From the IMG/VR virus record IMGVR_UViG_2541047933_000012: 38,540 nucleotides of DNA; one strand, written 5' to 3'. Of this stretch, positions 1-38,540 are shown in pieces (within the stretch, counting starts at the first letter, position 1; each line of letters starts with the position of its first letter). The DNA is from a virus (lineage: Duplodnaviria > Heunggongvirae > Uroviricota > Caudoviricetes). The position numbers were made by a program, and so were the translations under genes. The notes under the pieces were generated by a model that saw only the letters and a program-made list of their open reading frames with translations, ran no database searches and was not told where the DNA came from.

Positions 1-129
1 ATGCTTATTGGCTATGTACGTGTGTCAACAAATGACCAGAACACAGATCTACAACGTAATGCGCTGAACTGTGCAGGATGCGAGCTGATTTTTGAAGACA
101 AGATAAGCGGTACAAAGTCCGAGACCTAG
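1..129 (+). pseudogene. Truncated serine recombinase (Pin/Hin-family DNA invertase) N-terminal remnant
   Basis: Translation from nt 1 gives MLIGYVRVSTNDQNTDLQRNAL..., the conserved invertase N-terminus with the catalytic Ser, ending at TAG 127-129 after 42 codons; intact invertases are about 190 aa. Confidence 0.55.
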
Positions 130-224
130 GGCTGACACTGCTGTTCTTGATGCAAATTAAAGTATTTAATAGTGAGTAGCGGCCTTACTAATGTAAGGCC
201 ACTATAATCATTTTATTAATTGCA

Positions 225-2174
225 TTAATCGTGTTTTGGCCATACTTTCAATGCAATTTCCCCCAACTTTTTACCCCGCTCCAGGATTTCATCCTCATCC
301 CATTTATCCTTAACTATAAGTGGAATGTTCAGTCGTAGATTGGTGTGGACGATGAGAGCATCACGTTTTTTCAGAAATACAGCATTCTGAACAGAACGGT
401 TTACGCTAAGGTTAAGCAAAGTTAGATTTCCCAAAGTAGATATCGCTTGTTGCCGTTTCCTTACCAGTAGCTGTTCAGGGGTAAGATCGGTTCCAGACAG
501 AACAATTTGGTTCAATACCGTAGCATCTGAATTTGTCACCATACGACCATTTTCGAGAGGCCAACAGGAATACCAACTTTGAGGCATAAGATGATCGATA
601 TCGAGATTAGAAAGATTTGGAACATCAGGCTTTTCTGTCTTTACTTGGCGACAAAGTTCTCTTTCAAGTTCCGTTAACATTGAGCGCATTTTCGGTGCGT
701 CGAGCCTGCCAGGATAAAGTGGAGCATTGATGCAAGCGTTGAGAAATTCTGAGTCACCAGGCCAACGTGAGGCTTCGCCATTTAAGTTATTGAGGATATT
801 ACGTAACTCAACACTGGAAATTTCCGTTTTAGCCAAGTGCCGCAATACATTCATAAATACATTGTTGTAATTCTTTGGCGTCAGGCCACATACGGCTCTT
901 CGTACTACGTAGGAGACAAGATCATTATACATGGCTGCTTTCTCATCATCAGCGATGTTAGCTATCGAAATGAACAAAGCAAGCGGATAAAGTGTCGTCA
1001 CATCATAGTCTGCGATGCGATATCCAAAGTGTGAGATGGGGGTTGTGCCAAAACCATCAACCAATTCTTTATATTGTGATGCATATTGTTTGAGGCGCTT
1101 TACTTGCAGATCTGCTCGTTGTGAAGACAAGTCCTTACTTACATAATCACGATACTCATTGTAAAGGCGAGACAGATCAATTTCACGTTGCCTTTCTGAT
1201 TGCAATGTCGCATGTACTAGCCACTCCATGCGTGGTTTATTAATACGTCCACGGCGTTGTTTTTCCGACCAGTATTTATCTTCAAAGCTCTTCCACTCAT
1301 TTTCATATAATTCAATAGCATTAATATTTTCATGCTCAGCGCACATAAAGATATAGTTGCGAATAAGATCCGTAGCATGAAGTTCCGCCCCTCGCCCATT
1401 TAATGTTTCAAAAATTATTTGGGCATCATCTTCAGCTTCGAGAAATATGCTTACCAGTTTCAGATCTGTTAAGACAGCCTCAATTAGAGCTACAGCATTT
1501 TCTTGTGGTGAGTGGTTTTCTATTTTAATCCATTTTATAAAGGCTTCAGTAAAAAAACATAATGCTTCTAGTGATGGCGGGTGATTAAAATGCTTACGCA
1601 ACGTACCATGCTGCGTGAAACTATCAGAGAATACGTCCCGGAGATCGTCAATATTTTCAACATTAAAACTTTGAATAAAATGAGTTTGATCCCGAAAAGT
1701 TGGCCACAGTTTGAAGCGTTCTACTTCTTTATTTCGCATTGTGTCTTCGTTTGAGTTTTTCAGGCAAGGCGAAATGAGAGCCTCTAAGCTGGAAAGATCC
1801 GTAGCACGTAATGCTAATCGGATGGATGCCAGAACATATTGAAGAGTGGTCAATCGTTGCTGACCATCAATAATATGTATGGAATCTACACCTAATAATC
1901 CTTTTTTTGATTGAGGTTCCAGTACAACCGCACCAAGGAAATGGGGAGTTGGTTTTGTACCCGAGAGCCGGGATTGTACTTTCTCTAGGATATCCTCCAG
2001 TAGAGCTGACCACTGGTCTTGCTGAGTCCATACATAGGCACGTTGATAGAATGGAACACAGTATTGTCGGCGGTCTTGAAAAAGTTGTTGGACAGTTAGC
2101 GTCTCGGATTTCATGGTATACCTGTAAGCGACATTGTACAAAAGTGAGGAGTTAATCTGATTTAGAACAATCAT
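225..2174 (-). CDS. DUF262/DUF1524 two-domain protein, GmrSD-like type IV (modification-dependent) restriction endonuclease candidate
   Basis: 649-aa ORF with N-terminal ParB-like DGQQR motif (IIDGQQRLTTL) and C-terminal HNH-like DUF1524 motifs (DIDHLMPQ, GNLTLLN). True start may be the internal Met at 2114. Confidence 0.6.
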   Translation of the reverse strand: MIVLNQINSSLLYNVAYRYTMKSETLTVQQLFQDRRQYCVPFYQRAYVWTQQDQWSALLEDILEKVQSRLSGTKPTPHFLGAVVLEPQSKKGLLGVDSIHIIDGQQRLTTLQYVLASIRLALRATDLSSLEALISPCLKNSNEDTMRNKEVERFKLWPTFRDQTHFIQSFNVENIDDLRDVFSDSFTQHGTLRKHFNHPPSLEALCFFTEAFIKWIKIENHSPQENAVALIEAVLTDLKLVSIFLEAEDDAQIIFETLNGRGAELHATDLIRNYIFMCAEHENINAIELYENEWKSFEDKYWSEKQRRGRINKPRMEWLVHATLQSERQREIDLSRLYNEYRDYVSKDLSSQRADLQVKRLKQYASQYKELVDGFGTTPISHFGYRIADYDVTTLYPLALFISIANIADDEKAAMYNDLVSYVVRRAVCGLTPKNYNNVFMNVLRHLAKTEISSVELRNILNNLNGEASRWPGDSEFLNACINAPLYPGRLDAPKMRSMLTELERELCRQVKTEKPDVPNLSNLDIDHLMPQSWYSCWPLENGRMVTNSDATVLNQIVLSGTDLTPEQLLVRKRQQAISTLGNLTLLNLSVNRSVQNAVFLKKRDALIVHTNLRLNIPLIVKDKWDEDEILERGKKLGEIALKVWPKHD

Positions 2175-2538
2175 TTTATTTTGCTATGATACAACGTATT
2201 TGTTACCGATTAAGTAAAAAACGCGTCTGAACGCTGACGTTTTAGGGCTTTACTGGTTATTCTTTCTTATCTCTTCATCATCCCATCGGCATCCTGTCGA
2301 GGTTGTTGACTTGTTGTTATTTATTTTGTCTAGGCGCTGTTTAATTATTATTGATAGAATTGATGGTGAGAGGTGATTGAAACCGTAGGCACGTCGTTTG
2401 CAAGGACGTGCTACGACTGGCTGGTGAACTTCCGATAGTGCGAGTATTGAATGATTTCCTACGTGCTAACTAGTGAACAAACAACTCTTCAGTAGACTCT
2501 CAGGTATCATTCAGAGTTTCCTGAACGAAAGTTTTAGC

Positions 2539-2717
2539 TCAATCTTTATCTGCAGTATGTCTAACTGAAAAACTATCGTTGCTGGTGGCTTTTACGATCA
2601 TCTCCACATCGTCATAACGCTTGCCAATGTGTTGGGTTAATTCTTCCTTTAACGCGTCCACAGCGCCGTTTGGCATTTGGTCATTTTGTCTTTGGCTATG
2701 GAGATCTCAATACGCAT
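2539..2717 (-). pseudogene. dinI-like SOS gene, apparently frameshifted
   Basis: Minus-strand ATG at 2717 gives [14 protein letters not shown], then stops; the rest continues one frame over as [37 protein letters not shown]. Both halves match the DinI family pattern; span length is not a multiple of 3. Confidence 0.5.
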
Positions 2718-2732
2718 AACACTTCTTTTGTA

Positions 2733-2776
2733 CTGCGTTTGTAGACAGTATTATTCTTATCTGTGTAAATAAACAG
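2733..2776. promoter_or_regulatory. Two tandem LexA (SOS) boxes upstream of the dinI-like gene
   Basis: CTGTGTAAATAAACAG at 2761-2776 is a perfect CTGT-N8-ACAG box; CTGCGTTTGTAGACAG at 2733-2748 has one mismatch. Both lie within about 60 bp upstream of the start at 2717. Confidence 0.5.
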
Positions 2777-2958
2777 TATCAAGACTTCGTTTTAGCTGCA
2801 TAAGAAAAAAGAGATGGATACATTCGGAAAGATTTTGATGGTGGTAGGCTAAGTGAATAGCCTAAAGGTGTTTTACCCCAATTATTCCCCGGTATTTCTC
2901 CGCATAAAAAACAATCATAAAAAAACCAGCCATAATAGGCTGGTTCTTAAGGGATTTT

Positions 2959-3015
2959 TGGTCGGCACGAGAGGATTTGAACCTCCGCCCCCCGACACCC
3001 CATGATGGCGAGCTA
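2959..3015 (-). other. Orphan 3-prime fragment of tRNA-Pro (anticodon loop through CCA), likely attR core; not a functional tRNA
   Basis: Reverse complement reads ...CATGGGGTGTCGGGGGGCGGAGGTTCAAATCCTCTCGTGCCGACCA, matching the 3-prime ~45 nt of enterobacterial tRNA-Pro (GGG) as recalled, with one T-stem mismatch; no D-arm or 5-prime acceptor strand follows. Confidence 0.55.
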
Positions 3016-3114
3016 CGATCTTAAGGGCTGTTATGTGCCAGAAACAGAGATTTTTATATTCCTCACTCTGGAAATCATAATGCTAACTAGTAGGGATTAT
3101 AAGTTGTCAATTGA

Positions 3115-4537
<1,423 letters not shown>

Positions 4538-4698
4538 GATGCCTCCACCACGCTGCAGAGTTCTTCCTGCAACATGTCAAAGTAGTCATCATCCAGATCG
4601 GTGGCAGGCGTGCCTGTCTGGGGGTTACCACGGGTAAAACCGTTCTTACCCGCGCCGAACTTATCCTTCTGCGCGGTTTTCGTGTCTATACGATGCAT
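4538..4698 (-). pseudogene. Tail-fibre gene 5-prime fragment truncated by the IS26-like element
   Basis: Minus-strand ATG at 4698 opens MHRIDTKTAQKDKFGAGKNGFTRGNPQTGTPATDLDDDYFDMLQEEL..., which runs straight into the IS right repeat after 53 codons. It sits where the tail fibre follows the gp48-like gene. Confidence 0.45.
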
Positions 4699-4701
4699 GG
4701 A

Positions 4702-5286
4702 TTACTCCGGATATTTAAAAATTACGTAGGTATGCGAAGGGCAGAGTTTGTTAAGCACACATTCGACGACGGTGTCGCCCCAGATACGCAGCGCGGAATC
4801 ACAGGGATCGCCACATGTCATCCAGGTGCTGTTGGTGGCGGCTGGCATGTTGACCTGCCAGTAATACCGCCATTCCGGCGCATTCACCGCGTCAGTACAG
4901 GCCGATGAGCAGGTGAACGTGCTTTTGTCGTATCGCGTGATGGTGGCGTCTGGTCTGCCCAGGGCAGCAAGCTGTGCAAGGTAAAAATCCTCATTGATGC
5001 CGCCCGCCAGGTTAACCTTCGCATCCAGTCGTTGCTGACGCTGGCGAAGGGTCTGTGTTCCTGCGGGAATACATTCATCCGGCAGGCCGCACAGACGCTC
5101 CCAGCGATTTATCAGTTCGGTGGTGGTGCGCGGATCCAGCTCCCGCATCAGGGCATCCGCACGCTGATGAACGCGGGTTAATGACTGTGCCGCACCGGCA
5201 ATCGCCGGATCGCTGGCTGACCACGCCGGACCGGGCGGCAGCAGTGCCGACAACAGACGGATGTAATCATCGTTTGTCACGCCCAT
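4702..5286 (-). CDS. Baseplate/tail protein, DUF2313 (Mu gp48 / YmfQ-like)
   Basis: 194 aa with the LLPPGPAW motif typical of DUF2313; sits immediately after the baseplate J-like gene. Confidence 0.55.
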
Positions 5287-6335
5287 GAAATCGTCCCCAG
5301 AACCGCCAGTTCATTTTTTGCAATGGAGATATTTTCCGCCGGTGCAAGCAATTGATGGCTGTATTCCCCGTTCGCACCGGAAATCGCTTCACTGATACGC
5401 GACACCTTCAGTTCTCCCTGCGGATAACCATCACGCAGCAGGAACGAACGCAACTCCGCGGTGATGGCAGCCCGTATTTCCGGTGTATCCGGCGTCACAC
5501 GGATATGAAAATCCACCGTATGCGCCACCGGCCTGAACACATACAAATCAGAGCCTGCCACCGGGGCCAGTGGCCCGATATGTTGTCTTGCCGCCGTTTC
5601 CGTTGATTCTTCCGGAATGGGATTAATCAGGTCACTGCTGGCAATCATCACACCGACAGTCCCCGTTCCCATCCAGTGACGGTATGCCCATGCGCGGGTA
5701 ATGCCGGGCAATTCTTTAGCCCAGACAACATAGTCCCCGTCAGCCCCGCCCTGAGGCGTCCAGTAATACCGCTCAATGACGCGGGCGCGCCACGTTTCCA
5801 GCTCTTCAGTATCAAATCCACCTGTCAGAGTGTCTGCCACGCCGGAAGACGGCAGACCATTAACCGGCGTGACCAGGATTAATGACGTACCGTCGTCAGC
5901 GTTACCGACCGCGCCTGCACTTGAGCAGGCGATCGGCACGCGCAGGACACCACCGGCGCTGGTTGCATCGGCAGTTGCCGTGTACTGAATCAGGTCATCG
6001 CGCTGAATAACACTCCCGGCGGTCACCTTCAGGCCATCGCTGACGCCTTCCCAGCGCATATACCCGCTGGCAGTCGTGGCCCCCTTGCGCGGACACCGTT
6101 TCATCGCAGCATGTCGCGCCAGCCAGGACTCATCGCACAGGTCAGGCAGCATGTTCATTGCCAGATAATCGATGTACCCGTAAACCGTATGCAGCGCCGC
6201 CGCATACACCTTTGCCCGCACGTCTTCATCCATGCGCCGGAGCGTGTCGCTGACGTCCAGCCTGGCGAATAAATCGTTACGGAGCATACTGATATTTTCT
6301 GCCAGCGTCGGGCGCTGAAATTCACTGTCCGCCAT
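5277..6335 (-). CDS. Baseplate J-like protein (Mu gp47-like)
   Basis: 352-aa ORF in conserved Mu-like baseplate gene order with overlapping start/stop. Confidence 0.6.
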
Positions 6336-6750
6336 GCGTTATCGCACTCCACAGATCATCTAAAGAAATCATTACCGGTCCGTCACGACGCCAGAGAGTG
6401 ATACTGTTACCCAGTTCATTAATCCCGGTGCGGAGGATATCCAGATCAATACGGGACACCACGCCGTCATCAATCATCCATTGCAGGCATTCGCGGATAT
6501 ACCCCCTTACCGTCTGCACCAGCTGATTGGTCAGTTTGCTGCGCTGAAGCAGCCACAGTCGGGAGCCGTAACGGTCATTCTGTACCGCAGGCCAGGTATC
6601 CCCCCACCATCCCATCGGGACGTCGGCGTTGTCATCAGGCTCCGCCCGCCGCCAGGTAAACAGGGAAATCACCACGGCGCGGGTCAGCGGATCCAGCGGT
6701 GCGCTGGCGCAGGTGCGTTTACCGTTCACCGTCAGCCACAGTTCCATCAT
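6322..6750 (-). CDS. Baseplate protein, Mu gp46-like
   Basis: 142 aa; position between spike V and J-like genes. Confidence 0.5.
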   Translation of the reverse strand: MMELWLTVNGKRTCASAPLDPLTRAVVISLFTWRRAEPDDNADVPMGWWGDTWPAVQNDRYGSRLWLLQRSKLTNQLVQTVRGYIRECLQWMIDDGVVSRIDLDILRTGINELGNSITLWRRDGPVMISLDDLWSAITHGGQ

Positions 6751-7295
6751 GCCTCCATCGCTTTATCAGGTTTGTCGGTGTTACTGCCCTGACCGTTCTC
6801 TCTGTGACGATGCCCGTTATAGGCAAGCCGCATCGCTGACATGGTGGTGCCGCTGGAGTCGCACAGGTCTTTCACCTGTCCTGTCACTTCCAGGTCCATT
6901 TCAAAACGTGCTTCAGGTGCATTGCGAAACGTGATCGTTTTACCTGCACCGTCCACCACGATCCCCTCCCGGGTCAGCGTCACAGACTGCCCCTGATCGT
7001 CATAGACCGCCACCTCACCCGTCTGCAGCCCTTTCAGGCGGTAGCGCCGGTCCGACACCGTAACAACCACCGCATGAGAACGGTCACCATCCGGAAACAA
7101 CACCACCGCTTCCGCACCGCTGTTTGCCCTTGCGGTAAAACCGTAGGGTTCAAGATGTTCAACCCCGGCTTTGGGTTCACCGGCAATCAGGGACACATCC
7201 ACGGTCTGACATTTCGTGGCGGCACTGATGCTTTTCACCACTGCCCGCCCAATCAGGCCGAGGAGTTGTCGCTGCATGGCTTCAATCGTACTCAT
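6747..7295 (-). CDS. Baseplate assembly/spike protein V-like (Mu gp45-like)
   Basis: 182 aa; gene order and overlapping stop/start coupling. Confidence 0.55.
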   Translation of the reverse strand: MSTIEAMQRQLLGLIGRAVVKSISAATKCQTVDVSLIAGEPKAGVEHLEPYGFTARANSGAEAVVLFPDGDRSHAVVVTVSDRRYRLKGLQTGEVAVYDDQGQSVTLTREGIVVDGAGKTITFRNAPEARFEMDLEVTGQVKDLCDSSGTTMSAMRLAYNGHRHRENGQGSNTDKPDKAMEA

Positions 7296-8374
7296 CAGAA
7301 CGGGTCCTCCTGTACTCTGGCTTTTTTCTTTTTCCGCGCGCCGGGGGCTTCGGGTTCAGGCAGATAAGCATCAGGTGGGCCGACACGGATTTCCGTCAGG
7401 GTGCCGTTCTGGTCCTGAGTAAACGTGACTTCCGAGACAAGCAGTTCGGTATTGTCGAAACCACAGACCGGATCGAAGACAATCACCCGCTGGTTGGGCT
7501 GCCACAGCGTACCGTTACCCTGTCGCCAGCCCTGCACCACATAGGTGGTTTCATCCGTCCGCGCCGCCCGTTGTCGGGCTTCAAAGTCAGCACGCGCAAT
7601 ACAGCCTGCCCCCGTAGCCTGCCCTGTCTGCCTGATATACATCGGACGGTAACGGGCAATAAATGCGTCCTCTGTGCGGGCCCGCAGCGCGCTGGTGGTG
7701 GCCTCACCGAAATCATCGTCGTTTCCAGCACGCTGCCCCGCCACCTGGTAAACAGAAAACCGCTCCCGGATACTCTTCTCCGTATCGCAGGAAAGGATGT
7801 TTTCCCCGAGTACCAGCGCAGTATGTGCCCGCGTTGAGCCAATACCGCCAATCACCAGCCTGCCGTGTGGGTCGTCGTAAGCCAGTGCCTGCTGCTGACC
7901 GAGTATTTTGTTGATTACCTCAATCACCGTTTCACCGTGATCGGGCTGGACGTCAGGAATAACACCCGACGGCGCACCGTTGTTCACCACCTCAATGCCG
8001 AAAGGCGCAGCAAGCGCCTGCGCAATCTGTACCAGCGATCGTCCGTTAAACTGTGTCGGTTCGGCTGCACAGTCAATCAGGTCAGCGGTCAGACTGCGTC
8101 CGGCAATACCGGTGCTGACCGAACGGGCATCGTAACGAACGGGCGTCGCCTCCACCCAGCCGGTGATCACCAGCTCATCACCAATCAGCACCTCCACTTT
8201 TGAACCGTTTTTAATGCGCGGCTGAAGCGTGGTGATACCCTCATCACCCGGCCACTGGCGGGTGATCTCCACACTGAAATCCCGCGCCAGCCGTTCAATA
8301 CCGGCACCGATGCGCACCGATGTCCAGCCATTCCACTCCCGGCCATTTACCCGTAGCGTGACGTTATCGTTCAT
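7295..8374 (-). CDS. Baseplate hub / tail protein, Mu gpP (gp44)-like
   Basis: 359 aa, immediately downstream of the DNA-circularization-like gene; C-terminal lysine run (ARKKKKAR). Confidence 0.5.
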   Translation of the reverse strand: MNDNVTLRVNGREWNGWTSVRIGAGIERLARDFSVEITRQWPGDEGITTLQPRIKNGSKVEVLIGDELVITGWVEATPVRYDARSVSTGIAGRSLTADLIDCAAEPTQFNGRSLVQIAQALAAPFGIEVVNNGAPSGVIPDVQPDHGETVIEVINKILGQQQALAYDDPHGRLVIGGIGSTRAHTALVLGENILSCDTEKSIRERFSVYQVAGQRAGNDDDFGEATTSALRARTEDAFIARYRPMYIRQTGQATGAGCIARADFEARQRAARTDETTYVVQGWRQGNGTLWQPNQRVIVFDPVCGFDNTELLVSEVTFTQDQNGTLTEIRVGPPDAYLPEPEAPGARKKKKARVQEDPF

Positions 8375-9741
8375 TGCACTGGCACCTTCAGAGGGATCAC
8401 CGGCACAAAGCCGGGATGCGTAATGGCATTACGCCGGATAATGTCCGCGTCACGCGCCGCGTTATCAAACCAGGTCGCCGCCAGCACCAGCGCGGGTAAA
8501 ACCTCATCCGGTGTGCGCTGAATGATCCGTGCAGACTGTTCAAGGCGCGTGTTGATATCCGCATTCAGATCTGCTTTCACCCGGCGCAGCGCCAGAAACA
8601 GCACATCACTGGTTGTACGGGACAACTCCTTATCAATTGCCGTATTCAGTGTGTCGCGAATGTCGGTCAGTTCTTCCCACGTTGGCAGGTCAACCGTGTT
8701 TTTCACCGCCGGTGCATTGTTCAGTGCCGGATGCGTGACAGAAGGCCAGCCGGTGCTCTGCGCGGGTGTTGTTGACTGCCCCACTGTGGCATTCTGCATC
8801 ACCGCGGAAGTTGTGGGCGCAGGCAATCGTGTGACGGCATACGCCGCTTCGCTGATTGCGGTCGTACGAAGGGTGCTGGCAACCACGTTACGCTGCTGCG
8901 TCGCCGTGGCGGTGGTTTTACTGTCCGTTTTCCAGACGCCGCGCGGTTGCAGATCGCTGCCGAGGCTGACACCGGAAAGCGTTTTGATCATGGTGACCAG
9001 GTCGCTGGCGTTACCATAAAGGCGTTTCCCGGTACGCCACATTTTCTGCACCTGCTCAACGAAATTTTTGCCTGACGATGGCGGCGGCAGAAGTACCGAG
9101 ATATCCCCCTGCAACAGCCTGGCGGCATCCGATACGGCAGAATCCACCACTTTCATCGCATCAGAAACATACCCAAGCATTGTGCTGGCATTACCGACGA
9201 CGTCGTTCTGCACAAAATCTGCCACGCCATCGATACTGAAACCACTGAAGCTGTCACTGATGCAGTCATCCAGTGCAGAACAGGATGACATCAGCGTCTG
9301 CGCCGTCGCCGCACCTGAAGTGGGGTAAGAGAGTTCTCCCGCTTCGACAAACTTCAGGTCAAAGCGGACAATACGCCCTTCACTCTTCGATGTGCTGACC
9401 CGAACTTCCCCGTCAACACAGACTTTCAGCTCACCGTAAGTCGGATGGACAAGCGTGCCGGGACCGGGTTTATTCAGCGCGTCAATCAGGCGATCGCGCT
9501 GGTCAAAGCAGTCATCTCCCACCACATAAGCTGTGATGGACGGGCGGAAAGTGATTTTCCCCAGGTCTTCGGTATAGGGTTTGTCGCGGTTCGGGTATTC
9601 GTGCGTTTCCACACGACGACCGGTTCCCGCACTTTCTTCTTCAACCTTAAACGGCACACCGCGAAATGACGCGTCCTGAAGTCTGTCTTTCCACGTCATA
9701 TAAACTCCGTACATAAAAAATCCCACCGGAGTGGGACTCAT
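8371..9741 (-). CDS. DNA circularization protein N-like tail protein (Mu gpN-like)
   Basis: 456 aa following the tape measure gene; N-terminal region resembles the Mu N family. Confidence 0.55.
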   Translation of the reverse strand: MSPTPVGFFMYGVYMTWKDRLQDASFRGVPFKVEEESAGTGRRVETHEYPNRDKPYTEDLGKITFRPSITAYVVGDDCFDQRDRLIDALNKPGPGTLVHPTYGELKVCVDGEVRVSTSKSEGRIVRFDLKFVEAGELSYPTSGAATAQTLMSSCSALDDCISDSFSGFSIDGVADFVQNDVVGNASTMLGYVSDAMKVVDSAVSDAARLLQGDISVLLPPPSSGKNFVEQVQKMWRTGKRLYGNASDLVTMIKTLSGVSLGSDLQPRGVWKTDSKTTATATQQRNVVASTLRTTAISEAAYAVTRLPAPTTSAVMQNATVGQSTTPAQSTGWPSVTHPALNNAPAVKNTVDLPTWEELTDIRDTLNTAIDKELSRTTSDVLFLALRRVKADLNADINTRLEQSARIIQRTPDEVLPALVLAATWFDNAARDADIIRRNAITHPGFVPVIPLKVPVQ

Positions 9742-9759
9742 TAACAGATTAATTTTTCA

Positions 9760-11595
9760 TTACCTGCCAAAGCGCGTATAGCCAACATCATGGCTGACAT
9801 CAAAACCGCTGGATCGCGTTTCCATAACCCGCATACCCGGAGGTGAATTCACAAAAGAGACCTTGATCTCACCATCAACTTTTGGCGCAGAAGCTTTGTT
9901 AATCATGAAGGGATTCGGGCCTGTGGCACCGGAGGCGTTGTTTGACTGAGCCGGATCCACCGCCTGATAAGGTGTGTATCCCCGTGCCGGTATTCCCGTC
10001 CCATAAGCATCATAAGCACCCGCGCCCCACTGCGCAGAGTTAATGGCATCGACCGTGTCACCGGAACTGTCGGTAAACCACTCAATAATTGGCTTCAGCT
10101 TGTCCCACATATCCTGAAACCACTTAACAACCGGTCCCCAGTTATTGATTACCATCCCCAGCGGCGACCAGGCAAAAACCTTCTTCAGAAGTTCCCGGCC
10201 AGCCTCAAAATAAGGACCAATGGTTTCCCAGAGCTTCTTGAAATAAGGTCCGACAACATCCCAGTTAGTGATAATTAATCCCGCAGCCAGGGCTATCGCC
10301 GTCGCAATCATGCCAATCGGCGTCATCGACATGATCCTGCTGACAATACTGATGGCACCGCCAACGCCCATCAATCCCAGTTTCAGAATCGCAAGACCGG
10401 CAGCAAGCCCGACGACGCCGCGAATAACCCGGGGATTTTCATCCGCAAACTTCGTGAATTTCTCCCCCAACTCCCCCAGCCATTGCGTGATATTTTTAGC
10501 GTCACCAGAAAATGCGCCGCCAATAGCCGCAAGGCCGTTAGTTGCGGTCCCTGTCATTGCCTCCCACAGGTTGGACAGCGTACCAAGCTGTGCCTGAACA
10601 CGTTTATTCAGACTGGCCTGTTTATTCATCTTCTGCTGGATCTGGTCGTAGCCATCCTTTCCTTTATCGATTAGTGCATTGACCACCTGAAGGGTTTCGG
10701 CATCATCACCAAATATTGCCTTAAGTACACCAGTTCGCTTAACGTCGGTCAGTTTTCGCAGCTTTGCCAGTTGCCTGAACATGTTATCAAGACCGCCAAA
10801 ACTCCCTTTGCCGTCAGTAAAATCGAGCTGTACCCCGAGTTTCTGGCGGGCCATGACTTTATTGACGTCCCTGATTTTCTTAACGCTTAATCCGGACTGG
10901 ATAACTTTTCGCAGGGCGTTACCTGCCGACTCCCCGTTCATCCCCATCTGATCCATCATGACGCTGATGGGGGCAAGGCTCTGTGCAGCCTGAAGACCGT
11001 CCTTGTTCACCATCTTCAGAACAGAGCTGGTTTTAGTGAAGAAGGACAACATGTTGGTATCGTCAACGCCCAGATAAAACGCCTTCTGGATAGTGTCGAA
11101 CAGCCCCATCATGTCTTCTGACGCCGTTCCGGTAGCATCCTGCATCTTTGCGGCAAACTCGGCAGCCGCTTCCGGTGTTTTTTTCAGTTGTACCGCAAGA
11201 TAAGCTGTCGCTTTACCCACACCGCCAAGAATGTTTTCTGCCGGGATCCCCTGACGCACCAGCATCTGCATCATGTTCTGGAAATCAGCCGTTGTACCGG
11301 GTAGCTGGTTACCCAGACCAATAGCCAGTTTATTGATGTCCTGAAAGCGCTTTCCGACCTCACCGTTCGCATCCATCATGGCAACTTTCAGCCCGGTGGC
11401 GGCGTTTTCCTGATCGGCATAAGATTTCAGGGAAAGCGTCAGACCCGCAGCCAGTCCGCCACCAAGCGCCAGCCCACCCTGTGACGCTTCTTCCGCCTGG
11501 CGTTTAAATCCCCGGATTTTCTTTTGCATTTTCGACAGCGCGGGAGAAAGCCTGTCGACACCGGTGATCAACGCCTTAAGCTCAAATTCAGCCAT
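9760..11595 (-). CDS. Tail tape measure protein
   Basis: 611 aa, Gly/Ala-rich with hydrophobic glycine-zipper segments in the C-terminal half; located after the frameshifted chaperone pair. Confidence 0.75.
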   Translation of the reverse strand: MAEFELKALITGVDRLSPALSKMQKKIRGFKRQAEEASQGGLALGGGLAAGLTLSLKSYADQENAATGLKVAMMDANGEVGKRFQDINKLAIGLGNQLPGTTADFQNMMQMLVRQGIPAENILGGVGKATAYLAVQLKKTPEAAAEFAAKMQDATGTASEDMMGLFDTIQKAFYLGVDDTNMLSFFTKTSSVLKMVNKDGLQAAQSLAPISVMMDQMGMNGESAGNALRKVIQSGLSVKKIRDVNKVMARQKLGVQLDFTDGKGSFGGLDNMFRQLAKLRKLTDVKRTGVLKAIFGDDAETLQVVNALIDKGKDGYDQIQQKMNKQASLNKRVQAQLGTLSNLWEAMTGTATNGLAAIGGAFSGDAKNITQWLGELGEKFTKFADENPRVIRGVVGLAAGLAILKLGLMGVGGAISIVSRIMSMTPIGMIATAIALAAGLIITNWDVVGPYFKKLWETIGPYFEAGRELLKKVFAWSPLGMVINNWGPVVKWFQDMWDKLKPIIEWFTDSSGDTVDAINSAQWGAGAYDAYGTGIPARGYTPYQAVDPAQSNNASGATGPNPFMINKASAPKVDGEIKVSFVNSPPGMRVMETRSSGFDVSHDVGYTRFGR

Positions 11596-12006
11596 GTGTG
11601 CGTTTCTCCTGCTCTATCCTGTTTGCCTGACTGACCAGCAAGGGAATTTCACTGATCGGCATATTCAGCAATTCGAAGGGATTAATGCGCCAGTAGCTGG
11701 CGCAGTCAAAGAAGCGATCAGTGAGGTATTCAGCCGTCAGGCCTGGAGGAAAAAACCAGCCACAAGCCACGCCGCAGCATTCAGGTCTGCCGGAGACATC
11801 TGGTCGACAGAGTTTTGCGGCACTTTCGCCAGCCGCACAATGTATTTCGATACCACATGCGCCAGAAGTCTGACGGACTCATCCTGATTCATCTGGTAGG
11901 GATACCCCAGCTCGCGGACATCTTTCCCGGTGGGCTCATCAAACTCCAGTACGGAGAGTGTCTCGCCATGAGCGGTAATCGGTTTCTTTAACTCAAGCTC
12001 TTTCAT
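11588..12006 (-). CDS. Tail assembly chaperone pair with programmed -1 frameshift
   Basis: 89-aa ORF (11737-12006) ends ...AGFFLQA; a classic slippery heptamer TTTTTTC (minus strand, 11749-11755) lets the -1 frame continue (11588-11755) until it overlaps the tape measure start. Confidence 0.55.
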
Positions 12007-12362
12007 TACTGGTAATCCCCTTCTTCACCGTGGAACTCAAGATCAACCGTCCCTTCTTCGGCATTATGGTTCGCTTCGCCGTGCAGCCAGGCAGACGACA
12101 GTACATAGACCTGACCGTTCGCCAGCTCGGCAGTGATGGTCATCTCATCAGACGAGGTGATTTTGCTCACCGGAAAATTCTTCGGCACCTTGAAGGTCCC
12201 TTTAACATAAGGCGCACGGTGAGTTTCCTTGCGGTCCACTGAACCGTCCAGGCCGATGATGTCATCATTGACCGTCCTGTTCATGGGCACCTCAATGCCG
12301 CCGGTCAGCGATAGCTGCTGACCGTCAATTTTGAAATAACAGGTTCCCCCGATACGGGCCAT
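12006..12362 (-). CDS. Tail tube protein
   Basis: 118 aa immediately downstream of the sheath gene. Confidence 0.6.
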   Translation of the reverse strand: MARIGGTCYFKIDGQQLSLTGGIEVPMNRTVNDDIIGLDGSVDRKETHRAPYVKGTFKVPKNFPVSKITSSDEMTITAELANGQVYVLSSAWLHGEANHNAEEGTVDLEFHGEEGDYQ

Positions 12363-13858
12363 TATGCGGACTCCTCTGAATACTGAAGACGGAACTGGTT
12401 AACCACGGCAAAGACACGCAACTGGTTAACATAGTCAGGCGGGAACAGCGTGTTCAGGCGGTTCGGATCGCTGGCATCACGCTCCACAACCAGGTACTGC
12501 TTAAAAAGTTCGTAGTTTTCCACGATCCCCGCACGCTCAAGCTGACGGTAGGTTGCCAGCAGTTCCCCTTTGATCACCGCCGGGGTGACAATCGCCTGAC
12601 CGGGACCAAAGCGGGTACCGTCGCTGGCAAGCTTGTGACGCCCGTACTTACTGGTAATGACGGATTTCAGTTTGCGCAGTACATACGCACTGGTATGCAG
12701 CGTCTCGCTGTCGAGGTAGCTGTTATCCGCAACCCCGTAAGCGTTTTTCCTGTACGTGGTGACATCACGCTGAATGCGCAGTACCCCGCTTTCGACATAC
12801 GCCGTTGCCACGCCATGAGACAGCAGGGTCTTTTGTTCGGTCATCGTGAACCGTTTCCCCTTCGGCGCAGGCAGCATACCCACCAGCTCACCGGTCTGCG
12901 TGGGACGTGCCGGATCGTTGCGGATAAACACCGCTGCGCGGGCGGTACGGCTTGCCGCCAGCTCGTCGGCAGGCGTCTGGGTGTCTTTTTCGTACCCCGC
13001 CAGGGTAATGTGCTGCTGGTTAAACTGGTCACCTGCGGTCACCAGTTCTGACAGCGTGCCGGTCTTTGCCGTATACACATGACCATACAGCTGACGCGCA
13101 TAGCTCCAGCGACCGCTGGTATCGTTCATCTCGGTCACCAGCGTGTTAACGGAGGCCGTGTCGTTGAACGGCAGGCCGATATAATCAAACGGCTCATCCG
13201 CCATTGCAGCCACAGCGCCGGTGAGAACCGGAGCACCCGTTCCGGCGGTACCCGTCACCACGGCAATCTGTACGCCCGCTGGCAGCACTTCGCCCCCACC
13301 AAAGCCGTAGTAATTGAGGCTGACAGGAATTTCATTCCCGCAAAGCCCCTTATGACGCGCGGTCAGTGTGACCACGCCTGCCGAAGATGAAGCCGTAAAC
13401 GGCAGGGTCGGAACGGCATTGATGGCATCCTGGATACTGCTGGCAATCATCGTAACGTTATCGCCGTTAGTCACCGGTACCTGCACGCGGGTACGTCCCA
13501 CATACACATTCACCGTGCCGGTTTCGGTTGCCGCCCCGGTCACCGTCAGCGTAACCGTTGCCGCCGCGCCTGTGGATTCAGGAACGGCAATCACATACAG
13601 CTCGCCAAACGGGTCAGTCTGGCGATAAGCCTCGACCATACGCGCCAGCTGACTTCCCGCACCACAAATCTGGCGTGCATAGTCTGCCGACGGCATCAGT
13701 ACCAGACTGTTGGCAACAATCTCTGCACCGTTATTGGCATGACCAATCAGCAGCGATGCTCCGCTGTCCTGTGCAGTATTCGCAGCCTGGTTATCCATTT
13801 CCGCATAAAACAGCGGAACCAGCGTATTCGACGGAATGGTGTTAAAGCTTATCGTCAT
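12362..13858 (-). CDS. Contractile tail sheath protein
   Basis: 498 aa, the size and position expected for a sheath protein upstream of tube, chaperone and tape measure. Confidence 0.75.
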   Translation of the reverse strand: MTISFNTIPSNTLVPLFYAEMDNQAANTAQDSGASLLIGHANNGAEIVANSLVLMPSADYARQICGAGSQLARMVEAYRQTDPFGELYVIAVPESTGAAATVTLTVTGAATETGTVNVYVGRTRVQVPVTNGDNVTMIASSIQDAINAVPTLPFTASSSAGVVTLTARHKGLCGNEIPVSLNYYGFGGGEVLPAGVQIAVVTGTAGTGAPVLTGAVAAMADEPFDYIGLPFNDTASVNTLVTEMNDTSGRWSYARQLYGHVYTAKTGTLSELVTAGDQFNQQHITLAGYEKDTQTPADELAASRTARAAVFIRNDPARPTQTGELVGMLPAPKGKRFTMTEQKTLLSHGVATAYVESGVLRIQRDVTTYRKNAYGVADNSYLDSETLHTSAYVLRKLKSVITSKYGRHKLASDGTRFGPGQAIVTPAVIKGELLATYRQLERAGIVENYELFKQYLVVERDASDPNRLNTLFPPDYVNQLRVFAVVNQFRLQYSEESA

Positions 13859-14012
13859 CGGTGTTCACCTTTTTATTCACGCGCCGGATATCACCCGCTG
13901 CTTCACGGCGCAGCCAGTAGTTGTTCTCATCAACATTTCGCCCTTCGGCGGGCAAAAGGTCGCCGCGGGCAGGGTCAGGCACTGACCGCCCTTTAACAGG
14001 TTTCACAAACAT
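13842..14012 (-). CDS. Small hypothetical protein (56 aa), below the ORF-track cutoff
   Basis: ATG at 14012 preceded by GAGGA; encodes MFVKPVKGRSVPDPARGDLLPAEGRNVDENNYWLRREAAGDIRRVNKKVNTDDDKL; its stop overlaps the sheath start codon. Confidence 0.3.
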   Translation of the reverse strand: MFVKPVKGRSVPDPARGDLLPAEGRNVDENNYWLRREAAGDIRRVNKKVNTDDDKL

Positions 14013-14020
14013 GATGATCC

Positions 14021-14581
14021 TCAGGAAGGAAGGGGTATTTCGGTGTGATGTTCGATATCGCCGTCAGACCCGTTACCGGGATCGAGATAATCAACATCAA
14101 TCGCCAGCGTTCGCAGTTCATCCAGACTGTTCAGGTCATCCTGCTGGCGGGTATCGTCTTCGGTCAGCTCTCTGATGACCGAAAAATCGAACTGATAAAT
14201 CAGCTCATGACGATTCAGATCCAGCAGCGTGCCGCCGTCATAGGTAATCGGGTTACCGCACGCTTCCGGGTTCCAGCCCAGCAGGGCCTTAAAGAGCATC
14301 TGCCGGACATCGTCCACCACATCATACGAGGCAAACTGACCGCGCTCATCACGTCCGTTACTCAGTATGACAACCACGGAGAAGCCCTCTTTCAGCTCCT
14401 GCCAGTAGTCGGTCTGGCTTTTGTTTTCTCCCGGAGAGTCATCACCCGGTACCACATATGCCGCCGGGAGTCTCAGCTTTCCGACCTCCGGCAGATTTTT
14501 GAACTGTGCCGCGCCTGCCACCCGGTTTTCAAAATACGGGCAGCGGGCACGCAGCGCAGCAATAACAGGCGTCAGTTTCAT
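14021..14581 (-). CDS. Tail completion / virion morphogenesis protein (DUF1834-like, Mu gp37-like)
   Basis: 186 aa between the head-tail joining genes and the sheath. Confidence 0.45.
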   Translation of the reverse strand: MKLTPVIAALRARCPYFENRVAGAAQFKNLPEVGKLRLPAAYVVPGDDSPGENKSQTDYWQELKEGFSVVVILSNGRDERGQFASYDVVDDVRQMLFKALLGWNPEACGNPITYDGGTLLDLNRHELIYQFDFSVIRELTEDDTRQQDDLNSLDELRTLAIDVDYLDPGNGSDGDIEHHTEIPLPS

Positions 14582-15084
14582 CTGCGTCGTCGCTCCGGCT
14601 TCAGTGATTTACGTAATTCCCGCGCCAGAAAATAGCGTGTCCAGCTGCGGTTCTTTTCAAGCGTTTCCACCATAAAGTTATTACGTGGAGCCAGTCGCCA
14701 GCCGCTGCCACCGGATGCACCACGATGATGGCTGCGACGACGCTTTGCCCCTCGCCTCACGCCATAGAACAAAAAAGCCGGATAAAAATCACCGGTGATA
14801 CGGCGGTTTCCCTCTCCATTACGCTGGTTAGGGGCTATACGTGCCATAAAACCAGGGCGATGTTTACTGGCTCTGGGTACCATGTAACCAATCGAACGAG
14901 CCAGGCGTCCGGTCTGATAACCGGGGTTTTCACCCGGTGCCGACCGCGCACGGCGCATCACCAGCCGACGGGCATCACGCATATGACGCTGACCAATCGT
15001 GACAAACGCCCGCCGGACACGGGCGCGGTTAAAGCGCATCTCCGCGGGCTGCTGAAAATCAACGTGCAAAAAGGAAGTCGTCAT
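14578..15084 (-). CDS. HK97 gp10-like neck / tail-completion protein
   Basis: 168 aa, basic and Arg-rich; in the head-tail connector gene block. Confidence 0.45.
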   Translation of the reverse strand: MTTSFLHVDFQQPAEMRFNRARVRRAFVTIGQRHMRDARRLVMRRARSAPGENPGYQTGRLARSIGYMVPRASKHRPGFMARIAPNQRNGEGNRRITGDFYPAFLFYGVRRGAKRRRSHHRGASGGSGWRLAPRNNFMVETLEKNRSWTRYFLARELRKSLKPERRRR

Positions 15085-15469
15085 TGTTGCCTCCGTGACT
15101 CTGCCTACATTCGCCCAGCTCCGTACACTCCAGCAGCAGAAAGCGCCGCGCCCCGTTCAGATCGCGCTGACGTTTCACCCGGTACACACTGTCACCGCAG
15201 ACCACCTCATAATCAGCGGTAATCCCCCGGCGGTAACGAATGGTGATGTAATGGGTGATGGCGTCCCCGGTCTGCGCGGTTTCCTGCCAGGTGGTGGCAC
15301 TGGTCTGGATAACCTTCGCCCATGTCCGGAACGTAATCAGGTATTGAGGCTCCACGCCAAAGTTATCCGCGGGCATATCCACCCGCAGGCGGATCAGGAC
15401 GCGTTTATTCAGTTCACCGGGGTCCGGCAGAATGTAGGTTGCGCTGGTCTGCGCCTGACGAATTTTCAT
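15059..15469 (-). CDS. Head-tail joining (head closure) protein
   Basis: 136 aa following the gp6-like connector gene. Confidence 0.5.
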   Translation of the reverse strand: MKIRQAQTSATYILPDPGELNKRVLIRLRVDMPADNFGVEPQYLITFRTWAKVIQTSATTWQETAQTGDAITHYITIRYRRGITADYEVVCGDSVYRVKRQRDLNGARRFLLLECTELGECRQSHGGNNDDFLFAR

Positions 15470-15789
15470 TGCGGAAAGTACCTGTACGGGCCGACAAGCC
15501 AGCCAAAACTCTGCGGCATGTCGAGTTTCTCCACTTCCGTAACCGACGAGCGGTTTTCGTAAAAATGGCTGATAAGCATCAGCATCCCCAGACGAATATC
15601 ATCCGGCAGGTGCAGCCCGTCCGGATCGCTGTCCGGAATGGTTTCATCCGGTGCATAGAGCTTCCGGTTCAGATACGTTTCCGTCCGCTTTTGTGCCGCA
15701 CAGGCCAGCAGTTGCAGATGGCGGTCATCAGCATCGAAATCCTCATCCAGCCGGAGTTGGGCTTTAATCTCTTCCATTGTCAGAAGCAT
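15466..15789 (-). CDS. Head-tail connector protein (gp6-like)
   Basis: 107 aa downstream of the major capsid gene. Confidence 0.5.
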   Translation of the reverse strand: MLLTMEEIKAQLRLDEDFDADDRHLQLLACAAQKRTETYLNRKLYAPDETIPDSDPDGLHLPDDIRLGMLMLISHFYENRSSVTEVEKLDMPQSFGWLVGPYRYFPQ

Positions 15790-15791
15790 AC

Positions 15792-15992
15792 TCAGCCCTC
15801 TTTACTGGTCGTGGCTTTTTTCTCTTTTGCCGCTTTACTGCTTTTTGCACTGATTCCGCGCTCTGCTAACCCGGCCTGAAGTGCAATCTCCTGCACCCGG
15901 GCAGGAAGCGCCCCATCGTCATACTCACCGGCCCGAATGACCTCAACACGCATACCGTCCGGTGACCATTTCAGATCTTGTTTCAGGATCAT
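15792..15992 (-). CDS. Small hypothetical head-module protein
   Basis: 66-aa ORF between the capsid and connector genes. Confidence 0.3.
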   Translation of the reverse strand: MILKQDLKWSPDGMRVEVIRAGEYDDGALPARVQEIALQAGLAERGISAKSSKAAKEKKATTSKEG

Positions 15993-16041
15993 GATTCTTC
16001 ACCCGTCAGAACAGGGGGCGCGGTTCCGCGCCCCTGAGTGA

Positions 16042-17247
16042 TTACGCCGCTGCAATCTTCAGCAGTTTGATGGCCTGCGAATCGACCAGCATCCCGCCGG
16101 TGCGCTTGGTGGTATAAAAACCGACAAACGGTTTATTGGTGTACGGGTCACGCAGAATGCGGGTGCCGATACGGTCAACGATGGTGTAACCCCGTTTGAA
16201 GTTACCAAATGCAATGGCTTTCGCATCAGCGGCGATATCCGGCATCTGTTCGTTTTCAGCGATACCGTAACCCGCCAGAGAGGACGGCTGCCCCAGTTCC
16301 AGCCCCGGACGCCACAGATAGTTACCCTCGCTGTCTTTAAGCAGACGGATGGCAAACAGGCTGTTGTTGTTCATCATGAACTTCGCGCCAGTGCGGTGTG
16401 CCTTACGCAGCGTGTAAATCAGTTTGATAATGGCGTCTGCGGTCACCGCCGTCGCTTCGCCGGATACAATATGCTGAAGTTTGCCGAACGCCCGGACCTT
16501 ATCGGTTTCATCAGTGGATTCATACGCCAGGAACCCTTTCGGCTTCTTGGTACCATCGCCGGTGGTAAAGGCAATTTCTTCCTGTTCGGCAAATTCGGTT
16601 GCCAGCTCGCTGTTGATCCATGCTTCCACGTTGAAAAAGGCATCATCCAGCATTTTCTGGGTGGCCTGCGGGTTACCGTAGATTTCCCCCATGAAAGGTT
16701 CAATCAGGCCCAGTTTTGAGGTGGCAGTCTGGGAGCGCGCGTCAGTCTCGCCAACCCATCCGGAAGCCGTGCCGCCCAGATTCACCAGTTTTTTGTAGTC
16801 GGAACCACCAACGGTGATCACCGTGGCTTCCTGGCGCATCACCACTTCATCTTTCAGCAGGGTGAGAATGTTGCGATCCAGTGCTTCCGGCACGGCATAG
16901 CCGCCGTCTTCATCGGTGCCCACCTGCAATGCCTTGCGCTCCAGATCGCGCAGACCATCTTCACGGCCTTTACGCAGGAAGCCCACAAACGCTTCTTTAT
17001 GCTCGGTGGCCAGTTTATTTTGCGCACCACCTGCCGGACGTTTCAGCTCAAGCAGCTCTTTTTCAAGATCGCTTTTGAGGTTTTCCAGCTCGCTGAGTTT
17101 CCCGTTCAGGGTTTCCACCTGCCCGGCAAGTTTGCCTTTTTCCTGCTCAATCGCATCCACGCGCTTGTCGTTCTTTGCTTTGAAGTCGTCAAACTTCTGC
17201 TGCAGCTCCTGCGCGACCTGTTCGACATCTTTAATATCAACCGCCAT
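16042..17247 (-). CDS. Major capsid protein, HK97 fold
   Basis: 401 aa with an N-terminal coiled-coil delta domain, directly after the prohead protease. Confidence 0.8.
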   Translation of the reverse strand: MAVDIKDVEQVAQELQQKFDDFKAKNDKRVDAIEQEKGKLAGQVETLNGKLSELENLKSDLEKELLELKRPAGGAQNKLATEHKEAFVGFLRKGREDGLRDLERKALQVGTDEDGGYAVPEALDRNILTLLKDEVVMRQEATVITVGGSDYKKLVNLGGTASGWVGETDARSQTATSKLGLIEPFMGEIYGNPQATQKMLDDAFFNVEAWINSELATEFAEQEEIAFTTGDGTKKPKGFLAYESTDETDKVRAFGKLQHIVSGEATAVTADAIIKLIYTLRKAHRTGAKFMMNNNSLFAIRLLKDSEGNYLWRPGLELGQPSSLAGYGIAENEQMPDIAADAKAIAFGNFKRGYTIVDRIGTRILRDPYTNKPFVGFYTTKRTGGMLVDSQAIKLLKIAAA

Positions 17248-17261
17248 CGTATTTCTCCTGA

Positions 17262-17948
17262 TTAGAAGTTCAGATTTTTCAGTGCATTCAGTGCAGAGCC
17301 CACATCCTCAGCGTCGCGCAGGGACAGTGCGCCATAGCCCCCGGCCATGAATGCTTTGGCCTGGGTACGGGAGAGTCCGACATCACGCAGGACTCTTTCG
17401 ATTTTTTTCTGTTCGGGGATTTCCCCGCGGGCCAGTGCGTTCTTGACGTCGCTGATCCGCGCCTCGTCGTTAGACGGGAACGTCACCAGGCTGACTTCCC
17501 AGAGGTCGATTTCTTTCAGCAGAAAGGCTTCTTTGCTCCGGTCGTATTCCCAGTCTTTCAGGACGTACCCAATAGAAAGGCCGGTTAACGAACCGGCCTT
17601 CATGTGTGCATGTGCGCGTTTTGCGAGGGGATCATCATCAATAAGCAACCGTCCCCTGACGTAAAGCCCGACATCGTCTTCCTTCATTTCGGTGTAAACA
17701 CCGATGGGTTCATCCATGCGGTGCTGCCAGAGCAGCGCAGGTAACGCTTTTCTGTCACTCCACGCCCGCAGGGAAGCAGCAAATGCCCCGGACATCACCA
17801 CATCATCGTGGCTGTCCTTTACACCAAAGACGGAGCCATACCCTTCAAACTCACCGGAGTCACTGACAGATTTCAGACTCAGCGGTACATCAAGACGTTG
17901 TTTCGTCTGCATTGGCGTTATCCTTCTGCTTACCGGCTTTACTGCCAT
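17262..17948 (-). CDS. Prohead protease (HK97 family)
   Basis: 228 aa between the portal and capsid genes. Confidence 0.7.
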   Translation of the reverse strand: MAVKPVSRRITPMQTKQRLDVPLSLKSVSDSGEFEGYGSVFGVKDSHDDVVMSGAFAASLRAWSDRKALPALLWQHRMDEPIGVYTEMKEDDVGLYVRGRLLIDDDPLAKRAHAHMKAGSLTGLSIGYVLKDWEYDRSKEAFLLKEIDLWEVSLVTFPSNDEARISDVKNALARGEIPEQKKIERVLRDVGLSRTQAKAFMAGGYGALSLRDAEDVGSALNALKNLNF

Positions 17949-19131
17949 CGGAGGGTTTCGTGGTCATGTTCATCGGTGTGAGATAGACATCCCCACCGGG
18001 ACGGGGATTCATATCTTCCAGGTCGCGGCAGTCATTGGGAGAGTAAATTCCCCAGTTAATCCCGGTGGCGTAGGCTTCAAAACGGGACTTCATATCCCCG
18101 CGCAGTAACGCCCCGGCGTTAAATTTGGCGTAATAAACGCCCTGCTTACTTTTTCGAACCAGTCCGGTGTTGATCCGCTGCTCGATGCGGGTCAGATACG
18201 GCACCAGTGAATAGTTGATAAATCCCAGCCCCAGCTCTTCAATATTGTTGAAGGTGGCGCGATCGGTGTTCTGCACCATGTGCAACGGCACCCGGAACAG
18301 ACGACAGATTTCTTCAAGCTGAAACTTGCGGGTTTCCAGGAACTGGCTGTCCTCGGCGTTCAGCGCCATCGACTTCCAGTCCAGCCCCATCTCAAGGATC
18401 ATCGGGCGGTGAGCATTACCAAGCCCGGTGTGACGCTCCTCAAAATCTTTCTTCAGGCGCTCGTAAGCCTGATCTGACAGCGTCTGCTCTGTACGCAACA
18501 CACCCGACGTCACCGCACCATTGCTGAACAGTCTGGCCCCGTGCTCTTCGGTCGCAGCTGCCAGCGATATTGCCTCGCGGGCATAGGCGATGGGATTCAG
18601 CCCCACCAGACCGTCCAGCGTCAGCGTGCGCACATGCCAGATATCTTCCTGGCTCAGCACATCCGTGGAGCCGTCCGAGAATGTGACCTGATAGACCGGC
18701 TCCCAGCTACTGTTAAGCTTCGGTACCACACAGCCAGGATCGACGGGCAGCAGTTCAGCCACTTCGCCAAATGCTTTCACTTTGTAGGCGTAAAAGTTTC
18801 CCCGCAGGCACAGACAGGTGACCACCAGCTCCCAGAACTCCTGCGGCGTCATATAGCCATTGGGATGCGTGGAGATCAGCTTATGCAGACGTTCGCCGGT
18901 GGCCCTCTGTTTCAGGCTGCCGTTCAGGTGATACAGATTGCAGGGCAACATCCCGACCGACTCTGCCAGCACCCTGACGCAGGAAAAAACCGCCGTCAGT
19001 CGCATGGCCCGCTGGCTGCTGATCTGCTTTCCGGTATAGGTGTCGTATGACAGCCCGATAGCCTCCGCCAGCTCTGCTGGCGTGGTCACCGGCGCGTCAC
19101 TTTTTCGTTGAAATAATCCCGAAAAGAACAC
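17890..19131 (-). CDS. Portal protein (HK97 family)
   Basis: 413 aa; GTG start at 19131 preceded by GGAGG. Confidence 0.8.
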   Translation of the reverse strand: MFFSGLFQRKSDAPVTTPAELAEAIGLSYDTYTGKQISSQRAMRLTAVFSCVRVLAESVGMLPCNLYHLNGSLKQRATGERLHKLISTHPNGYMTPQEFWELVVTCLCLRGNFYAYKVKAFGEVAELLPVDPGCVVPKLNSSWEPVYQVTFSDGSTDVLSQEDIWHVRTLTLDGLVGLNPIAYAREAISLAAATEEHGARLFSNGAVTSGVLRTEQTLSDQAYERLKKDFEERHTGLGNAHRPMILEMGLDWKSMALNAEDSQFLETRKFQLEEICRLFRVPLHMVQNTDRATFNNIEELGLGFINYSLVPYLTRIEQRINTGLVRKSKQGVYYAKFNAGALLRGDMKSRFEAYATGINWGIYSPNDCRDLEDMNPRPGGDVYLTPMNMTTKPSDGSKAGKQKDNANADETTS

Positions 19132-19313
19132 TATTTACCTCCGCCGACAGACAGCTGTGTACGATCGAGATATCGCGCCACCAGCCACGACCAGAACAGG
19201 CACAGCGCCCCGGCAACAACAAAACCCGCCGGGGGATAAATCAGCCAGGCACCATATGCCAGCAAAAGCGCACCCAGCACGCCCACCAGAGGCGCGAGAA
19301 TCAGCATGATCAT
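19131..19313 (-). CDS. Small two-TM membrane protein between large terminase and portal
   Basis: 60 aa, almost entirely hydrophobic; GAGGT ribosome-binding site upstream; its TAG stop overlaps the portal GTG start. Confidence 0.4.
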
Positions 19314-19324
19314 AATTACCTCAG

Positions 19325-21058
19325 TTAAAGCGAGCGGATCCCGTAGGACTCAATGTGGTCAGACAGCGTGTCTTCTTTCTCGTACAACATGGCTCTGCCA
19401 ACCGCCATAATCAGCGCAACTGCACCATCGATTTTGTTTTCCGCCTGCTCTTTGACGGGTTTCACCACATCATCGTTACCCGGAATGGTTTTGCCGACCA
19501 CGTTGCCGATACACCAGGTCATGATGGGATTGCCATCATGATGAAAGCGCCCCGATTCAATTGCCGCTTCCAGCTCTTTCATCGGGTCGGACATGTTGGT
19601 GTAGTTCTGAATGATAGTGATGGGGTTCAGGTCTTCATCAGCAAGGTCATGTGACAACCCGGTCGCCCCGAAGGGGTCGATGGGTGACTCACTGACCGGG
19701 CTGATTTTGTTCGCCGCTTTGGCCTCCTCGAGGATGTAGCGATAATCCACCTCCGCACCATCGGTAACGGTCAGAACGCCCATTTCCACCCATTTCTGAA
19801 AGCGTTCGGCTGTCCGTCGATCTTCATTTTTCTCGACGCTGTACACCGTGTCATACGGTACCCAGAAACGCGGGGCCACACTGTAGTAATGCGTTTTACC
19901 GTCAATCTCGCGGGTATAAAGTCGCGCCATGCTGTTCATATCCAGCTTACGCGCCAGGTCAAAGGCCAGAATGCACGGCTGCCCCTCGAACTGCTCAAGG
20001 GTCAGTGATTTATCCTCGCAGCTCTGCCAGCTCACCAGGTTGAAATACGCCGAACGCGCCGACACCCAGATATTGAGGTGTTTTGTTTTAAAGACGTTTG
20101 CCAGACGGGCGTTATTTTTCGCACGCTGCTGCTGACTTAACAAAAATTCGCGATAAACCGACACGCCAATATTTGGATTGGCTTTTTCCAGCACCTGCGG
20201 GTCGGTCCAGTCGTCACCTTCATCAACGGTATAGATGATCCCGAACAGTTCATCGTTAGGCACCGAGCCATTGAGCATCTCGATGACTTCCCGCCGCTTG
20301 TCGTAGCACGGCCCCTCAATGTTGTACCCGGCGGTGGTGATAGCCCACATCAGTGGCTGACGTCGCGCCCCCATCCCGGTAAGCATCGTGGTGTAAAGCG
20401 CATCGGTGGCGTGCTCGTGATATTCATCCACCACCGCACAGTGGGGTGATGAACCATCACCGGGGTTACCGATCAGCGGTTCAAACCGCGCGCCATCCTC
20501 CGGACGGTTCATGTTTGAGGCGTTAACCTCAATCCCGAACGCTTCCGTCAGCATGGGTGTGCGTTTACACATCAGTCGAGCCGGGCGAAAGACTTCCCAC
20601 GCCTGTTTCTCTGTCGTGGCACCGGAATACACTTCCGCGCCAAACTCGTTATCACAGGCAAAACAATACAGGGCAACACCGGCAGAGATTGCCGATTTGC
20701 CGTTCTTACGGGGGATTTCGGTATACACCTCCCGGAAGCGGCGCAGCCGGGAGCCTTTATTGACCCAGCCAAACGCGCAGCAGATCACAAAGAGCTGCCA
20801 CGGCTCCAGCGTGATGGGCATCCTCTTAAATGCCCACTCACCCTTGGTGTGCGGCAACAGCTGAATAAATTTGGCGGCCCGTTCAGCCAGGTCCTTGTCG
20901 AAGCGGTAACGAAACGACTTACTTTTTTCCGCCATCAGGTCATCAAGATGGCGCTGGCAGGCCTGAATCACAAACTGGCAGGCCACAATCTTTCCGCGCA
21001 CGACATCCCGGGCATACTGATTGGCAGCATTTACGTTGGGGTAAGATTTCCGGCTCAT
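19325..21058 (-). CDS. Terminase large subunit
   Basis: 577 aa, the size and position expected for TerL, downstream of the small subunit with a 4-bp overlap. Confidence 0.9.
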
Positions 21059-21558
21059 GATTCGATGATTTTCAGAAACGGGTTAGTGGCTTTCTTCTGC
21101 CCCGCCAGGCCAATCAGACGCTGACGGCTGCTGGGGTCGAGTCCGAGCATTGCCCCCGTGCTGCTCATCTCGGACTCCTGTTCTTTTTTGGCTGTCAGCT
21201 CCGGATTTTTGACCCTGCCGCCCATTGCGCCGGTGATGGTATTGCCCTGTATGGCAATATTTTTCACAGCACGTCGCCAGAACTCATAGGCCACGCACCA
21301 CCGCTCAAGCACCGCGAGGTCAGTCACGCACAGCAGGCCCTGACCGCAGAGTTCTTTGGTTGTCAGTTGCCACATGATCGTGGCGAGAGGGAGATCTTCT
21401 TCAGCGAACCACTCCGGTGGCTCAACACCTTTGATGGGCGTAAAAACAGGTTCATCTTTGTTCAGGGCTCGCTTGCCGGGGTTTCCGGCCAGCGCCTTGC
21501 GCGCCGTTGGCTTGGGGCGACGCCCGGAACGCCCCGCCGTTCCAGCCATATGCGGCAC
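21055..21558 (-). CDS. Terminase small subunit (P27 family)
   Basis: 167 aa, basic N-terminus; directly upstream of the large subunit. Confidence 0.7.
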
Positions 21559-21674
21559 TCCTGGTTAAATTTCATTTTTCGCGGGTATAAAAAAACGATG
21601 GGGCGGGCAGTCCGGAAGACGTCAGGTCACAGGGATTTGACCCGCCCCTCCCCTCAGAAAGTTGAGAATTATTA
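21559..21674. other. Candidate cos / packaging-recognition region
   Basis: HNH-to-small-terminase intergenic region with a G-rich inverted repeat GGGGCGGG...CCCGCCCC; this is where HNH-associated HK97-like phages carry cos. Confidence 0.3.
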
Positions 21675-30254: not shown

Positions 30255-30593
30255 CTATTTCCCTGAATTTACGACGAAACTGTTCGAGCGGACTGAAGCA
30301 TTCATGCTCATAGCCTTCGCGGAGGTAGATAACCCGTTGTGTTTCCGGTTCCCAACGAATGACTCTGACGGGCACTCCGTAGTGATCTTTGAACCAGCGG
30401 TTAACTTGTCGCAAAGGACTGTCTCCTTCTGCCGGTTGAAATCACCCACAGCCCACTCAGCAAAGCTGTGGGTTACAATTTCCCTGTCACCTGGTACATT
30501 TACTGCATAGCAATACTCCACCTTCGCTTTTCCACCCGGTACAGGAAGCGCAATCAGTTGCGAGCGACGGTAGTGTGTTGTTAAACTGTTCAT
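30255..30593 (-). CDS. Hypothetical early protein
   Basis: 112-aa ORF coupled to the upstream gene by an ATGA overlap. Confidence 0.3.
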
Positions 30594-31153
30594 GCGTTAG
30601 TTTCTCCACAGTCACGACACGCCACGGCGCCCGGAGCTGCACACTCGCGGGCGTCACTACTTTCTGAAACGCAAAAGATTTTGTAGACCAGTGCTGCATG
30701 CTCCTGCAGCTTCGAAATTGAGAGGTACAGCTCATCGTTAATTGCTGTCTTCTCATGCGGTTCCACTACACCGTCTTCAATTGCTGAACGAATCTGTTTT
30801 GAATAACTGCCGATCTGTTCAATGACCTCCAGCAGGCGTTGGTTGATATCGGCGTTGTCCACATCCTCGACGTCAGGAAGAGACACAAAGACGCCATTTG
30901 CAGACTGCGCCACAGCATCAGCAATGAAGTGAGTGCCACCAGCACGCTGTAAAACCATTGCCCATCCCAGCGGGAAAATCTGATCGCCATCTGCACGAAG
31001 GCGGTTGAATAAAGCGTTTTCTGTTACATCGAGCCAGTCAGCCGCTTCAGCGTAACCACCCGGCAACGCCGCGATCGTTTTTCTGACAGCTTTCACGTAC
31101 CACTCAGGCTGTTTTTCTATTTTCCAGTGATGCTTACCCACGATTAGCCTCAT
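30590..31153 (-). CDS. Hypothetical early protein at the cII position
   Basis: 187 aa immediately downstream of the cro-like gene; function assigned by position only. Confidence 0.3.
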
Positions 31154-31184
31154 CGTTCTGTGGTTAAAAATTGAAAGTGTTCTG

Positions 31185-31385
31185 CTAATCTTTCGGATAG
31201 ATATCCGGTCTTAAGTCAGATTTCGTAATTGCACCTGACGTGCATTGCTCAAGTTTTTTAGCCAGCACAAAACTGGCTTTTTTATAGCCATTGAAAACCA
31301 GCCGTAAGTAGCCAGGTGTTGAGCCAACTTTTCCGGCCAACTCGCCCTGCTGTTCTTTGGTTAAAGAGTCCCAATACGCTTTCAT
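31185..31385 (-). CDS. cro: Cro-like HTH repressor
   Basis: 66 aa from the ATG at 31385 with GGAGG upstream; divergent from cI across the operator region. Confidence 0.5.
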   Translation of the reverse strand: MKAYWDSLTKEQQGELAGKVGSTPGYLRLVFNGYKKASFVLAKKLEQCTSGAITKSDLRPDIYPKD

Positions 31386-31391
31386 ACAATG

Positions 31392-31458
31392 TGTACCTCC
31401 GGTGTACATATTACATGATTGAAATGAACCTTCAAGATACTTGTACCTTAACGGTACA
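31392..31458. promoter_or_regulatory. OR region: two 17-bp palindromic operators with overlapping PR and candidate PRM
   Basis: TGTAC-ctccggt-GTACA (31392-31408) and TGTAC-cttaacg-GTACA (31442-31458). Minus-strand PR reads TTGAAG-N16-TAATAT; plus-strand candidate PRM reads TTGTAC-N16-TTTAAT, ending 8 bp before the cI ATG, which has no ribosome-binding site. Confidence 0.5.
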
Positions 31459-31475
31459 AGGGTTTTAATTTCGTT

Positions 31476-32150
31476 ATGAAAACAATCCATGACATCCGGC
31501 GGTCTAACGCCAGAAAACTGAGAGATGGTGTTGGCGGGAATTCTTCCTTTGCCACTATGATTGATCGCGAGCCAACCCAGACCAGCAGGTTTATGGGAGA
31601 TGGTGCTACTAAAAATATCGGTGACAGCATGGCACGACACATCGAAAAATGTTTCGACCTGCCTGTCGGATGGCTCGATCAAGAACACCAGACAACGAAC
31701 ATCACAAAAAAACCTGATGTTTCAATCACTAATAAACAAATCACATTAGTCCCTGTCATATCATGGGTACAGGCCGGAGCATGGAAAGAAGTTGGATATT
31801 CTGAGGTTGATTTGAGCACAGCAGAAACGTATCCCTGCCCTGTACCCTGTGGGGAAATGACTTATATCTTGCGGGTGATAGGTGATTCAATGATTGATGA
31901 GTACCGCCCGGGAGACATGATTTTTGTCGATCCTGAAGTACCTGCCTGCCACGGTGACGACGTTATTGCATTGATGCACGATACAGGTGAAACCACCTTC
32001 AAAAGGTTGATAGAAGATGGGACACAGCGTTATCTCAAAGCGTTAAACCCAAACTGGCCTGAGCCTTACATTAAGATCAACGGTAATTGCTCTATAATTG
32101 GTACTGTGATTTTCTCAGGAAAACCAAGAAGATACAAAATCAAAGCCTAA
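31476..32150 (+). CDS. cI: CI-like repressor with S24 (LexA-type) autopeptidase domain
   Basis: 224 aa with N-terminal HTH and C-terminal S24 hallmarks (VIGDSM Ser, downstream Lys). Confidence 0.8.
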   Translation: MKTIHDIRRSNARKLRDGVGGNSSFATMIDREPTQTSRFMGDGATKNIGDSMARHIEKCFDLPVGWLDQEHQTTNITKKPDVSITNKQITLVPVISWVQAGAWKEVGYSEVDLSTAETYPCPVPCGEMTYILRVIGDSMIDEYRPGDMIFVDPEVPACHGDDVIALMHDTGETTFKRLIEDGTQRYLKALNPNWPEPYIKINGNCSIIGTVIFSGKPRRYKIKA

Positions 32151-32162
32151 TCAATGTTTATG

Positions 32163-32186
32163 AACCTGCTTCGGCAGGTTTTTTTA
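32163..32186 (+). terminator. Intrinsic terminator after cI
   Basis: AACCTGC-ttcg-GCAGGTT followed by TTTTT. Confidence 0.65.
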
Positions 32187-32188
32187 TA

Positions 32189-32221
32189 CTTGACAATGTA
32201 CCTTTGAGATACATAATGTAC
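32189..32221 (+). promoter_or_regulatory. Operator-overlapped consensus promoter (PL-like or sRNA promoter)
   Basis: TTGACA (32190-32195), 16-bp spacer, CATAAT (32212-32217); a third operator-like site TGTAC-ctttgag-ATACA (32197-32213) lies between them. Confidence 0.4.
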
Positions 32222-32301
32222 CCAAGAGAAACAACAAACAGGCAGGACGCCCACGAAGTAGCCGCCTGGGGCATATGAAGTCCAGGATGATTCGTTAGCA
32301 A

Positions 32302-32324
32302 CAAAAAAGCGCCCTATAGGACGC
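32302..32324 (-). terminator. Intrinsic terminator downstream of the DUF1311-like gene
   Basis: Minus-strand GCGTCC-TATA-GGGCGC stem (one G-U pair) followed by TTTTTT. Confidence 0.5.
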
Positions 32325-32352
32325 TTCGCTCTTTAACAATCTGGATGACTTA

Positions 32353-32865
32353 TTACTCAGATTTGAACTTTGGTTCTGGCAAAAGAGGAGGAGTTGAGTC
32401 CTCGAATCGTAGCCAGTGCTCCCAGATATCGTGGGATTGTAATTCCAGAAGACCAATTTGACGTGATGCAACTGCAGTGCCAGCTATAGTTCCTCCTGCA
32501 TAATCAACCTGGACGGACTTTGACGCTTTCTCAATTAATTCTGTCCAAGCTTCACTTTCCGCGTTAAAAGAAGCAGTTAATTCCTGCAGACGCTGTGGAT
32601 CATCCTTGTTGTCTTGTTTCAAACGATTCAGGGCGGCCACCGAATACTTATTCTTAACCCAACTAACCTGAGCTAACTGAACTCTCTGACAAGCGTCCAT
32701 ATCAGTAGTTGTTTCCTGAGGCATATCAAAGCAGGAAATAAAAAAAGTCTCAACACCATCATTTAGACTACTGCTCGGCTGGTTCAAAGCATCAGAAGCA
32801 TTGGATGCTATCGGTATTATCAGTGCTACCGACAGAATCAAACGTTTAACATAAATCGCTCCCAT
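32353..32865 (-). CDS. Secreted DUF1311-like (LprI-type) protein
   Basis: 170 aa with N-terminal signal-peptide-like segment; convergent with cI and has its own terminator. Confidence 0.4.
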   Translation of the reverse strand: MGAIYVKRLILSVALIIPIASNASDALNQPSSSLNDGVETFFISCFDMPQETTTDMDACQRVQLAQVSWVKNKYSVAALNRLKQDNKDDPQRLQELTASFNAESEAWTELIEKASKSVQVDYAGGTIAGTAVASRQIGLLELQSHDIWEHWLRFEDSTPPLLPEPKFKSE

Positions 32866-33196
32866 TTAATTATCCCCTCTAAGAACAGAGTCATCCAGAT
32901 TAGCCGAATCCTTGTTGTTGGGGAATAACCAGGCCCACCTCGCCTGATGTGGCTAAAAGCAGGCACATAACAGCTAAGTATTTTCAACCAGAGAGAATCC
33001 TTAGCGTTGTGGTGAATGCGGCTCAGCGCACGCGGGTTAAGGTTGAGGCTGACAGTCGACCTTCTGTGGATACCCACCCGCCTGGTGTGCAACCTTCGCC
33101 AGGCACCGGGAGGCACCCGGCACCACAACTTTATGCTGTGTGTAGTCCTGGCGGTACCAGCTTGTACCCTTGCTTCCGGCTGGTACCGCTCTTTTT

Positions 33197-33285
33197 ACAA
33201 AACAGAGAAGAGCATCACCGGACGACGGGCTCATAACCCAATCCACCCGGGCGGCTGCCACCGCAGGTGTTCTTCTCTGTTTTGT
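33197..33285 (+). ncRNA. Long perfect inverted repeat in the early-left leader (structured RNA candidate)
   Basis: ACAAAACAGAGAAGA (33197-33211) pairs perfectly with TCTTCTCTGTTTTGT (33271-33285) around a 59-nt GC-rich loop; the stem extends to about 20 bp with G-U pairs; no U-tract follows. Confidence 0.35.
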
Positions 33286-33333
33286 GGAGAAACCAACCGA
33301 CCTTGCAGGGTCGATATGATGAGGAGCAGCAAA

Positions 33334-33696
33334 ATGGCTAGCGAACGCAGTACCAACGTGCAGGAATTTATCGGGGAGCTGGACGGCGGCGTATTTGAAA
33401 CCAAAATCGGCGCAGTTCTCAGTGAAGTCGCTTCCGGTGTGATGAACACGAAAACCAAAGGTAAGGTCTCGCTCAACCTGGAAATCGAACCGTTTGATGA
33501 GAACCGTGTGAAAATAAAACACAAACTCTCATATGTTCGTCCGACTAACCGCGGGAAAATTTCCGAAGAAGACACCACCGAAACGCCGATGTATGTCAAT
33601 CGCGGTGGTCGCCTGACTATTCTGCAGGAAGACCAGGGACAATTACTGACTCTTGCCGGTGAACCTGACGGAAAACTCCGCGCAGCAGGTCATTAA
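33334..33696 (+). CDS. YfdP-like hypothetical early protein
   Basis: 120 aa from the ATG at 33334 with GAGGAG upstream; the annotated 226-aa ORF is a 5-prime overextension. Confidence 0.45.
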   Translation: MASERSTNVQEFIGELDGGVFETKIGAVLSEVASGVMNTKTKGKVSLNLEIEPFDENRVKIKHKLSYVRPTNRGKISEEDTTETPMYVNRGGRLTILQEDQGQLLTLAGEPDGKLRAAGH

Positions 33697-33761
33697 TATC
33701 GTTCTTAATTAACTGATTATTTATCTCATCACTGAATATCTTTATATAGTGAGGACTTATT

Positions 33762-34586
33762 ATGTCTCAGAACTTAGACGCAACCGCAATTAATCAAATC
33801 CATGCCCTTATTTCTGCTCAGGGTGTTAATGAAATTATCAGTAAGATTGGTGCCGACGCAGTGGCATTACCTGAAAATTTCCGCATTCATGATCTGGAAA
33901 AATTTAATTTAAATCGCTTCCGTTTCCGTGGTGCGCTTTCCACTGCCAGCATCGATGACTTTACCCGTTATTCTAAAGATCTTGCGGATGAAGGCACCCG
34001 CTGCTTTATCGATGCCGATAATATGCGTGCCGTCAGTGTGCTTAACCTGGGTACTATTGATGAGCCTGGTCACGCAGATAACACCGCCACTCTCAAACTG
34101 AAAAAGACAGCACCGTTCTCTGCTCTGTTGTCTGTTAACGGCGAGCGTAACTCCCAGAAGTCACTGGCAGAATGGATTGAAGACTGGGCCGACTACCTTG
34201 TGGGCTTTGATGCTAATGGTGATGCCATTCAGGCAACAAAAGCGGCTGCGGCAGTCCGTAAAATCACGATTGAAGCAAACCAGACCGCTGATTTTGAAGA
34301 CAATGACTTCAGCGGCAAACGCTCCCTGATGGAGTCTGTCGAAGCGAAGACCAAAGATATTATGCCAGTGGCATTTGAATTTAAATGCGTTCCGTTTGAA
34401 GGCCTGAAAGAACGTCCGTTTAAATTACGCCTCAGCATTATCACTGGCGATCGTCCTGTACTGGTTCTGCGCATTATTCAGCTGGAAGCAGTGCAGGAAG
34501 AAATGGCTAACGAATTTCGTGATCTGCTTGTTGAGAAATTCAAGGACAGCAAAGTAGAAACCTTTATTGGTACTTTTACCGCCTGA
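33762..34586 (+). CDS. yfdQ: YfdQ-like protein (DUF2303)
   Basis: 274 aa; sequence and order match the CPS-53-type YfdP/Q/R block as recalled. Confidence 0.55.
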
Positions 34587-34713
34587 TTTCATTACTGCAA
34601 ATGCCCCTGCGGGGGCATTTATGGAAACGTAATTGACTCAATAATCGCCGGATGGTGAGGGCTTTCTTTTACCAGAATTCAGCGCGGTGCAGCGCATATA
34701 CGTGGAGAACAAA

Positions 34714-35238
34714 ATGTCATTTATTAAAACTTTTTCCGGGAAGCATTTTTATTATGACAGGATAAATAAAGACGACATCGTTATTAACGATATCGCGGTT
34801 TCTCTTTCAAATATCTGTCGCTTTGCAGGACATCTTTCACATTTCTACAGCGTCGCCCAACATGCGGTGCTTTGCAGCCAACTGGTACCGCAGGAATTTG
34901 CTTTTGAAGCGTTAATGCATGATGCAACAGAAGCGTATTGCCAGGACATCCCGGCGCCACTGAAACGCCTTCTTCCTGACTATAAACGGATGGAAGAAAA
35001 AATAGACGCCGTAATCCGTGAGAAATACGGGTTACCCCCGGTTATGAGTACGCCCGTGAAATATGCCGATCTCATCATGCTGGCAACCGAACGCCGCGAT
35101 CTCGGGCTTGATGATGGCTCTTTCTGGCCCGTACTGGAAGGTATCCCGGCAACAGAGATGTTCAAAGTTATTCCACTGTCGCCAGGCCATACCTATGGGA
35201 TGTTTATGGAACGCTTTAAAGAGTTAACTGAGTCGTAA
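34714..35238 (+). CDS. yfdR: YfdR-like HD-domain phosphohydrolase
   Basis: HD motif (H...HD in SVAQHAVL...MHDATE); start taken at the ATG at 34714 with GGAG upstream. Confidence 0.6.
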   Translation: MSFIKTFSGKHFYYDRINKDDIVINDIAVSLSNICRFAGHLSHFYSVAQHAVLCSQLVPQEFAFEALMHDATEAYCQDIPAPLKRLLPDYKRMEEKIDAVIREKYGLPPVMSTPVKYADLIMLATERRDLGLDDGSFWPVLEGIPATEMFKVIPLSPGHTYGMFMERFKELTES

Positions 35239-35346
35239 AAATCAGCACGTACGAATTCAAACTCTGCCATAAAAGAACATATAAGTAATTTATTAACATA
35301 TAGATATAGGTTATATTACAAATTGAAAAATTATTGGAGAGCAACA

Positions 35347-36213
35347 ATGAATCAAAATCCATTCTCATTCTATGACTTTCTTGGATATTTAATACCAGGT
35401 GGTTTTTTTATCCTATTAATGTATTTCTGTGGTTTGACATTCGATCTAGATATTGTTATTGACTTAAGTGAATTGCTCAGAGGTCAAAGTCAAATCTTTG
35501 GCATTTTGAACTACGCTTCAATAGTTATTATATCTTATATAGCTGGACATTTTATTTCTATCACGTCAGCATTTTTTATCGAAAAATACATGAATAAAGA
35601 ATTAGGATATCCTTCCAAATATCTATTTAAAAAATTGATAGATACCTCAGAAAGCATTTGTAGCCCATCATGCGATGAGAGAAGCGCTGATAAAAAAACA
35701 AAAATAAAGAATCGCATAATCAAATGCGTATTATGTCCAATAATACTATGGGATTTTATAACACAAAAACTATGTTATTCTCAATCTCTACCATTTCATT
35801 TAGCTAATACAACATGGTTAATGATCAAAGAAGGTTATGAGAAAAAGTTCATAACAAATCGCCAATTATTACAAGATAAAAACGGACTTGATGATGATCT
35901 CTTCAGATTGGCATATCATTATGTTTATGAGTTTTCAAAACAACATCAAACAAAAATTCAAAACTATGTTGCATTATATGGTTTTTGCAGAAACATATGT
36001 TTAATCTTTATAATTTCATTTTGGGTATCAGTTCCAACCTTTATTTATCGATTATGTACTCATAGTGATTATCTTTATAGTTTACTTTCAATAATGCTTA
36101 GCTTTTTCTTCGTCTATGTTTTCTATGTTGGTTTTGTTAAATTTTATAGAAGATATACTTTAGAAGTATTAATGGCATTTGCTGTACTTCAAAGTAACGA
36201 CACTATTCGTTAA
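35347..36213 (+). CDS. Multi-pass membrane protein (AT-rich moron), unknown function
   Basis: About 288 aa from the ATG at 35347 with GGAG upstream; at least five hydrophobic TM-like segments; visibly AT-rich. Confidence 0.5.
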   Translation: MNQNPFSFYDFLGYLIPGGFFILLMYFCGLTFDLDIVIDLSELLRGQSQIFGILNYASIVIISYIAGHFISITSAFFIEKYMNKELGYPSKYLFKKLIDTSESICSPSCDERSADKKTKIKNRIIKCVLCPIILWDFITQKLCYSQSLPFHLANTTWLMIKEGYEKKFITNRQLLQDKNGLDDDLFRLAYHYVYEFSKQHQTKIQNYVALYGFCRNICLIFIISFWVSVPTFIYRLCTHSDYLYSLLSIMLSFFFVYVFYVGFVKFYRRYTLEVLMAFAVLQSNDTIR

Positions 36214-36254
36214 TAATGTTGCTCCCGTGTGCAGACGGGATAATGGAGAAACGT

Positions 36255-36461
36255 ATGCTGAACCTCGATTGTGTTCCTATCTCAACTTATTGCAAAGAAA
36301 CTGGCGAAACTCCTGAAGCAATAAACAAACGTGTACAGCGCGGTGTTTGGCGTGAAGGTGTTCAGGTTTTAAAGGTTGAAGGCGTTAAGGAGAGGTGGAT
36401 TGATCTTAGTGAGGTTGCAAAATGGGCCAGACAAAACTGCTCAAACTACCGCGCGGCGTAA
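36255..36461 (+). CDS. Excisionase-like small DNA-binding protein
   Basis: 68 aa from the ATG at 36255 with GGAG upstream; its 3-prime end overlaps the integrase start. Confidence 0.4.
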   Translation: MLNLDCVPISTYCKETGETPEAINKRVQRGVWREGVQVLKVEGVKERWIDLSEVAKWARQNCSNYRAA

Positions 36462-37594
36462 CAATCAGGAAACACCACCAGGGAGAAACGATCAATATAA
36501 CTTTCACCTACAAAGGAGTTAGATGTCGTGAGCCGCTTTCCAATCTGGAAGTAACACCAAAGAACATTAAATACGCCGAGCGTACACTCGGCGAAATCCA
36601 TAATAAGATCGAAAGGGGAACATTCATTTATGCAGAATATTTTCCCCGTTCTGCTCGTTTGAAAATTTTTGGTAATGCTGCTGCAAGCAAAACGGTAAAG
36701 ATGTACCTGGACGAATATCTTGAAATCTGCGAAACAAGAAAACTTTCACCCTCTACGATTGGTGGCTATAAAAAATGCCGTAGTGCGTTAGCCTCACTTC
36801 ACATTTGCCCTGCAAGTGAATTAACACCAGCAACCCTGAAAGCGTGGATTCAAAGCCAGAAAACAACCTTAAAAACCATTCGCAACCAGTTATCTTTCCT
36901 ACGGTCAGCACTTGATGAAGCCGTGACCGATGGGGTACTTCAAATTAACCCCGTATCGTTAGTAACAGCTTCGCGCTACCAAAGTGATAAGTCAGAAGCA
37001 GAAAGCAGCTATGTGGTTGATCCGCTATCACCAGCAGAAGTTGATGCATTACTAGCAGCAGCCGGAAACAAACAATGGGAAAATCTGTTCCGGTTCGCCA
37101 TACATACAGGCCTGCGTAGTTCTGAATTATGTGCCCTACGATGGCATGATATCGACTTTGTTGGAAAAACAGCCCATGTTCAGAGCGCAAGTGTTGTCGG
37201 AGTTATCAAAGGAACAAAGACAAAAGCCGGTACCCGTAAAGTTGAACTGACTGAAGAAGCAATGTTGGCGTTGATAAACCAGAAGCCATTTACATTCATG
37301 AAGGATGCTACTGTCTTTGAAGATCCAAAGACCAATAAACCCTGGGCAAGTGCTGATGCAATTAGGAAAAAAGCATGGGTGCCAACATTGCGAAAAGCAG
37401 GTATTCGTTACAGAAACCCATATCAAACCAGGCATACATTCGCCACCAGCCATATCAGCCGGGGAGCAAACCTGTTTTGGCTTGCGGCTCAAATGGGCCA
37501 TAAAGGGCCTGAAATGTTATTCAGGCACTATGGACAATACTTGAAAGAGTATGATGGGAGGGCAAGTATCAAGGATAAAAAGGCTTTATTTTAA
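36422..37594 (+). CDS. int: Tyrosine integrase (lambda Int family)
   Basis: 390 aa with N-terminal arm-binding-like domain and C-terminal catalytic R...HxxR...Y signature (RHTFATSH...RHYGQY). Confidence 0.9.
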   Translation: MGQTKLLKLPRGVTIRKHHQGETINITFTYKGVRCREPLSNLEVTPKNIKYAERTLGEIHNKIERGTFIYAEYFPRSARLKIFGNAAASKTVKMYLDEYLEICETRKLSPSTIGGYKKCRSALASLHICPASELTPATLKAWIQSQKTTLKTIRNQLSFLRSALDEAVTDGVLQINPVSLVTASRYQSDKSEAESSYVVDPLSPAEVDALLAAAGNKQWENLFRFAIHTGLRSSELCALRWHDIDFVGKTAHVQSASVVGVIKGTKTKAGTRKVELTEEAMLALINQKPFTFMKDATVFEDPKTNKPWASADAIRKKAWVPTLRKAGIRYRNPYQTRHTFATSHISRGANLFWLAAQMGHKGPEMLFRHYGQYLKEYDGRASIKDKKALF

Positions 37595-38203
37595 GTCATT
37601 ATGCCAATCGTCTACTGTTTGAAACCAAATTTTTAACCTTTGCATAAAGGTACGATCCTTTTTGGGAGGGTGGTACCTTTGAAAAGAAGTATGTAACGCT
37701 TCGATAACTCCCATACAAGCATCAATTACTTCTTGTGCTTTAACCGGGCGATCGGCATCTGAAAGCTTGTGAGCGACCTCACAATCCAGAGTTGCTTTCT
37801 CTAGTACAGATGAGAACACCTCGTCAGGTATATACAGTCCTCTGCTTTCCAAAATGCAAATCAGTTTGGAAACTTGTTGAGCTTTAGCCAAGATAGTTAA
37901 CAAGTATGAAACAGAAGCCTTTGTTCTATCCTTTTGCAACCTTAACAATCGATGCTTTGATGCTCTAATTTTAGGTTGAGTTGTCTGACTGAGCCAATAG
38001 TTAGAAGAAATATCAGAAATTTCAATAACTAACTTTGAAATAGCATCAATAATTGATTTCGATTCAGAACGTGTCGCCAGTTTTACAGAATTATTGTACG
38101 CAACTCGCCATCCAATGAAAACTAAGCAGACGCTAACTACTGTGATACACCACGAATACTGTCCTATTTGTGCTACTAATGACATTGGTTCCGTACTGAT
38201 CAA
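37586..38203 (-). CDS. Hypothetical N-terminally membrane-anchored protein (cassette gene 2)
   Basis: 205 aa with one N-terminal TM-like segment, then a charged, probably helical region; its stop overlaps the integrase 3-prime end by 9 bp. Confidence 0.4.
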   Translation of the reverse strand: MISTEPMSLVAQIGQYSWCITVVSVCLVFIGWRVAYNNSVKLATRSESKSIIDAISKLVIEISDISSNYWLSQTTQPKIRASKHRLLRLQKDRTKASVSYLLTILAKAQQVSKLICILESRGLYIPDEVFSSVLEKATLDCEVAHKLSDADRPVKAQEVIDACMGVIEALHTSFQRYHPPKKDRTFMQRLKIWFQTVDDWHNDLK

Positions 38204-38213
38204 CTATCGCCTC

Positions 38214-38540
38214 TTATACTCTTTCTGGTTGTGCTAAATCAATAAATTTATCAATCTGTTCTTTGTAGAACGGAACATCACTTTTTATAATCAAACGTGC
38301 TTTAACGTTGGCTTTAGGTATCCCTTCCTTACGGATGAGACCTCCAAACGCCTCTTCTAAGAAAGAGGAACCAACACCCAGTGCTATACCGCGAAAATCA
38401 ACCACAATCTCCTGTTCAGTACCCTTCAGCGCAGGCACCAAAAACTCTCTACGAAATCTTTCCGCACTGTGTGGGCTATCCGTTGTGTAACGTCCGAAAG
38501 GTGTTCTGGAGAACTCCTTCGCTATGACGATATTTCTCAT
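38214..38540 (-). CDS. Small STAS-like (DUF4325-like) protein (cassette gene 1)
   Basis: 108 aa starting at the last base of the window; the IVVDFRGI...GSSFLEEAFGGL pattern resembles DUF4325 as recalled; 10 bp upstream of cassette gene 2. Confidence 0.35.
   Translation of the reverse strand: MRNIVIAKEFSRTPFGRYTTDSPHSAERFRREFLVPALKGTEQEIVVDFRGIALGVGSSFLEEAFGGLIRKEGIPKANVKARLIIKSDVPFYKEQIDKFIDLAQPERV

What the first reader, a model, noticed from the sequence alone, without database searches (positions are those of the whole stretch)
2959..3015. Orphan tRNA-Pro 3-prime fragment marks a prophage attachment junction
Only the anticodon-loop-to-CCA part of a tRNA-Pro is present, on the minus strand, with no 5-prime half. 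That is the signature of the distal att repeat of a tRNA-integrated element. Its orientation places the element to the right, so this would be attR of the prophage, with the intact tRNA-Pro and attL beyond the right window edge.
Basis: partly seen in the sequence, partly recalled or inferred. Interest (0 to 1): 0.5.

Follow-up and report, generated by a model that had tools for sequence, protein, structure and literature searches.

The report
Fossil tRNA-Pro attachment site inside prophage
The tRNA-Pro fragment is real, but it is a leftover of the attachment site of an ancestral phage that used the proL tRNA gene; today's prophage sits at the ssrA (tmRNA) gene instead, so the fragment is an ordinary molecular fossil and not a current prophage boundary.

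Summary
Observation confirmed. Window 2959-3016 (minus strand) matches positions 20-77 of E. coli tRNA-Pro(GGG) proL at 54/58. No tRNA is callable, and an intact terminator follows the CCA end.

Interpretation only partly right. The fragment derives from an att site, but it is the phage-borne copy, not the displaced chromosomal one. Its 3' flank (terminator, DinI pseudogene, GmrSD) is 98.9% identical to a prophage arm that joins an intact proL next to yejM in strain NC19; 103 complete E. coli genomes carry that junction. Free phages Eeyore and Flotzy carry the same 46-nt core beside their integrase.

The prophage here has a different integrase. It is 91% identical to Citrobacter phage phiNP Int, whose attP is the 3' end of ssrA, and it is unrelated to the proL-site integrases. 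In isogenic complete genomes (NU14 and about 110 others) the element is bounded by ssrA-derived repeats. The distal repeat lies about 1.1 kb past the right window edge. No tRNA-Pro occurs within 12 kb beyond that edge.

The "element to the right" geometry comes from a 5.8-kb segment bracketed by two inverted IS26 copies in a draft scaffold. Without the IS26 copies the orientation is the opposite. This is an ordinary relic of low novelty.

The parts
2959..3016 (-). tRNA-Pro(GGG) 3' fragment, proL positions 20-77. The 46-nt att core is 2959-3004; 3005-3016 is a 12-nt degenerate extension into the D-stem and anticodon-stem 5' side.
   Evidence: Alignment A1; 54/58 identity; unique 28-mer; no tRNA called.
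2913..2948 (-). Rho-independent terminator directly downstream of the CCA end. It is the phage-type homologue of the native proL terminator.
   Evidence: Terminator scan and fold. It is conserved in Eeyore, Flotzy, Gifsy-2 and NC19.
2500..2717 (-). DinI-like pseudogene, part of the old P' arm. DinI sits next to attP in Eeyore, Flotzy and phiNP.
   Evidence: RefSeq annotation of the identical NU14 sequence; phage contexts.
225..2114 (-). GmrSD-like type IV restriction enzyme (DUF262/DUF1524), cargo on the old P' arm.
   Evidence: Pfam GmrSD_N and GmrSD_C; PADLOC mREase_IV, 1415 bits.
1..123 (+). 5' remnant of the tail-fibre DNA invertase gene.
   Evidence: RefSeq annotation in NU14 and NC19; 100% identical to the invertase of vB_EcoM-689R6.
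3166..3738 (+). PD-T4-3 (LEM-3-like GIY-YIG) defence gene, truncated by IS26. It is the first gene of the block lying between the old tRNA-Pro att and the ssrA att.
   Evidence: PADLOC PD-T4-3, 7e-137 for the full-length NU14 copy; Pfam; junction sequence.
3712..4537 (+). IS26-like element, 826 bp, with 14-nt terminal inverted repeats. It joins the tRNA-fragment segment to the tail-fibre gene in inverted orientation.
   Evidence: 98% identical to IS26; inverted repeats; breakpoints against NU14; 8-bp TCGTGAGG target duplication.
4538..35233 (-). Body of an SfV/SfII-like myovirus prophage with lambdoid early genes. The tail-fibre gene is cut at 4538.
   Evidence: 97-98% identical to SfII, SfI, SfV and vB_EcoM-689R6; NU14 annotation.
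36216..37594 (+). Excisionase and tyrosine integrase of the phiNP (ssrA-targeting) type.
   Evidence: Int is 91% identical at protein level to phiNP Int; Pfam Arm-DNA-bind_2 and Phage_integrase; phiNP attP is the ssrA 3' end (PMC6456863).
37586..38540 (-). Cargo genes between int and the ssrA-type att: a 199-aa hypothetical protein and a DUF4325/STAS-like protein. The third gene and the distal ssrA' repeat lie beyond the window.
   Evidence: distal ssrA' core at L002 16416-16432, 1,075 nt past the window end.

Best explanation
The fragment is a fossil of the phage-side attachment sequence (core plus P' arm) of an ancestral SfV-like temperate phage that integrated into proL, the tRNA-Pro(GGG) gene. 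Such phages carry a copy of the last 46 nt of the tRNA plus their own terminator. Integration then rebuilds a working proL whose 3' end and terminator are phage-supplied.

In the lineage seen here, the proL-specific integrase side was replaced by a phiNP-type module that targets ssrA. That module comprises hyp-xis-int, three cargo genes, the ssrA-type attP with its terminator, a DpnII-like gene, a hypothetical gene and PD-T4-3. The old P' arm (tRNA piece, terminator, DinI, GmrSD, invertase remnant, tail fibres) stayed behind. It now lies about 2.9 kb inside the ssrA-bounded prophage.

The fragment has no cognate integrase and no partner site, and it has no evident present role. In this assembly it also sits in a 5.8-kb segment bracketed by two inverted IS26 copies, which flips it relative to the phage body.

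Shown: the sequence homologies, the junctions, the integrase type and the ssrA repeats. Inferred: the order of events and how the module was replaced.
For: - The 46-nt core (2959-3004) is 45/46 identical to proL and to the attP core beside the integrase in free phages Eeyore and Flotzy, whose layout is tail fibre - invertase - DinI - UmuD-like - core+terminator - int.
- Window 1-3016 is 98.7-98.9% identical to the prophage arm of strain NC19, which ends in an intact proL (ARAGORN Pro-GGG) next to yejM. Homology stops exactly at 3016. That junction occurs in 103 complete E. coli genomes.
- The other end of the NC19 element has the displaced proL core with native downstream sequence and a 400-aa integrase 77% identical to Eeyore Int.
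- The window's Int is 91% identical to phiNP Int. PhiNP attP is the 25-bp 3' end of ssrA, shown experimentally (PMC6456863), and that core lies at the end of the phiNP record.
- In NU14 a 197-bp direct repeat (90% identical; ssrA 3' end plus 150 bp) brackets the whole element between ssrA and glaH.
- In metagenome contig L026 a P2/186-like prophage abuts this element exactly at the ssrA 3' 44 nt, with the PD-T4-3 block on the SfV-like side.
- Nucleotide homology between the window and NC19 resumes in the early genes and ends at 35233, which is the second module breakpoint.
- Relatives with the same body use thrW (SfV, SfII; from my own knowledge) or sit beside icd with an e14-like excisionase (689R6). 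Integrase swapping is therefore usual in this group.
- Gifsy-2, which I recall does not integrate into a tRNA gene, carries the same T-arm plus terminator relic.
Against: - The 12 nt beyond the core (3005-3016) resemble the tRNA itself (9/12), not the P arm of Eeyore, Flotzy or NC19. The relic therefore looks more like an attL (host side - core - P') than an attP, which a simple module swap between free phages does not predict.
- No phage or genome was found that carries the inferred donor module on its own. No exact 21-mer of the variant sequence exists in 185,579 species-representative genomes.
- The flanks of the source strain beyond the right window edge were not read directly. They are inferred from genomes 100% identical over the window.
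- The distal ssrA' core in NU14 has a 5-nt deletion (20/25), so the ssrA repeats are not a perfect att pair.
Confidence: 0.8

Rival explanations
1. The fragment is the displaced chromosomal 3' copy (attR) of a prophage currently integrated in a tRNA-Pro gene. The element extends to the right, and an intact tRNA-Pro lies beyond the right window edge.
For: In the window as assembled the phage body lies on the 5' side of the fragment, the geometry expected for a displaced copy. Islands in tRNA genes are delimited this way (PMC4383910 abstract).
Against: - The 3' flank is phage-type (98.9% to the NC19 arm), not chromosomal.
- The integrase is of the ssrA-targeting type.
- There is no tRNA and no tRNA-Pro core in the 12 kb past the right edge in NU14.
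- The geometry depends on an IS26-bracketed segment beside a scaffold gap and is reversed in about 112 complete genomes.
Confidence: 0.03
2. A true but secondary att junction. A proL-type phage integrated, through its own integrase, into a proL-like secondary site lying next to PD-T4-3 inside a related phage already resident at ssrA. Homologous recombination between the shared early genes of the two phages then deleted the proL-type integrase, the other junction and the resident phage's body. The fragment would be the surviving attL of that event.
For: - The 12 nt beyond the core are tRNA-like but imperfect (9/12), as expected of a secondary site recognised by the integrase.
- One breakpoint lies at the att core and the other in the conserved early genes around yfdR, at 35233.
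- Tandem prophages at ssrA do occur.
Against: No unoccupied version of the proposed secondary site was found. In every genome and contig recovered (113 complete genomes, 3 viral contigs, 5 metagenome contigs) the PD-T4-3 upstream region is already joined to the fragment. The model needs two successive events.
Confidence: 0.15
3. A decayed phage-encoded tRNA-Pro gene, that is, a pseudogene of a cargo tRNA unrelated to integration.
For: Phages often carry tRNA genes. A weak acceptor-like 5' sequence (TGGCACATA) lies at roughly the right distance and pairs with the 3' acceptor strand in the MFE fold.
Against: - The 5' similarity is not significant: 23% of random window segments match as well.
- The same sequence is demonstrably the prophage/proL junction in 103 genomes, and the attP core beside int in free phages.
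- The downstream terminator is homologous to the chromosomal proL terminator.
Confidence: 0.02

Closest known systems
attP of proL-integrating temperate coliphages (Escherichia phages Eeyore PP925821 and Flotzy PP925827) and the proL prophage remnant of E. coli NC19 / APEC O78
   Same: The same 46-nt core, from the tRNA-Pro(GGG) anticodon loop to CCA. The same type of phage-supplied terminator. A DinI-like gene on the same side. The NC19 arm is 98.9% identical over 3 kb.
   Different: In those elements the core sits next to a cognate integrase (Eeyore, Flotzy) or is fused to the 5' part of proL next to yejM (NC19). Here there is no cognate integrase and no proL, and the other side is a PD-T4-3 defence gene.
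Citrobacter phage phiNP (ssrA-integrating myovirus; PMC6456863)
   Same: Int is 91% identical. Cargo genes lie between int and attP. A DinI gene sits just past attP. The attachment core is the 3' end of ssrA.
   Different: PhiNP has no tRNA-Pro relic, and its cargo genes differ (AAA ATPase, HicAB, acetyltransferase).
Displaced tRNA/tmRNA gene fragments that mark island endpoints (Islander concept, PMC4383910)
   Same: A 3' tDNA fragment associated with an integrative element.
   Different: Here the fragment is the element-borne copy and not the displaced host copy. It no longer lies at an endpoint and has no intact partner.
Shigella serotype-converting phages SfV/SfII/SfI and e14-position phage vB_EcoM-689R6
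   Same: The structural gene module is 97-98% identical. Cargo sits between the tail fibres and att.
   Different: Integrase and att modules differ. SfV and SfII use thrW (from my own knowledge), and the 689R6 record sits beside icd. This illustrates the module swapping that left the relic.

Membership tests
Displaced (orphan) tRNA 3' fragment at the distal end of a tRNA-integrated element | 3' part of a tRNA gene, near-identical to the genuine gene | tested here: met
   54/58 identical to proL; core 45/46.
Displaced (orphan) tRNA 3' fragment at the distal end of a tRNA-integrated element | Intact copy of the same tRNA in direct orientation at the other end of the element | tested here: not met
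   0 tRNAs in the window. No tRNA and no core match in NU14 for 12 kb past the right edge. The core occurs once in the window.
Displaced (orphan) tRNA 3' fragment at the distal end of a tRNA-integrated element | Sequence 3' of the fragment is native chromosomal DNA downstream of the tRNA | tested here: not met
   The 3' flank is 98.9% identical to the NC19 prophage arm across DinI and GmrSD. It is only 86-88% identical to native proL downstream sequence, and only over ~42 nt.
Displaced (orphan) tRNA 3' fragment at the distal end of a tRNA-integrated element | Integrase of matching target specificity in the element | tested here: not met
   Int is 91% identical to ssrA-specific phiNP Int and shows no significant similarity to the proL-site Int.
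Functional attP of a proL-integrating phage | Core identical to the proL 3' end, flanked by a phage terminator and the DinI-side arm | tested here: met
   Alignment A1 with Eeyore, Flotzy and NC19; phage contexts.
Functional attP of a proL-integrating phage | Cognate integrase gene and P arm adjacent to the core | tested here: not met
   The sequence beyond 3016 is a PD-T4-3 gene. No proL-type integrase is present in the window.
phiNP-type ssrA-integrated prophage (the element that now contains the fragment) | Integrase homologous to phiNP Int | tested here: met
   353/387 residues identical.
phiNP-type ssrA-integrated prophage (the element that now contains the fragment) | Direct repeats of the ssrA 3' core at both ends, one within an intact ssrA | tested here: inconclusive
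   Seen in isogenic NU14: intact ssrA core 25/25 and a distal copy 20/25 with a 5-nt deletion, within a 197-bp 90% repeat. The intact ssrA is also seen in the source scaffold. Both copies lie outside the window, and the distal one was not read in the source strain.
Functional tRNA gene | Complete cloverleaf detectable by tRNA finders | tested here: not met
   ARAGORN finds 0 genes. Rfam finds no hit at gathering score, and tRNA-clan hits score 6.5 bits or less.

The most novel reading that the evidence does not exclude
The relic keeps 45/46 of the proL core and an almost intact anticodon-stem half-site. It could therefore still serve as a secondary landing site for proL-type integrases of superinfecting phages such as Eeyore or Flotzy. 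Fossil att sites inside prophages would then act as hot spots for nested integration, with later homologous collapse swapping integrase and defence-gene modules between phages.
Probability: 0.08. Interest if true: 0.4.

Novelty: already known. Interest (0 to 1): 0.14.

Why it matters
It matters mainly as a caution. A tRNA 3' fragment next to phage genes is not enough to call a prophage boundary. Here it would misplace the boundary, misname the target gene (proL instead of ssrA) and miss about 3 kb of defence cargo. The locus also gives a clean, datable example of integrase/att module replacement in SfV-like phages. The old attachment site survives as a marker between two defence-gene cassettes, GmrSD on one side and PD-T4-3 on the other. 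Beyond that it is an ordinary relic.

Tried and rejected
- **Full tRNA on closer folding.** ARAGORN and Rfam are negative. The acceptor-like TGGCACATA seen in the MFE fold is not significant against window controls.
- **A living tRNA gene with the variant sequence.** Two exact-pattern scans of 185,579 species-representative genomes gave 0 hits.
- **The IS26 junctions elsewhere.** There are 0 hits in viral or metagenome contigs, and no complete E. coli genome spans the junction. The source scaffold was found instead through the truncated PD-T4-3 protein.
- **An unoccupied PD-T4-3 site or a donor phage.** Every hit (3 viral contigs, 5 metagenome contigs, 113 complete genomes) already carries the same junction.
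- **vB_EcoM-689R6 as a free-phage reference for attP.** Rejected, because the record is a prophage excerpt that includes host genes around icd.
- **A tRNA-Pro core repeat near the integrase.** None was found.

Full report
**1. The observation**

On the minus strand, window 2959-3016 reads GTAGCTCGCCATCATGGGGTGTCGGGGGGCGGAGGTTCAAATCCTCTCGTGCCGACCA. This matches E. coli K-12 proL, the tRNA-Pro(GGG) gene, at 54 of 58 positions over tRNA positions 20-77.

- The 46 nt from the anticodon loop to CCA (2959-3004) differ at one base, T->G in the variable loop.
- The next 12 nt (3005-3016) match in register at 9/12. Only 3.6e-4 of the window's 12-mers reach that level.
- The T-arm/acceptor 28-mer is unique in the window and never appears in shuffles.
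- No complete tRNA is present. ARAGORN calls nothing. Rfam finds nothing at gathering score and at most a 6.5-bit truncated clan hit at E<=10.
- An acceptor-like TGGCACATA about 40 nt upstream pairs with the 3' acceptor strand in the MFE fold. It is not significant, because 23% of random window segments align as well to the tRNA 5' end.
- A strong terminator hairpin (2921-2948) with a T-run follows the CCA end.

The end coordinate is 3016, not 3015.

**2. Where the window comes from**

The window is E. coli chromosome of the ExPEC/APEC B2 type.

- Positions 1-3713, 4538-14414 and 23200-38540 are 100% identical to strain NU14.
- The phage body (4538 to about 35200) is an SfV/SfII/SfI-like myovirus with lambdoid early genes, 97-98% identical to those phages.
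- The exact source was recovered through the truncated PD-T4-3 protein. It is the draft assembly GCA_000461155.1, scaffold KE702294.1.

**3. Whose DNA flanks the fragment**

If the fragment were the displaced host copy, the DNA 3' of it would be native chromosomal sequence downstream of proL. It is not.

- All 5,426 complete E. coli genomes match the fragment at their proL locus. Beyond the tRNA, only about 42 nt of terminator align, at 86-88% identity.
- By contrast, window 1-3016 is 98.7-98.9% identical to one arm of a prophage remnant in strain NC19. The only interruption is an IS2 in NC19. The arm reads tail-fibre assembly genes, invertase remnant, GmrSD-like gene, DinI pseudogene, terminator.
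- In NC19 that arm runs straight into an intact proL (ARAGORN: Pro-GGG) next to yejM. The homology stops exactly at window 3016.
- This junction is present in 103 complete genomes, including APEC O78.
- At the other end of the NC19 element sit the displaced proL core with native downstream sequence, next to yejO, and a 400-aa integrase.

Free phages show the same core as their attP. Eeyore and Flotzy have the order tail fibre - invertase - DinI - UmuD-like - [46-nt core + terminator] - integrase. Eeyore's integrase is 77% identical to the NC19 one.

The fragment is therefore the phage-supplied copy of the proL 3' end together with its P' arm. It is not the displaced host copy.

**4. What the present prophage actually uses**

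- The only integrase in the window (36422-37594) shows no significant similarity to the proL-site integrase.
- It is 91% identical (353/387) to the integrase of Citrobacter phage phiNP. PhiNP attP was shown experimentally to be the 25-bp 3' end of ssrA (PMC6456863). That core lies at the end of the phiNP record, 2.8 kb past int with a cargo gene in between.
- In NU14 the whole element lies between ssrA and glaH. A 197-bp direct repeat, 90% identical, brackets it. The repeat consists of the last 42 nt of ssrA plus 150 bp that includes a terminator.
- The distal copy carries a 5-nt deletion in the 25-bp core. It lies 1,075 nt beyond the right edge of the window.
- NU14 has no tRNA gene and no tRNA-Pro core in the 12 kb beyond that edge.
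- The three small genes between int and the distal repeat travel with int in all ten distinct contexts examined. In several of these a P4-type integrase island follows in tandem.
- In a gut-metagenome contig (L026), a P2/186-like prophage abuts this element exactly at the ssrA 3' 44 nt, with the PD-T4-3 block on the SfV-like side.

The prophage is ssrA-bounded. In the NU14 arrangement the tRNA-Pro piece lies about 2.9 kb inside its ssrA-proximal end. The order there is ssrA - terminator - DpnII-like - hyp - PD-T4-3 - tRNA-Pro' - terminator - DinI' - GmrSD - invertase' - tail fibres.

**5.

- Window 3712-4537 is an IS26-like element: 98% identical to IS26, 14-nt terminal inverted repeats, 826 bp because of a 6-bp internal duplication.
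- Relative to NU14, the DNA on its left (NU14 locus L001 12001-15713) is inverted with respect to the DNA on its right (L001 9877 downward).
- In the source scaffold, 81 nt left of the window start, there is a 710-N gap. Beyond the gap comes a partial second IS26 in the opposite orientation, then the remainder of PD-T4-3, and then ssrA.
- The 8-bp target TCGTGAGG is found at both IS26 junctions in inverted orientation.
- This fits an inversion of a 5.8-kb segment between two inverted IS26 copies. It fits equally well two simple insertions whose intervening segment was given an arbitrary orientation by a short-read assembler. I could not decide between the two.
- Either way, in the roughly 112 complete genomes that carry the relic without IS26, the fragment's CCA end and terminator face the tail genes, exactly as the intact proL does in NC19. 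That is the orientation of an element-supplied copy.

**6. Most likely history**

An SfV-like phage with a proL-type att module gave rise to the present phage by replacement of its integrase side.

- One breakpoint is at window 3016/3017, 12 nt beyond the att core.
- The other is at about 35233, where nucleotide homology with the NC19 early genes (yfdP/Q/R) ends.
- The incoming block, read through the circular phage form, is hyp-xis-int(phiNP type) - three cargo genes - ssrA attP + terminator - DpnII-like - hyp - PD-T4-3.
- Swapping of integrase modules is normal in this group. From my own knowledge, SfV and SfII use thrW. The 689R6 record sits beside icd with an e14-like excisionase.
- Gifsy-2, which I recall does not integrate into a tRNA gene, retains the same T-arm + terminator relic, including the variable-loop G variant.

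How the swap happened is inferred, not shown. The 12 tRNA-like but imperfect bases beyond the core suggest an alternative. A proL-type phage may have integrated into a proL-like secondary site inside a related phage already resident at ssrA. Homologous recombination between their shared early genes would then have collapsed the pair. I give this about 15%. No unoccupied site or donor phage was found in any collection searched.

**7. Function now**

None is evident. The fragment has no cognate integrase, no partner site and no tRNA fold. The terminator is intact and may still stop transcription coming from the PD-T4-3 divergent intergenic region toward DinI'/GmrSD, but that is speculation.

The prophage itself looks degraded. 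In NU14-type genomes the invertase is truncated, DinI is a pseudogene and the distal ssrA core carries a deletion. In this strain IS26 additionally cuts both the tail-fibre gene and PD-T4-3.

**8. Comparison and novelty**

The phenomenon is textbook. Integrative elements carry the 3' part of their target tRNA or tmRNA gene and regenerate it on integration (PMC4383910). Mosaic phages exchange integrase modules. A stranded att copy is an expected by-product.

I file the fragment as a relic of a proL-type attP/attL arm. It is not a functional att site, because the cognate integrase and partner site were tested for and are absent. Novelty: already known in kind. Interest is low, about 0.14. The value lies mainly in correcting the boundary call: the target is ssrA, not proL, and the PD-T4-3 block belongs to the prophage.

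Noticed in passing
window 3712-4537; L015 5391-6044: The IS26-like copy in the window is 826 bp. It has a 6-bp TACTGG duplication inside the transposase gene and one mismatch in a terminal repeat (GGCGCTG instead of GGCACTG). The partial second copy left of the window lacks the duplication. A 710-N scaffold gap begins 81 nt left of window position 1, so the orientation of the 5.8-kb segment between the two copies may be a real inversion or an assembly choice.
   Followed up: partly
window 225-2114 (-), 3166-3738 (+); NU14 L001 16531-17319: The old tRNA-Pro att sits between defence genes. On one side is a GmrSD-like type IV restriction enzyme. On the other are PD-T4-3 (GIY-YIG; cut by IS26 in this strain) and a DpnII/MboI-like nuclease-domain protein. 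Together they form a defence-cargo hotspot at the att-proximal end of the prophage.
   Followed up: partly
window 37586-38185 (-), 38214-38540 (-), plus a 303-aa gene just past the window end (NU14 L002 15346-16257): Three small genes lie between the integrase and the ssrA-type att: a 199-aa protein with no hits, a DUF4325/STAS-like protein, and a 303-aa protein with a weak HATPase_c_2 match. They accompany the integrase in all ten contexts inspected. They have no PADLOC match and could be an uncharacterised cargo or defence module.
   Followed up: partly
NU14 NZ_CP019777.1 2954000-2954189 (about 1.06-1.25 kb past the window end): The distal ssrA repeat has a 5-nt deletion inside the 25-bp phiNP-type core (20/25). 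The att repeat extends 150 bp beyond ssrA at 90% identity. Precise excision of this prophage may be impaired.
   Followed up: no
Gifsy-2 NC_010393.1 44256-44334 (L007 4001-4079): Salmonella phage Gifsy-2 carries the same tRNA-Pro T-arm/acceptor plus terminator relic near its right end. It shares the variable-loop G variant seen in the window.
   Followed up: partly
NC19 NZ_CP076654.1 1681792-1681869 (L004 36793-36870): RefSeq annotates the displaced yejO-side proL copy as a 78-nt tRNA-Pro, but ARAGORN does not call it. Its 5' half is phage P-arm sequence that only loosely resembles a tRNA.
   Followed up: no
L017 (CP196270.1) and L026 (gut metagenome contig ORML01000277): L017 is a deletion derivative in which an IS3-family element leaves only the int-side trio and the PD-T4-3 block between glaH and ssrA. 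L026 has a P2/186-like prophage in tandem with this prophage at ssrA.
   Followed up: partly
window about 22000-25000 and 35000-36200: Low-GC islands (0.34-0.38, against about 0.55 for the phage body) suggest moron or cargo insertions. The 296-aa ORF 35323-36213, just upstream of xis, has only a weak Csx27-like PADLOC hit (1.4e-5).
   Followed up: no

Follow-up and report, generated by a model that had tools for sequence, protein, structure and literature searches.

The small gene that lies between the large terminase subunit (TerL) gene and the portal gene of the window, by which we mean the whole analysed stretch of 38,540 nucleotides of a Caudoviricetes genome (IMG/VR record IMGVR_UViG_2541047933_000012), is a real gene under purifying selection and goes far beyond a chance reading frame. 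Comparison of its sequence strongly supports its assignment as ymfR of an ST64B/SfI/SfII/e14-type prophage. The product is predicted to be a hairpin of two transmembrane (TM) helices in the inner membrane, and gene order in distant relatives strongly supports a linkage of ymfR to the portal gene. As the best explanation of its role we tentatively propose, with somewhat less than even confidence, that YmfR may act as a late, portal-linked and non-essential inner-membrane accessory of head assembly or packaging. What makes ymfR, a gene of E. coli K-12, noteworthy is how closely it is tied to the portal gene, its stop codon overlapping the portal start, and how far its family extends.

Over all 60 residues, the protein was 98% identical to YmfR of E. 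coli K-12 (b1150, cryptic prophage e14), whose product name is 'IPR020297 domain-containing protein YmfR', and 100%-identical DNA has been annotated as ymfR by RefSeq. PHROG 502 ("membrane protein"), which is filed under the category 'moron, auxiliary metabolic gene and host takeover', was matched over residues 1-55 with an E value of 1.5e-27. Equivalents are Sb3 of Salmonella phage ST64B, annotated as 'membrane protein', and SfII_03 of Shigella phage SfII. The gene is therefore already known, as ymfR, Sb3 or PHROG 502, and is nothing unusual in itself: it bears a name and an annotation, and its DNA is present in 1362 of 5426 complete E. coli genomes, i.e. in about a quarter. In the literature on ymfR, Sb3, the SfII integral membrane protein, small phage genes and terminase-portal membrane proteins, ymfR was met only in gene lists, in deletions and in one transcriptome table. 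Searches of Pfam, NCBIfam, PADLOC and Foldseek (viral models) returned no informative match for YmfR, five family members had no match in PADLOC, and a PDB search with the family profile yielded nothing at E <= 1 except chance matches to CD3.

The family is much broader than its annotation suggests. Profile search recovered 388 clusters at 50% identity, nearly all of 45-80 aa and spread over several phyla, and conservation could be followed down to ~30% identity. Relatives were found in Enterobacterales, Alpha- and Betaproteobacteria, Vibrio, Burkholderia, Mycobacterium phages, Ruminococcaceae and Streptomyces, almost always directly ahead of an HK97-type (PF04860) portal gene and usually just behind TerL, and they are often missed in annotation, as in SfV, PY54, Burkholderia vB_E174 and Ralstonia YO168_1. 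It should be added that Bacillus BtiUFT6.51-F has a similar unannotated mini-ORF at the same place.

Table 1. Features of the ymfR locus and of the lysis cassette in the window
Feature	Positions	Strand	Basis and remarks
ymfR-family gene, 60 aa, predicted two-TM inner-membrane hairpin	19131..19313	-	ATG start; ORF listing and translation
GAGG Shine-Dalgarno of ymfR	19319..19322	-	5 nt before ATG, just after TerL stop; sequence reading
TM helix 1 (predicted), codons 2-25	19239..19310	-	Gly 11, 14, 21 and Trp 23; hydropathy, AlphaFold2 pLDDT ~90
Y-P-P-A-G turn, codons 26-30, predicted periplasmic face	19224..19238	-	predicted helix breaks at residue 26
TM helix 2 (predicted) with Gly35, codons 31-46	19176..19223	-	hydropathy, AlphaFold2, column profile
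Short basic cytoplasmic tail (predicted), codons 47-60	19134..19175	-	column profile, charge counts
GGAGG portal ribosome-binding site	19138..19142	-	within ymfR codons 58-59; sequence reading
ymfR stop TAG	19131-19133	-	G common to portal GTG (19129-19131); TAGTG, 1-nt overlap
Portal gene, GTG start	17890..19131	-	PF04860, E 4e-108
TerL stop TAA	19325-19327	-	sequence reading
TerL last 6 codons, mosaic joint	19325..19342	-	homology boundary in relatives with replaced TerL
TerL gene	19325..21058	-	PF03354 and PF20441; ends 11 nt upstream of ymfR
Small terminase subunit, P27 / Terminase_4 type	21055..21558	-	PF05119, E 3.9e-20
HNH endonuclease gene, upstream of terminase genes	21675..22025	-	PF01844, E 5.4e-14
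Lysis cassette, Rz	22996-23433		
Lysis cassette, endolysin	23430-23906		
Lysis cassette, LydA-type holin	23893-24297		

The position of the ORF between terminase and portal, as given in the earlier note, is supported by the Pfam assignments of both neighbours (Table 1). The ribosome-binding site, which that note had called good, is indeed a well-placed GAGG, and coupling to the portal GTG start was confirmed by the TAGTG overlap together with the GGAGG of the portal inside codons 58-59; spacing around ymfR is 11 nt to TerL and -1 nt to the portal gene. The terminase-portal junction was fairly described as normally tight, for HK97 has its portal start directly overlapping the TerL stop. The gene had also been regarded as native rather than acquired, and this is now strongly supported: its GC content and GC3 (0.59 and 0.64) are like those of TerL (0.54 and 0.66) and portal (0.56 and 0.69), a consensus scan found no promoter or terminator beside ymfR on the coding strand, and the position is kept in relatives at only 33-47% identity that belong to other bacterial classes. 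The SfII record annotates a rho-independent terminator within the ORF; our coding-strand scan did not find it. Two other readings of the locus were dropped. The antisense ORF of 50 aa on the plus strand (19157-19309) is not real, since substitutions track the minus-strand frame, and a programmed frameshift fusing the ymfR product to the portal protein was rejected because GGT AAA TAG TG contains no slippery heptamer and the 3' ends of relatives differ as well.

The conservation check in related head modules proposed earlier had a positive outcome, though the gene is absent from HK97: the ORF was intact in all 80 viral contigs that carry a portal at least 99% identical to that of the window. 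Among the 36 nucleotide alleles of these contigs dN/dS against the window allele ranged from 0.07 to 0.47, and many synonymous changes were located at the invariant Gly, Pro, Ala and Cys codons.

The same data bear on the possibility that the ORF is a translational coupling device, which would pass ribosomes from TerL to portal and set the rate of portal synthesis while its peptide has no function. Such a device would be in line with the portal ribosome-binding site inside the last codons and with the stop overlapping the portal start, and the GGAGG would explain the conserved C-terminal G-G-x. However, dN/dS is well below 1, at least 98% of members share the glycines G14, G21 and G35, whose codons show synonymous changes, and nothing would maintain a two-TM hairpin in several phyla if the ORF were just a spacer; HK97, moreover, couples TerL straight to portal without an ORF of this kind. 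We consider this explanation highly improbable.

YmfR has a GRAVY of 1.29 and is uncharged over residues 1-46, which upholds its earlier description as a 60-residue, almost fully hydrophobic two-TM peptide. The AlphaFold2 model is a hairpin of two helices, H2-25 and H27-56, with mean pLDDT of 86. Across 118 family members, G14 and G21 were kept in at least 98%, W23 in 85% and G35 in 117 members, and the columns of the turn counted Y 83, P 72, P 97, A 95 and G 104. Lysine and arginine occupy both tails and not the loop, with 0.16 K+R per loop versus 2.19 per C-terminal tail. This tail is poorly conserved except for R/K47 and the final G-G-x; the latter doubles as the ribosome-binding site of the portal gene, and the C-termini of the family often read GGE, GGD, KEG or EGx, which correspond to GGAGG-like codons. 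The N-termini vary (MIM, MFL, MIL) and have no conserved dual-start motif. Conservation among the 118 members thus sits in membrane glycines, aromatic residues and the turn, while the cytoplasmic tails are short and variable. The topology prediction that had been suggested as a check gave a two-helix hairpin with N-in/C-in orientation from both AlphaFold2 and the charge distribution, and the modelling strongly supports YmfR as a predicted inner-membrane helical hairpin with both ends cytoplasmic and the turn at the periplasmic face.

This predicted architecture resembles that of class II holins and pinholins such as S21 of phage 21. These measure ~60-70 aa and have two TM helices, the first of them rich in glycine; both termini are cytoplasmic, and the C-terminal tail is short and basic. 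It is hence possible, if on the unlikely side, that YmfR is a late membrane effector working independently of the portal, and this we regard as nearly as likely as the portal accessory. Under such a scheme the hairpin might form oligomers or attach itself to a universal machine of the host membrane, and it might tune membrane potential or lysis timing in an antiholin- or pinholin-like manner or block late superinfection; the pre-portal site would then perhaps be kept only for the right timing and dose. Besides the likeness to class II holins in size, predicted topology and basic tail, an effector agrees with conservation being placed within the membrane, where glycine-rich positions suited to helix packing are kept, rather than in the cytoplasmic tails. 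An accessory function would also fit the patchy presence of the gene, which some head modules have and others of similar make lack. Lysis genes can, furthermore, sit among packaging genes, as do genes 17.5 and 18.5 of T7 beside genes 18 and 19.

Nevertheless, ymfR is situated outside the lysis cassette (22996-24297), which lies ~3.7 kb away, is complete in the window and includes its own LydA-type holin, and relatives likewise have their own holin and lysin genes. No holin match in Pfam, NCBIfam or the holin-annotated PHROGs was obtained for YmfR or for 116 family members, and the dual start is not conserved in the family. An independent effector should, moreover, turn up at various places in the genome, yet in 33 of 35 cases the gene directly precedes a portal gene. 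YmfR is probably not the main holin of the phage; if it were a membrane effector nonetheless, it would represent a new class of late-acting small proteins.

The 35 loci came from a species-level genome scan with the family alignment, and their hosts were Enterobacterales, Reyranella, Shinella, Rhodoferax, Lysobacterales, Ruminococcaceae and Streptomyces. In 33 of them the stop codon of the YmfR homologue abuts or contains the beginning of a portal gene; two orphan copies (L284 and L288) have no adjoining portal. Relatives at 33-47% identity retain the order TerL, YmfR homologue, portal with overlapping stop and start codons, and the overlap with the portal start amounts to 1 or 4 nt in nearly all relatives. 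The start of the gene overlaps the TerL stop in relatives and is 11 nt away from it in the window. The pre-portal arrangement was also observed in Vibrio K322, in Mycobacterium phage Klein (gp11), in Burkholderia vB_E174 and in Ralstonia YO168_1.

Mosaic genomes were of two types. In four loci (L042, L053, L075 and L083) nucleotide homology to the window begins at 19342, and their TerL proteins are only 37% identical to that of the window; phages phi467 and 606R7 display the same pattern, with TerL replaced and ymfR and portal kept. In SfV, conversely, TerL was kept and the ymfR homologue and portal were replaced together. The protease downstream of the portal is of either S49 or S78 type in relatives, and because this type varies, it is the portal that ymfR appears to be linked with, rather than the head module as a whole. 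The co-inheritance of ymfR and portal could be hitch-hiking, because ymfR sits between the C-terminal tail of TerL and the portal, which may be co-adapted. It should also be added that HK97 is devoid of ymfR, that none of the 80 loci in the HK97 portal clade carries it, and that of 15 sampled phages whose portals are related, 9 are without it; the gene is therefore not needed for HK97-type assembly in general. A hydrophobic motif at the N-terminus of the portal protein, MFFSGLF, was considered as a partner of YmfR and dropped, as it also occurs in portals without YmfR, e.g. in an Acutalibacteraceae phage and in Samora.

Some database records label the ymfR homologue 'head-tail joining protein W'. 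Lambda gpW is a soluble portal-binding head-tail joining protein with a solved structure; it is encoded between A (TerL) and B (portal), in the same position as ymfR, and is of similar length. YmfR, in contrast, is a predicted membrane hairpin with strongly positive hydropathy, and its family profile has no PDB match. YmfR is not lambda W, and the label is a positional mis-transfer.

The genes of e14 in K-12 follow the same order, terminase (aaaE), ymfR and portal (beeE), and the window protein is a member of this family. The flanking genes of e14 have decayed, with aaaE and beeE being pseudogenes, whereas the packaging and head module of the window is intact. That ymfR remained intact in e14 despite its pseudogene neighbours would speak for a lysogenic-conversion gene (moron or superinfection exclusion), expressed from the resting prophage to the benefit of the host. 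The filing of PHROG 502 under the moron category is on the same side. Known exclusion proteins such as HK97 gp15 and T4 Imm are likewise small inner-membrane proteins; gp15 is a superinfection-exclusion moron protein within the late operon with its own expression in the lysogen, and it is encoded, like YmfR, among morphogenesis genes. Unlike gp15 and other morons, however, ymfR lacks its own promoter and terminator and keeps a fixed position across phyla; only 11 nt separate its start from the TerL stop, and in relatives the two overlap, its composition is the same as that of the head genes, and PADLOC gave no match. Moreover, an SOS-inducing treatment raised K-12 ymfR RNA by log2 4.5 as part of a joint induction of e14, and not apart from it (PMC10012262). 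Late co-expression of ymfR with the packaging and head operon is strongly supported. YmfR is probably not a classical moron, and expression for the benefit of the lysogen seems quite improbable as its function.

YmfR might, alternatively, be a minor virion or ejection protein near the portal that helps DNA across the inner membrane at the next infection. The gene is in the head block beside the portal gene, and its hydrophobic hairpin might enter the membrane of a target cell. With 46 of 60 residues in a hydrophobic stretch, however, the protein should stay trapped in the membrane of the producing cell. In addition, mass spectrometry of mycobacteriophage Omega virions listed the portal gp13 and not gp12 (PMC3706429), which is a weak argument, as small hydrophobic proteins are hard to detect and Omega gp12 is a putative homologue of Klein gp11. 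Of the explanations weighed here, we give this one the least credence.

The earlier note had named a packaging accessory, exclusion and a holin-like function as candidate roles; a portal-linked role is now favoured, and exclusion expressed from the lysogen and action as main holin are disfavoured. As part of the late packaging and head operon, ymfR is translated after TerL from its own ribosome-binding site, and its last codons and stop make up the region where portal translation begins. In the portal-linked role that we favour, YmfR could offer the newly made portal protein a place at the membrane where rings form or proheads are initiated. For this portal-step mechanism, which we infer, the precedent is T4, in which the portal gp20 assembles on the inner membrane, aided by gp40 and host YidC (PMC9958956).

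The analogy with gp40 would be functional only, in that both may be virus-encoded helpers at a membrane-bound step of portal assembly; the T4 portal belongs to a different family from that of the window. Gene 40 of T4 is not adjacent to gene 20. When 50,697 phage records were searched by tblastn with the 60-aa protein, 28 matches were obtained, none of them T4-like; as a test of sequence relation to gp40 this has low sensitivity. Against a portal role it may be argued that the tails able to touch a soluble portal protein are short and variable, and that conservation is intramembrane.

If YmfR is a portal helper, a part of HK97-type head assembly would be placed at the membrane, as in T4. A wider claim, that the family is a widespread and largely overlooked component of HK97-type portal modules which reveals a membrane-associated step of head assembly or packaging, is in our view rather unlikely. 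Were it true, this step would be the nucleation or tethering of the portal ring at the inner membrane, and many siphoviruses and myoviruses of Proteobacteria, Actinobacteria and Firmicutes would have it, groups in which assembly has been assumed to be purely cytoplasmic.

Finally, codon 54 (19152-19154) was hypervariable, with entropy equal to that of synonymous sites. Its candidacy as an interaction or arms-race site was rejected, since it showed no covariation with residues of the portal or of the TerL tail; this codon is unconstrained.

The junctions on both sides of ymfR, the small gene between the large terminase and portal genes, are tight. The upstream one reads TAA-CTGAGGTAATT-ATG, with the terminase stop followed directly by a GAGG Shine-Dalgarno sequence and the start codon; the downstream one reads GGC GGA GGT AAA TAG TG, where the GGAGG of the portal gene is encoded within ymfR codons 58-59 and the ymfR stop and the portal GTG have one G in common. 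The protein has a GRAVY of 1.29, R47 being its first charged residue, and the GC (0.59) and GC3 (0.64) of the gene agree with those of its neighbours. An earlier note, made from sequence alone, had described this ORF as a hydrophobic peptide with a good ribosome-binding site, coupling to the portal GTG and matching GC; sequence, GRAVY and composition bore out all of these, confirming the observation and supporting its interpretation.

Features at the terminase-portal junction of the window
Feature	Coordinates	Strand	Description
ymfR	19131-19313	minus	183 nt, ATG start, TAG stop, 60-aa product
Large terminase (TerL) gene	19325-21058	minus	PF03354 and PF20441 matches
Portal gene	17890-19131	minus	PF04860 match, E 4e-108

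DNA around the gene was 95-98% identical to phages ST64B, SfI, SfII, SfIV and 118970_sal3 and 86% to phiP27, and identical (100%) DNA carries the RefSeq label ‘ymfR: protein YmfR’. The gene corresponds to Sb3 of ST64B (annotated ‘membrane protein’) and SfII_03 of SfII, its protein matched PHROG 502 (E 1.5e-27), and all three defining features of the YmfR/Sb3/PHROG 502 family were present. It is thus already named and not new as a gene, and is functionally uncharacterised. Of 5426 complete E. coli genomes, 1362 contained the 251-nt query. The K-12 homologue (59/60 residues identical) is b1150 of cryptic prophage e14, lying between the terminase pseudogene aaaE and the portal remnant beeE. In the decayed prophage e14 (L306, 5550-5732; also L258 and L260), ymfR retains its 60 codons as an intact ORF beside truncated or pseudogenised terminase and portal genes, which might be accidental in so short a gene or might hint at selection in the host.

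All 80 viral contigs with portals at least 99% identical to that of the window kept the 60-codon ORF intact, in 36 nucleotide alleles, so the gene is not absent from close relatives. Against the window, dN/dS of these alleles was 0.07-0.47, and codons for invariant Gly, Pro, Ala and Cys had changed synonymously. Such comparisons strongly support a real, selected gene making a real protein. Codon 54 (19152-19154) showed six amino-acid alleles (S, P, L, M, T, Q) over the 80 loci; since its polymorphism equalled that of synonymous sites and did not covary with portal or TerL residues, this residue appears unconstrained.

A word-indexed search returned 166 close homologues from Escherichia, Salmonella, Citrobacter, Yersinia, Hafnia, Klebsiella, Buttiauxella and Enterobacter. 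A profile built from 24 of them matched 388 clusters, nearly all of 45-80 aa, among 1.84 billion cluster representatives (E<=1e-3). The core motif is G..G......(Y)GAW.(I)(Y)PPAG(F)I..G, with G14, G21 and G35 each present in at least 98% of 118 aligned members. Divergent members fall in PHROG 7105, the SfV type, and the Bacillus-type PHROG 1142 is linked only weakly; neither has an assigned function, and searches of Pfam, NCBIfam, PADLOC and PDB gave no matching entry. Judged by these profile matches, the family is much wider than annotation implies. The literature searched gave no description of this breadth or of the strict coupling to portal genes, and both appear undescribed so far. Members unannotated in public records were located in SfV (L095, NC_003444, 2289-2450), PY54 (L002, NC_005069, 2295-2492), Burkholderia vB_E174 (L296, 2215-2400) and Ralstonia YO168_1 (L298, 2238-2396), and an analogous unannotated mini-ORF in Bacillus BtiUFT6.51-F (L297, 2323-2484). 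The annotated SfV portal start (2392) falls within the small ORF and is probably some 48 nt too early, the true start likely being the GTG at 2440.

Genomic context is the strongest line of evidence on this gene. Relatives of 33-47% identity, from marine and other metagenomes and Gilliamella, all stood in the order HNH, TerS (Terminase_4), TerL, small gene, portal, protease (S49 or S78), capsid, their start overlapping the TerL stop and their stop overlapping or abutting the portal start. A motif scan with one genome per species gave 35 loci, from Enterobacterales, Reyranella, Shinella, Rhodospirillales, Rhodoferax, Lysobacterales, Ruminococcaceae and Streptomyces, and in 33 the portal gene started at or inside the small gene's stop codon. 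The sole exceptions among the 35, alphaproteobacterial copies at L284 (534-749) and L288 (1054-1257), had no adjoining portal or terminase. Conservation in related HK97-like head modules was a check that the earlier note had proposed. Phage records picked at even steps, with portals 20-39% identical to that of the window, included family members in Vibrio K322, Mycobacterium phage Klein (gp11, ‘membrane protein’), Burkholderia vB_E174 and Ralstonia YO168_1, and comparable hydrophobic mini-ORFs in Bacillus BtiUFT6.51-F (PHROG 1142) and Lactobacillus JNU_P1; in the same sample no such ORF was seen in HK97, Xanthomonas phiL7, Serratia Niamh, Streptomyces Samora, Bacillus A16R1, Mycobacterium Redi, Staphylococcus StauST398-2, Streptococcus Javan57 and an Acutalibacteraceae phage. 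By portal clade, the gene occurred in 80/80 loci of the window clade, 80/80 of the SfV clade and 0/80 of the HK97 clade. That HK97-type assembly does not generally require it is strongly supported.

Two independent kinds of mosaic define [TerL C-terminal tail]-ymfR-portal as the exchange unit. In loci L042, L053, L075 and L083, and likewise in phi467 and 606R7, similarity to the window at the nucleotide level sets in at 19342, six codons short of the TerL stop, and runs through ymfR and portal, their TerL being only 37% identical; SfV shares the window's TerL until ~19406, beyond which come another TerL tail, a divergent small gene and a portal only 27% identical. Coupling to and co-inheritance with the portal are thus strongly supported, although a gene between two co-adapted parts would hitch-hike anyway. 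That the gene is purely a translational-coupling device is very unlikely. The recurrent joints at 19342 and ~19406 lie within the last 6-27 TerL codons, so the TerL tail travels with ymfR and portal, which suggests its co-adaptation with the portal.

The AlphaFold2 model (116-sequence alignment input) is a helical hairpin with helices 2-25 and 27-56 (mean pLDDT 86). Across the family, Lys+Arg averaged 1.55 per sequence in the N-tail, 2.19 in the C-tail and 0.16 in the turn, which by the positive-inside rule predicts cytoplasmic ends and a YPPAG turn facing the periplasm. An inner-membrane hairpin with both ends cytoplasmic is thus predicted, in line with the proposed two-TM topology. Class II holins share this topology, but the small protein differs from them in location and homology. 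Identity with lambda gpW was rejected, as the protein is a hydrophobic hairpin of the membrane and resembles no solved structure; the label ‘head-tail joining protein W’ in ON470584, ON470603, ON470580 and PQ793804 (matches H1, H2, H19 and H7) looks like positional transfer from the lambda A-W-B order.

Phage T4 offers a precedent: its portal initiator, gp20, is assembled at the inner membrane with the aid of viral gp40 and host YidC (PMC9958956). We tentatively propose that YmfR may likewise be a membrane accessory of the portal step in head assembly or packaging. It is doubtful that the family marks a portal step bound to the membrane in phages of the HK97 type. The main rival, a late membrane effector independent of the portal (lysis timing, membrane potential or late exclusion), is somewhat unlikely: conservation confined to the membrane part and the holin-like topology speak for it, whereas the fixed position before the portal and a full set of lysis genes at another place in the window (22996-24297; LydA-type holin, endolysin, Rz) speak against it. 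Least likely is a virion or ejection protein; virion mass spectrometry of mycobacteriophage Omega listed portal gp13 but not gp12, which argues weakly against it (PMC3706429).

A consensus scan found no sigma-70-like promoter or intrinsic terminator flanking ymfR on its strand. A classical moron was rejected because promoter, terminator and compositional difference are all lacking; a lysogenic-conversion moron is very unlikely. K-12 ymfR RNA rose by log2 4.5 on SOS-inducing treatment, together with ymfL, ymfM, ymfQ, tfaP, pinE and xisE (PMC10012262), consistent with a gene belonging to the induced late programme rather than with a moron expressed in the lysogen. The direct expression evidence found was at the RNA level. 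Membership of the late operon is strongly supported. The SfII record (L004, NC_021857) annotates a rho-independent terminator at 1896-1945, inside the small ORF towards its 5' end (~19256-19305 in the window); the consensus scan did not recover it on the window's coding strand.

Two Gram-positive attributions, ‘Enterococcus phage Efm 3-10’ (OR844959, 1764 bp, DNA ~95% identical to this E. coli prophage segment) and the MAG ‘Bacillota bacterium’ (L259, JAEWTL010000102; 98% identical small protein, same TerL and portal), likely reflect contamination or mis-binning. Elsewhere in the window, low-GC islands (0.34-0.42, prophage average ~0.55) at 1-3000, 22001-23000, 24001-25000 and 35001-36000 may represent cargo or moron genes, among them a minus-strand ORF of 649 aa (225-2174).

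What the first reader, a model, noticed from the sequence alone, without database searches (positions are those of the whole stretch)
31386..32221. Genetic switch with 17-bp TGTAC-N7-GTACA operators and a third operator downstream of cI
Two near-perfect palindromic operators overlap divergent PR and PRM candidates. The cI start has no ribosome-binding site and sits about 8 bp after the PRM -10, suggesting a leaderless cI mRNA as in lambda. The same half-site recurs downstream of the cI terminator, embedded in a near-consensus promoter, which may be PL or an sRNA promoter. This predicts the repressor specificity.
Basis: partly seen in the sequence, partly recalled or inferred. Interest (0 to 1): 0.5.

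Follow-up and report, generated by a model that had tools for sequence, protein, structure and literature searches.

The report
Known e14/SfV-type prophage immunity switch

Summary
TGTAC-N7-GTACA occurs perfectly twice in 38.5 kb (0.01 expected). Both copies lie in the 90-bp cro–cI gap (31392-31408, 31442-31458). A 1-mismatch copy (32197-32213) lies inside a TTGACA-16-CATAAT promoter just after the cI terminator.

I add a second left operator (32217-32233) and a probable weak middle right operator (31425-31441). Relatives at 69-99% identity keep the half-sites while the spacers vary.

The region is 100% identical to an E. coli UTI89 prophage and nearly identical to K-12 e14 (ymfK/ymfT) and phage SfV. 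The SfV GenBank record already marks 31391-31459 as "putative operator region". Published dRNA-seq puts the e14 ymfK start site on the A of the AUG (leader 0).

The 32190 promoter is PL, the early-left promoter. About 10 nt after its start lies a ~64-nt three-helix RNA motif (32233-32296). It has strong covariation and occurs in at least 120 viral contigs and 98 species genomes, nearly all Enterobacterales. It almost always sits downstream of a repressor gene. It is absent from Rfam and undetectably related to HK022 put. I propose, untested, that it is a put-like cis-acting antiterminator.

The parts
31185..31385 (-). cro (ymfT/croE-like, 66 aa)
   Evidence: ORF. RefSeq annotates it as ymfT, a YdaS-family HTH protein, in UTI89. 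Pfam gives weak YdaS_toxin and HTH_3 matches. PDB gives weak matches to phage Cro chains 8co2 and 8c7k.
31392..31408 (.). Right operator 1 (site A), TGTACCTCCGGTGTACA. It covers the last base of the PR -10, the predicted PR start and the cro Shine-Dalgarno sequence (GGAGG, minus strand 31400-31396).
   Evidence: Perfect match. The left half is invariant and the right half is GTACA or ATACA in relatives, while the central bases vary.
31408..31435 (-). Candidate PR: -35 TTGAAG (31435-31430), 16-nt spacer, -10 TAATAT (31413-31408). Predicted start about 31400-31403.
   Evidence: Read from the sequence. It matches the consensus 8/12, below the scan threshold. TTG of the -35 and the -10 are kept in relatives. 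The start site is not mapped.
31425..31441 (.). Candidate weak middle operator, TGAACCTTCAAGATACT. It overlaps the PR -35 and is centred at -43 from the cI start site.
   Evidence: 9/12 match, which is not significant by itself. However, TGAACC is invariant, the 5-nt spacer varies and the right half is G(A/G)(T/C)ACT in all relatives, including yong2 and EPP-1, where the neighbouring 16 nt have diverged. This is an inference.
31442..31458 (.). Right operator 3 (site B), TGTACCTTAACGGTACA. It lies between the -35 and -10 of PRM.
   Evidence: Perfect 12/12 palindrome. The left half-site is invariant and the right is GGTACA in all variants but yong2 (GGTACT), with five different spacers among the same-immunity variants and two more in yong2/EPP-1. 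The SfV GenBank record's 'putative operator region' corresponds to window 31391-31459.
31441..31476 (+). PRM: -35 TTGTAC (31441-31446), 17-nt spacer, -10 TTTAAT (31464-31469). The start site is A31476, the first base of the cI AUG, so the mRNA is leaderless.
   Evidence: Sequence. The K-12 e14 ymfK start site has leader length 0 on identical sequence. The '-10 plus 6-7 nt plus ATG' spacing is kept while the intervening bases vary.
31476..32150 (+). cI repressor (ymfK/cohE-like, 224 aa), an SOS-cleavable LexA-type repressor
   Evidence: Pfam Peptidase_S24 over residues 93-212, E=1.5e-26. The C-terminal domain resembles the lambda cI C-terminal domain, E=2e-9; the N-terminal 76 residues weakly match the Rep repressor 5d50, E=2e-3. 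The Ala100-Gly101, Ser138 (GDSM) and Lys176 motifs were read from the sequence by analogy with LexA and lambda cI.
32162..32188 (+). Intrinsic terminator of the cI transcript
   Evidence: 8-bp stem with a UUCG loop and a T7 run. Annotated as a terminator in the SfV and Ayreon records. The stem changes but still pairs in yong2 and EPP-1.
32190..32217 (+). PL (early-left promoter): TTGACA-16-CATAAT. Predicted start about 32224-32225.
   Evidence: 11/12 match. Annotated as a promoter in phage Ayreon MF807953. Identical hexamers in yong2 and EPP-1. The start site is not mapped.
32197..32213 (.). Left operator 1, TGTACCTTTGAGATACA, in the PL spacer
   Evidence: 1 mismatch. It is a perfect site (TGTACCCATGCGGTACA) in EPP-1.
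32217..32233 (.). Left operator 2, TGTACCCAAGAGAAACA, covering the PL start; its centre is 20 bp from left operator 1
   Evidence: 10/12 match. At the same position EPP-1 has TGTACTTATAAGATACA, with 1 mismatch.
32233..32296 (+). Conserved structured RNA at the 5' end of the PL transcript. P1: 32233-32238 with 32291-32296. P2: 32241-32243 with 32249-32251. P3: 32265-32269 with 32282-32286. Candidate cis-acting antiterminator.
   Evidence: Found by BLAST in phages with unrelated immunity regions. At least 120 viral contigs and 98 species genomes carry the core. Covariation: 95.7% of cells paired against 21-43% for shifted controls, and 10 of 14 pairs show compensatory changes. RNAalifold predicts the same fold. 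The covariance model scores 89.5 bits and finds a single copy in the window. No Rfam family matches.
32306..32327 (.). Hairpin. On the minus strand it is a strong intrinsic terminator for the 170-aa gene at 32353-32865. On the plus strand it is a weak terminator in the path of PL.
   Evidence: minus strand, 9 pairs plus TTTTTTG. On the plus strand the tail is CGCUCUUU (sequence).
32327..32339 (+). boxA-like CGCTCTTTAACAA, directly after the hairpin
   Evidence: Read from the sequence. The 12-mer GCTCTTTAACAA is present downstream of the RNA motif in 19 of 136 loci and never upstream. It appears to travel with the hairpin and the minus-strand gene. Its function is untested.

Best explanation
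This is the immunity region of an e14/SfV-type lambdoid prophage.

Repressor and operators. A LexA-like CI repressor (N-terminal DNA-binding domain plus S24 self-cleaving domain) and a small Cro protein are made from divergent promoters. Both are expected to recognise 17-bp operators of the form TGTACC-N5-GGTACA.

Right side:
- Site A (31392-31408) sits on the PR start and the cro ribosome-binding site, so a bound protein shuts off cro and the early-right genes.
- A weaker site (31425-31441) overlaps the PR -35. It lies at -43 from the cI start, where lambda CI activates PRM.
- Site B (31442-31458) fills the PRM -35/spacer, so occupancy there turns cI transcription down. That would be autoregulation by CI and shut-off by Cro.
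- cI mRNA starts on the A of its AUG and is translated without a leader.

Left side. After the cI terminator, two operators 20 bp apart (32197-32213 and 32217-32233) cover the spacer and start of a near-consensus PL.

Induction. SOS-induced self-cleavage of CI should free PR and PL.

PL transcript. It begins about 10 nt upstream of a conserved three-helix RNA (32233-32296). I propose this RNA acts in cis on the transcribing RNA polymerase, as HK022 put does. That would carry transcription through the hairpin at 32306-32327 and about 1.5 kb that is antisense or poorly translated, to reach yfdP, yfdQ, yfdR and int.

Shown: the sites, their statistics, their conservation, the RNA fold, the genomic contexts, and (published, on identical sequence) the leaderless start site.
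Inferred: which protein binds where, repression versus activation, SOS cleavage, and the function of the RNA.
For: Identity:
- The region is 100% identical to UTI89 and many other E. coli (ymfK, ymfT, ymfL).
- It is 98-99% identical to SfV and SfIV and differs from K-12 e14 by 1 base in the cro-cI gap.

Operators:
- Statistics.
- Half-sites are kept and spacers vary in 11 variants and in yong2 and EPP-1 at 69-72% identity, with the same spacings.
- Earlier annotation by others: the SfV 'putative operator region' and the Ayreon promoter.

Leaderless cI: PMC4681348 text and Table S3, leader 0.

Proteins: S24 domain, CII-like neighbour, Cro-like HTH; lambda cI C-terminal domain homology.

PL identity: the same repressor-terminator-promoter-early-left layout in SfII, ZF40, ST64B, AH07, YeP1, SPN3UB, pAEv1818 and phiNP; mEp237 and ST846 have other genes upstream of the element, with early-left genes (kil, exonuclease) downstream.

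RNA motif:
- Covariation and independent fold prediction.
- In 53 of 108 distinct upstream regions a promoter scoring at least 9/12 ends 13-24 nt before P1, against 9% of control windows with such a promoter.
- The upstream same-strand ORF carries an S24 repressor motif in 83 of 200 loci, and most of the rest that were listed look like short HTH repressors.
- No conserved protein gene follows the motif.
- SfII, SfV and SfIV have no N gene (PMC3851460).
- HK022 putL also lies just downstream of PL and suppresses both intrinsic and Rho-dependent terminators (PMC9378689).
Against: - No binding or footprint data for this repressor were found in any readable source.
- PR and PRM are weak consensus matches (8/12 each). 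The PR and PL start sites are unmapped.
- The best palindrome (site B) sits on PRM, which fits autorepression better than lambda-style positive autoregulation.
- The middle site is only 9/12 and abuts site B (centres 17 bp apart), an unusual geometry.
- The covariance model of the RNA finds nothing in HK022. The phages carrying put and those carrying this motif do not overlap. The architecture, a closed three-way junction, differs from the two open stem-loops of put.
- No strong plus-strand intrinsic terminator was found in the left operon.
- Wobble pairs do not settle which strand folds (13 G-U cells against 25 A-C/C-A cells).
- Ayreon, cdtI and Stx2c phages share the switch but lack the motif, so the motif is not needed for immunity.
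Confidence: 0.8

Rival explanations
1. In this particular prophage the 32190 promoter mainly makes a short RNA of about 100 nt, from about 32224 to the hairpin at 32306-32327. That RNA works as a trans-acting small RNA.
For: The hairpin lies 10 nt after the motif. The next gene is on the opposite strand. Prophage small RNAs near cI have been reported; svsR of prophage NC-SV is one (PMC12803456).
Against: On the plus strand the hairpin is followed by CGCUCUUU, a poor U tract, and the scan calls a terminator only on the minus strand. In SfV, SfII, ZF40, YeP1 and others the same motif runs straight into an ORF with no terminator, so as a family it is a 5' leader. PL is repressed in a lysogen, so such an RNA would exist only after induction. 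No conserved single-stranded seed region is evident.
Confidence: 0.12
2. The conserved PL-leader RNA is a ligand- or protein-binding regulatory leader, either a riboswitch-like aptamer or a nut-like site for a phage or host protein. It is not a self-sufficient put-like antiterminator.
For: A closed three-way junction with highly conserved junction and loop bases is typical of aptamers (the invariance of the 22-nt core is by construction of the search pattern). The motif sits at the very 5' end of an operon. A consensus boxA follows it in this window, hinting at Nus factor involvement.
Against: No conserved partner protein is encoded next to it. No Rfam riboswitch matches. No conserved expression platform follows it, because the downstream sequences differ completely between phages. 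boxA is present in only 19 of 136 loci and travels with an inserted gene.
Confidence: 0.25
3. The palindromes are RNA hairpins or terminators, not protein operators. Site B with its flanks is called terminator-like on the plus strand.
For: One search lists 31440-31460 (CTTGTACC-TTAAC-GGTACAAG followed by GGTTTTAATT) as terminator-like.
Against: The same hexamer recurs at four to five separate sites, including imperfect ones that cannot form good hairpins (OL1, OL2). The stems are invariant, not covarying, across relatives. The sites coincide with promoter elements on both sides of cI.
Confidence: 0.03

Closest known systems
Immunity region of cryptic prophage e14 of E. coli K-12 (ymfK/cohE, ymfT/croE, ymfL) and of Shigella phages SfV and SfIV
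   Same: Essentially the same DNA. It is 98-100% identical over cro, the operators, cI, the terminator and PL. The SfV record already marks the operator region. e14 ymfK has a mapped leaderless start site.
   Different: Site A is a perfect palindrome here and in e14, but has ATACA as its right half in SfV and Ayreon. The genes after the PL leader differ: ymfJ in e14, orf33 in SfV, and here a hairpin plus a reverse-oriented 170-aa gene.
Phage lambda OR/OL-PRM/PR/PL switch
   Same: Divergent cI and cro genes. 17-bp two-fold symmetric operators overlap PR and PRM, and a second operator cluster sits at PL. cI mRNA is leaderless. CI has an S24 C-terminal domain homologous to that of lambda cI.
   Different: The operator sequence differs. 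There are two strong sites plus one weak site at OR, with centre spacings of 33 and 17 bp, against three sites at 23-24 bp (lambda spacings from general knowledge, not checked here). Two sites were found at OL, not three. The strongest palindrome covers PRM. PL follows the cI terminator directly, with no rexAB between. No N or nut is present. The Cro here is of the YdaS/HTH type.
HK022 put RNAs (putL, putR) and the put-like RNAs of HK639, HK75 and phiEt88
   Same: The motif has the same position (the first ~70-80 nt of the PL transcript) in lambdoid phages that lack N, and a similar size. It is strongly conserved across phages that are otherwise mosaic.
   Different: There is no detectable sequence or covariance-model similarity. 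The sets of phages do not overlap. The fold is a closed three-helix junction, not two side-by-side stem-loops. There is a single copy and no right-operon copy. The function is untested.
HK022 operators
   Same: They use the same pentamers, TGTAC and GTAC(A/T) (sequence).
   Different: The pentamers are separated by 5 nt in HK022 (TGTAC-TATTG-GTACT) against 7 nt here, so the specificities should differ.

Membership tests
Lambdoid CI/Cro immunity switch | Divergently transcribed repressor and cro genes separated by a short regulatory gap | tested here: met
   cro is at 31185-31385 (minus strand) and cI at 31476-32150 (plus strand), with a 90-bp gap.
Lambdoid CI/Cro immunity switch | Repressor with a LexA/S24 self-cleaving C-terminal domain | tested here: met
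   Pfam Peptidase_S24, E=1.5e-26. Lambda cI C-terminal domain, E=2e-9. Cleavage itself was not tested.
Lambdoid CI/Cro immunity switch | Repeated two-fold symmetric operators overlapping PR and PRM | tested here: met
   Two perfect sites against 0.01 expected. The half-sites are conserved in relatives down to 69% identity. A third, weak site is only inferred.
Lambdoid CI/Cro immunity switch | Second operator cluster on the early-left promoter | tested here: met
   OL1 (32197-32213) and OL2 (32217-32233) lie within and after TTGACA-16-CATAAT. They are conserved in yong2 and EPP-1.
Lambdoid CI/Cro immunity switch | Repressor and Cro physically bind these operators and set up bistability | not testable with these tools
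   No binding data were found. The Allison 2002 and Mehta 2004 papers are not held.
Leaderless cI mRNA (lambda PRM type) | Transcription start on, or within a few nt of, the A of the start codon | tested here: met
   Published dRNA-seq for e14 ymfK gives leader 0. The sequence from the -10 to the ATG is identical to the window. It was not measured in this strain.
HK022-type put antiterminator RNA | Lies at the start of the early-left transcript of a lambdoid phage without N | tested here: met
HK022-type put antiterminator RNA | Sequence and structure similarity to putL or putR (two stem-loops) | tested here: not met
   Model R1 finds no match in HK022. The BLAST families are disjoint. The covariation-supported fold is a three-helix junction.
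HK022-type put antiterminator RNA | Factor-independent suppression of termination through the RNA polymerase beta-prime zinc-binding domain | not testable with these tools
   This needs in vitro transcription or rpoC mutants.
Nus-factor boxA antitermination (rrn / lambda nut) | boxA consensus on the transcribed strand of the leader | tested here: inconclusive
   CGCTCTTTAACAA lies at 32327-32339 on the plus strand. It occurs in only 19 of 136 motif-bearing loci and moves with an inserted minus-strand gene. The similarity to rrn boxA is recalled from memory, not tested.
Any Rfam family (for the PL-leader RNA) | Covariance-model match | tested here: not met
   There was no hit at gathering threshold in the window. 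No hit lay on the plus-strand motif itself at E<=10 over 32100-32450; the only overlapping match is a chance-level minus-strand one (RFPL3-AS1_1, 17 bits against a gathering score of 70). There was none at E<=0.01 in nine related loci.

The most novel reading that the evidence does not exclude
The ~64-nt three-helix RNA at the 5' end of the PL transcript (32233-32296) is a second, structurally distinct class of cis-acting processive antiterminator RNA. It would be analogous to HK022 put but unrelated to it, and would be used by a large group of N-less temperate phages of Enterobacterales, including e14 of E. coli K-12, SfII/SfIV/SfV, ST64B and ZF40.
Probability: 0.35. Interest if true: 0.7.

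Novelty: already known. Interest (0 to 1): 0.35.

Why it matters
The switch itself adds little. It confirms that an immunity type present in about 40% of complete E. coli genomes (2167 of 5426) uses TGTACC-N5-GGTACA operators and a leaderless repressor mRNA. That is useful for predicting superinfection immunity groups and for engineering e14/SfV-type prophages.

The more useful outcome is the PL-leader RNA. It is strongly supported by covariation, is widespread, is present even in K-12, is absent from Rfam, and did not appear in any paper I could search. If it proves to be an antiterminator, it would be only the second phage RNA class known to reprogram RNA polymerase without a protein. It would also explain how N-less lambdoid phages express their early-left genes.

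Tried and rejected
- Rfam (gathering and permissive thresholds) on the window and on nine related loci gave nothing for the PL leader.
- Homology to HK022 put: the covariance model found no match and the BLAST families were disjoint. The shared short strings (CGAAC-GGC, GGAUGA) fall in non-equivalent structural positions, so I treat them as coincidence.
- Second copy of the RNA motif downstream of PR, like putR: none in the window.
- N-like arginine-rich protein after the motif: the first ORFs differ between phages and none looks N-like.
- Small ORF in the motif: the AUG is ACG in about half of the sequences, so it is non-coding.
- Hammerhead or k-turn reading of the GAUGA/CGAAG junctions: the junction lengths do not fit. 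This was checked by eye only.
- Single-sequence folding of the PL leader was uninformative (z=0.14).
- svsR small RNA of prophage NC-SV (PMC12803456): it is described as lying at the 3' end of a cI gene, but its sequence is not in the held text or supplements. I could not decide whether it overlaps this locus.
- The Allison 2002 (SfV), Mehta 2004 (e14) and King 2011 (put-like RNAs) papers are not held. What they say about these operators and about put-like RNAs could not be checked.
- One literature search was wasted because 'cohE' and 'croE' matched unrelated words.
Full report
**What is there**

The 90-bp gap between a minus-strand cro-like gene (31185-31385) and a plus-strand cI-like gene (31476-32150) holds two perfect copies of TGTAC-N7-GTACA, at 31392-31408 and 31442-31458. 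With no mismatch allowed these are the only two copies in the 38.5-kb window, against 0.01 expected from shuffles. With one mismatch allowed there are four copies against 0.74 expected, and one of them is 32197-32213. With two mismatches the count is at chance level, so only the best sites and their clustering mean anything.

I also scored twelve positions (TGTACC-N5-GGTACA). The five sites with at least 10/12 all fall between 31392 and 32233, against 1.3 expected in the whole window.

The promoter scan finds TTGACA-16-CATAAT at 32190-32217 (11/12). It also finds a strong intrinsic terminator at 32162-32181, right after the cI stop codon.

**What it is**

The stretch 31100-32400 is 100% identical to a prophage of E. 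coli UTI89 and many other strains, where RefSeq names the genes ymfK (LexA family), ymfT and ymfL. A match is present in 2167 of 5426 complete E. coli genomes. The stretch is 98-99% identical to Shigella phages SfV and SfIV, and about 95% identical to phages Ayreon, 2H10, cdtI and a set of Stx2c phages. In the cro-cI gap it differs from the cryptic prophage e14 of K-12 by a single base.

Protein-family searches agree with a lambdoid immunity region:
- cI has a Peptidase_S24 domain over residues 93-212, E=1.5e-26.
- The neighbour beyond cro is a CII-type regulator (Phage_CP76), and cro gives weak YdaS/HTH_3 matches.
- The cI C-terminal domain aligns with solved lambda cI C-terminal domains at E about 2e-9.
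- The N-terminal 76 residues match only weakly (Rep, 5d50).

**Are the sites operators?**

Eleven natural variants of the same immunity region show the pattern expected of protein-binding sites (the window, K-12, SfV, Ayreon and seven IMG/VR contigs).
- The pentamers are invariant apart from G/A at the first base of site A's right half.
- The central bases change: CTCCGGT, CTCCAGT, CTCCTGT at site A; CTTAACG, CTTATCG, CCTATCG, CTTTACG, CATAGAG at site B.

Hafnia phage yong2 and Edwardsiella phage EPP-1 are only 72% and 69% identical over the region. They have the same sites at the same positions:
- Sites A and B are 50 bp apart.
- Two sites 20 bp apart lie inside an identical TTGACA...CATAAT promoter.
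- In EPP-1 the two left sites are TGTACCCATGCGGTACA and TGTACTTATAAGATACA. This shows that the weaker 32217-32233 site of the window is a real second left operator.

Between A and B, the hexamer TGAACC (31425-31430) is invariant in every variant, including yong2 and EPP-1. A variable 5 nt and then G(A/G)(T/C)ACT follow it, while the 16 nt to its left have diverged. I read 31425-31441 as a third, weak operator. Its own match (9/12) is not significant, so this is an inference.

**Geometry and mechanism**

These promoter assignments are read from the sequence and are inferred, except where stated.

- PR, minus strand: -35 TTGAAG (31435-31430), 16-nt spacer, -10 TAATAT (31413-31408), start near 31401. 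Site A then covers the start and the cro Shine-Dalgarno sequence. That also explains why the CCTCC part of its spacer is conserved.
- PRM, plus strand: -35 TTGTAC (31441-31446), 17-nt spacer, -10 TTTAAT (31464-31469), then six bases and the ATG.
- Both promoters match the consensus only 8/12 and were not reported by the scan.

Site B fills the PRM -35/spacer, so a protein bound there should lower cI transcription. The weak middle site is centred at -43 from the cI start, the position from which lambda CI activates PRM, and it overlaps the PR -35. The logic therefore looks lambda-like, but the spacings are unusual (centres 33 and 17 bp apart). The strongest palindrome sits on PRM, which fits negative autoregulation at least as well.

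OL1 lies in the PL spacer and OL2 on the PL start.

**Leaderless cI**

This prediction is already confirmed experimentally for identical sequence. Romero et al. 2014 found only five leaderless mRNAs in E. coli K-12 by differential RNA-seq. One of them is ymfK of e14. Their Table S3 gives its start site at the first base of the start codon, leader 0.

Relatives keep the spacing '-10, then 6-7 nt, then ATG', while the intervening bases vary and offer no clear Shine-Dalgarno sequence (only EPP-1 has an AGGA, 3 nt from its ATG).

**Prior knowledge**

- The SfV GenBank record (U82619) carries a 'putative operator region' that maps to window 31391-31459, plus the cI terminator.
- The Ayreon record annotates the promoter at window 32189-32216.
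- I found no binding experiment.
- The SfV and e14 genome papers are not held.

**What the 32190 promoter transcribes**

BLAST of the region showed that about 65 nt just after the promoter (32230-32300) are conserved at 80-98% in many temperate phages whose repressors and operators are unrelated. These include SfII, phiNP, ST64B, SPN3UB, SEN34, mEp237, mEp460, Klebsiella, Yersinia, Pantoea and Pectobacterium phages, and one Aeromonas phage. The stretch is never annotated.

In eight of the ten annotated examples the element lies 100-200 bp after the repressor gene, on the same strand, behind a TTGACA-type promoter with that phage's own operators and ahead of the early-left genes; in mEp237 and ST846 other genes lie directly upstream, but the promoter and early-left genes follow the same pattern.

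An exact-core scan gave at least 120 viral contigs and 98 species-level genomes. Nearly all of the genomes are Enterobacterales, with many in Xenorhabdus.

An alignment of 106 distinct versions supports a three-helix fold:
- P1 closes the element, P2 is a small invariant hairpin, and P3 is a variable hairpin.
- 95.7% of cells are paired, against 21-43% when partners are shifted.
- 10 of 14 pairs show compensatory changes.
- The covariation score is 0.58 against 0.15 in shuffles.
- RNAalifold finds the same helices unaided.

The invariance of the 22-nt core is partly by construction, because I searched with it.

Further properties of the element:
- In 53 of 108 distinct upstream regions a promoter scoring at least 9/12 ends 13-24 nt before P1, against 9% of control windows with such a promoter. 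The RNA therefore starts only a few bases before the fold.
- The upstream same-strand ORF carries an S24 motif in 83 of 200 loci, and most of the other listed ORFs are short HTH repressor-like proteins.
- The genes downstream differ, and none looks like an N protein.
- The AUG inside the element is ACG in half of the sequences, so it is non-coding.
- No Rfam family matches.
- A full-text search for the core sequence found no paper.

**Relation to put**

SfII, SfV and SfIV have no N gene (PMC3851460). HK022 lacks N and uses put RNAs. putL lies just downstream of PL, is about 70 nt long, and suppresses intrinsic and Rho-dependent terminators by binding the RNA polymerase beta-prime zinc-binding domain (PMC9378689).

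The position and size of the new element match that description. The element is nevertheless not a detectable member of the put family:
- The covariance model built here scores 89.5 bits on the window and nothing in HK022.
- The put family found by BLAST (HK022, O276, HK75, HK639, phiEt88 and others, some annotated as putL) shares no phage with the new set.
- The fold is a closed junction, not two open stem-loops.

I therefore say that it may work like put (probability about 0.35). I do not file it as put.

In this window such an activity would be useful. PL must cross the hairpin at 32306-32327, the antisense of a 170-aa gene, and about 1.5 kb that is antisense or poorly translated before it reaches yfdP, yfdQ, yfdR and the integrase gene.

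Caveats:
- No strong plus-strand terminator is predicted in the left operon.
- Wobble-pair counts do not settle the strand.
- Ayreon, cdtI and Stx2c phages share the switch but lack the element.
- I could not read King et al. 2011 to exclude that they listed it.

**Verdict**

The finding is an already-known e14/SfV-type immunity switch, so its interest is low. The added operators (OL2 and the candidate middle site) are refinements. The conserved PL-leader RNA is the one item worth following up.

Noticed in passing
window 32233-32296 (+); loci L007-L016 at about 1490-1570; L017-L136: A conserved three-helix RNA motif lies at the 5' end of the early-left (PL) transcript. It is shared by many temperate phages of Enterobacterales with unrelated immunity regions. 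Covariation is strong, no Rfam family matches, and no searchable paper contains the core sequence.
   Followed up: yes
window 32306-32339: A hairpin is directly followed on the plus strand by CGCTCTTTAACAA. As far as I recall, this matches the rrn-type boxA consensus in the rrn order (hairpin, then boxA). The 12-mer is found after the RNA motif in 19 of 136 loci, at varying distances, apparently moving together with the hairpin and a reverse-oriented gene. It might protect PL transcripts from Rho while they cross the antisense gene. This is untested.
   Followed up: partly
window 32976-33198 (+): There is a near-threshold Rfam match to sRNA family STnc100 (45.4 bits against a gathering score of 47; E=2e-8). 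The region is annotated in UTI89 as a frameshifted hypothetical gene. Weaker matches occur at the equivalent place in SfII, ST64B and K-12 e14. The apparent 226-aa ORF at 33016-33696 may be partly spurious.
   Followed up: partly
window 31841-31857: An operator-like 10/12 match, TGTACCCTGTGGGGAAA, lies inside the cI coding region, at the codons for PVPCGE. It may be chance or may be held by coding constraint. Conservation independent of the protein was not assessed.
   Followed up: no
window 32230 and 32296: Homology with SfII starts at the 5' edge of the RNA motif, and homology with SfV ends at its 3' edge. The conserved motif appears to serve as a recombination joint between immunity modules and early-left modules in these mosaic phages.
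   Followed up: partly
L006 (HK022) 2330-2400 (-) and 3445-3465 (+): HK022 operators use the same TGTAC/GTAC pentamers, but 5 nt apart and not 7 (for example TGTACTATTGGTACT). A similar site precedes putR.
   Followed up: no
L137 (Hafnia phage yong2) 917 and 1033; L138 (Edwardsiella phage EPP-1) 730 and 796: The deposited cI start codons look wrong. yong2 cI is annotated from an internal Met and so lacks its DNA-binding domain. EPP-1 cI is extended upstream across the operators. By alignment, both should start at MKT... like the window's cI.
   Followed up: partly
L137 about 1775-1850 (+): In yong2 the PL leader has no RNA motif, but a sequence that looks like a tRNA gene (GTGGTGTAGCTCAGTTGGTAGAGC...GGTTCAAGTCCAGCCACCACA) follows PL. 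It was not run through the tRNA finder.
   Followed up: no
window 32353-32865 (-): A 170-aa protein with a signal-peptide-like N-terminus and a weak LprI (lysozyme inhibitor) match (E=0.006) sits in reverse orientation inside the early-left operon. It has its own terminator, which is a moron-like arrangement.
   Followed up: no
window 3' end of cI, about 32075-32150 (uncertain): A 2026 paper (PMC12803456) reports a small RNA, svsR, 'at the 3' end of the cI gene' of prophage NC-SV of E. coli NC101. It was found through 58% identity to e14 C0293. Its sequence is not in the held text, so I could not tell whether NC-SV shares this cI or whether svsR overlaps this locus.
   Followed up: partly
L013 (Salmonella phage SPN3UB) 2263-2350 (-): There is a clear Rfam isrB match (99 bits) in the early-left region of SPN3UB, antisense between two early genes.
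   Followed up: no

What the first reader, a model, noticed from the sequence alone, without database searches (positions are those of the whole stretch)
32870..33333. Highly structured GC-rich leader with a long perfect inverted repeat
The roughly 460-bp region before the first early-left gene has no convincing ORF. It contains a 15-bp perfect inverted repeat (33197-33211 and 33271-33285), extendable to about 20 bp, around a 59-nt GC-rich loop, plus a smaller CCGGG/CCCGG hairpin and GTAC-containing palindromes. This is where lambdoid phages place PL/OL, nut or put antitermination RNA elements and RNase III sites. No N-like Arg-rich protein gene is evident, so a protein-independent put-like element is conceivable.
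Basis: partly seen in the sequence, partly recalled or inferred. Interest (0 to 1): 0.6.

Follow-up and report, generated by a model that had tools for sequence, protein, structure and literature searches.

The report
Prophage small RNA plus tRNA-like hairpin
This stretch is a non-coding leader in front of a prophage early operon: a known kind of prophage small RNA that ends in a terminator, followed by a widely conserved hairpin, absent from Rfam, whose tip copies the anticodon arm of initiator tRNA.

Summary
The 15-bp perfect inverted repeat lies at exactly 33197-33211 / 33271-33285, and chance expects about 0.01 such repeats per window.

- **PL/OL are not here.** They lie about 650 bp upstream, at 32190-32233.
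- **No put or nut evidence.** Nothing resembles HK022 put or a nut site.
- **32973-33196 is a small-RNA gene.** It belongs to the STnc100/PasD family (Rfam RF02076, 45.4 bits against a gathering score of 47). It is a mosaic paralogue of sRNA-17, which was mapped experimentally in E. coli K1. The GGTACC palindrome plus U-run is its intrinsic terminator.
- **The long repeat closes a roughly 90-nt three-way junction RNA (33197-33285).** Rfam has no match to it. The helix covaries: 6 of 20 pairs show compensatory changes, with conserved G·U wobbles, so it is a + strand RNA. The tip carries 14 nt identical to the tRNA-fMet anticodon arm.
- **The element is widespread.** It occurs in many Enterobacterales prophages, either in early-left leaders or, in a short-stem form ending in NCCA, next to tRNA genes upstream of holins. 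Looser copies occur in phage P1.
- **Related loci carry tRNA-like sequences at the same positions,** so the leader looks like an array of tRNA-derived modules.

Likely function: the terminator insulates the operon in lysogens, and the long helix acts as a processing or translation-control structure. This is inferred, not shown.

The parts
32190..32233 (+). Context, outside the finding: PL promoter (TTGACA 32190-95, CATAAT 32212-17) with OL operators at 32197-32213 and 32217-32233
   Evidence: The promoter scan scores 11 of 12. The operator pattern TGTACC-N5-GGTACA matches here with 1 and 2 mismatches, and at OR (31392-31408, 31442-31458) with 1 and 0 mismatches.
32935..32964 (+). Conserved upstream hairpin module (CCACCTCGCCTGATGTGGCTAAAAGCAGGC). 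Homology with SfV, SfII and phiES15 starts here.
   Evidence: BLAST matches to these phages start at this point. The same module is seen in phiES15 and in the L090/L097-type loci.
32973..33005 (+). 5' stem-loop in front of the sRNA core (GCTAAG...CTTAGC)
   Evidence: It appears in the minimum-free-energy fold. ST64B has GATAAGAGTT...AACTCTTATC at the same place, a compensatory change.
33005..33129 (+). Multibranch core of an STnc100/PasD/sRNA-17-family sRNA. It is closed by CGTTGTGGTG / CACCACAAC and includes the CCGGG-AGGCA-CCCGG hairpin at 33106-33120.
   Evidence: Rfam RF02076 matches 32976-33198 at 45.4 bits, E = 2e-8, over the full model. The consensus fold with ST64B, P1 and phiES15 shows 3 compensated pairs. 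The first 16 nt and the closing helix are identical to sRNA-17.
33130..33150 (+). Single-stranded linker TTTATGCTGTGTGTAGTCCTG, a candidate seed
   Evidence: GCTGTGTGnAGTCTT is conserved in most homologues, although the sRNA-17-type rows carry AGCCACTGCTTT instead. It is unpaired in the fold. No target beyond chance was found inside the window.
33151..33196 (+). Intrinsic terminator of the sRNA: the GGTACC palindrome stem (33151-61 / 33179-89) plus TCTTTTT
   Evidence: The stem is an 11-bp perfect repeat, and the hairpin folds at -23.7 kcal/mol. A hairpin plus U-run is kept at this position with unrelated stem sequences in ST64B, phiES15 and others. 3' RACE of sRNA-17 ends at the same hairpin and U-run (PMC7719688).
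33197..33285 (+). The long inverted repeat (element 2), a three-way junction RNA. The closing helix is 33197-33216 / 33266-33285. The anticodon-like arm is 33218-33250 (GGG 33227-29, loop CTCATAA 33230-36, CCC 33237-39). The small hairpin is 33251-33264.
   Evidence: Covariation: 95.3% of cells are paired against 39-47% in slid controls, 9 pairs change on both sides, and 0 of 500 shuffles reach the observed value. The fold gives z = -7.06. Covariance model R1 scores 120.4 bits for a single copy in the window. Fourteen nt are identical to metZ tRNA-fMet. Rfam has no match.
33286..33293 (+). GGAGAAAC directly after the helix; GGAGA is invariant and the last three bases nearly so. GTG 33284-86 could start a short ORF ending at 33319.
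   Evidence: The motif is seen in alignments. A start codon sits before GAG in 66 of 67 unique homologues, but stop positions are no better placed than in shifted frames.
33298..33313 (+). Small hairpin CGACCT-TGCA-GGGTCG (U·G-closed NGCA tetraloop) in front of the ribosome-binding site
   Evidence: It folds at -8.5 kcal/mol. The stem sequence changes but the hairpin and GCA loop are kept, for example GGCGGTGGCAGCCGCC.
33321..33696 (+). Shine-Dalgarno GAGGAG (33321-26) and yfdP (ATG 33334, stop 33696), the first gene of the early-left operon (yfdP-yfdQ-yfdR...)
   Evidence: From the ORF list and the RefSeq annotation of the identical locus.

Best explanation
The region is a transcribed, non-coding leader on the + strand, built from tRNA-derived RNA modules. 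It is not a promoter/operator region.

**(1) A roughly 190-nt small RNA, about 33005-33196.**
- It belongs to the prophage STnc100/PasD/sRNA-17 family.
- It has a multibranch core closed by an acceptor-like helix, a single-stranded linker that is a candidate seed, and an intrinsic terminator (the GGTACC palindrome plus U-run).
- In lysogens transcription stops at this terminator. That yields the sRNA and keeps the early-left operon (yfdP-yfdQ-yfdR...) silent.

**(2) The three-way junction, 33197-33285.**
- Transcripts that read through, chiefly from PL at 32190-32217 after induction, fold into this junction.
- The long inverted repeat is its 20-25 bp closing helix.
- I infer that this helix is a processing stalk cut by RNase III. 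The model is the helices that flank rRNAs and the RNase III site in the lambda N leader.
- Cutting would separate the sRNA and terminator part from the operon mRNA, and would set the 5' end and the translatability of the first gene.
- The tip of the junction is nearly invariant and copies the initiator-tRNA anticodon arm. It is the selected recognition determinant, but its partner is unknown.

**Shown:** the structure, covariation, strand, homology, the terminator position, and the sRNA ends in a paralogue.

**Inferred:** insulation by the terminator, RNase III cleavage, and any role of the anticodon-like tip.
For: **sRNA identity**
- Rfam STnc100 matches 32976-33198 at 45.4 bits, E = 2e-8, over the full model, terminator included.
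- sRNA-17 (193 nt) was mapped in E. coli K1 RS218 by northern blot and by 5' and 3' RACE. Its published primers and probe show the same sense as yfdP (PMC7719688).
- sRNA-17 shares with the window the first 16 nt, the closing helix and a 96% identical terminator. The interior differs.

**Insulation**
- In RS218 yfdP is silent in the wild type (0.49 reads). It rises 2^6.58-fold when sRNA-17 is replaced by a cat cassette, and yfdR also rises. Both are the genes directly downstream.
- A hairpin plus U-run is kept at this position with unrelated stem sequences in ST64B and phiES15.

**PL/OL elsewhere:**

**Element 2 is an RNA structure**
- 6 of the 20 helix pairs have compensatory double changes.
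- The U·G wobble at alignment columns 26/104 (29 of 32 sequences), and G·U pairs elsewhere, fit only the + strand.
- 95.3% of cells are paired, against 39-47% in slid controls, and 0 of 500 shuffles reach that. The fold gives z = -7.06.

**Distribution and context**
- The scan stopped at its 120-locus limit in viral contigs, so there are more. 24 species-representative genomes, almost all Enterobacterales, also match.
- The 471-nt region has a match in 2809 of 5426 complete E. coli genomes, and 1610 of them hold at least 80% of it.
- The element always precedes the first early-left gene, whichever gene that is: YfdP, an RdgC-like protein or YfdR.

**tRNA ancestry**
- In L102 the position of the core holds a sequence scoring 43.9 bits on the Rfam tRNA model (gathering score 29). 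It has the same acceptor helix.
- P1 has three tandem units of long-stem tRNA-like element plus core, one of them with a canonical T arm.
- The type-B copies sit 6 nt after tRNA genes and end in ACCA or GCCA.
- 14 nt are identical to the tRNA-fMet anticodon arm.
Against: - There is no expression data for this copy. The evidence comes from a paralogue in another prophage of the same E. coli lineage.
- The Rfam score is just under the gathering threshold. The sRNA-17 variant itself does not hit STnc100 at E < 0.01.
- No sigma-70 promoter was found directly upstream of the predicted 5' end (and reading of the sequence). The origin of the sRNA transcript is therefore unknown.
- The yfdP increase in the published mutant could be read-through from the cat promoter. 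If so, it says little about the wild-type terminator.
- RNase III cleavage is untested. It would not explain the invariant tip, nor the type-B copies, which have only a 6-bp closing helix.
- No antitermination factor was identified that would let PL transcripts through.
Confidence: 0.55

Rival explanations
1. The tip of the long hairpin is a working mimic of the initiator-tRNA anticodon arm. It would act as a decoy, sensor or recruiter for a factor that reads that arm. Candidates are a VapC-type anticodon nuclease, the 30S P site with IF3, or MetRS. The rest of the element would only present the tip.
For: - GACGGGCUCAUAAYCCAAUCCA is the most conserved stretch, while the surrounding helices covary or are replaced.
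- It includes the three G-C pairs that mark initiator tRNA, and 14 nt are identical to metZ.
- The motif survives in three architectures and two operon contexts.
- The type-B form is tRNA-sized, lies in tRNA arrays and ends in NCCA.
Against: - The search pattern itself fixed this motif, so its invariance is partly circular. Only the BLAST hits and the covariance-model hits in P1, which have UUCAUAU or GUCAUAU loops, are unbiased.
- The two lower pairs of the tRNA anticodon stem are replaced by conserved mismatches.
- ST64B has U at position 37.
- No partner protein was identified, and there is no experimental data.
Confidence: 0.12
2. This is a protein-independent, put-like processive antitermination RNA. 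The structured RNA would bind RNA polymerase and carry it through downstream terminators.
For: - No N-like arginine-rich protein is encoded between PL and the leader here, nor at the same place in SfV or phiES15.
- A terminator nevertheless stands between PL and the early-left genes, so some read-through mechanism is needed.
- The sRNA core is made before the terminator is reached.
Against: - The RNA starts about 780 nt downstream of PL, whereas putL lies just downstream of PL (PMC9378689).
- It is a five-hairpin multibranch or a three-way junction, not two stems of about 70 nt.
- There is no similarity to the HK022 region that holds putL and putR.
- The paralogue terminates at its own terminator in vivo, giving a 193-nt RNA.
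- Element 2 lies after the terminator, so it cannot act on it.
Confidence: 0.07
3. The region is an inert, decaying array of phage tRNA genes. Only the sRNA part would be functional, and the long hairpin would be a leftover.
For: - Related loci have tRNA-like sequences at the same positions.
- P1 has tandem units next to real tRNAs.
- ARAGORN and the Rfam tRNA model find no tRNA in the window.
Against: - Decay does not produce compensatory changes in 6 of 20 helix pairs.
- Nor does it keep a near-invariant 22-nt core across at least 15 genera, or a fixed position just before the first gene of the operon.
Confidence: 0.08
4. The long hairpin is a second terminator or attenuator in tandem with the first.
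For: It is a very stable hairpin (-43.5 to -49 kcal/mol). Its 3' arm is U-rich (CUCUGUUUUGU).
Against: - The U-rich stretch is paired inside the helix.
- It is followed by the conserved GGAGAAAC, not by a U-run.
- The helix encloses 49 nt of conserved substructure, unlike intrinsic terminators.
- The terminator scan does not call it.
Confidence: 0.05
5. The region is a protein-coding gene or pseudogene, as RefSeq annotates it (a frameshifted hypothetical protein). Alternatively, it is a DNA-level element such as a cruciform, a recombination site or a repressor site.
For: - PGAP places a frameshifted pseudogene over about 33009-33319.
- Several phage records annotate hypothetical proteins here.
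- TGTACC is the cI operator half-site and it occurs in the terminator loop.
Against: - The ORFs on either strand have no Pfam or NCBIfam match.
- No frame is conserved open in 41 homologues.
- Substitutions are compensatory in helices, and G·U wobbles are allowed on one strand only.
- There is no operator-spaced match in the region.
- The same terminator occurs in phages of other immunity types.
Confidence: 0.04

Closest known systems
STnc100 (Rfam RF02076) and PasD prophage sRNAs
   Same: - The window aligns to the full STnc100 model.
- It shares the GGUGAAU start, the helix closing the core, the CACCGGGAGGCACCCGGCACCA hairpin and a 3' terminator.
- It is prophage-borne. PasD and STnc100 are reported to be related, Hfq-associated prophage sRNAs (bioRxiv 10.64898/2026.05.13.724894).
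   Different: - The score is 45.4 bits, against 207.7 bits for the canonical copy in phage 933W and a gathering score of 47.
- The inner hairpins and the linker differ.
- The canonical copies lie in the late region (Q, stx, lysis genes). This one lies in the early-left leader.
- In 933W, the one canonical copy read here, no element 2 follows.
sRNA-17 of E. coli K1 RS218 (Sun et al. 2020, PMC7719688)
   Same: - It has the same position, directly upstream of yfdP in a lambdoid prophage, and the same sense.
- The 5' 16 nt and the closing helix are identical, and the GGTACC terminator is 96% identical.
- The predicted length is 192 nt, against 193 nt for sRNA-17.
- Element 2 follows the sRNA-17-type copies too: loci L054, L069 and L114.
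   Different: - About 120 nt of interior and the linker cannot be aligned, so this is a mosaic paralogue.
- It lies in a different prophage of the same strains.
- Those authors reported no Rfam homologue and did not describe the downstream hairpin.
RNase III sites in the lambda PL operon (N-leader site, sib) and rRNA processing stalks
   Same: These are long, nearly perfect RNA helices formed by sequences that flank a structured RNA, or that lie between the promoter and the first gene of the early-left operon. This resemblance rests on established knowledge, not on a test done here.
   Different: There is no sequence relation. Cleavage was not tested. The helix here carries a conserved tRNA-like junction, and type-B relatives lack the long helix.
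tRNA and tRNA mimics in leaders (tRNA-fMet; thrS operator; P4 CI and P1 C4 RNAs processed by RNase P)
   Same: - 14 nt are identical to the tRNA-fMet anticodon arm.
- The layout is acceptor-like helix, anticodon-like arm and T-like hairpin.
- Relatives have canonical T arms, NCCA ends and positions inside tRNA arrays.
   Different: - Neither ARAGORN nor the Rfam tRNA model detects it.
- There is no D arm.
- The closing helix is 20-25 bp, and this copy has no CCA end.
- The anticodon stem has only 3 pairs.
HK022 put RNAs
   Same: Both are cis-encoded structured RNAs in an early operon of a lambdoid phage that shows no N-like protein.
   Different: Position, size, architecture and sequence all differ.

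Membership tests
STnc100 (RF02076) | Score at or above the curated gathering threshold (47 bits) | tested here: not met
   The score is 45.4 bits, E = 2e-8 in a 1-kb search, and the window gives no gathering-level hit. The relatives in ST64B (35.1 bits) and P1 (33.4 bits) are also below threshold, while the canonical 933W copy scores 207.7 bits.
STnc100 (RF02076) | Full-length match to the consensus structure: closing helix, CACCGGGAGGCACCCGGCACCA hairpin, and 3' terminator with U-run | tested here: met
   Model positions 1-206 of 206 are aligned, and the motif matches exactly. The fold agrees.
STnc100 (RF02076) | Canonical context in the prophage late region (Q, stx, lysis genes) | tested here: not met
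   Here the element lies between cI/PL and yfdP. In 933W it lies between stxB2 and the esterase gene.
sRNA-17 (PMC7719688) | Same locus type and same ends: 5' CGTTGTGGTGAATGCG, and a 3' GGTACC hairpin with U-run, directly upstream of yfdP | tested here: met
   Primer and probe sequences were compared with the window and with the L054, L069 and L114 rows of alignment A1.
sRNA-17 (PMC7719688) | Same interior sequence, and therefore the same seed and targets | tested here: not met
   The interior of about 120 nt and the linker do not align.
sRNA-17 / STnc100 | Expressed as a discrete RNA of about 190-200 nt; Hfq association | not testable with these tools
   Northern and RACE data exist only for the RS218 paralogue.
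Intrinsic terminator | G+C-rich hairpin followed by a U-run, kept at the same place in relatives | tested here: met
   The hairpin has an 11-13 bp stem at -23.7 kcal/mol and is followed by UCUUUUU. The position is kept with different stems. The 17-nt loop explains why the simple scan missed it.
HK022 put | Lies just downstream of PL (putL) or about 270 nt from the PR start (putR) | tested here: not met
   PL is at 32190-32217. The structured RNA starts at about 32973-33005, which is about 780 nt further on.
HK022 put | About 70 nt, two stem-loops, and sequence similarity among put RNAs | tested here: not met
   The RNA here is a five-hairpin multibranch and a three-way junction. Against HK022 27600-33000 only 10-14 nt chance matches were found, E = 4.7. 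No put covariance model was built.
HK022 put | Factor-independent antitermination through the beta-prime zinc-binding domain | not testable with these tools
   This needs terminator read-through assays.
Lambda-type nut site with N | boxA plus a boxB hairpin, and an N-like arginine-rich protein encoded next to PL | tested here: not met
   CGCUCUUUUUACAA at 33187-33200 resembles boxA, but homologues have GCCCUU, GUCCUU or GACCUU there. There is no plausible + strand ORF between PL and the leader. SfV orf33 and phiES15_010 have no arginine-rich N terminus.
tRNA | Cloverleaf detectable by ARAGORN or by Rfam RF00005 | tested here: not met
   ARAGORN finds no tRNA in the window, and there is no RF00005 match at E <= 10 in 32600-33600. 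A relative at the position of the core does match: L102, 43.9 bits.
tRNA (initiator) mimic | Anticodon loop CUCAUAA closed by three G-C pairs | tested here: met
   CGGGCTCATAACCC at 33226-33239 is identical to metZ.
RNase III substrate | About two turns (20 bp or more) of nearly perfect RNA helix | tested here: met
   The helix has 20 covarying pairs, up to 25 with the U-run/GGAGA extension.
RNase III substrate | Cleavage in vivo that depends on rnc | not testable with these tools
   This needs mapping of RNA ends in rnc mutant and wild-type cells.

The most novel reading that the evidence does not exclude
Two linked claims make up the most novel reading.

1. The long inverted repeat presents a selected mimic of the initiator-tRNA anticodon arm. 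Temperate enterobacterial phages would use it as a decoy, sensor or ribosome/enzyme handle, for example against VapC-type nucleases that cut tRNA-fMet, or to engage the 30S P site or MetRS.
2. The STnc100/PasD/sRNA-17 sRNAs and this element are exapted tRNA genes. They would form modular, tRNA-derived regulatory arrays at the head of phage operons, including three tandem units in the ban operon of phage P1.
Probability: 0.15. Interest if true: 0.8.

Novelty: new variant of a known kind. Interest (0 to 1): 0.55.

Why it matters
- **A likely mis-annotated, very common locus.** About half of the complete E. coli genomes in RefSeq have a match to this leader. In the one RefSeq record inspected, the stretch is annotated as a frameshifted hypothetical-protein pseudogene rather than as RNA.
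- **It connects three RNAs.** The analysis ties sRNA-17, an sRNA linked to virulence and published as having no Rfam homologue, to the STnc100/PasD family and to a tRNA origin.
- **It bears on a published phenotype.** Part of the sRNA-17 deletion phenotype (yfdP and yfdR induction) may be a cis effect on the operon directly downstream.
- **It defines a conserved RNA motif that Rfam lacks.** The motif has covariation support, a wide distribution in Enterobacterales phages, and a tip copying the initiator-tRNA anticodon arm. It is a concrete, testable candidate for a new phage RNA function.
- **It raises an open question.** How do these phages, which show no N-like protein, carry PL transcription past a terminator placed in front of the early-left genes?

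Tried and rejected
- **PL/OL inside the region.** Rejected. The operators and the promoter lie at 32190-32233.
- **GTAC palindromes as cI operators.** Rejected. No operator-spaced match exists in the region, and the palindrome is the terminator stem.
- **put.** No similarity to the HK022 immunity region, and the architecture and position differ. I did not build a put covariance model because I could not fix the put coordinates reliably.
- **nut boxA.** The resemblance at 33187-33200 is not conserved.
- **Coding.** No family hits and no conserved open frame.
- **tRNA gene in the window.** ARAGORN and Rfam find none. ARAGORN also finds none in L102 or L096, although the Rfam tRNA model does match L102.
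- **Short leader ORF (GUG/AUG-GAG-AAA, 33284-33319).** A start codon is present in 66 of 67 unique homologues. However, stop positions relative to the main start are no better than in shifted frames, and the variants trace to few independent lineages. I left this as unexplained.
- **Seed targets inside the phage.** There is no complement of the linker beyond chance.
- **Sigma-70 promoter just upstream of the sRNA.** None is convincing. There is only a 9-of-12 site at 32846-32873.
- **K-12.** CPS-53 has lost the whole element, so K-12 data sets cannot help.
- **Salmonella transcriptome lead (SL1344_1966 in ST64B).** I could not resolve which gene this is.
- **Folding of the Pantoea copy.** It was run with wrong coordinates and is ignored. 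The covariance-model hit and the sequence itself were used instead.
Full report
**Observation**

- The perfect 15-bp inverted repeat is at 33197-33211 / 33271-33285, with 59 nt between the arms.
- With mismatches it extends to 25 nt.
- The window holds only one other repeat of that length with a loop of 100 nt or less, and Markov shuffles give 0.01 per window.
- The interior is 68% G+C, in a window of 50%.
- The GTAC palindrome is an 11-bp perfect repeat at 33151-33161 / 33179-33189. The CCGGG/CCCGG hairpin is at 33106-33120.
- As RNA, 32960-33340 folds with z = -6.09.
- The ORFs that cross the region have no Pfam or NCBIfam match, and no frame is kept open in 41 homologues.

**Where the region sits**

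The window is an SfV/e14-like E. coli prophage. It is 100% identical to loci in ATCC 11775, UTI89, S88 and others. The layout is:
- cro (ymfT) on the - strand;
- OR with two TGTACC-N5-GGTACA operators (31392-31408, 31442-31458);
- cI (ymfK, 31476-32150, + strand) and its terminator;
- a near-consensus promoter TTGACA-16-CATAAT at 32190-32217, overlapped by two more operators at 32197-32213 and 32217-32233.

That promoter is PL/OL, so they are not in the finding. Next comes a - strand ORF for a 170-aa secreted protein (32353-32865). After it come the 460-bp region and yfdP-yfdQ-yfdR on the + strand.

**The 5' two thirds are a small-RNA gene**

- Rfam's STnc100 model aligns over its full length to 32976-33198 on the + strand. 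The score is 45.4 bits with E = 2e-8, just under the gathering score of 47.
- The alignment includes the exact motif CACCGGGAGGCACCCGGCACCA. It treats the GGTACC palindrome plus UCUUUUU as the terminator.
- STnc100 and PasD are described as related prophage sRNAs (bioRxiv 10.64898/2026.05.13.724894).
- The closest experimental case is sRNA-17 of E. coli K1 RS218: 193 nt, shown by northern blot and by 5' and 3' RACE (PMC7719688).
- Its published primers, RACE primers and northern probe show that it is transcribed in the sense of yfdP, from CGTTGTGGTGAATGCG to GGTACCGCTCTTTT.
- The window has the same first 16 nt, the same closing helix and a 96% identical terminator. About 120 nt of interior and the linker differ.
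- The window copy is therefore a mosaic paralogue, predicted at about 33005-33196 (192 nt).
- Those authors reported no Rfam homologue. Indeed the sRNA-17 variant does not reach E < 0.01 against STnc100, while ST64B and P1 relatives score 35.1 and 33.4 bits and the canonical 933W copy scores 207.7 bits.
- A hairpin plus U-run is kept at this position with unrelated stem sequences in ST64B and phiES15.
- The single-stranded linker GCUGUGUGUAGUC is conserved in most homologues, though not in the sRNA-17-type copies, which makes it a candidate seed.

**The long inverted repeat is a separate, conserved RNA element**

It begins right after the U-run. In ST64B (78% identical) the helix is kept through compensatory changes and G·U wobbles.

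*Finding relatives.* I used the most conserved stretch seen in BLAST as a search pattern.
- The scan hit its 120-locus limit in viral contigs.
- It found 24 species-representative genomes: Escherichia, Shigella, Citrobacter, Enterobacter, Klebsiella, Kosakonia, Leclercia, Mixta, Erwinia, Pantoea and others.

*Covariation.* The test used 33 non-redundant sequences.
- 95.3% of cells in the proposed structure are paired, against 39-47% when the partners are slid.
- 9 pairs change on both sides, 6 of them among the 20 pairs of the long helix, and 0 of 500 shuffles reach the observed values.
- The conserved U·G at alignment columns 26/104, and other G·U pairs, are possible only in the + strand RNA.

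*Architecture.* The element is a three-way junction with three parts.
- The long helix is 33197-33216 / 33266-33285.
- One arm (33218-33250) ends in GGG-CUCAUAA-CCC.
- A small second hairpin (33251-33264) varies in sequence and length among homologues.

After the helix comes GGAGAAAC, whose first five bases are invariant. Then comes a small hairpin with an NGCA tetraloop closed by U·G (33298-33313), then the Shine-Dalgarno sequence and the start codon.

*Context and uniqueness.*
- The downstream gene varies (YfdP family, an RdgC-like protein, YfdR and others), so the element goes with the operon start, not with yfdP.
- Rfam has no match to it.
- A covariance model built from the alignment finds a single copy in the window, at 120.4 bits.

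**Other forms of the element**

- **Type B.** In Klebsiella-type phages the same core sits 6 nt after tRNA-Asn/tRNA-Arg or tRNA-Thr, downstream of Q and upstream of holin genes. Its closing helix has only 6 bp and is followed by ACCA or GCCA. The covariance model scores these at 37-40 bits, E about 1e-7.
- **Pantoea form.** This copy again has a long helix behind a terminator.
- **Phage P1.** The C1-controlled ban operon carries, after tRNA-Asn and tRNA-Thr, three tandem units. Each is a long-stem tRNA-like element plus an STnc100-like core. Two of the long-stem elements are hit by the model (34.2 and 29.5 bits), and one has a canonical GGGTTCGAATCCC T arm.

**tRNA ancestry**

- The stretch CGGGCTCATAACCC at 33226-33239 is identical to the anticodon stem-loop of E. 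coli tRNA-fMet. It includes the three G-C pairs typical of initiator tRNA.
- In locus L102 the position of the STnc100-like core holds a sequence that scores 43.9 bits on the Rfam tRNA model (gathering score 29). It has the same acceptor helix, a D arm and a T arm, and 64 nt in place of the anticodon arm.
- Several homologues have a T-arm-like hairpin just upstream of the core.
- I therefore read the leader as an array of tRNA-derived modules. For the window copy this is an inference, because neither ARAGORN nor the Rfam tRNA model detects a tRNA there.

**How it most likely works**

*Shown.*
- The structure, strand, conservation and terminator position.
- In a paralogue, a discrete RNA that ends at that terminator.
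- In RS218, yfdP is silent in the wild type. It rises 2^6.58-fold, with yfdR also rising, when the sRNA core is replaced by a cat cassette. These are the genes directly downstream, so I read this as a cis effect.

*Inferred.*
- In lysogens the terminator makes the sRNA and insulates the early-left operon.
- After induction, PL transcripts that read through fold into the junction.
- Its 20-25 bp helix resembles the stalks that RNase III cuts around rRNAs and in the lambda N leader. Cutting would separate the sRNA part from the operon mRNA.
- The nearly invariant tip must be recognised by something, but I cannot say what.
- The 5' end of sRNA-17 lies at the base of an acceptor-like helix, and I found no promoter just upstream. 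RNase P-type processing is therefore possible.

**Rival explanations**

- **put-like antitermination.** It is not supported by position, architecture or sequence. It cannot be fully dismissed, because no N-like protein is visible and a terminator stands in the way.
- **nut-like boxA.** The resemblance is not conserved.
- **Inert tRNA decay.** It does not fit the covariation or the conserved placement.
- **A second terminator.** This is unlikely, because no U-run follows the helix.
- **Coding or DNA-level roles.** They are contradicted.
- **A short ORF from GUG 33284.** It remains possible but is not supported statistically.

**Novelty**

- The sRNA part is a new, divergent member of a known family.
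- The long hairpin is a conserved RNA motif that Rfam lacks. None of the paper searches I ran found a description of it.
- Taken together, I rate the finding as a new variant of a known kind (tRNA-derived or tRNA-like phage RNA), of moderate interest.
- The interest would be high if the initiator-tRNA mimicry proves functional.

Noticed in passing
window 32190-32233 and 31392-31458: PL (TTGACA-16-CATAAT) with two OL operators. They share the TGTACC-N5-GGTACA motif of the two OR operators between cro and cI. The cI terminator is at 32162-32181.
   Followed up: yes
window 24310-24344: The only other 15-bp perfect inverted repeat in the window: AATAATAAAGGCCGT-tcgtt-ACGGCCTTTATTATT. It lies between two - strand ORFs (23893-24297 and 24350-24685) and looks like a bidirectional intrinsic terminator.
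   Followed up: partly
window 32353-32865 (- strand): A 170-aa ORF with a signal peptide and a weak LprI (PF07007) match, E = 0.006, below the cut-off. It lies between PL and the leader, antisense to any PL transcript. SfV has a + strand orf33 at this place instead.
   Followed up: partly
L004 (phage P1 AF234173) 1926-2625: Three tandem units of long-stem tRNA-like element plus STnc100-like core. They follow tRNA-Asn and tRNA-Thr in the C1-controlled ban operon. They overlap the annotated - strand ORFs plp and upl, whose reality may deserve a second look.
   Followed up: partly
L001 3140-3450 (= window about 33009-33319): RefSeq (PGAP) annotates a frameshifted hypothetical-protein pseudogene over the structured RNA. 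Several phage records annotate small hypothetical proteins there.
   Followed up: yes
PMC7719688, Table 1 (RS218 paralogue): The strongest changes in the published sRNA-17 deletion are yfdP (about 95-fold up) and yfdR. These are the genes directly downstream of the sRNA, so this part of the phenotype is probably a cis or polar effect of the cat cassette, not trans regulation.
   Followed up: partly
L003 (ST64B) 409-597 and L010 2538-2726: C4 antisense RNA (RF01695) and isrK (RF01394) score above their gathering thresholds in the early-right region of relatives. The window has neither.
   Followed up: no
L126 (E. coli K-12 CPS-53) 9248-9604: K-12 keeps yfdP-yfdQ-yfdR but has lost the whole leader. 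Only the last roughly 25 nt before the yfdP start codon are shared, and the upstream DNA there carries GATTTTGA(C/T)G-type repeats.
   Followed up: partly
window 33284-33319: A possible 11-codon leader ORF (GUG-GAG-AAA...). Its stop (TGA 33317-19) overlaps an in-frame ATG at 33316, upstream of the annotated yfdP start. A GUG or AUG is present at this spot in 66 of 67 unique homologues, but there is no Shine-Dalgarno sequence and no statistical support for translational coupling.
   Followed up: yes
L155 (Cronobacter phage phiES15) 1400-1700: The same sRNA core with a compact classical terminator lies 35 nt in front of kil. It follows a DicA-like repressor gene and has no long hairpin, which shows that the two modules can occur separately.
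   Followed up: partly

What the first reader, a model, noticed from the sequence alone, without database searches (positions are those of the whole stretch)
35239..36213. AT-rich multi-TM membrane protein between yfdR-like and xis/int
A roughly 288-aa protein with at least five hydrophobic segments sits in a markedly AT-rich stretch inside an otherwise GC-balanced early-left operon. That composition points to recent acquisition. Single membrane proteins here often mediate superinfection exclusion or abortive infection.
Basis: partly seen in the sequence, partly recalled or inferred. Interest (0 to 1): 0.65.

Follow-up and report, generated by a model that had tools for sequence, protein, structure and literature searches.

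The report
Prophage-borne Csx27-like membrane protein
An AT-rich cargo gene sits in an E. coli prophage just upstream of its excision genes and encodes a four-helix inner-membrane protein from a large, unnamed family distantly related to the CRISPR accessory protein Csx27; because a relative also fills a known anti-phage hotspot of P2-like phages, it is a good but untested candidate for a phage-exclusion protein.

Summary
Window 35347-36213 (+) is a real 288-aa gene. It has 28.4% GC against 50% for the window, the lowest-GC stretch present. It has four transmembrane helices, not five, and dN/dS is about 0.2.

The gene is a swappable cassette (35234-36223). It replaces yfdS-yfdT between yfdR and xis-int in an e14/CPS-53-like E. 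coli prophage that is identical to one in UTI89. It occurs in 205 of 5426 complete genomes.

It is not a transporter and matches no Pfam family or solved fold. It belongs to a large family, with 941 clusters at 50% identity across many phyla. Every source calls its members "hypothetical". The only recurrent similarity is sub-threshold, to Csx27, the membrane accessory protein of type VI-B1 CRISPR.

In enterobacterial prophages the gene lies immediately upstream of xis-int, next to at least four integrase types. In P2-like phages a 44%-identical relative, paired with DUF4760, is entry #3 (1102 occurrences) of the published gpA-gpQ anti-phage hotspot, and was never tested.

Best reading (about 0.45): a membrane-acting phage-exclusion or defence protein. 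No function was shown. Transcription in lysogens is doubtful, because no terminator separates it from xis-int.

"Recent acquisition" is not supported: AT-richness is a family-wide trait.

The parts
35234..36223 (+). Swappable AT-rich cassette (intergenic leader plus ORF) that replaces yfdS-yfdT-type genes between yfdR and xis
   Evidence: BLASTN of the window against the same backbone in strain FDAARGOS_1287 loses homology at 35233 and regains it at 36224. That strain has a different 609-bp filling there. K-12 has yfdS-yfdT-torI.
35239..35346 (+). 108-bp AT-rich leader with the ribosome-binding site GGAG at 35336-35339; no convincing promoter
   Evidence: Sequence read directly. The promoter scan found no site in this interval. 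Homology with the Salmonella locus starts only at 35334, so only the RBS travels with the ORF.
35347..36213 (+). 288-aa gene for a 4-TM inner-membrane protein (WP_001075212.1, phrog_12528), a Csx27-like family member
35353..35403 (+). Nearly invariant N-terminal motif QNPFSxYDFLGYLIPGG (aa 3-19) leading into TM1
   Evidence: Alignment of 131 family members: N4 P5 F6 S7 Y9 D10 F11 L12 G13 Y14 P17 G18 are at least 90% conserved. This is the stretch that matches the two Csx27 models.
35368..35439 (+). TM1 (aa 8-31)
   Evidence: Hydropathy; AlphaFold helix 8-31.
35506..35580 (+). TM2 (aa 54-78) carrying conserved Y64, G67, H68 and S74
35581..35964 (+). Helical middle domain (aa 79-206), inferred to be cytoplasmic. 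It carries conserved E79, Y88-P89-S90, P131, H191, E195, H200, K203 and N206.
   Evidence: Conservation; helices in the model. Cytoplasmic placement is inferred from the positive-inside rule: the short 32-53 and 238-242 loops are acidic or neutral, while the C-terminal tail has 4 K/R.
35965..36057 (+). TM3 (aa 207-237), begins with the conserved NYVALYGFxR motif (R215 invariant)
36073..36147 (+). TM4 (aa 243-267)
36148..36210 (+). Conserved C-terminal juxtamembrane helix with the motif F-x-K-F-Y-R-R-Y-T-L-E-x-x-M (K265, E273, M276)
34687..35238 (+). Upstream neighbour yfdR (HD-type 5'-deoxynucleotidase), last gene of the conserved yfdP-yfdQ-yfdR row
   Evidence: Pfam, PHROG and RefSeq annotation. 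Present in 2971 of 5426 E. coli genomes, against 205 for the cassette.
36255..36461 (+). Excisionase gene, 41 bp downstream with no terminator between
   Evidence: phrog_2917 excisionase; RefSeq start; terminator scan.
36422..37594 (+). Tyrosine integrase (Arm-DNA-bind_2 plus Phage_integrase)
   Evidence: Pfam.

Best explanation
The gene is accessory prophage cargo. It encodes an inner-membrane protein with both termini in the cytoplasm, four transmembrane helices and a roughly 125-aa helical cytoplasmic domain between TM2 and TM3. The protein belongs to a large, horizontally mobile, unnamed family that is a distant relative of Csx27. My best reading is that it is a single-gene, membrane-acting phage-exclusion or defence protein that benefits the phage carrying it.

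The proposed mechanism is all inference. The protein oligomerises in the inner membrane. Its conserved cytoplasm-facing surface comprises the N-terminal NPFSxYDFLGY motif, H68/E79, H191/E195/H200/K203/N206, R215 and K265/E273. That surface handles or senses an infection-associated cue, most plausibly incoming nucleic acid at the membrane. The result is either a block of genome entry by a superinfecting phage or a loss of membrane integrity (abortive infection).

Shown here: the gene is real and under purifying selection. It is a swappable cassette. It has this topology and these conserved residues. It has no known fold. It relates to Csx27 only below family thresholds. It recurs at two phage cargo positions.

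Not shown: any activity, any target phage, or when it is expressed.
For: - **Cargo, not core.** The gene is in 205 of 5426 E. coli genomes against 2971 for the adjacent yfdR. There is a clean cassette swap at 35233/36224.
- **Functional protein.** dN/dS is 0.18-0.23. Conservation is full-length, with about 30 near-invariant residues across 131 diverse members. The model is confident, with pLDDT 90 and pTM 0.89.
- **P2 defence hotspot.** A 44%-identical homologue is entry #3 of Rousset et al.'s Table S5B for the P2 gpA-gpQ defence hotspot, with 1102 occurrences, DUF4760 as protein 1, and '4 TM in protein 2'. That locus holds old and tin, and several cloned occupants were defensive.
- **Conserved position in lambdoid prophages.** In enterobacterial prophages and IMG/VR contigs the gene always sits directly upstream of xis-int. 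This holds with at least four integrase types and several repressor types.
- **Csx27 link.** The only recurrent database similarity is to Csx27, a membrane accessory protein of an immune system. The PADLOC model hits 97 of 131 members (best 2e-10, query 1.4e-5 over model positions 4-188 of 206). The NCBIfam model hits 24 of 131.
- **Mobile and near defence genes elsewhere.** In other phyla the gene lies beside integrases and type I restriction-modification genes, plus MADS- and AbiEii-type genes in some loci. It is AT-shifted in 84 of 85 loci.
Against: - No member of the family has been tested. No held paper reports a phenotype.
- There are no hits to any validated defence or Sie family in PADLOC or PHROGs.
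- In this window no promoter-like site precedes the gene, and no terminator separates it from xis-int 41 bp downstream. Strong constitutive expression in a lysogen would read into the excision genes. The gene may therefore be expressed only with the early-left operon after infection or induction.
- Across 71 diverse loci the upstream gene is co-oriented in 66. This suggests a promoter-less passenger rather than a classical moron.
- Most of the 80 non-enterobacterial neighbourhoods are not recognisably defensive. Examples are downstream of nrdAB in Pseudomonas and in glycosyltransferase clusters in Bacteroidales.
- The one assay of Csx27 in the papers read showed that it repressed immunity, rather than providing it.
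Confidence: 0.45

Rival explanations
1. Early lytic or establishment function of the phage itself, not lysogen protection. The protein would be made together with Xis and Int from the early-left transcript. It would act on the host membrane to help the phage, for example by damping a host immune or membrane-stress response (counter-defence), as Csx27 damps Cas13b interference.
For: - The gene is on the same strand as yfdP-yfdQ-yfdR-xis-int and is tightly packed with them. There is no promoter-like site in its 108-bp leader and no terminator before xis.
- Homology with Salmonella starts at the RBS, so no promoter travels with the gene.
- The alternative occupants of the slot, yfdS (DUF551) and yfdT, are ordinary early-region genes.
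- Csx27 repressed Cas13b interference up to 10^5-fold in E. coli.
Against: - The P2 gpA-gpQ locus where the homologue is common holds lysogen-protecting exclusion genes such as old and tin.
- E. coli lacks Cas13b, and 171 of the 172 sequences examined (the fetched loci plus the window) have no CRISPR-like array, so the target would have to be something else.
- The scans are consensus matches only and cannot exclude a weak AT-rich promoter.
Confidence: 0.2
2. Lysogenic-conversion or physiology factor unrelated to phages. This would be a membrane enzyme, channel or stress-tolerance protein that changes the envelope or fitness of the host.
For: - AT-rich multi-pass membrane genes next to int are a classic place for conversion genses such as gtr and oac (established knowledge, not tested here).
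- Invariant H, E, K, N and R residues clustered at the membrane interface look like a catalytic or ligand site.
- Some Bacteroidales homologues sit among glycosyltransferase, epimerase and WecG genes.
Against: - No similarity to Gtr, Oac, acyltransferase, PAP2, CAAX-protease or any Pfam or NCBIfam enzyme family.
- The conserved residues are predicted to face the cytoplasm, not the periplasm where O-antigen is modified.
- No conserved enzymatic partner exists across 80 loci.
Confidence: 0.15
3. Selfish passenger or addiction-type toxic membrane protein that persists by hitch-hiking at the ends of operons and in phage cargo slots, with no benefit to phage or host.
For: - No conserved neighbour exists.
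- The upstream gene is co-oriented in 66 of 71 loci.
- The gene is always compositionally foreign.
- It is inserted after housekeeping nrdAB in Pseudomonas.
Against: - Purifying selection is strong and about 30 residues are near-invariant across phyla.
- The position is stable across diverged prophages.
- No antitoxin-like partner and no terminal repeats flank the cassette.
Confidence: 0.1
4. Ordinary housekeeping transporter or ion channel captured by the phage.
For: It is an all-helical polytopic membrane protein. The weak top structural hits include ABC-exporter helices and MotA/PomA/ExbB.
Against: - No Pfam, NCBIfam or PDB sequence match.
- The gene is in only 4% of E. coli genomes and always in mobile contexts.
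Confidence: 0.03

Closest known systems
Csx27, membrane accessory protein of type VI-B1 CRISPR-Cas (Smargon et al. 2017), and the wider 'Csx27 family' of 4-TM proteins proposed by Makarova et al. 2019
   Same: - It is the only family with recurrent sequence similarity. The PADLOC Csx27 model hits 97 of 131 family members and the query over almost the whole model. The NCBIfam Csx27 model hits 24 of 131.
- Both have four predicted TM helices.
- The shared signal is strongest in the N-terminal motif and TM1.
- Reviews describe the 2019 family as mostly not CRISPR-linked, and as predicted DNA-handling membrane channels.
   Different: - All scores lie below the curated Csx27 threshold (14.9 bits against 65).
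- This protein has 288 aa against about 201, the extra length lying in the cytoplasmic middle domain.
- There is no cas13b or CRISPR array nearby. The host is E. coli and the vehicle is a prophage.
- In the papers read, the only tested activity of Csx27 is repression of Cas13b interference, and its mechanism is unknown.
- I could not read the 2019 paper. Whether this exact subfamily was included there is unknown.
Entry #3 ('DUF4760' plus a 4-TM protein) of the P2-like gpA-gpQ anti-phage hotspot, Rousset et al. 2022, Table S5B
   Same: Protein 2 of that entry is a bona fide family member: 280 aa, 44% identical to the window protein, with the same motifs and topology. Both are phage cargo in variable slots.
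   Different: - The P2 version is preceded, 42 bp upstream on the same strand, by a 165-aa single-TM DUF4760 protein.
- No DUF4760 gene is present in the window or in the lambdoid loci.
- The entry was catalogued but not among the systems cloned and tested.
Classical phage-encoded membrane exclusion proteins (lambda SieB and RexB, P22 SieA, HK97 gp15, T4 Imm)
   Same: What it may work like: small, stand-alone inner-membrane proteins carried as phage accessory genes that block superinfecting phages at or near the membrane. This rests on established knowledge, not on a test here.
   Different: - No sequence relationship: the PHROG and PADLOC scans returned only phrog_12528 'unknown function' and Csx27.
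- Those proteins are narrowly distributed. This family spans many phyla and has invariant polar residues.
Csx28, the pore-forming accessory protein of type VI-B2 CRISPR
   Same: It is a functional analogy for a membrane effector linked to immunity: a membrane pore that slows metabolism on infection (abstract seen).
   Different: It is unrelated in sequence, has a divergent HEPN domain, and depends on Cas13b activation. Nothing comparable is present here.
MotA/PomA/ExbB/ZorA-type stator subunits
   Same: The gross topology matches: two TM helices, a large cytoplasmic domain, two more TM helices and a cytoplasmic tail. These are the top, non-significant, Foldseek hits. In P2 phages the partner is a single-TM protein, as MotB or ExbD would be.

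Membership tests
Csx27 (type VI-B1 CRISPR accessory protein, sensu stricto) | Scores above the curated threshold of the Csx27 family model | tested here: not met
   NCBIfam NF040557 gives 14.9 bits, E 0.02, against a cut-off of 65. PADLOC Csx27 gives 23.6 bits, E 1.4e-5.
Csx27 (type VI-B1 CRISPR accessory protein, sensu stricto) | Encoded next to cas13b and a CRISPR array | tested here: not met
   There is no array in the window. The neighbours are yfdR, xis and int. Only 1 of the 172 sequences examined (the fetched loci plus the window) has even a 3-copy spaced repeat.
Csx27 (type VI-B1 CRISPR accessory protein, sensu stricto) | About 200-aa protein with predicted TM helices | tested here: inconclusive
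   It has four TM helices, as reported for Csx27. It is 288 aa, with a larger middle domain.
Extended Csx27-like superfamily of 4-TM proteins (Makarova et al. 2019) | Detectable remote homology to Csx27 across the family, plus a 4-TM architecture, mostly outside CRISPR loci | tested here: met
   97 of 131 members hit the PADLOC model (best 2.2e-10) and 24 of 131 hit the NCBIfam model (best 2e-6). No other family recurs. The contexts are non-CRISPR. A profile-profile test against genuine Csx27 sequences could not be run, and the defining paper was not readable.
P2-hotspot entry #3 (DUF4760 + 4-TM) | 4-TM component homologous to protein 2 | tested here: met
   It is 44% identical to P0121, which differs from the Table S5B sequence at one position, and it shares the same motifs.
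P2-hotspot entry #3 (DUF4760 + 4-TM) | Adjacent DUF4760 partner gene; location between gpA and gpQ | tested here: not met
   tblastn with DUF4760 finds it only in the P2-like loci, not in the window or the lambdoid loci. The window gene lies between yfdR and xis.
Known superinfection-exclusion, abortive-infection or defence families (PADLOC v2, PHROGs) | Significant match to a model of a validated system | tested here: not met
   PADLOC returns only Csx27 and tm_4 (VI-B associated), both weak. PHROGs returns only phrog_12528, 'unknown function'.
Known superinfection-exclusion, abortive-infection or defence families (PADLOC v2, PHROGs) | Protects cells from phage when expressed | not testable with these tools
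   This needs plaque, adsorption and injection assays. No report was found.
Housekeeping transporter or channel | Sequence or fold match to a transporter family | tested here: not met
   - Pfam and NCBIfam give nothing.
- The PDB profile search gives 0 hits at E<=1.
- Foldseek's best E is 0.9.
Phage lysis proteins (holin or antiholin) | Located in the lysis cassette with endolysin and spanin; small, with 1-3 TM helices | tested here: not met
   The window's lysis genes are at 22996-24297 (Rz-like, lysozyme, holin-like), about 11 kb away on the other strand. This protein has 288 aa and 4 TM helices.
O-antigen conversion enzymes next to int (Gtr, Oac) | GtrA/GtrB/GtrC or Acyl_transf_3 domains | tested here: not met
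   There is no Pfam hit for the query or for 131 relatives.

The most novel reading that the evidence does not exclude
Stand-alone Csx27-like proteins are a phylum-spanning class of single-gene membrane immunity proteins, or gates on nucleic-acid entry, that phages carry as cargo. Under this reading the CRISPR VI-B1 accessory protein Csx27 is one recruited member. The P2 DUF4760 plus 4-TM pair is a two-component version. The lambdoid xis-adjacent gene is the minimal form, acting through a fold with no solved relative.
Probability: 0.3. Interest if true: 0.75.

Novelty: new variant of a known kind. Interest (0 to 1): 0.5.

Why it matters
If the protein excludes phages, it would give a function to a family of about 900 clusters at 50% identity that no database names. 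It would explain one of the commonest unexplained occupants of the P2 defence hotspot, with 1102 loci in E. coli alone. It would also offer a tractable E. coli handle on what Csx27-type proteins do, which is unresolved in the papers I could read, dated 2016 to 2024. The protein is small, stand-alone and confidently modelled, and it has a short list of invariant residues to mutate, so the question can be tested directly. If it proves to be an early phage function or a counter-defence factor, that would be just as informative about why Csx27 represses Cas13b.

Tried and rejected
- **Library scans of the query.** Pfam, NCBIfam, PHROGs and PADLOC gave no informative family except weak Csx27.
- **MotA/ExbB-like stator idea.** It was raised by the topology and the weak top hits, and rejected on TM-scores of about 0.2.
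- **Search for a conserved partner.** BLAST clustering of all genes in 80 diverse loci found none. Pfam and PADLOC scans of 145 flanking proteins also found none. phmmer and tblastn with DUF4760 found it only in P2-like loci. The 205-aa single-TM protein beyond int is not DUF4760-like.
- **Domain fusions in longer relatives.** There are none, only extra TM helices, loop insertions or low-complexity tails.
- **CRISPR association.** No arrays were found.
- **Flanking repeats or att-like sites around the cassette.** None were found.
- **Rfam on the whole window.** No matches.
- **Promoter and terminator scans.** They were inconclusive for expression.
- **Literature.** No paper reports a function. 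Makarova 2019 and Brenes & Laub 2025 are not held. The DefensePredictor supplements do not contain the protein.
- **Megablast against deposited phage genomes.** This found nothing. Only a protein-level search did.
Full report
**1. What is there**

The window is an E. coli prophage. The region of the finding is 100% identical to UTI89 and many other strains. RefSeq annotates this order:
- ymfK (cI-like LexA-family repressor)
- a 170-aa ORF on the opposite strand
- yfdP, yfdQ (DUF2303) and yfdR (5'-deoxynucleotidase)
- a hypothetical protein, WP_001075212.1
- an excisionase-like gene and a tyrosine integrase
- three further cargo genes, then the chromosomal gene glaH

The hypothetical protein is the finding. 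It runs 35347-36213 on the + strand, starts at ATG with GGAG 7 nt upstream, and has 288 aa.

**2. Is the composition signal real?**

Yes. The ORF has 28.4% GC and 21.5% GC3. The window has 50.1% and the neighbouring genes 44-47%. It is the lowest-GC 867-bp stretch in the window, and only 0.35% of sliding windows are as low. Recoding the same protein with the neighbours' codon usage would give 37.3% GC. About half of the deficit therefore comes from an I/F/Y/L/K-rich composition and half from codon-level AT bias.

**3. Is it a real, constrained gene?**

Yes.
- Homologues are full-length down to about 30% identity.
- dN/dS between the window allele, a second E. coli allele and the Salmonella allele is 0.18-0.23.

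**4. Anatomy of the protein**

Hydropathy gives four strong hydrophobic segments and one weak one at aa 121-144. With a 131-sequence alignment, AlphaFold gives a confident all-helical model with pLDDT 90.0 and pTM 0.89. The layout is:
- TM1 at about aa 8-31
- a short variable acidic loop
- TM2 at about aa 54-78
- a helical domain at aa 79-206
- TM3 at about aa 207-237
- a five-residue loop
- TM4 at about aa 243-267
- a conserved C-terminal helix

I infer from the positive-inside rule that the N-terminus, the middle domain and the C-terminus face the cytoplasm. This is inference, not a tool result.

The near-invariant residues across the family all lie on that side or at the interface:
- the N-terminal motif QNPFSxYDFLGYxxPG
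- Y64, G67, H68, S74 and E79
- Y88-P89-S90 and P131
- H191, E195, H200, K203, N206-YVALYG and R215
- F263, K265, F266, E273 and M276

This looks like a conserved binding or catalytic surface rather than a phage-specific plug.

**5. What family is it?**

- **Curated libraries.** There is no Pfam or NCBIfam assignment for the query or for 131 relatives. PHROGs places it in phrog_12528, 'unknown function'.
- **Family size.** A profile search of 1.84 billion cluster representatives finds 941 at E<=1e-3 and 205 at E<=1e-30. Nearly all are 260-320 aa and aligned end to end.
- **Taxonomic spread.** A genome scan places them in Gamma-, Beta- and Deltaproteobacteria, Bacteroidota, Firmicutes, Acidobacteria, Gemmatimonadota and others.
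- **Names.** Every source name is 'hypothetical protein'.
- **Csx27 similarity.** This is the only recurrent similarity. The PADLOC model hits the query at E 1.4e-5 (aa 6-268 against model positions 4-188 of 206) and 97 of 131 relatives (best 2.2e-10). The independent NCBIfam equivalog hits 24 of 131 (best 2e-6), always far below its 65-bit cut-off.
- **What is known of Csx27.** It is a roughly 201-aa membrane protein of type VI-B1 CRISPR loci that repressed Cas13b interference in E. coli. A 2019 comparative analysis that I could not read is summarised in two reviews. They say it placed Csx27 in a wider family of 4-TM proteins predicted to be ssDNA channels, linked to natural-transformation, ubiquitin-like and DNA-modification genes.
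- **My assignment.** I file the window protein as a distant relative in that superfamily, not as Csx27. It fails the score threshold, is about 85 aa longer, and has no cas13b or CRISPR array nearby.

**6. Where does it sit, here and elsewhere?**

*(a) It is a cassette.*
- yfdR is in 2971 of 5426 complete E. coli genomes, but this gene is in only 205.
- In strain FDAARGOS_1287 the same backbone is 96-97% identical up to window 35233 and again from 36224. In between it carries a different 609 bp, with a DUF551 protein and a frameshifted ORF.
- K-12 CPS-53 has yfdS-yfdT-torI there.
- No repeats flank the cassette.

*(b) In other enterobacterial prophages the gene always lies directly upstream of xis-int.* These relatives are 50-93% identical at the protein level.
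- The repressors, integrases and integration sites differ. Chromosomal icd (isocitrate dehydrogenase) lies just beyond the integrase in one locus, flagellin phase-variation genes (the fljB region) in the Salmonella loci, and glaH in UTI89. The yfd genes are often absent.
- Of 76 IMG/VR viral contigs carrying a relative, about 47 show this arrangement, with four integrase types that share about 25-30% identity in most pairs and up to 58% in one. Nine contigs are P2-like.

*(c) In P2-like phages a 44%-identical relative lies between gpA and gpQ*.
- That interval is the anti-phage hotspot described by Rousset et al. 2022, which holds old and tin in P2.
- Their Table S5B lists the relative's sequence as protein 2 of entry #3: 'DUF4760', 1102 occurrences, '1 TM in protein 1, 4 TM in protein 2'.
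- The DUF4760 gene ends 42 bp upstream on the same strand.
- The entry was not among the systems they cloned.

*(d) In 80 diverse genomes there is no conserved neighbour*.
- Recurrent contexts are tyrosine integrases, type I R-M genes and a few MADS- or AbiEii-type genes. There are also housekeeping nrdAB in Pseudomonas and glycosyltransferase clusters in Bacteroidales.
- The gene is AT-shifted relative to its flanks in 84 of 85 loci, by 11 points on average.
- The upstream gene is co-oriented in 66 of 71 loci.

**7. Expression**

- In the window no promoter-like site lies in the 108-bp leader. No terminator lies between the gene and xis, which starts 41 bp downstream.
- Homology with the Salmonella locus begins at the RBS.
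- In two relatives a strong terminator follows the repressor gene, so the membrane gene is not simply co-transcribed with it.
- These are consensus scans only. Taken at face value, the gene is transcribed with yfdPQR-xis-int rather than as a self-contained moron. That cuts against constitutive expression in the lysogen.

**8. Interpretation**

Shown:
- It is mobile phage cargo encoding a constrained 4-TM inner-membrane protein.
- The fold has no solved relative.
- The family is big and unnamed, and is distantly tied to Csx27.
- The gene recurs at two phage accessory positions, one of which is an experimentally established defence hotspot.

Inferred: it most likely serves phage-phage or phage-host conflict at the membrane. 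I commit to a single-gene exclusion or defence protein, acting by entry block or membrane-collapse abortive infection, at about 0.45.

Rivals:
- an early phage function or counter-defence factor co-expressed with xis-int (0.2)
- a conversion or physiology factor (0.15)
- a selfish passenger (0.1)
- a transporter (0.03)

Low GC is a standing trait of the family, and E. coli carries alleles separated by dS of about 0.6.

**9. Novelty and score**

The exact protein is already in databases as hypothetical. A homologue is tabulated but untested in a 2022 hotspot survey, and the superfamily link to Csx27 was proposed computationally in 2019. What is new here:
- the lambdoid, partner-less, xis-adjacent form
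- its status as a clean cassette alternative to yfdS-yfdT
- the link between the P2-hotspot entry, the lambdoid gene and the Csx27 models

That makes it a new variant of a known kind. It is a well-defined candidate for experiment rather than a surprise in itself, so I score interest at 0.5.

Noticed in passing
window 37586-38540 (- strand), continuing beyond the window end (UTI89 locus L001 11348-13218): A second variable cargo slot lies between the integrase and the chromosomal gene glaH. Here it holds three genes: a 205-aa single-TM protein (phrog_30059, no Pfam or PADLOC hit), a DUF4325 STAS-like protein cut by the window end, and in UTI89 a 302-aa HATPase_c_2-like protein. This looks like a partner-switching-type trio. 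Related prophages carry other cargo in the same place: SecB-like plus two hypotheticals, putAbiC, DUF6650, or a Panacea-domain protein.
   Followed up: partly
window 225-2171 (-), 3133-3735 (+), 3757-4485 (+): There is a GmrSD_N plus GmrSD_C protein, which is type IV restriction-like, in a 40% GC stretch. It is followed by a GIY-YIG (LEM-3-like) protein and an IS26-like transposase ORF.
   Followed up: partly
window 22001-23000 and 24001-25000: Two more AT-rich islets (33.6% and 36-40% GC) flank the lysis genes: Rz-like 22996-23433, lysozyme 23430-23906 and holin-like 23893-24297. They hold small ORFs with no Pfam match (22065-22295, 22674-22925, 24350-24685) and may be further cargo.
   Followed up: partly
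window 32338-32901: The 170-aa opposite-strand ORF (32353-32865) has an N-terminal hydrophobic stretch that may be a signal sequence, and a weak LprI lysozyme-inhibitor hit at E 0.006. It is bracketed almost exactly by a 24-nt inverted repeat, 32338-32361 and 32878-32901, 79% complementary. FDAARGOS_1287 has a different small gene in that position.
   Followed up: no
window 33001-33500: There is a locally GC-rich (55%) stretch upstream of yfdP with no clean ORF; RefSeq calls it a frameshifted hypothetical. It contains a 25-nt inverted repeat, 33197-33221 and 33261-33285, 84% complementary and 39 nt apart. There is no Rfam match.
   Followed up: no
window 29873-29936: There is a tandem array of a 15-nt unit (CAGATTTTGACGGGT, 4.3 copies) that looks like iterons, possibly a replication origin inside the replication-gene region.
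   Followed up: no
loci L148-L154, L170, L171 and L092 (P2-like phages): DUF4760 (165 aa, one TM) always precedes the 4-TM family member by 42 bp on the same strand. In GenBank record ON470623 this DUF4760 ORF is not annotated; small ORFs on the opposite strand are annotated instead.
   Followed up: partly
loci L063, L064, L086, L087 (Pseudomonas, Stutzerimonas): The family gene has 34-41% GC in genomes of about 62% GC. It is inserted directly downstream of the housekeeping ribonucleotide reductase genes nrdA-nrdB, on the same strand, with no mobile-element gene recognised next to it.
   Followed up: no
locus L079, about 6379 (Thermoanaerobaculaceae MAG): This is the only one of the 172 sequences examined (the fetched loci plus the window) with a 20-mer repeated three times at 50-100-bp spacing, about 1.6 kb upstream of the family gene. 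I did not check whether it is a small CRISPR array or a repeat inside a gene.
   Followed up: no

What the first reader, a model, noticed from the sequence alone, without database searches (positions are those of the whole stretch)
37586..38540. Uncharacterized two-gene cassette beside the integrase
A small STAS-like protein and a membrane-anchored 205-aa protein form a tight minus-strand operon converging on int and overlapping its 3-prime end by 9 bp. The int-to-att junction is a classic prophage cargo hotspot. The cassette looks AT-richer than the phage core by eye and I recognise no characterized system in it. A partner-switch module gating a membrane effector is one speculative reading.
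Basis: partly seen in the sequence, partly recalled or inferred. Interest (0 to 1): 0.7.

Follow-up and report, generated by a model that had tools for sequence, protein, structure and literature searches.

The report
Kinase–STAS–membrane protein prophage cargo operon
The two genes beside the integrase are the last two genes of a conserved three-gene operon, whose first gene (a kinase) lies just past the window edge; it resembles the recently described VapKSC anti-phage toxin–antitoxin system but has an uncharacterised membrane-anchored protein where VapKSC has a nuclease.

Summary
Both ORFs are real. The 108-aa protein (S) is a Pfam DUF4325 STAS-like protein. The 205-aa protein (T) has one N-terminal membrane helix and a predicted helical bundle. 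T's stop overlaps the integrase stop by 9 bp, and the pair is 39.8% GC against 53.3% for the phage core.

The cassette is not two genes. The window ends at the ATG of S. In E. coli UTI89, which is 100% identical here, a 303-aa gene (K) lies 4 bp upstream. K is predicted to be an N-terminal STAS domain plus a SpoIIAB/RsbW-type GHKL serine kinase.

K→S→T is contiguous in all 40 IMG/VR viral contigs that encode a K relative, and in loci from Enterobacterales, Vibrio, Photobacterium and Rheinheimera. Twenty-four of the 40 converge on an integrase.

Related prophages with the same integrase and ssrA site carry other genes in the int–att slot, so this is swappable cargo.

K and S are homologous to VapK and VapS of VapKSC (EMBO J 2026). 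T is not a PIN nuclease and matches no known family.

My best reading is a kinase/STAS switch that controls a membrane effector for abortive phage defence. That function is inferred, not shown. I class it as a new variant of a known kind.

The parts
38214..38540 (-). S gene: 108-aa DUF4325 STAS-like protein, the VapS-type partner. It is the second gene of the operon. The first gene, K (303 aa, STAS + GHKL kinase), lies just outside the window, at what would be 38545-39456 on the minus strand (UTI89 NC_007946 2942072-2942983).
   Evidence: Pfam DUF4325 E 6.2e-14. VapS of VapKSC is also DUF4325, E 2.7e-17. hhalign of the S family against VapS gives E 2.4e-4. K is documented.
38367..38369 (-). 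Codon of Ser58 in the invariant motif G-x-G-S-S-F-L-E-E-x-F-G-G-L; predicted phospho-acceptor.
   Evidence: Invariant in 8 of 8 diverse homologues. Aligned to the phosphorylated Ser48 of VapS by hhalign. Role of VapS Ser48 from PMC13373217. Phosphorylation here is inferred.
37586..38203 (-). T gene: 205-aa membrane-anchored protein, the third gene and the putative effector.
38099..38155 (-). Predicted transmembrane helix of T (residues 17-35), ending in the family hallmark G-W-x-V-x-Y-x-N.
   Evidence: Hydropathy maximum. Motif conserved from E. coli to metagenomic relatives. There are no basic residues before the helix and R/K residues after it, so the C-terminal domain is inferred to be cytoplasmic.
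38210..38215 (-). AAGAGG ribosome-binding site for T. It overlaps the S stop codon and lies 6 nt before the TTG start.
   Evidence: Read directly from the sequence. It supports the 205-aa start over RefSeq's 199-aa call.
37586..37594 (.). 9-bp convergent overlap of the T and integrase stop regions.
   Evidence: Similar tight junctions (-11 to +22 bp) occur in most of the 24 viral contigs where T converges on an integrase.
36422..37594 (+). Tyrosine integrase (Arm-DNA-bind_2 type) of the ssrA-integrated prophage. Similarity to other alleles breaks at about 37557.
   Evidence: Pfam. 412 E. coli genomes share it, but only 118-126 continue into the cassette.
36216..36461 (+). Excisionase.
   Evidence: phrog_2917 excisionase, E 8e-45.

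Best explanation
The finding is the distal two-thirds of a three-gene operon, K-S-T, carried as swappable cargo between the integrase and the ssrA attachment site of an E. coli (ExPEC) prophage.

K is a 303-aa protein encoded just beyond the window. It has an N-terminal STAS domain and a SpoIIAB/RsbW-type GHKL serine kinase domain. S is a 108-aa DUF4325 STAS protein. T is a 205-aa protein with one N-terminal membrane helix and a cytoplasmic helical bundle.

The proposed mechanism is by analogy with VapKSC, where the kinase VapK phosphorylates the STAS antitoxin VapS and so releases the toxin VapC:
1. In uninfected lysogens, unphosphorylated S binds and restrains T.
2. An infection cue activates K. 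Single-stranded DNA is the precedent.
3. K phosphorylates S on Ser58.
4. S lets go of T.
5. Freed T damages or depolarises the inner membrane, so the infected cell stops supporting phage growth (abortive infection).

Shown here: gene content and order, the domain identities of K and S, their homology to VapK and VapS, the membrane anchor of T, and the cargo/hotspot location.

Inferred: the S-T interaction, phosphorylation of Ser58, the activating signal, T toxicity and phage protection.
For: Operon and coupling:
- The genes are 4 and 10 nt apart, each with its own Shine-Dalgarno site.

K:
- The AF2 model has pLDDT 88 and pTM 0.88.
- The N-box (E155/N159/H163), G1 (D201-x-G-x-G205) and G2 (R242-G-x-G245) motifs are invariant in 29 homologues.
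- A profile of 245 K relatives scores VapK at 40.6 bits, against 16.7 for SpoIIAB and 20.3 for CapK.

S:
- It is DUF4325, like VapS.
- Ser58 aligns with VapS Ser48.

Published precedent:
- VapKSC is a K-S-toxin operon. Phospho-mimetic VapS fails to neutralise the toxin, and the operon gives about 2 logs of protection against phage Bas42 (PMC13373217).

Synteny:
- K→S→T is present in 40 of 40 IMG/VR contigs with a K relative. There are no PIN hits. Twenty-four of the 40 converge on an integrase, and 13 of the 40 have K at the provirus edge.
- The same order is found in Pluralibacter, Enterobacter, Salmonella, Yersinia, Photobacterium, Rheinheimera, Vibrio, Serratia, Budvicia and Rouxiella.

Cargo behaviour:
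- The same integrase and the same ssrA-glaH site carry an AAA ATPase plus a Dam methylase (JJ1886, phage phiNP), ParA plus 2 ORFs (RM13322), or two other ORFs (SCU-101) in this slot.
- The cassette is retained next to a decayed integrase between lipA and lipB.
- It has neighbours typical of defence islands: NERD, a PvuRts1I-like enzyme, HicAB and HipA-like genes.
- No PP2C phosphatase gene lies nearby, which fits a one-way switch (gene tables).
Against: - There is no experimental data for this operon. No paper mentions its accessions.
- No PADLOC model hits any of the three proteins.
- The fold of T is a generic helical bundle that does not indicate a toxin. A single membrane helix with a 14-residue external tail is not an obvious pore former.
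- The similarity of K to VapK is remote. BLASTP is not significant, and hhalign against the single sequence gives E 0.004.
- I could not test whether the ssDNA-binding aromatic residue of VapK/CapK is conserved.
- tblastn found K and T in none of 50,697 deposited phage genomes. Packaging of the cassette in virions therefore rests on the att boundaries and on the phiNP analogy.
Confidence: 0.5

Rival explanations
1. T is the sensor or anchor, not the effector. The membrane-tethered bundle would detect envelope or DNA-injection events, or simply sequester S at the membrane. The output would then be K phosphorylating other host or phage proteins once S is released or captured, as in classical partner switching where the kinase is itself the regulator.
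For: The best structural matches of T include the four-helix-bundle sensor domains of histidine kinases and chemoreceptors. The closest folds to K are anti-sigma factors, which act by binding a target as well as by phosphorylating STAS.
Against: The bundle matches are generic; designed helical bundles score equally well. The T bundle is predicted to be cytoplasmic, not periplasmic (and the charge distribution). K has no additional output domain, and no sigma factor or other target gene is conserved nearby. The only characterised relative places the third gene as the effector.
Confidence: 0.15
2. The operon serves the prophage's own life cycle rather than defence. It could be a DNA-damage-responsive switch that couples induction to a membrane event (holin-like timing, or superinfection exclusion at the membrane). 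Alternatively, its transcription running antisense into int could modulate excision.
For: CapK/VapK-type kinases respond to ssDNA from DNA damage, which is also the prophage induction signal. T converges tightly on integrases of different families in 24 of 40 viral contigs. The T and int stops overlap by 9 bp.
Against: The operon also occurs with no integrase or phage genes nearby (Photobacterium, Rheinheimera, Acinetobacter), and at other prophage positions such as after tail genes or among capsid genes. Sister prophages with the same integrase lack it and carry unrelated cargo, so it is dispensable for the phage cycle.
Confidence: 0.15
3. It is a selfish addiction (toxin-antitoxin) module, or a general stress-response module, that stabilises the prophage end without a specific anti-phage role.
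For: The architecture parallels a tripartite toxin-antitoxin system. The cassette persists beside a decayed integrase. The authors of the VapKSC paper note that the line between stress response and immunity is blurred.
Against: Its location in a slot that exchanges defence-like genes (AAA ATPase plus methylase), and its frequent defence-island neighbours, favour an anti-phage role. This rival overlaps mechanistically with the best explanation.
Confidence: 0.12
4. It is a self-contained two-gene STAS-plus-membrane-protein cassette.
For: Only two genes are visible inside the window.
Against: The window ends at the STAS start codon. K lies 4 nt upstream in the identical UTI89 sequence. K accompanies S and T in 126 of 126 E. 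coli genomes and 40 of 40 viral contigs.
Confidence: 0.02

Closest known systems
VapKSC (Escherichia sp. E4736; Chambers et al., EMBO J 2026, PMC13373217)
   Same: It is a three-gene operon in the order kinase, STAS protein, third protein. K has the same STAS + GHKL architecture as VapK, which scores 40.6 bits against the K-family profile. S and VapS are both Pfam DUF4325, with the phospho-serine aligned. Neither system has a phosphatase gene. Both are mobile and defence-island associated.
   Different: The third protein is not a PIN/VapC nuclease. It is a membrane-anchored helical bundle with no detectable similarity to VapC. K is only remotely similar to VapK in sequence. Nothing has been tested experimentally for this operon.
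CapK-CapS regulators of CBASS/Bub/Thoeris operons (same paper)
   Same: It is a GHKL kinase with a STAS domain paired with a STAS substrate protein, and it is associated with mobile immune loci.
   Different: K lacks CapK's N-terminal HTH. S lacks CapS's C-terminal winged-helix DNA-binding domain (108 aa, DUF4325 only). No immune operon follows; only T follows, then the integrase on the other strand. CapK scores no better than SpoIIAB against the K profile.
Classical partner-switching modules (SpoIIAB-SpoIIAA, RsbW-RsbV)
   Same: The kinase domain of K is structurally closest to SpoIIAB and RsbW. S is STAS-like, with a serine at the canonical position.
   Different: There is no sigma factor target and no PP2C phosphatase nearby. 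K carries its own N-terminal STAS domain. The operon sits in prophage cargo.
Prophage integrase-proximal defence hotspots (e.g. the P2/P4 hotspots of Rousset et al. 2022, PMC9122126)
   Same: It is a variable slot at a fixed position in otherwise related prophages, filled with alternative accessory and defence-like genes.
   Different: This is a different phage lineage (e14/CPS-53-like early genes, myovirus tail) and a different slot, between int and an ssrA att site. The content found here matches none of the systems modelled in PADLOC.

Membership tests
VapKSC | Kinase with STAS + GHKL (anti-sigma-type) domains encoded first | tested here: met
VapKSC | Small DUF4325 STAS protein with a conserved Ser/Thr phospho-acceptor encoded second | tested here: met
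   DUF4325 E 6e-14. VapS is DUF4325 at E 2.7e-17. Ser58 is invariant and aligned to VapS Ser48. Phosphorylation itself was not tested.
VapKSC | Third gene encodes a VapC-like PIN-domain nuclease toxin | tested here: not met
   T has no PIN hit in Pfam. hhalign against VapC gives E 0.18. The predicted fold is all-helical with a membrane helix. There were no PIN hits in 40 viral loci.
VapKSC | Kinase activated by ssDNA through an aromatic residue at the STAS/GHKL interface | not testable with these tools
   The alignment of the K N-terminal domain to VapK/CapK is too weak to map F54/W68. No complex prediction was available.
VapKSC | Protects against phage; the STAS protein neutralises the toxin | not testable with these tools
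   Needs plaque and toxicity assays.
CapK-CapS transcriptional regulators | CapK has an N-terminal HTH; CapS has a C-terminal winged HTH and represses a downstream immune operon | tested here: not met
   K is 303 aa and starts directly with the STAS domain. S is 108 aa with DUF4325 only. Downstream are only T and the convergent integrase.
Classical SpoIIAB/RsbW partner switch | Anti-sigma kinase plus STAS antagonist, together with a cognate sigma factor and a PP2C phosphatase | tested here: not met
   The kinase and STAS folds are present. No sigma factor or PP2C gene appears in any neighbourhood table.
Pfam DUF4325 (STAS-like) | Score above the Pfam gathering threshold | tested here: met
   51.9 bits against a cut-off of 23.
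Known anti-phage systems in PADLOC-DB v2.0.0 | Any protein matches a system model | tested here: not met
   No hits for K, S or T at E up to 1-10.
Prophage int-att cargo (moron) hotspot | Lies between int and the att repeat, and differs among prophages that share the integrase and the integration site | tested here: met
   The ssrA 3' end repeat flanks the element. 412 genomes share the integrase and 126 have the cassette. Alternative cargo in JJ1886, RM13322, SCU-101 and phiNP is bounded by the same ssrA fragment.

The most novel reading that the evidence does not exclude
K-S-T is a large, unnamed family of abortive-infection systems. Its kinase family has 2376 clusters (50% identity) with E ≤ 0.001, of which 1218 have E ≤ 1e-10. 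In this reading an infection-activated anti-sigma-type kinase phosphorylates a DUF4325 STAS antitoxin and so unleashes a new class of membrane-anchored four-helix-bundle toxin. That would make the kinase/STAS pair a general, effector-swapping trigger module of bacterial immunity, and it would be present in the model uropathogen UTI89.
Probability: 0.4. Interest if true: 0.75.

Novelty: new variant of a known kind. Interest (0 to 1): 0.62.

Why it matters
If the model holds, the GHKL-kinase/STAS phospho-switch just described for VapKSC and CapKS would extend to a different and apparently much more widespread effector class. That would be a membrane-anchored protein with no known fold family or function.

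It would also add an active defence module to a prophage carried by ST95-type ExPEC strains (UTI89, S88, APEC O1, IHE3034). This bears on phage-therapy host range.

The integrase-to-ssrA-att slot of this prophage lineage would be a place to mine further systems.

The hypothesis is directly testable in E. coli with a 2.1-kb clone and point mutants.

Tried and rejected
- PADLOC, NCBIfam and Pfam gave nothing for T. For K they gave only a sub-threshold HATPase_c_2 hit.
- PDB sequence searches with single sequences and with profiles found no relative of K, S or T. The VapS-VapC entry 9Z7O did not surface.
- A weak hit of the T profile to the Kdo transferase KrKA (E 0.007) was dismissed as helical noise.
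- BLASTP of K against VapK was not significant. Profile against single sequence with hhalign was collinear but of low probability. Homology was accepted only after a broadened profile scored VapK at 40.6 bits with a SpoIIAB control at 16.7.
- tblastn of K and T against 50,697 deposited phage genomes found nothing.
- The genome-contig scan returned only 4 loci, because it relied on a single peptide pattern.
- Rfam and inverted-repeat scans of the operon and its flank showed only the ssrA fragment and its terminator.
- The promoter scan gave counts no higher than in shuffled sequence. The one candidate upstream of K is only a consensus match.
- I considered and rejected an att site inside the int 3' end. 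The ssrA repeat lies beyond K in UTI89, JJ1886, SCU-101, the Salmonella loci and phiNP.
Full report
**What is in the sequence**

A 108-aa ORF lies at 38214-38540 and a 205-aa ORF at 37586-38203.

- The first ORF hits Pfam DUF4325, 'STAS-like', at E 6.2e-14, well above the curated cut-off.
- The second has no Pfam, NCBIfam or PADLOC hit. It matches only an unannotated PHROG.
- The second has one strongly hydrophobic segment at residues 17-35. There are no basic residues before that segment and there are R/K residues after it. By inference, the remaining ~170 residues face the cytoplasm.
- The genes are 10 nt apart. An AAGAGG site that overlaps the upstream stop codon lies 6 nt before the TTG start. 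I therefore prefer the 205-aa form to RefSeq's 199-aa call.
- The 3' end overlaps the integrase stop region by 9 bp.
- The pair is 39.8% GC, against 53.3% for the phage core.

**The cassette has three genes**

The window ends exactly on the ATG of the STAS gene. The window is 100% identical to E. coli UTI89 over 4538-38540.

In UTI89 a 303-aa gene (WP_000154254; here K) ends 4 nt upstream of that ATG, with an AGGAGA site in between. In window numbering K would occupy about 38545-39456 on the minus strand.

The pair occurs in 126 of 5426 complete E. coli genomes. The full three-gene stretch occurs in the same number.

**What K is**

- Pfam gives only a sub-threshold HATPase_c_2 hit.
- An alignment of 29 homologues shows invariant GHKL motifs: E155/N159/H163, D201-x-G-x-G205 and R242-G-x-G245.
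- The AlphaFold2 model is confident, with pLDDT 88 and pTM 0.88.

K is therefore a STAS domain fused to a SpoIIAB/RsbW-type kinase.

**What T is**

The AlphaFold2 model has pLDDT 80. It shows a long helix (residues 9-73) that contains the membrane segment, followed by a helical bundle.

Conserved polar residues may mark an interface or an active site. They are Y36, N38, T44, R45, E47, K49, D53, R121, T138, C141 and E142.

**Conservation of the operon**

Homologues of T, K and S were found in many Gammaproteobacteria. Every neighbourhood examined has K, then a DUF4325 protein, then a T-like protein, contiguous on one strand.

- Pluralibacter, Enterobacter kobei, and a metagenomic lipA-lipB locus where the integrase has decayed to a 240-aa remnant.
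- Salmonella, Photobacterium, Yersinia and Rheinheimera.
- Vibrio.
- Serratia, Budvicia and Rouxiella.
- These were confirmed with my own profiles.

Some relatives are more distant. In Acinetobacter, a Rhodospirillaceae element and two remote K hits, the third gene is too diverged for the T profile. It is still a small protein with an N-terminal membrane helix. That helix ends in the same G-W-x-V-x-Y-x-N motif in the two remote K hits, and as G-W-I-V in Acinetobacter.

In IMG/VR, all 40 viral contigs that encode a K relative have K→S→T. None has a PIN gene. In 24 of them T converges directly on a tyrosine integrase. In 13 of them K is the last gene at the provirus edge.

An exhaustive profile search found 2376 K-family clusters (50% identity) at E ≤ 0.001, and 1218 at E ≤ 1e-10.

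**Location: cargo in the int-att slot**

The prophage sits between ssrA and glaH. The ssrA 3' end and about 160 bp downstream of it are repeated 153 bp beyond the start of K, at 88% identity. The operon is therefore inside the element, between int and the right-hand att.

The same integrase (92% nucleotide identity or more) is in 412 E. coli genomes. In about 290 of them, similarity stops around 37 bp before the integrase stop. Downstream, and still bounded by the ssrA fragment, those relatives carry other genes:

- JJ1886 has an AAA ATPase plus a Dam-like methylase.
- RM13322 has ParA plus two ORFs.
- SCU-101 has two other ORFs.

Citrobacter phage phiNP has a related integrase followed by an AAA ATPase and an unannotated stretch that I read as encoding a methylase. 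Its record ends on the ssrA 3' sequence.

In Salmonella, the ssrA fragment lies just upstream of K, and different elements lie beyond it.

One caveat remains. tblastn found K and T in none of 50,697 deposited phage genomes.

**Comparison with what is known**

A 2026 paper (PMC13373217) describes two related systems.

- CapK/CapS consists of an HTH-STAS-GHKL kinase activated by ssDNA and a STAS-wHTH repressor.
- VapKSC is a three-gene toxin-antitoxin and defence operon. The STAS-GHKL kinase VapK is proposed to phosphorylate Ser48 of the STAS antitoxin VapS, which would release the PIN toxin VapC. Supporting this, a phospho-mimetic S48E VapS neither binds nor neutralises VapC. The operon gives about 2 logs of protection against phage Bas42.

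I compared our proteins with the sequences in that paper's appendix.

- VapS is itself a DUF4325 protein, at E 2.7e-17.
- hhalign places our invariant Ser58 on VapS Ser48.
- An earlier survey had already noted a VapC group that is 'transcriptionally coupled to DUF4325 genes' (PMC5499597).
- K against VapK is not significant by BLASTP, and is weak but collinear by hhalign.
- A profile built from 245 K relatives scores VapK at 40.6 bits. It scores CapK at 20.3 bits and a SpoIIAB control at 16.7 bits. K is therefore a remote relative of VapK.
- T has no similarity to VapC and is not a PIN protein.

The operon therefore fails the VapKSC membership test on the effector. It also fails the CapKS test, because it has no HTH or wHTH domain and no downstream immune operon. 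It shares the kinase/STAS core with both.

**Most likely mechanism (inferred)**

1. S binds and restrains T in uninfected lysogens.
2. An infection cue, with ssDNA as the precedent, activates K.
3. K phosphorylates S at Ser58.
4. T is released and compromises the membrane, which aborts the infection.

The absence of any PP2C phosphatase gene nearby fits a one-way switch.

The rivals are that T is a sensor or anchor and K is the output, that the operon has a role in the prophage's own induction or excision, or that it is a plain addiction or stress module.

None of the functional steps has been tested. No paper mentions these proteins.

**Verdict**

This is a new variant of a known kind. It is a widespread K-S module with a novel membrane-anchored third component, sitting in a prophage defence-type hotspot of a model ExPEC strain.

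Interest is moderate to high, and the hypothesis is readily testable.

Noticed in passing
window 35323-36213 (+): A 288/296-aa multi-pass membrane ORF of only 28% GC lies between the yfdR-like HD-domain gene and xis. It has a weak PADLOC hit to the type VI-B CRISPR accessory protein Csx27 (E 1.4e-5) and belongs to phrog_12528. It is absent from the JJ1886 and RM13322 sister prophages, so it looks like a second cargo slot.
   Followed up: partly
window 225-2174 (-): A 649-aa DUF262/GmrSD-type type IV methyl-directed restriction enzyme (PADLOC mREase_IV, 1415 bits) sits at the opposite end of the prophage. The element therefore carries defence-type cargo at both ends.
   Followed up: partly
window 1-4537: Window 1-3713 is inverted relative to UTI89 (it maps to UTI89 locus L002 9942→6230). 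Window 3714-4537 has no UTI89 match. A truncated invertase-family recombinase lies at the junction in UTI89. The tail-fibre/cargo end is therefore rearranged between strains.
   Followed up: no
window ~37557 (inside int, about 37 bp before its stop): Similarity among the integrase alleles of 412 E. coli genomes breaks at this point, regardless of which cargo follows. The recombination junction for cargo exchange therefore appears to lie within the 3' end of int, and each cargo brings its own integrase C-terminal codons.
   Followed up: partly
window 37586-37594 and upstream into int: There is no terminator between the convergent T and int genes. Transcription of the cassette in a lysogen would run antisense into the int 3' end. 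Tight T-int junctions (-11 to +22 bp) recur with different integrase families in IMG/VR contigs.
   Followed up: no
UTI89 locus L002 4015-4200 and 47138-47320 (beyond the window): The direct repeat flanking the element is unusually long, about 185 bp at 88% identity. It covers the ssrA 3' end plus the downstream terminator. The right-hand copy lacks the 5 bases TCCAC of the tmRNA 3' end.
   Followed up: partly
PHROG phrog_5816 (441-aa profile): The 108-aa STAS protein matches only positions 341-439 of this 441-aa phage protein family. Fused versions, in which a longer N-terminal part precedes DUF4325, therefore exist in phages.
   Followed up: no
window 22001-23000 and 24001-25000: Two further AT-rich patches (33.6% and 37.8% GC) lie near the HNH/lysis region of the prophage. 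They may be additional morons or regulatory regions.
   Followed up: no
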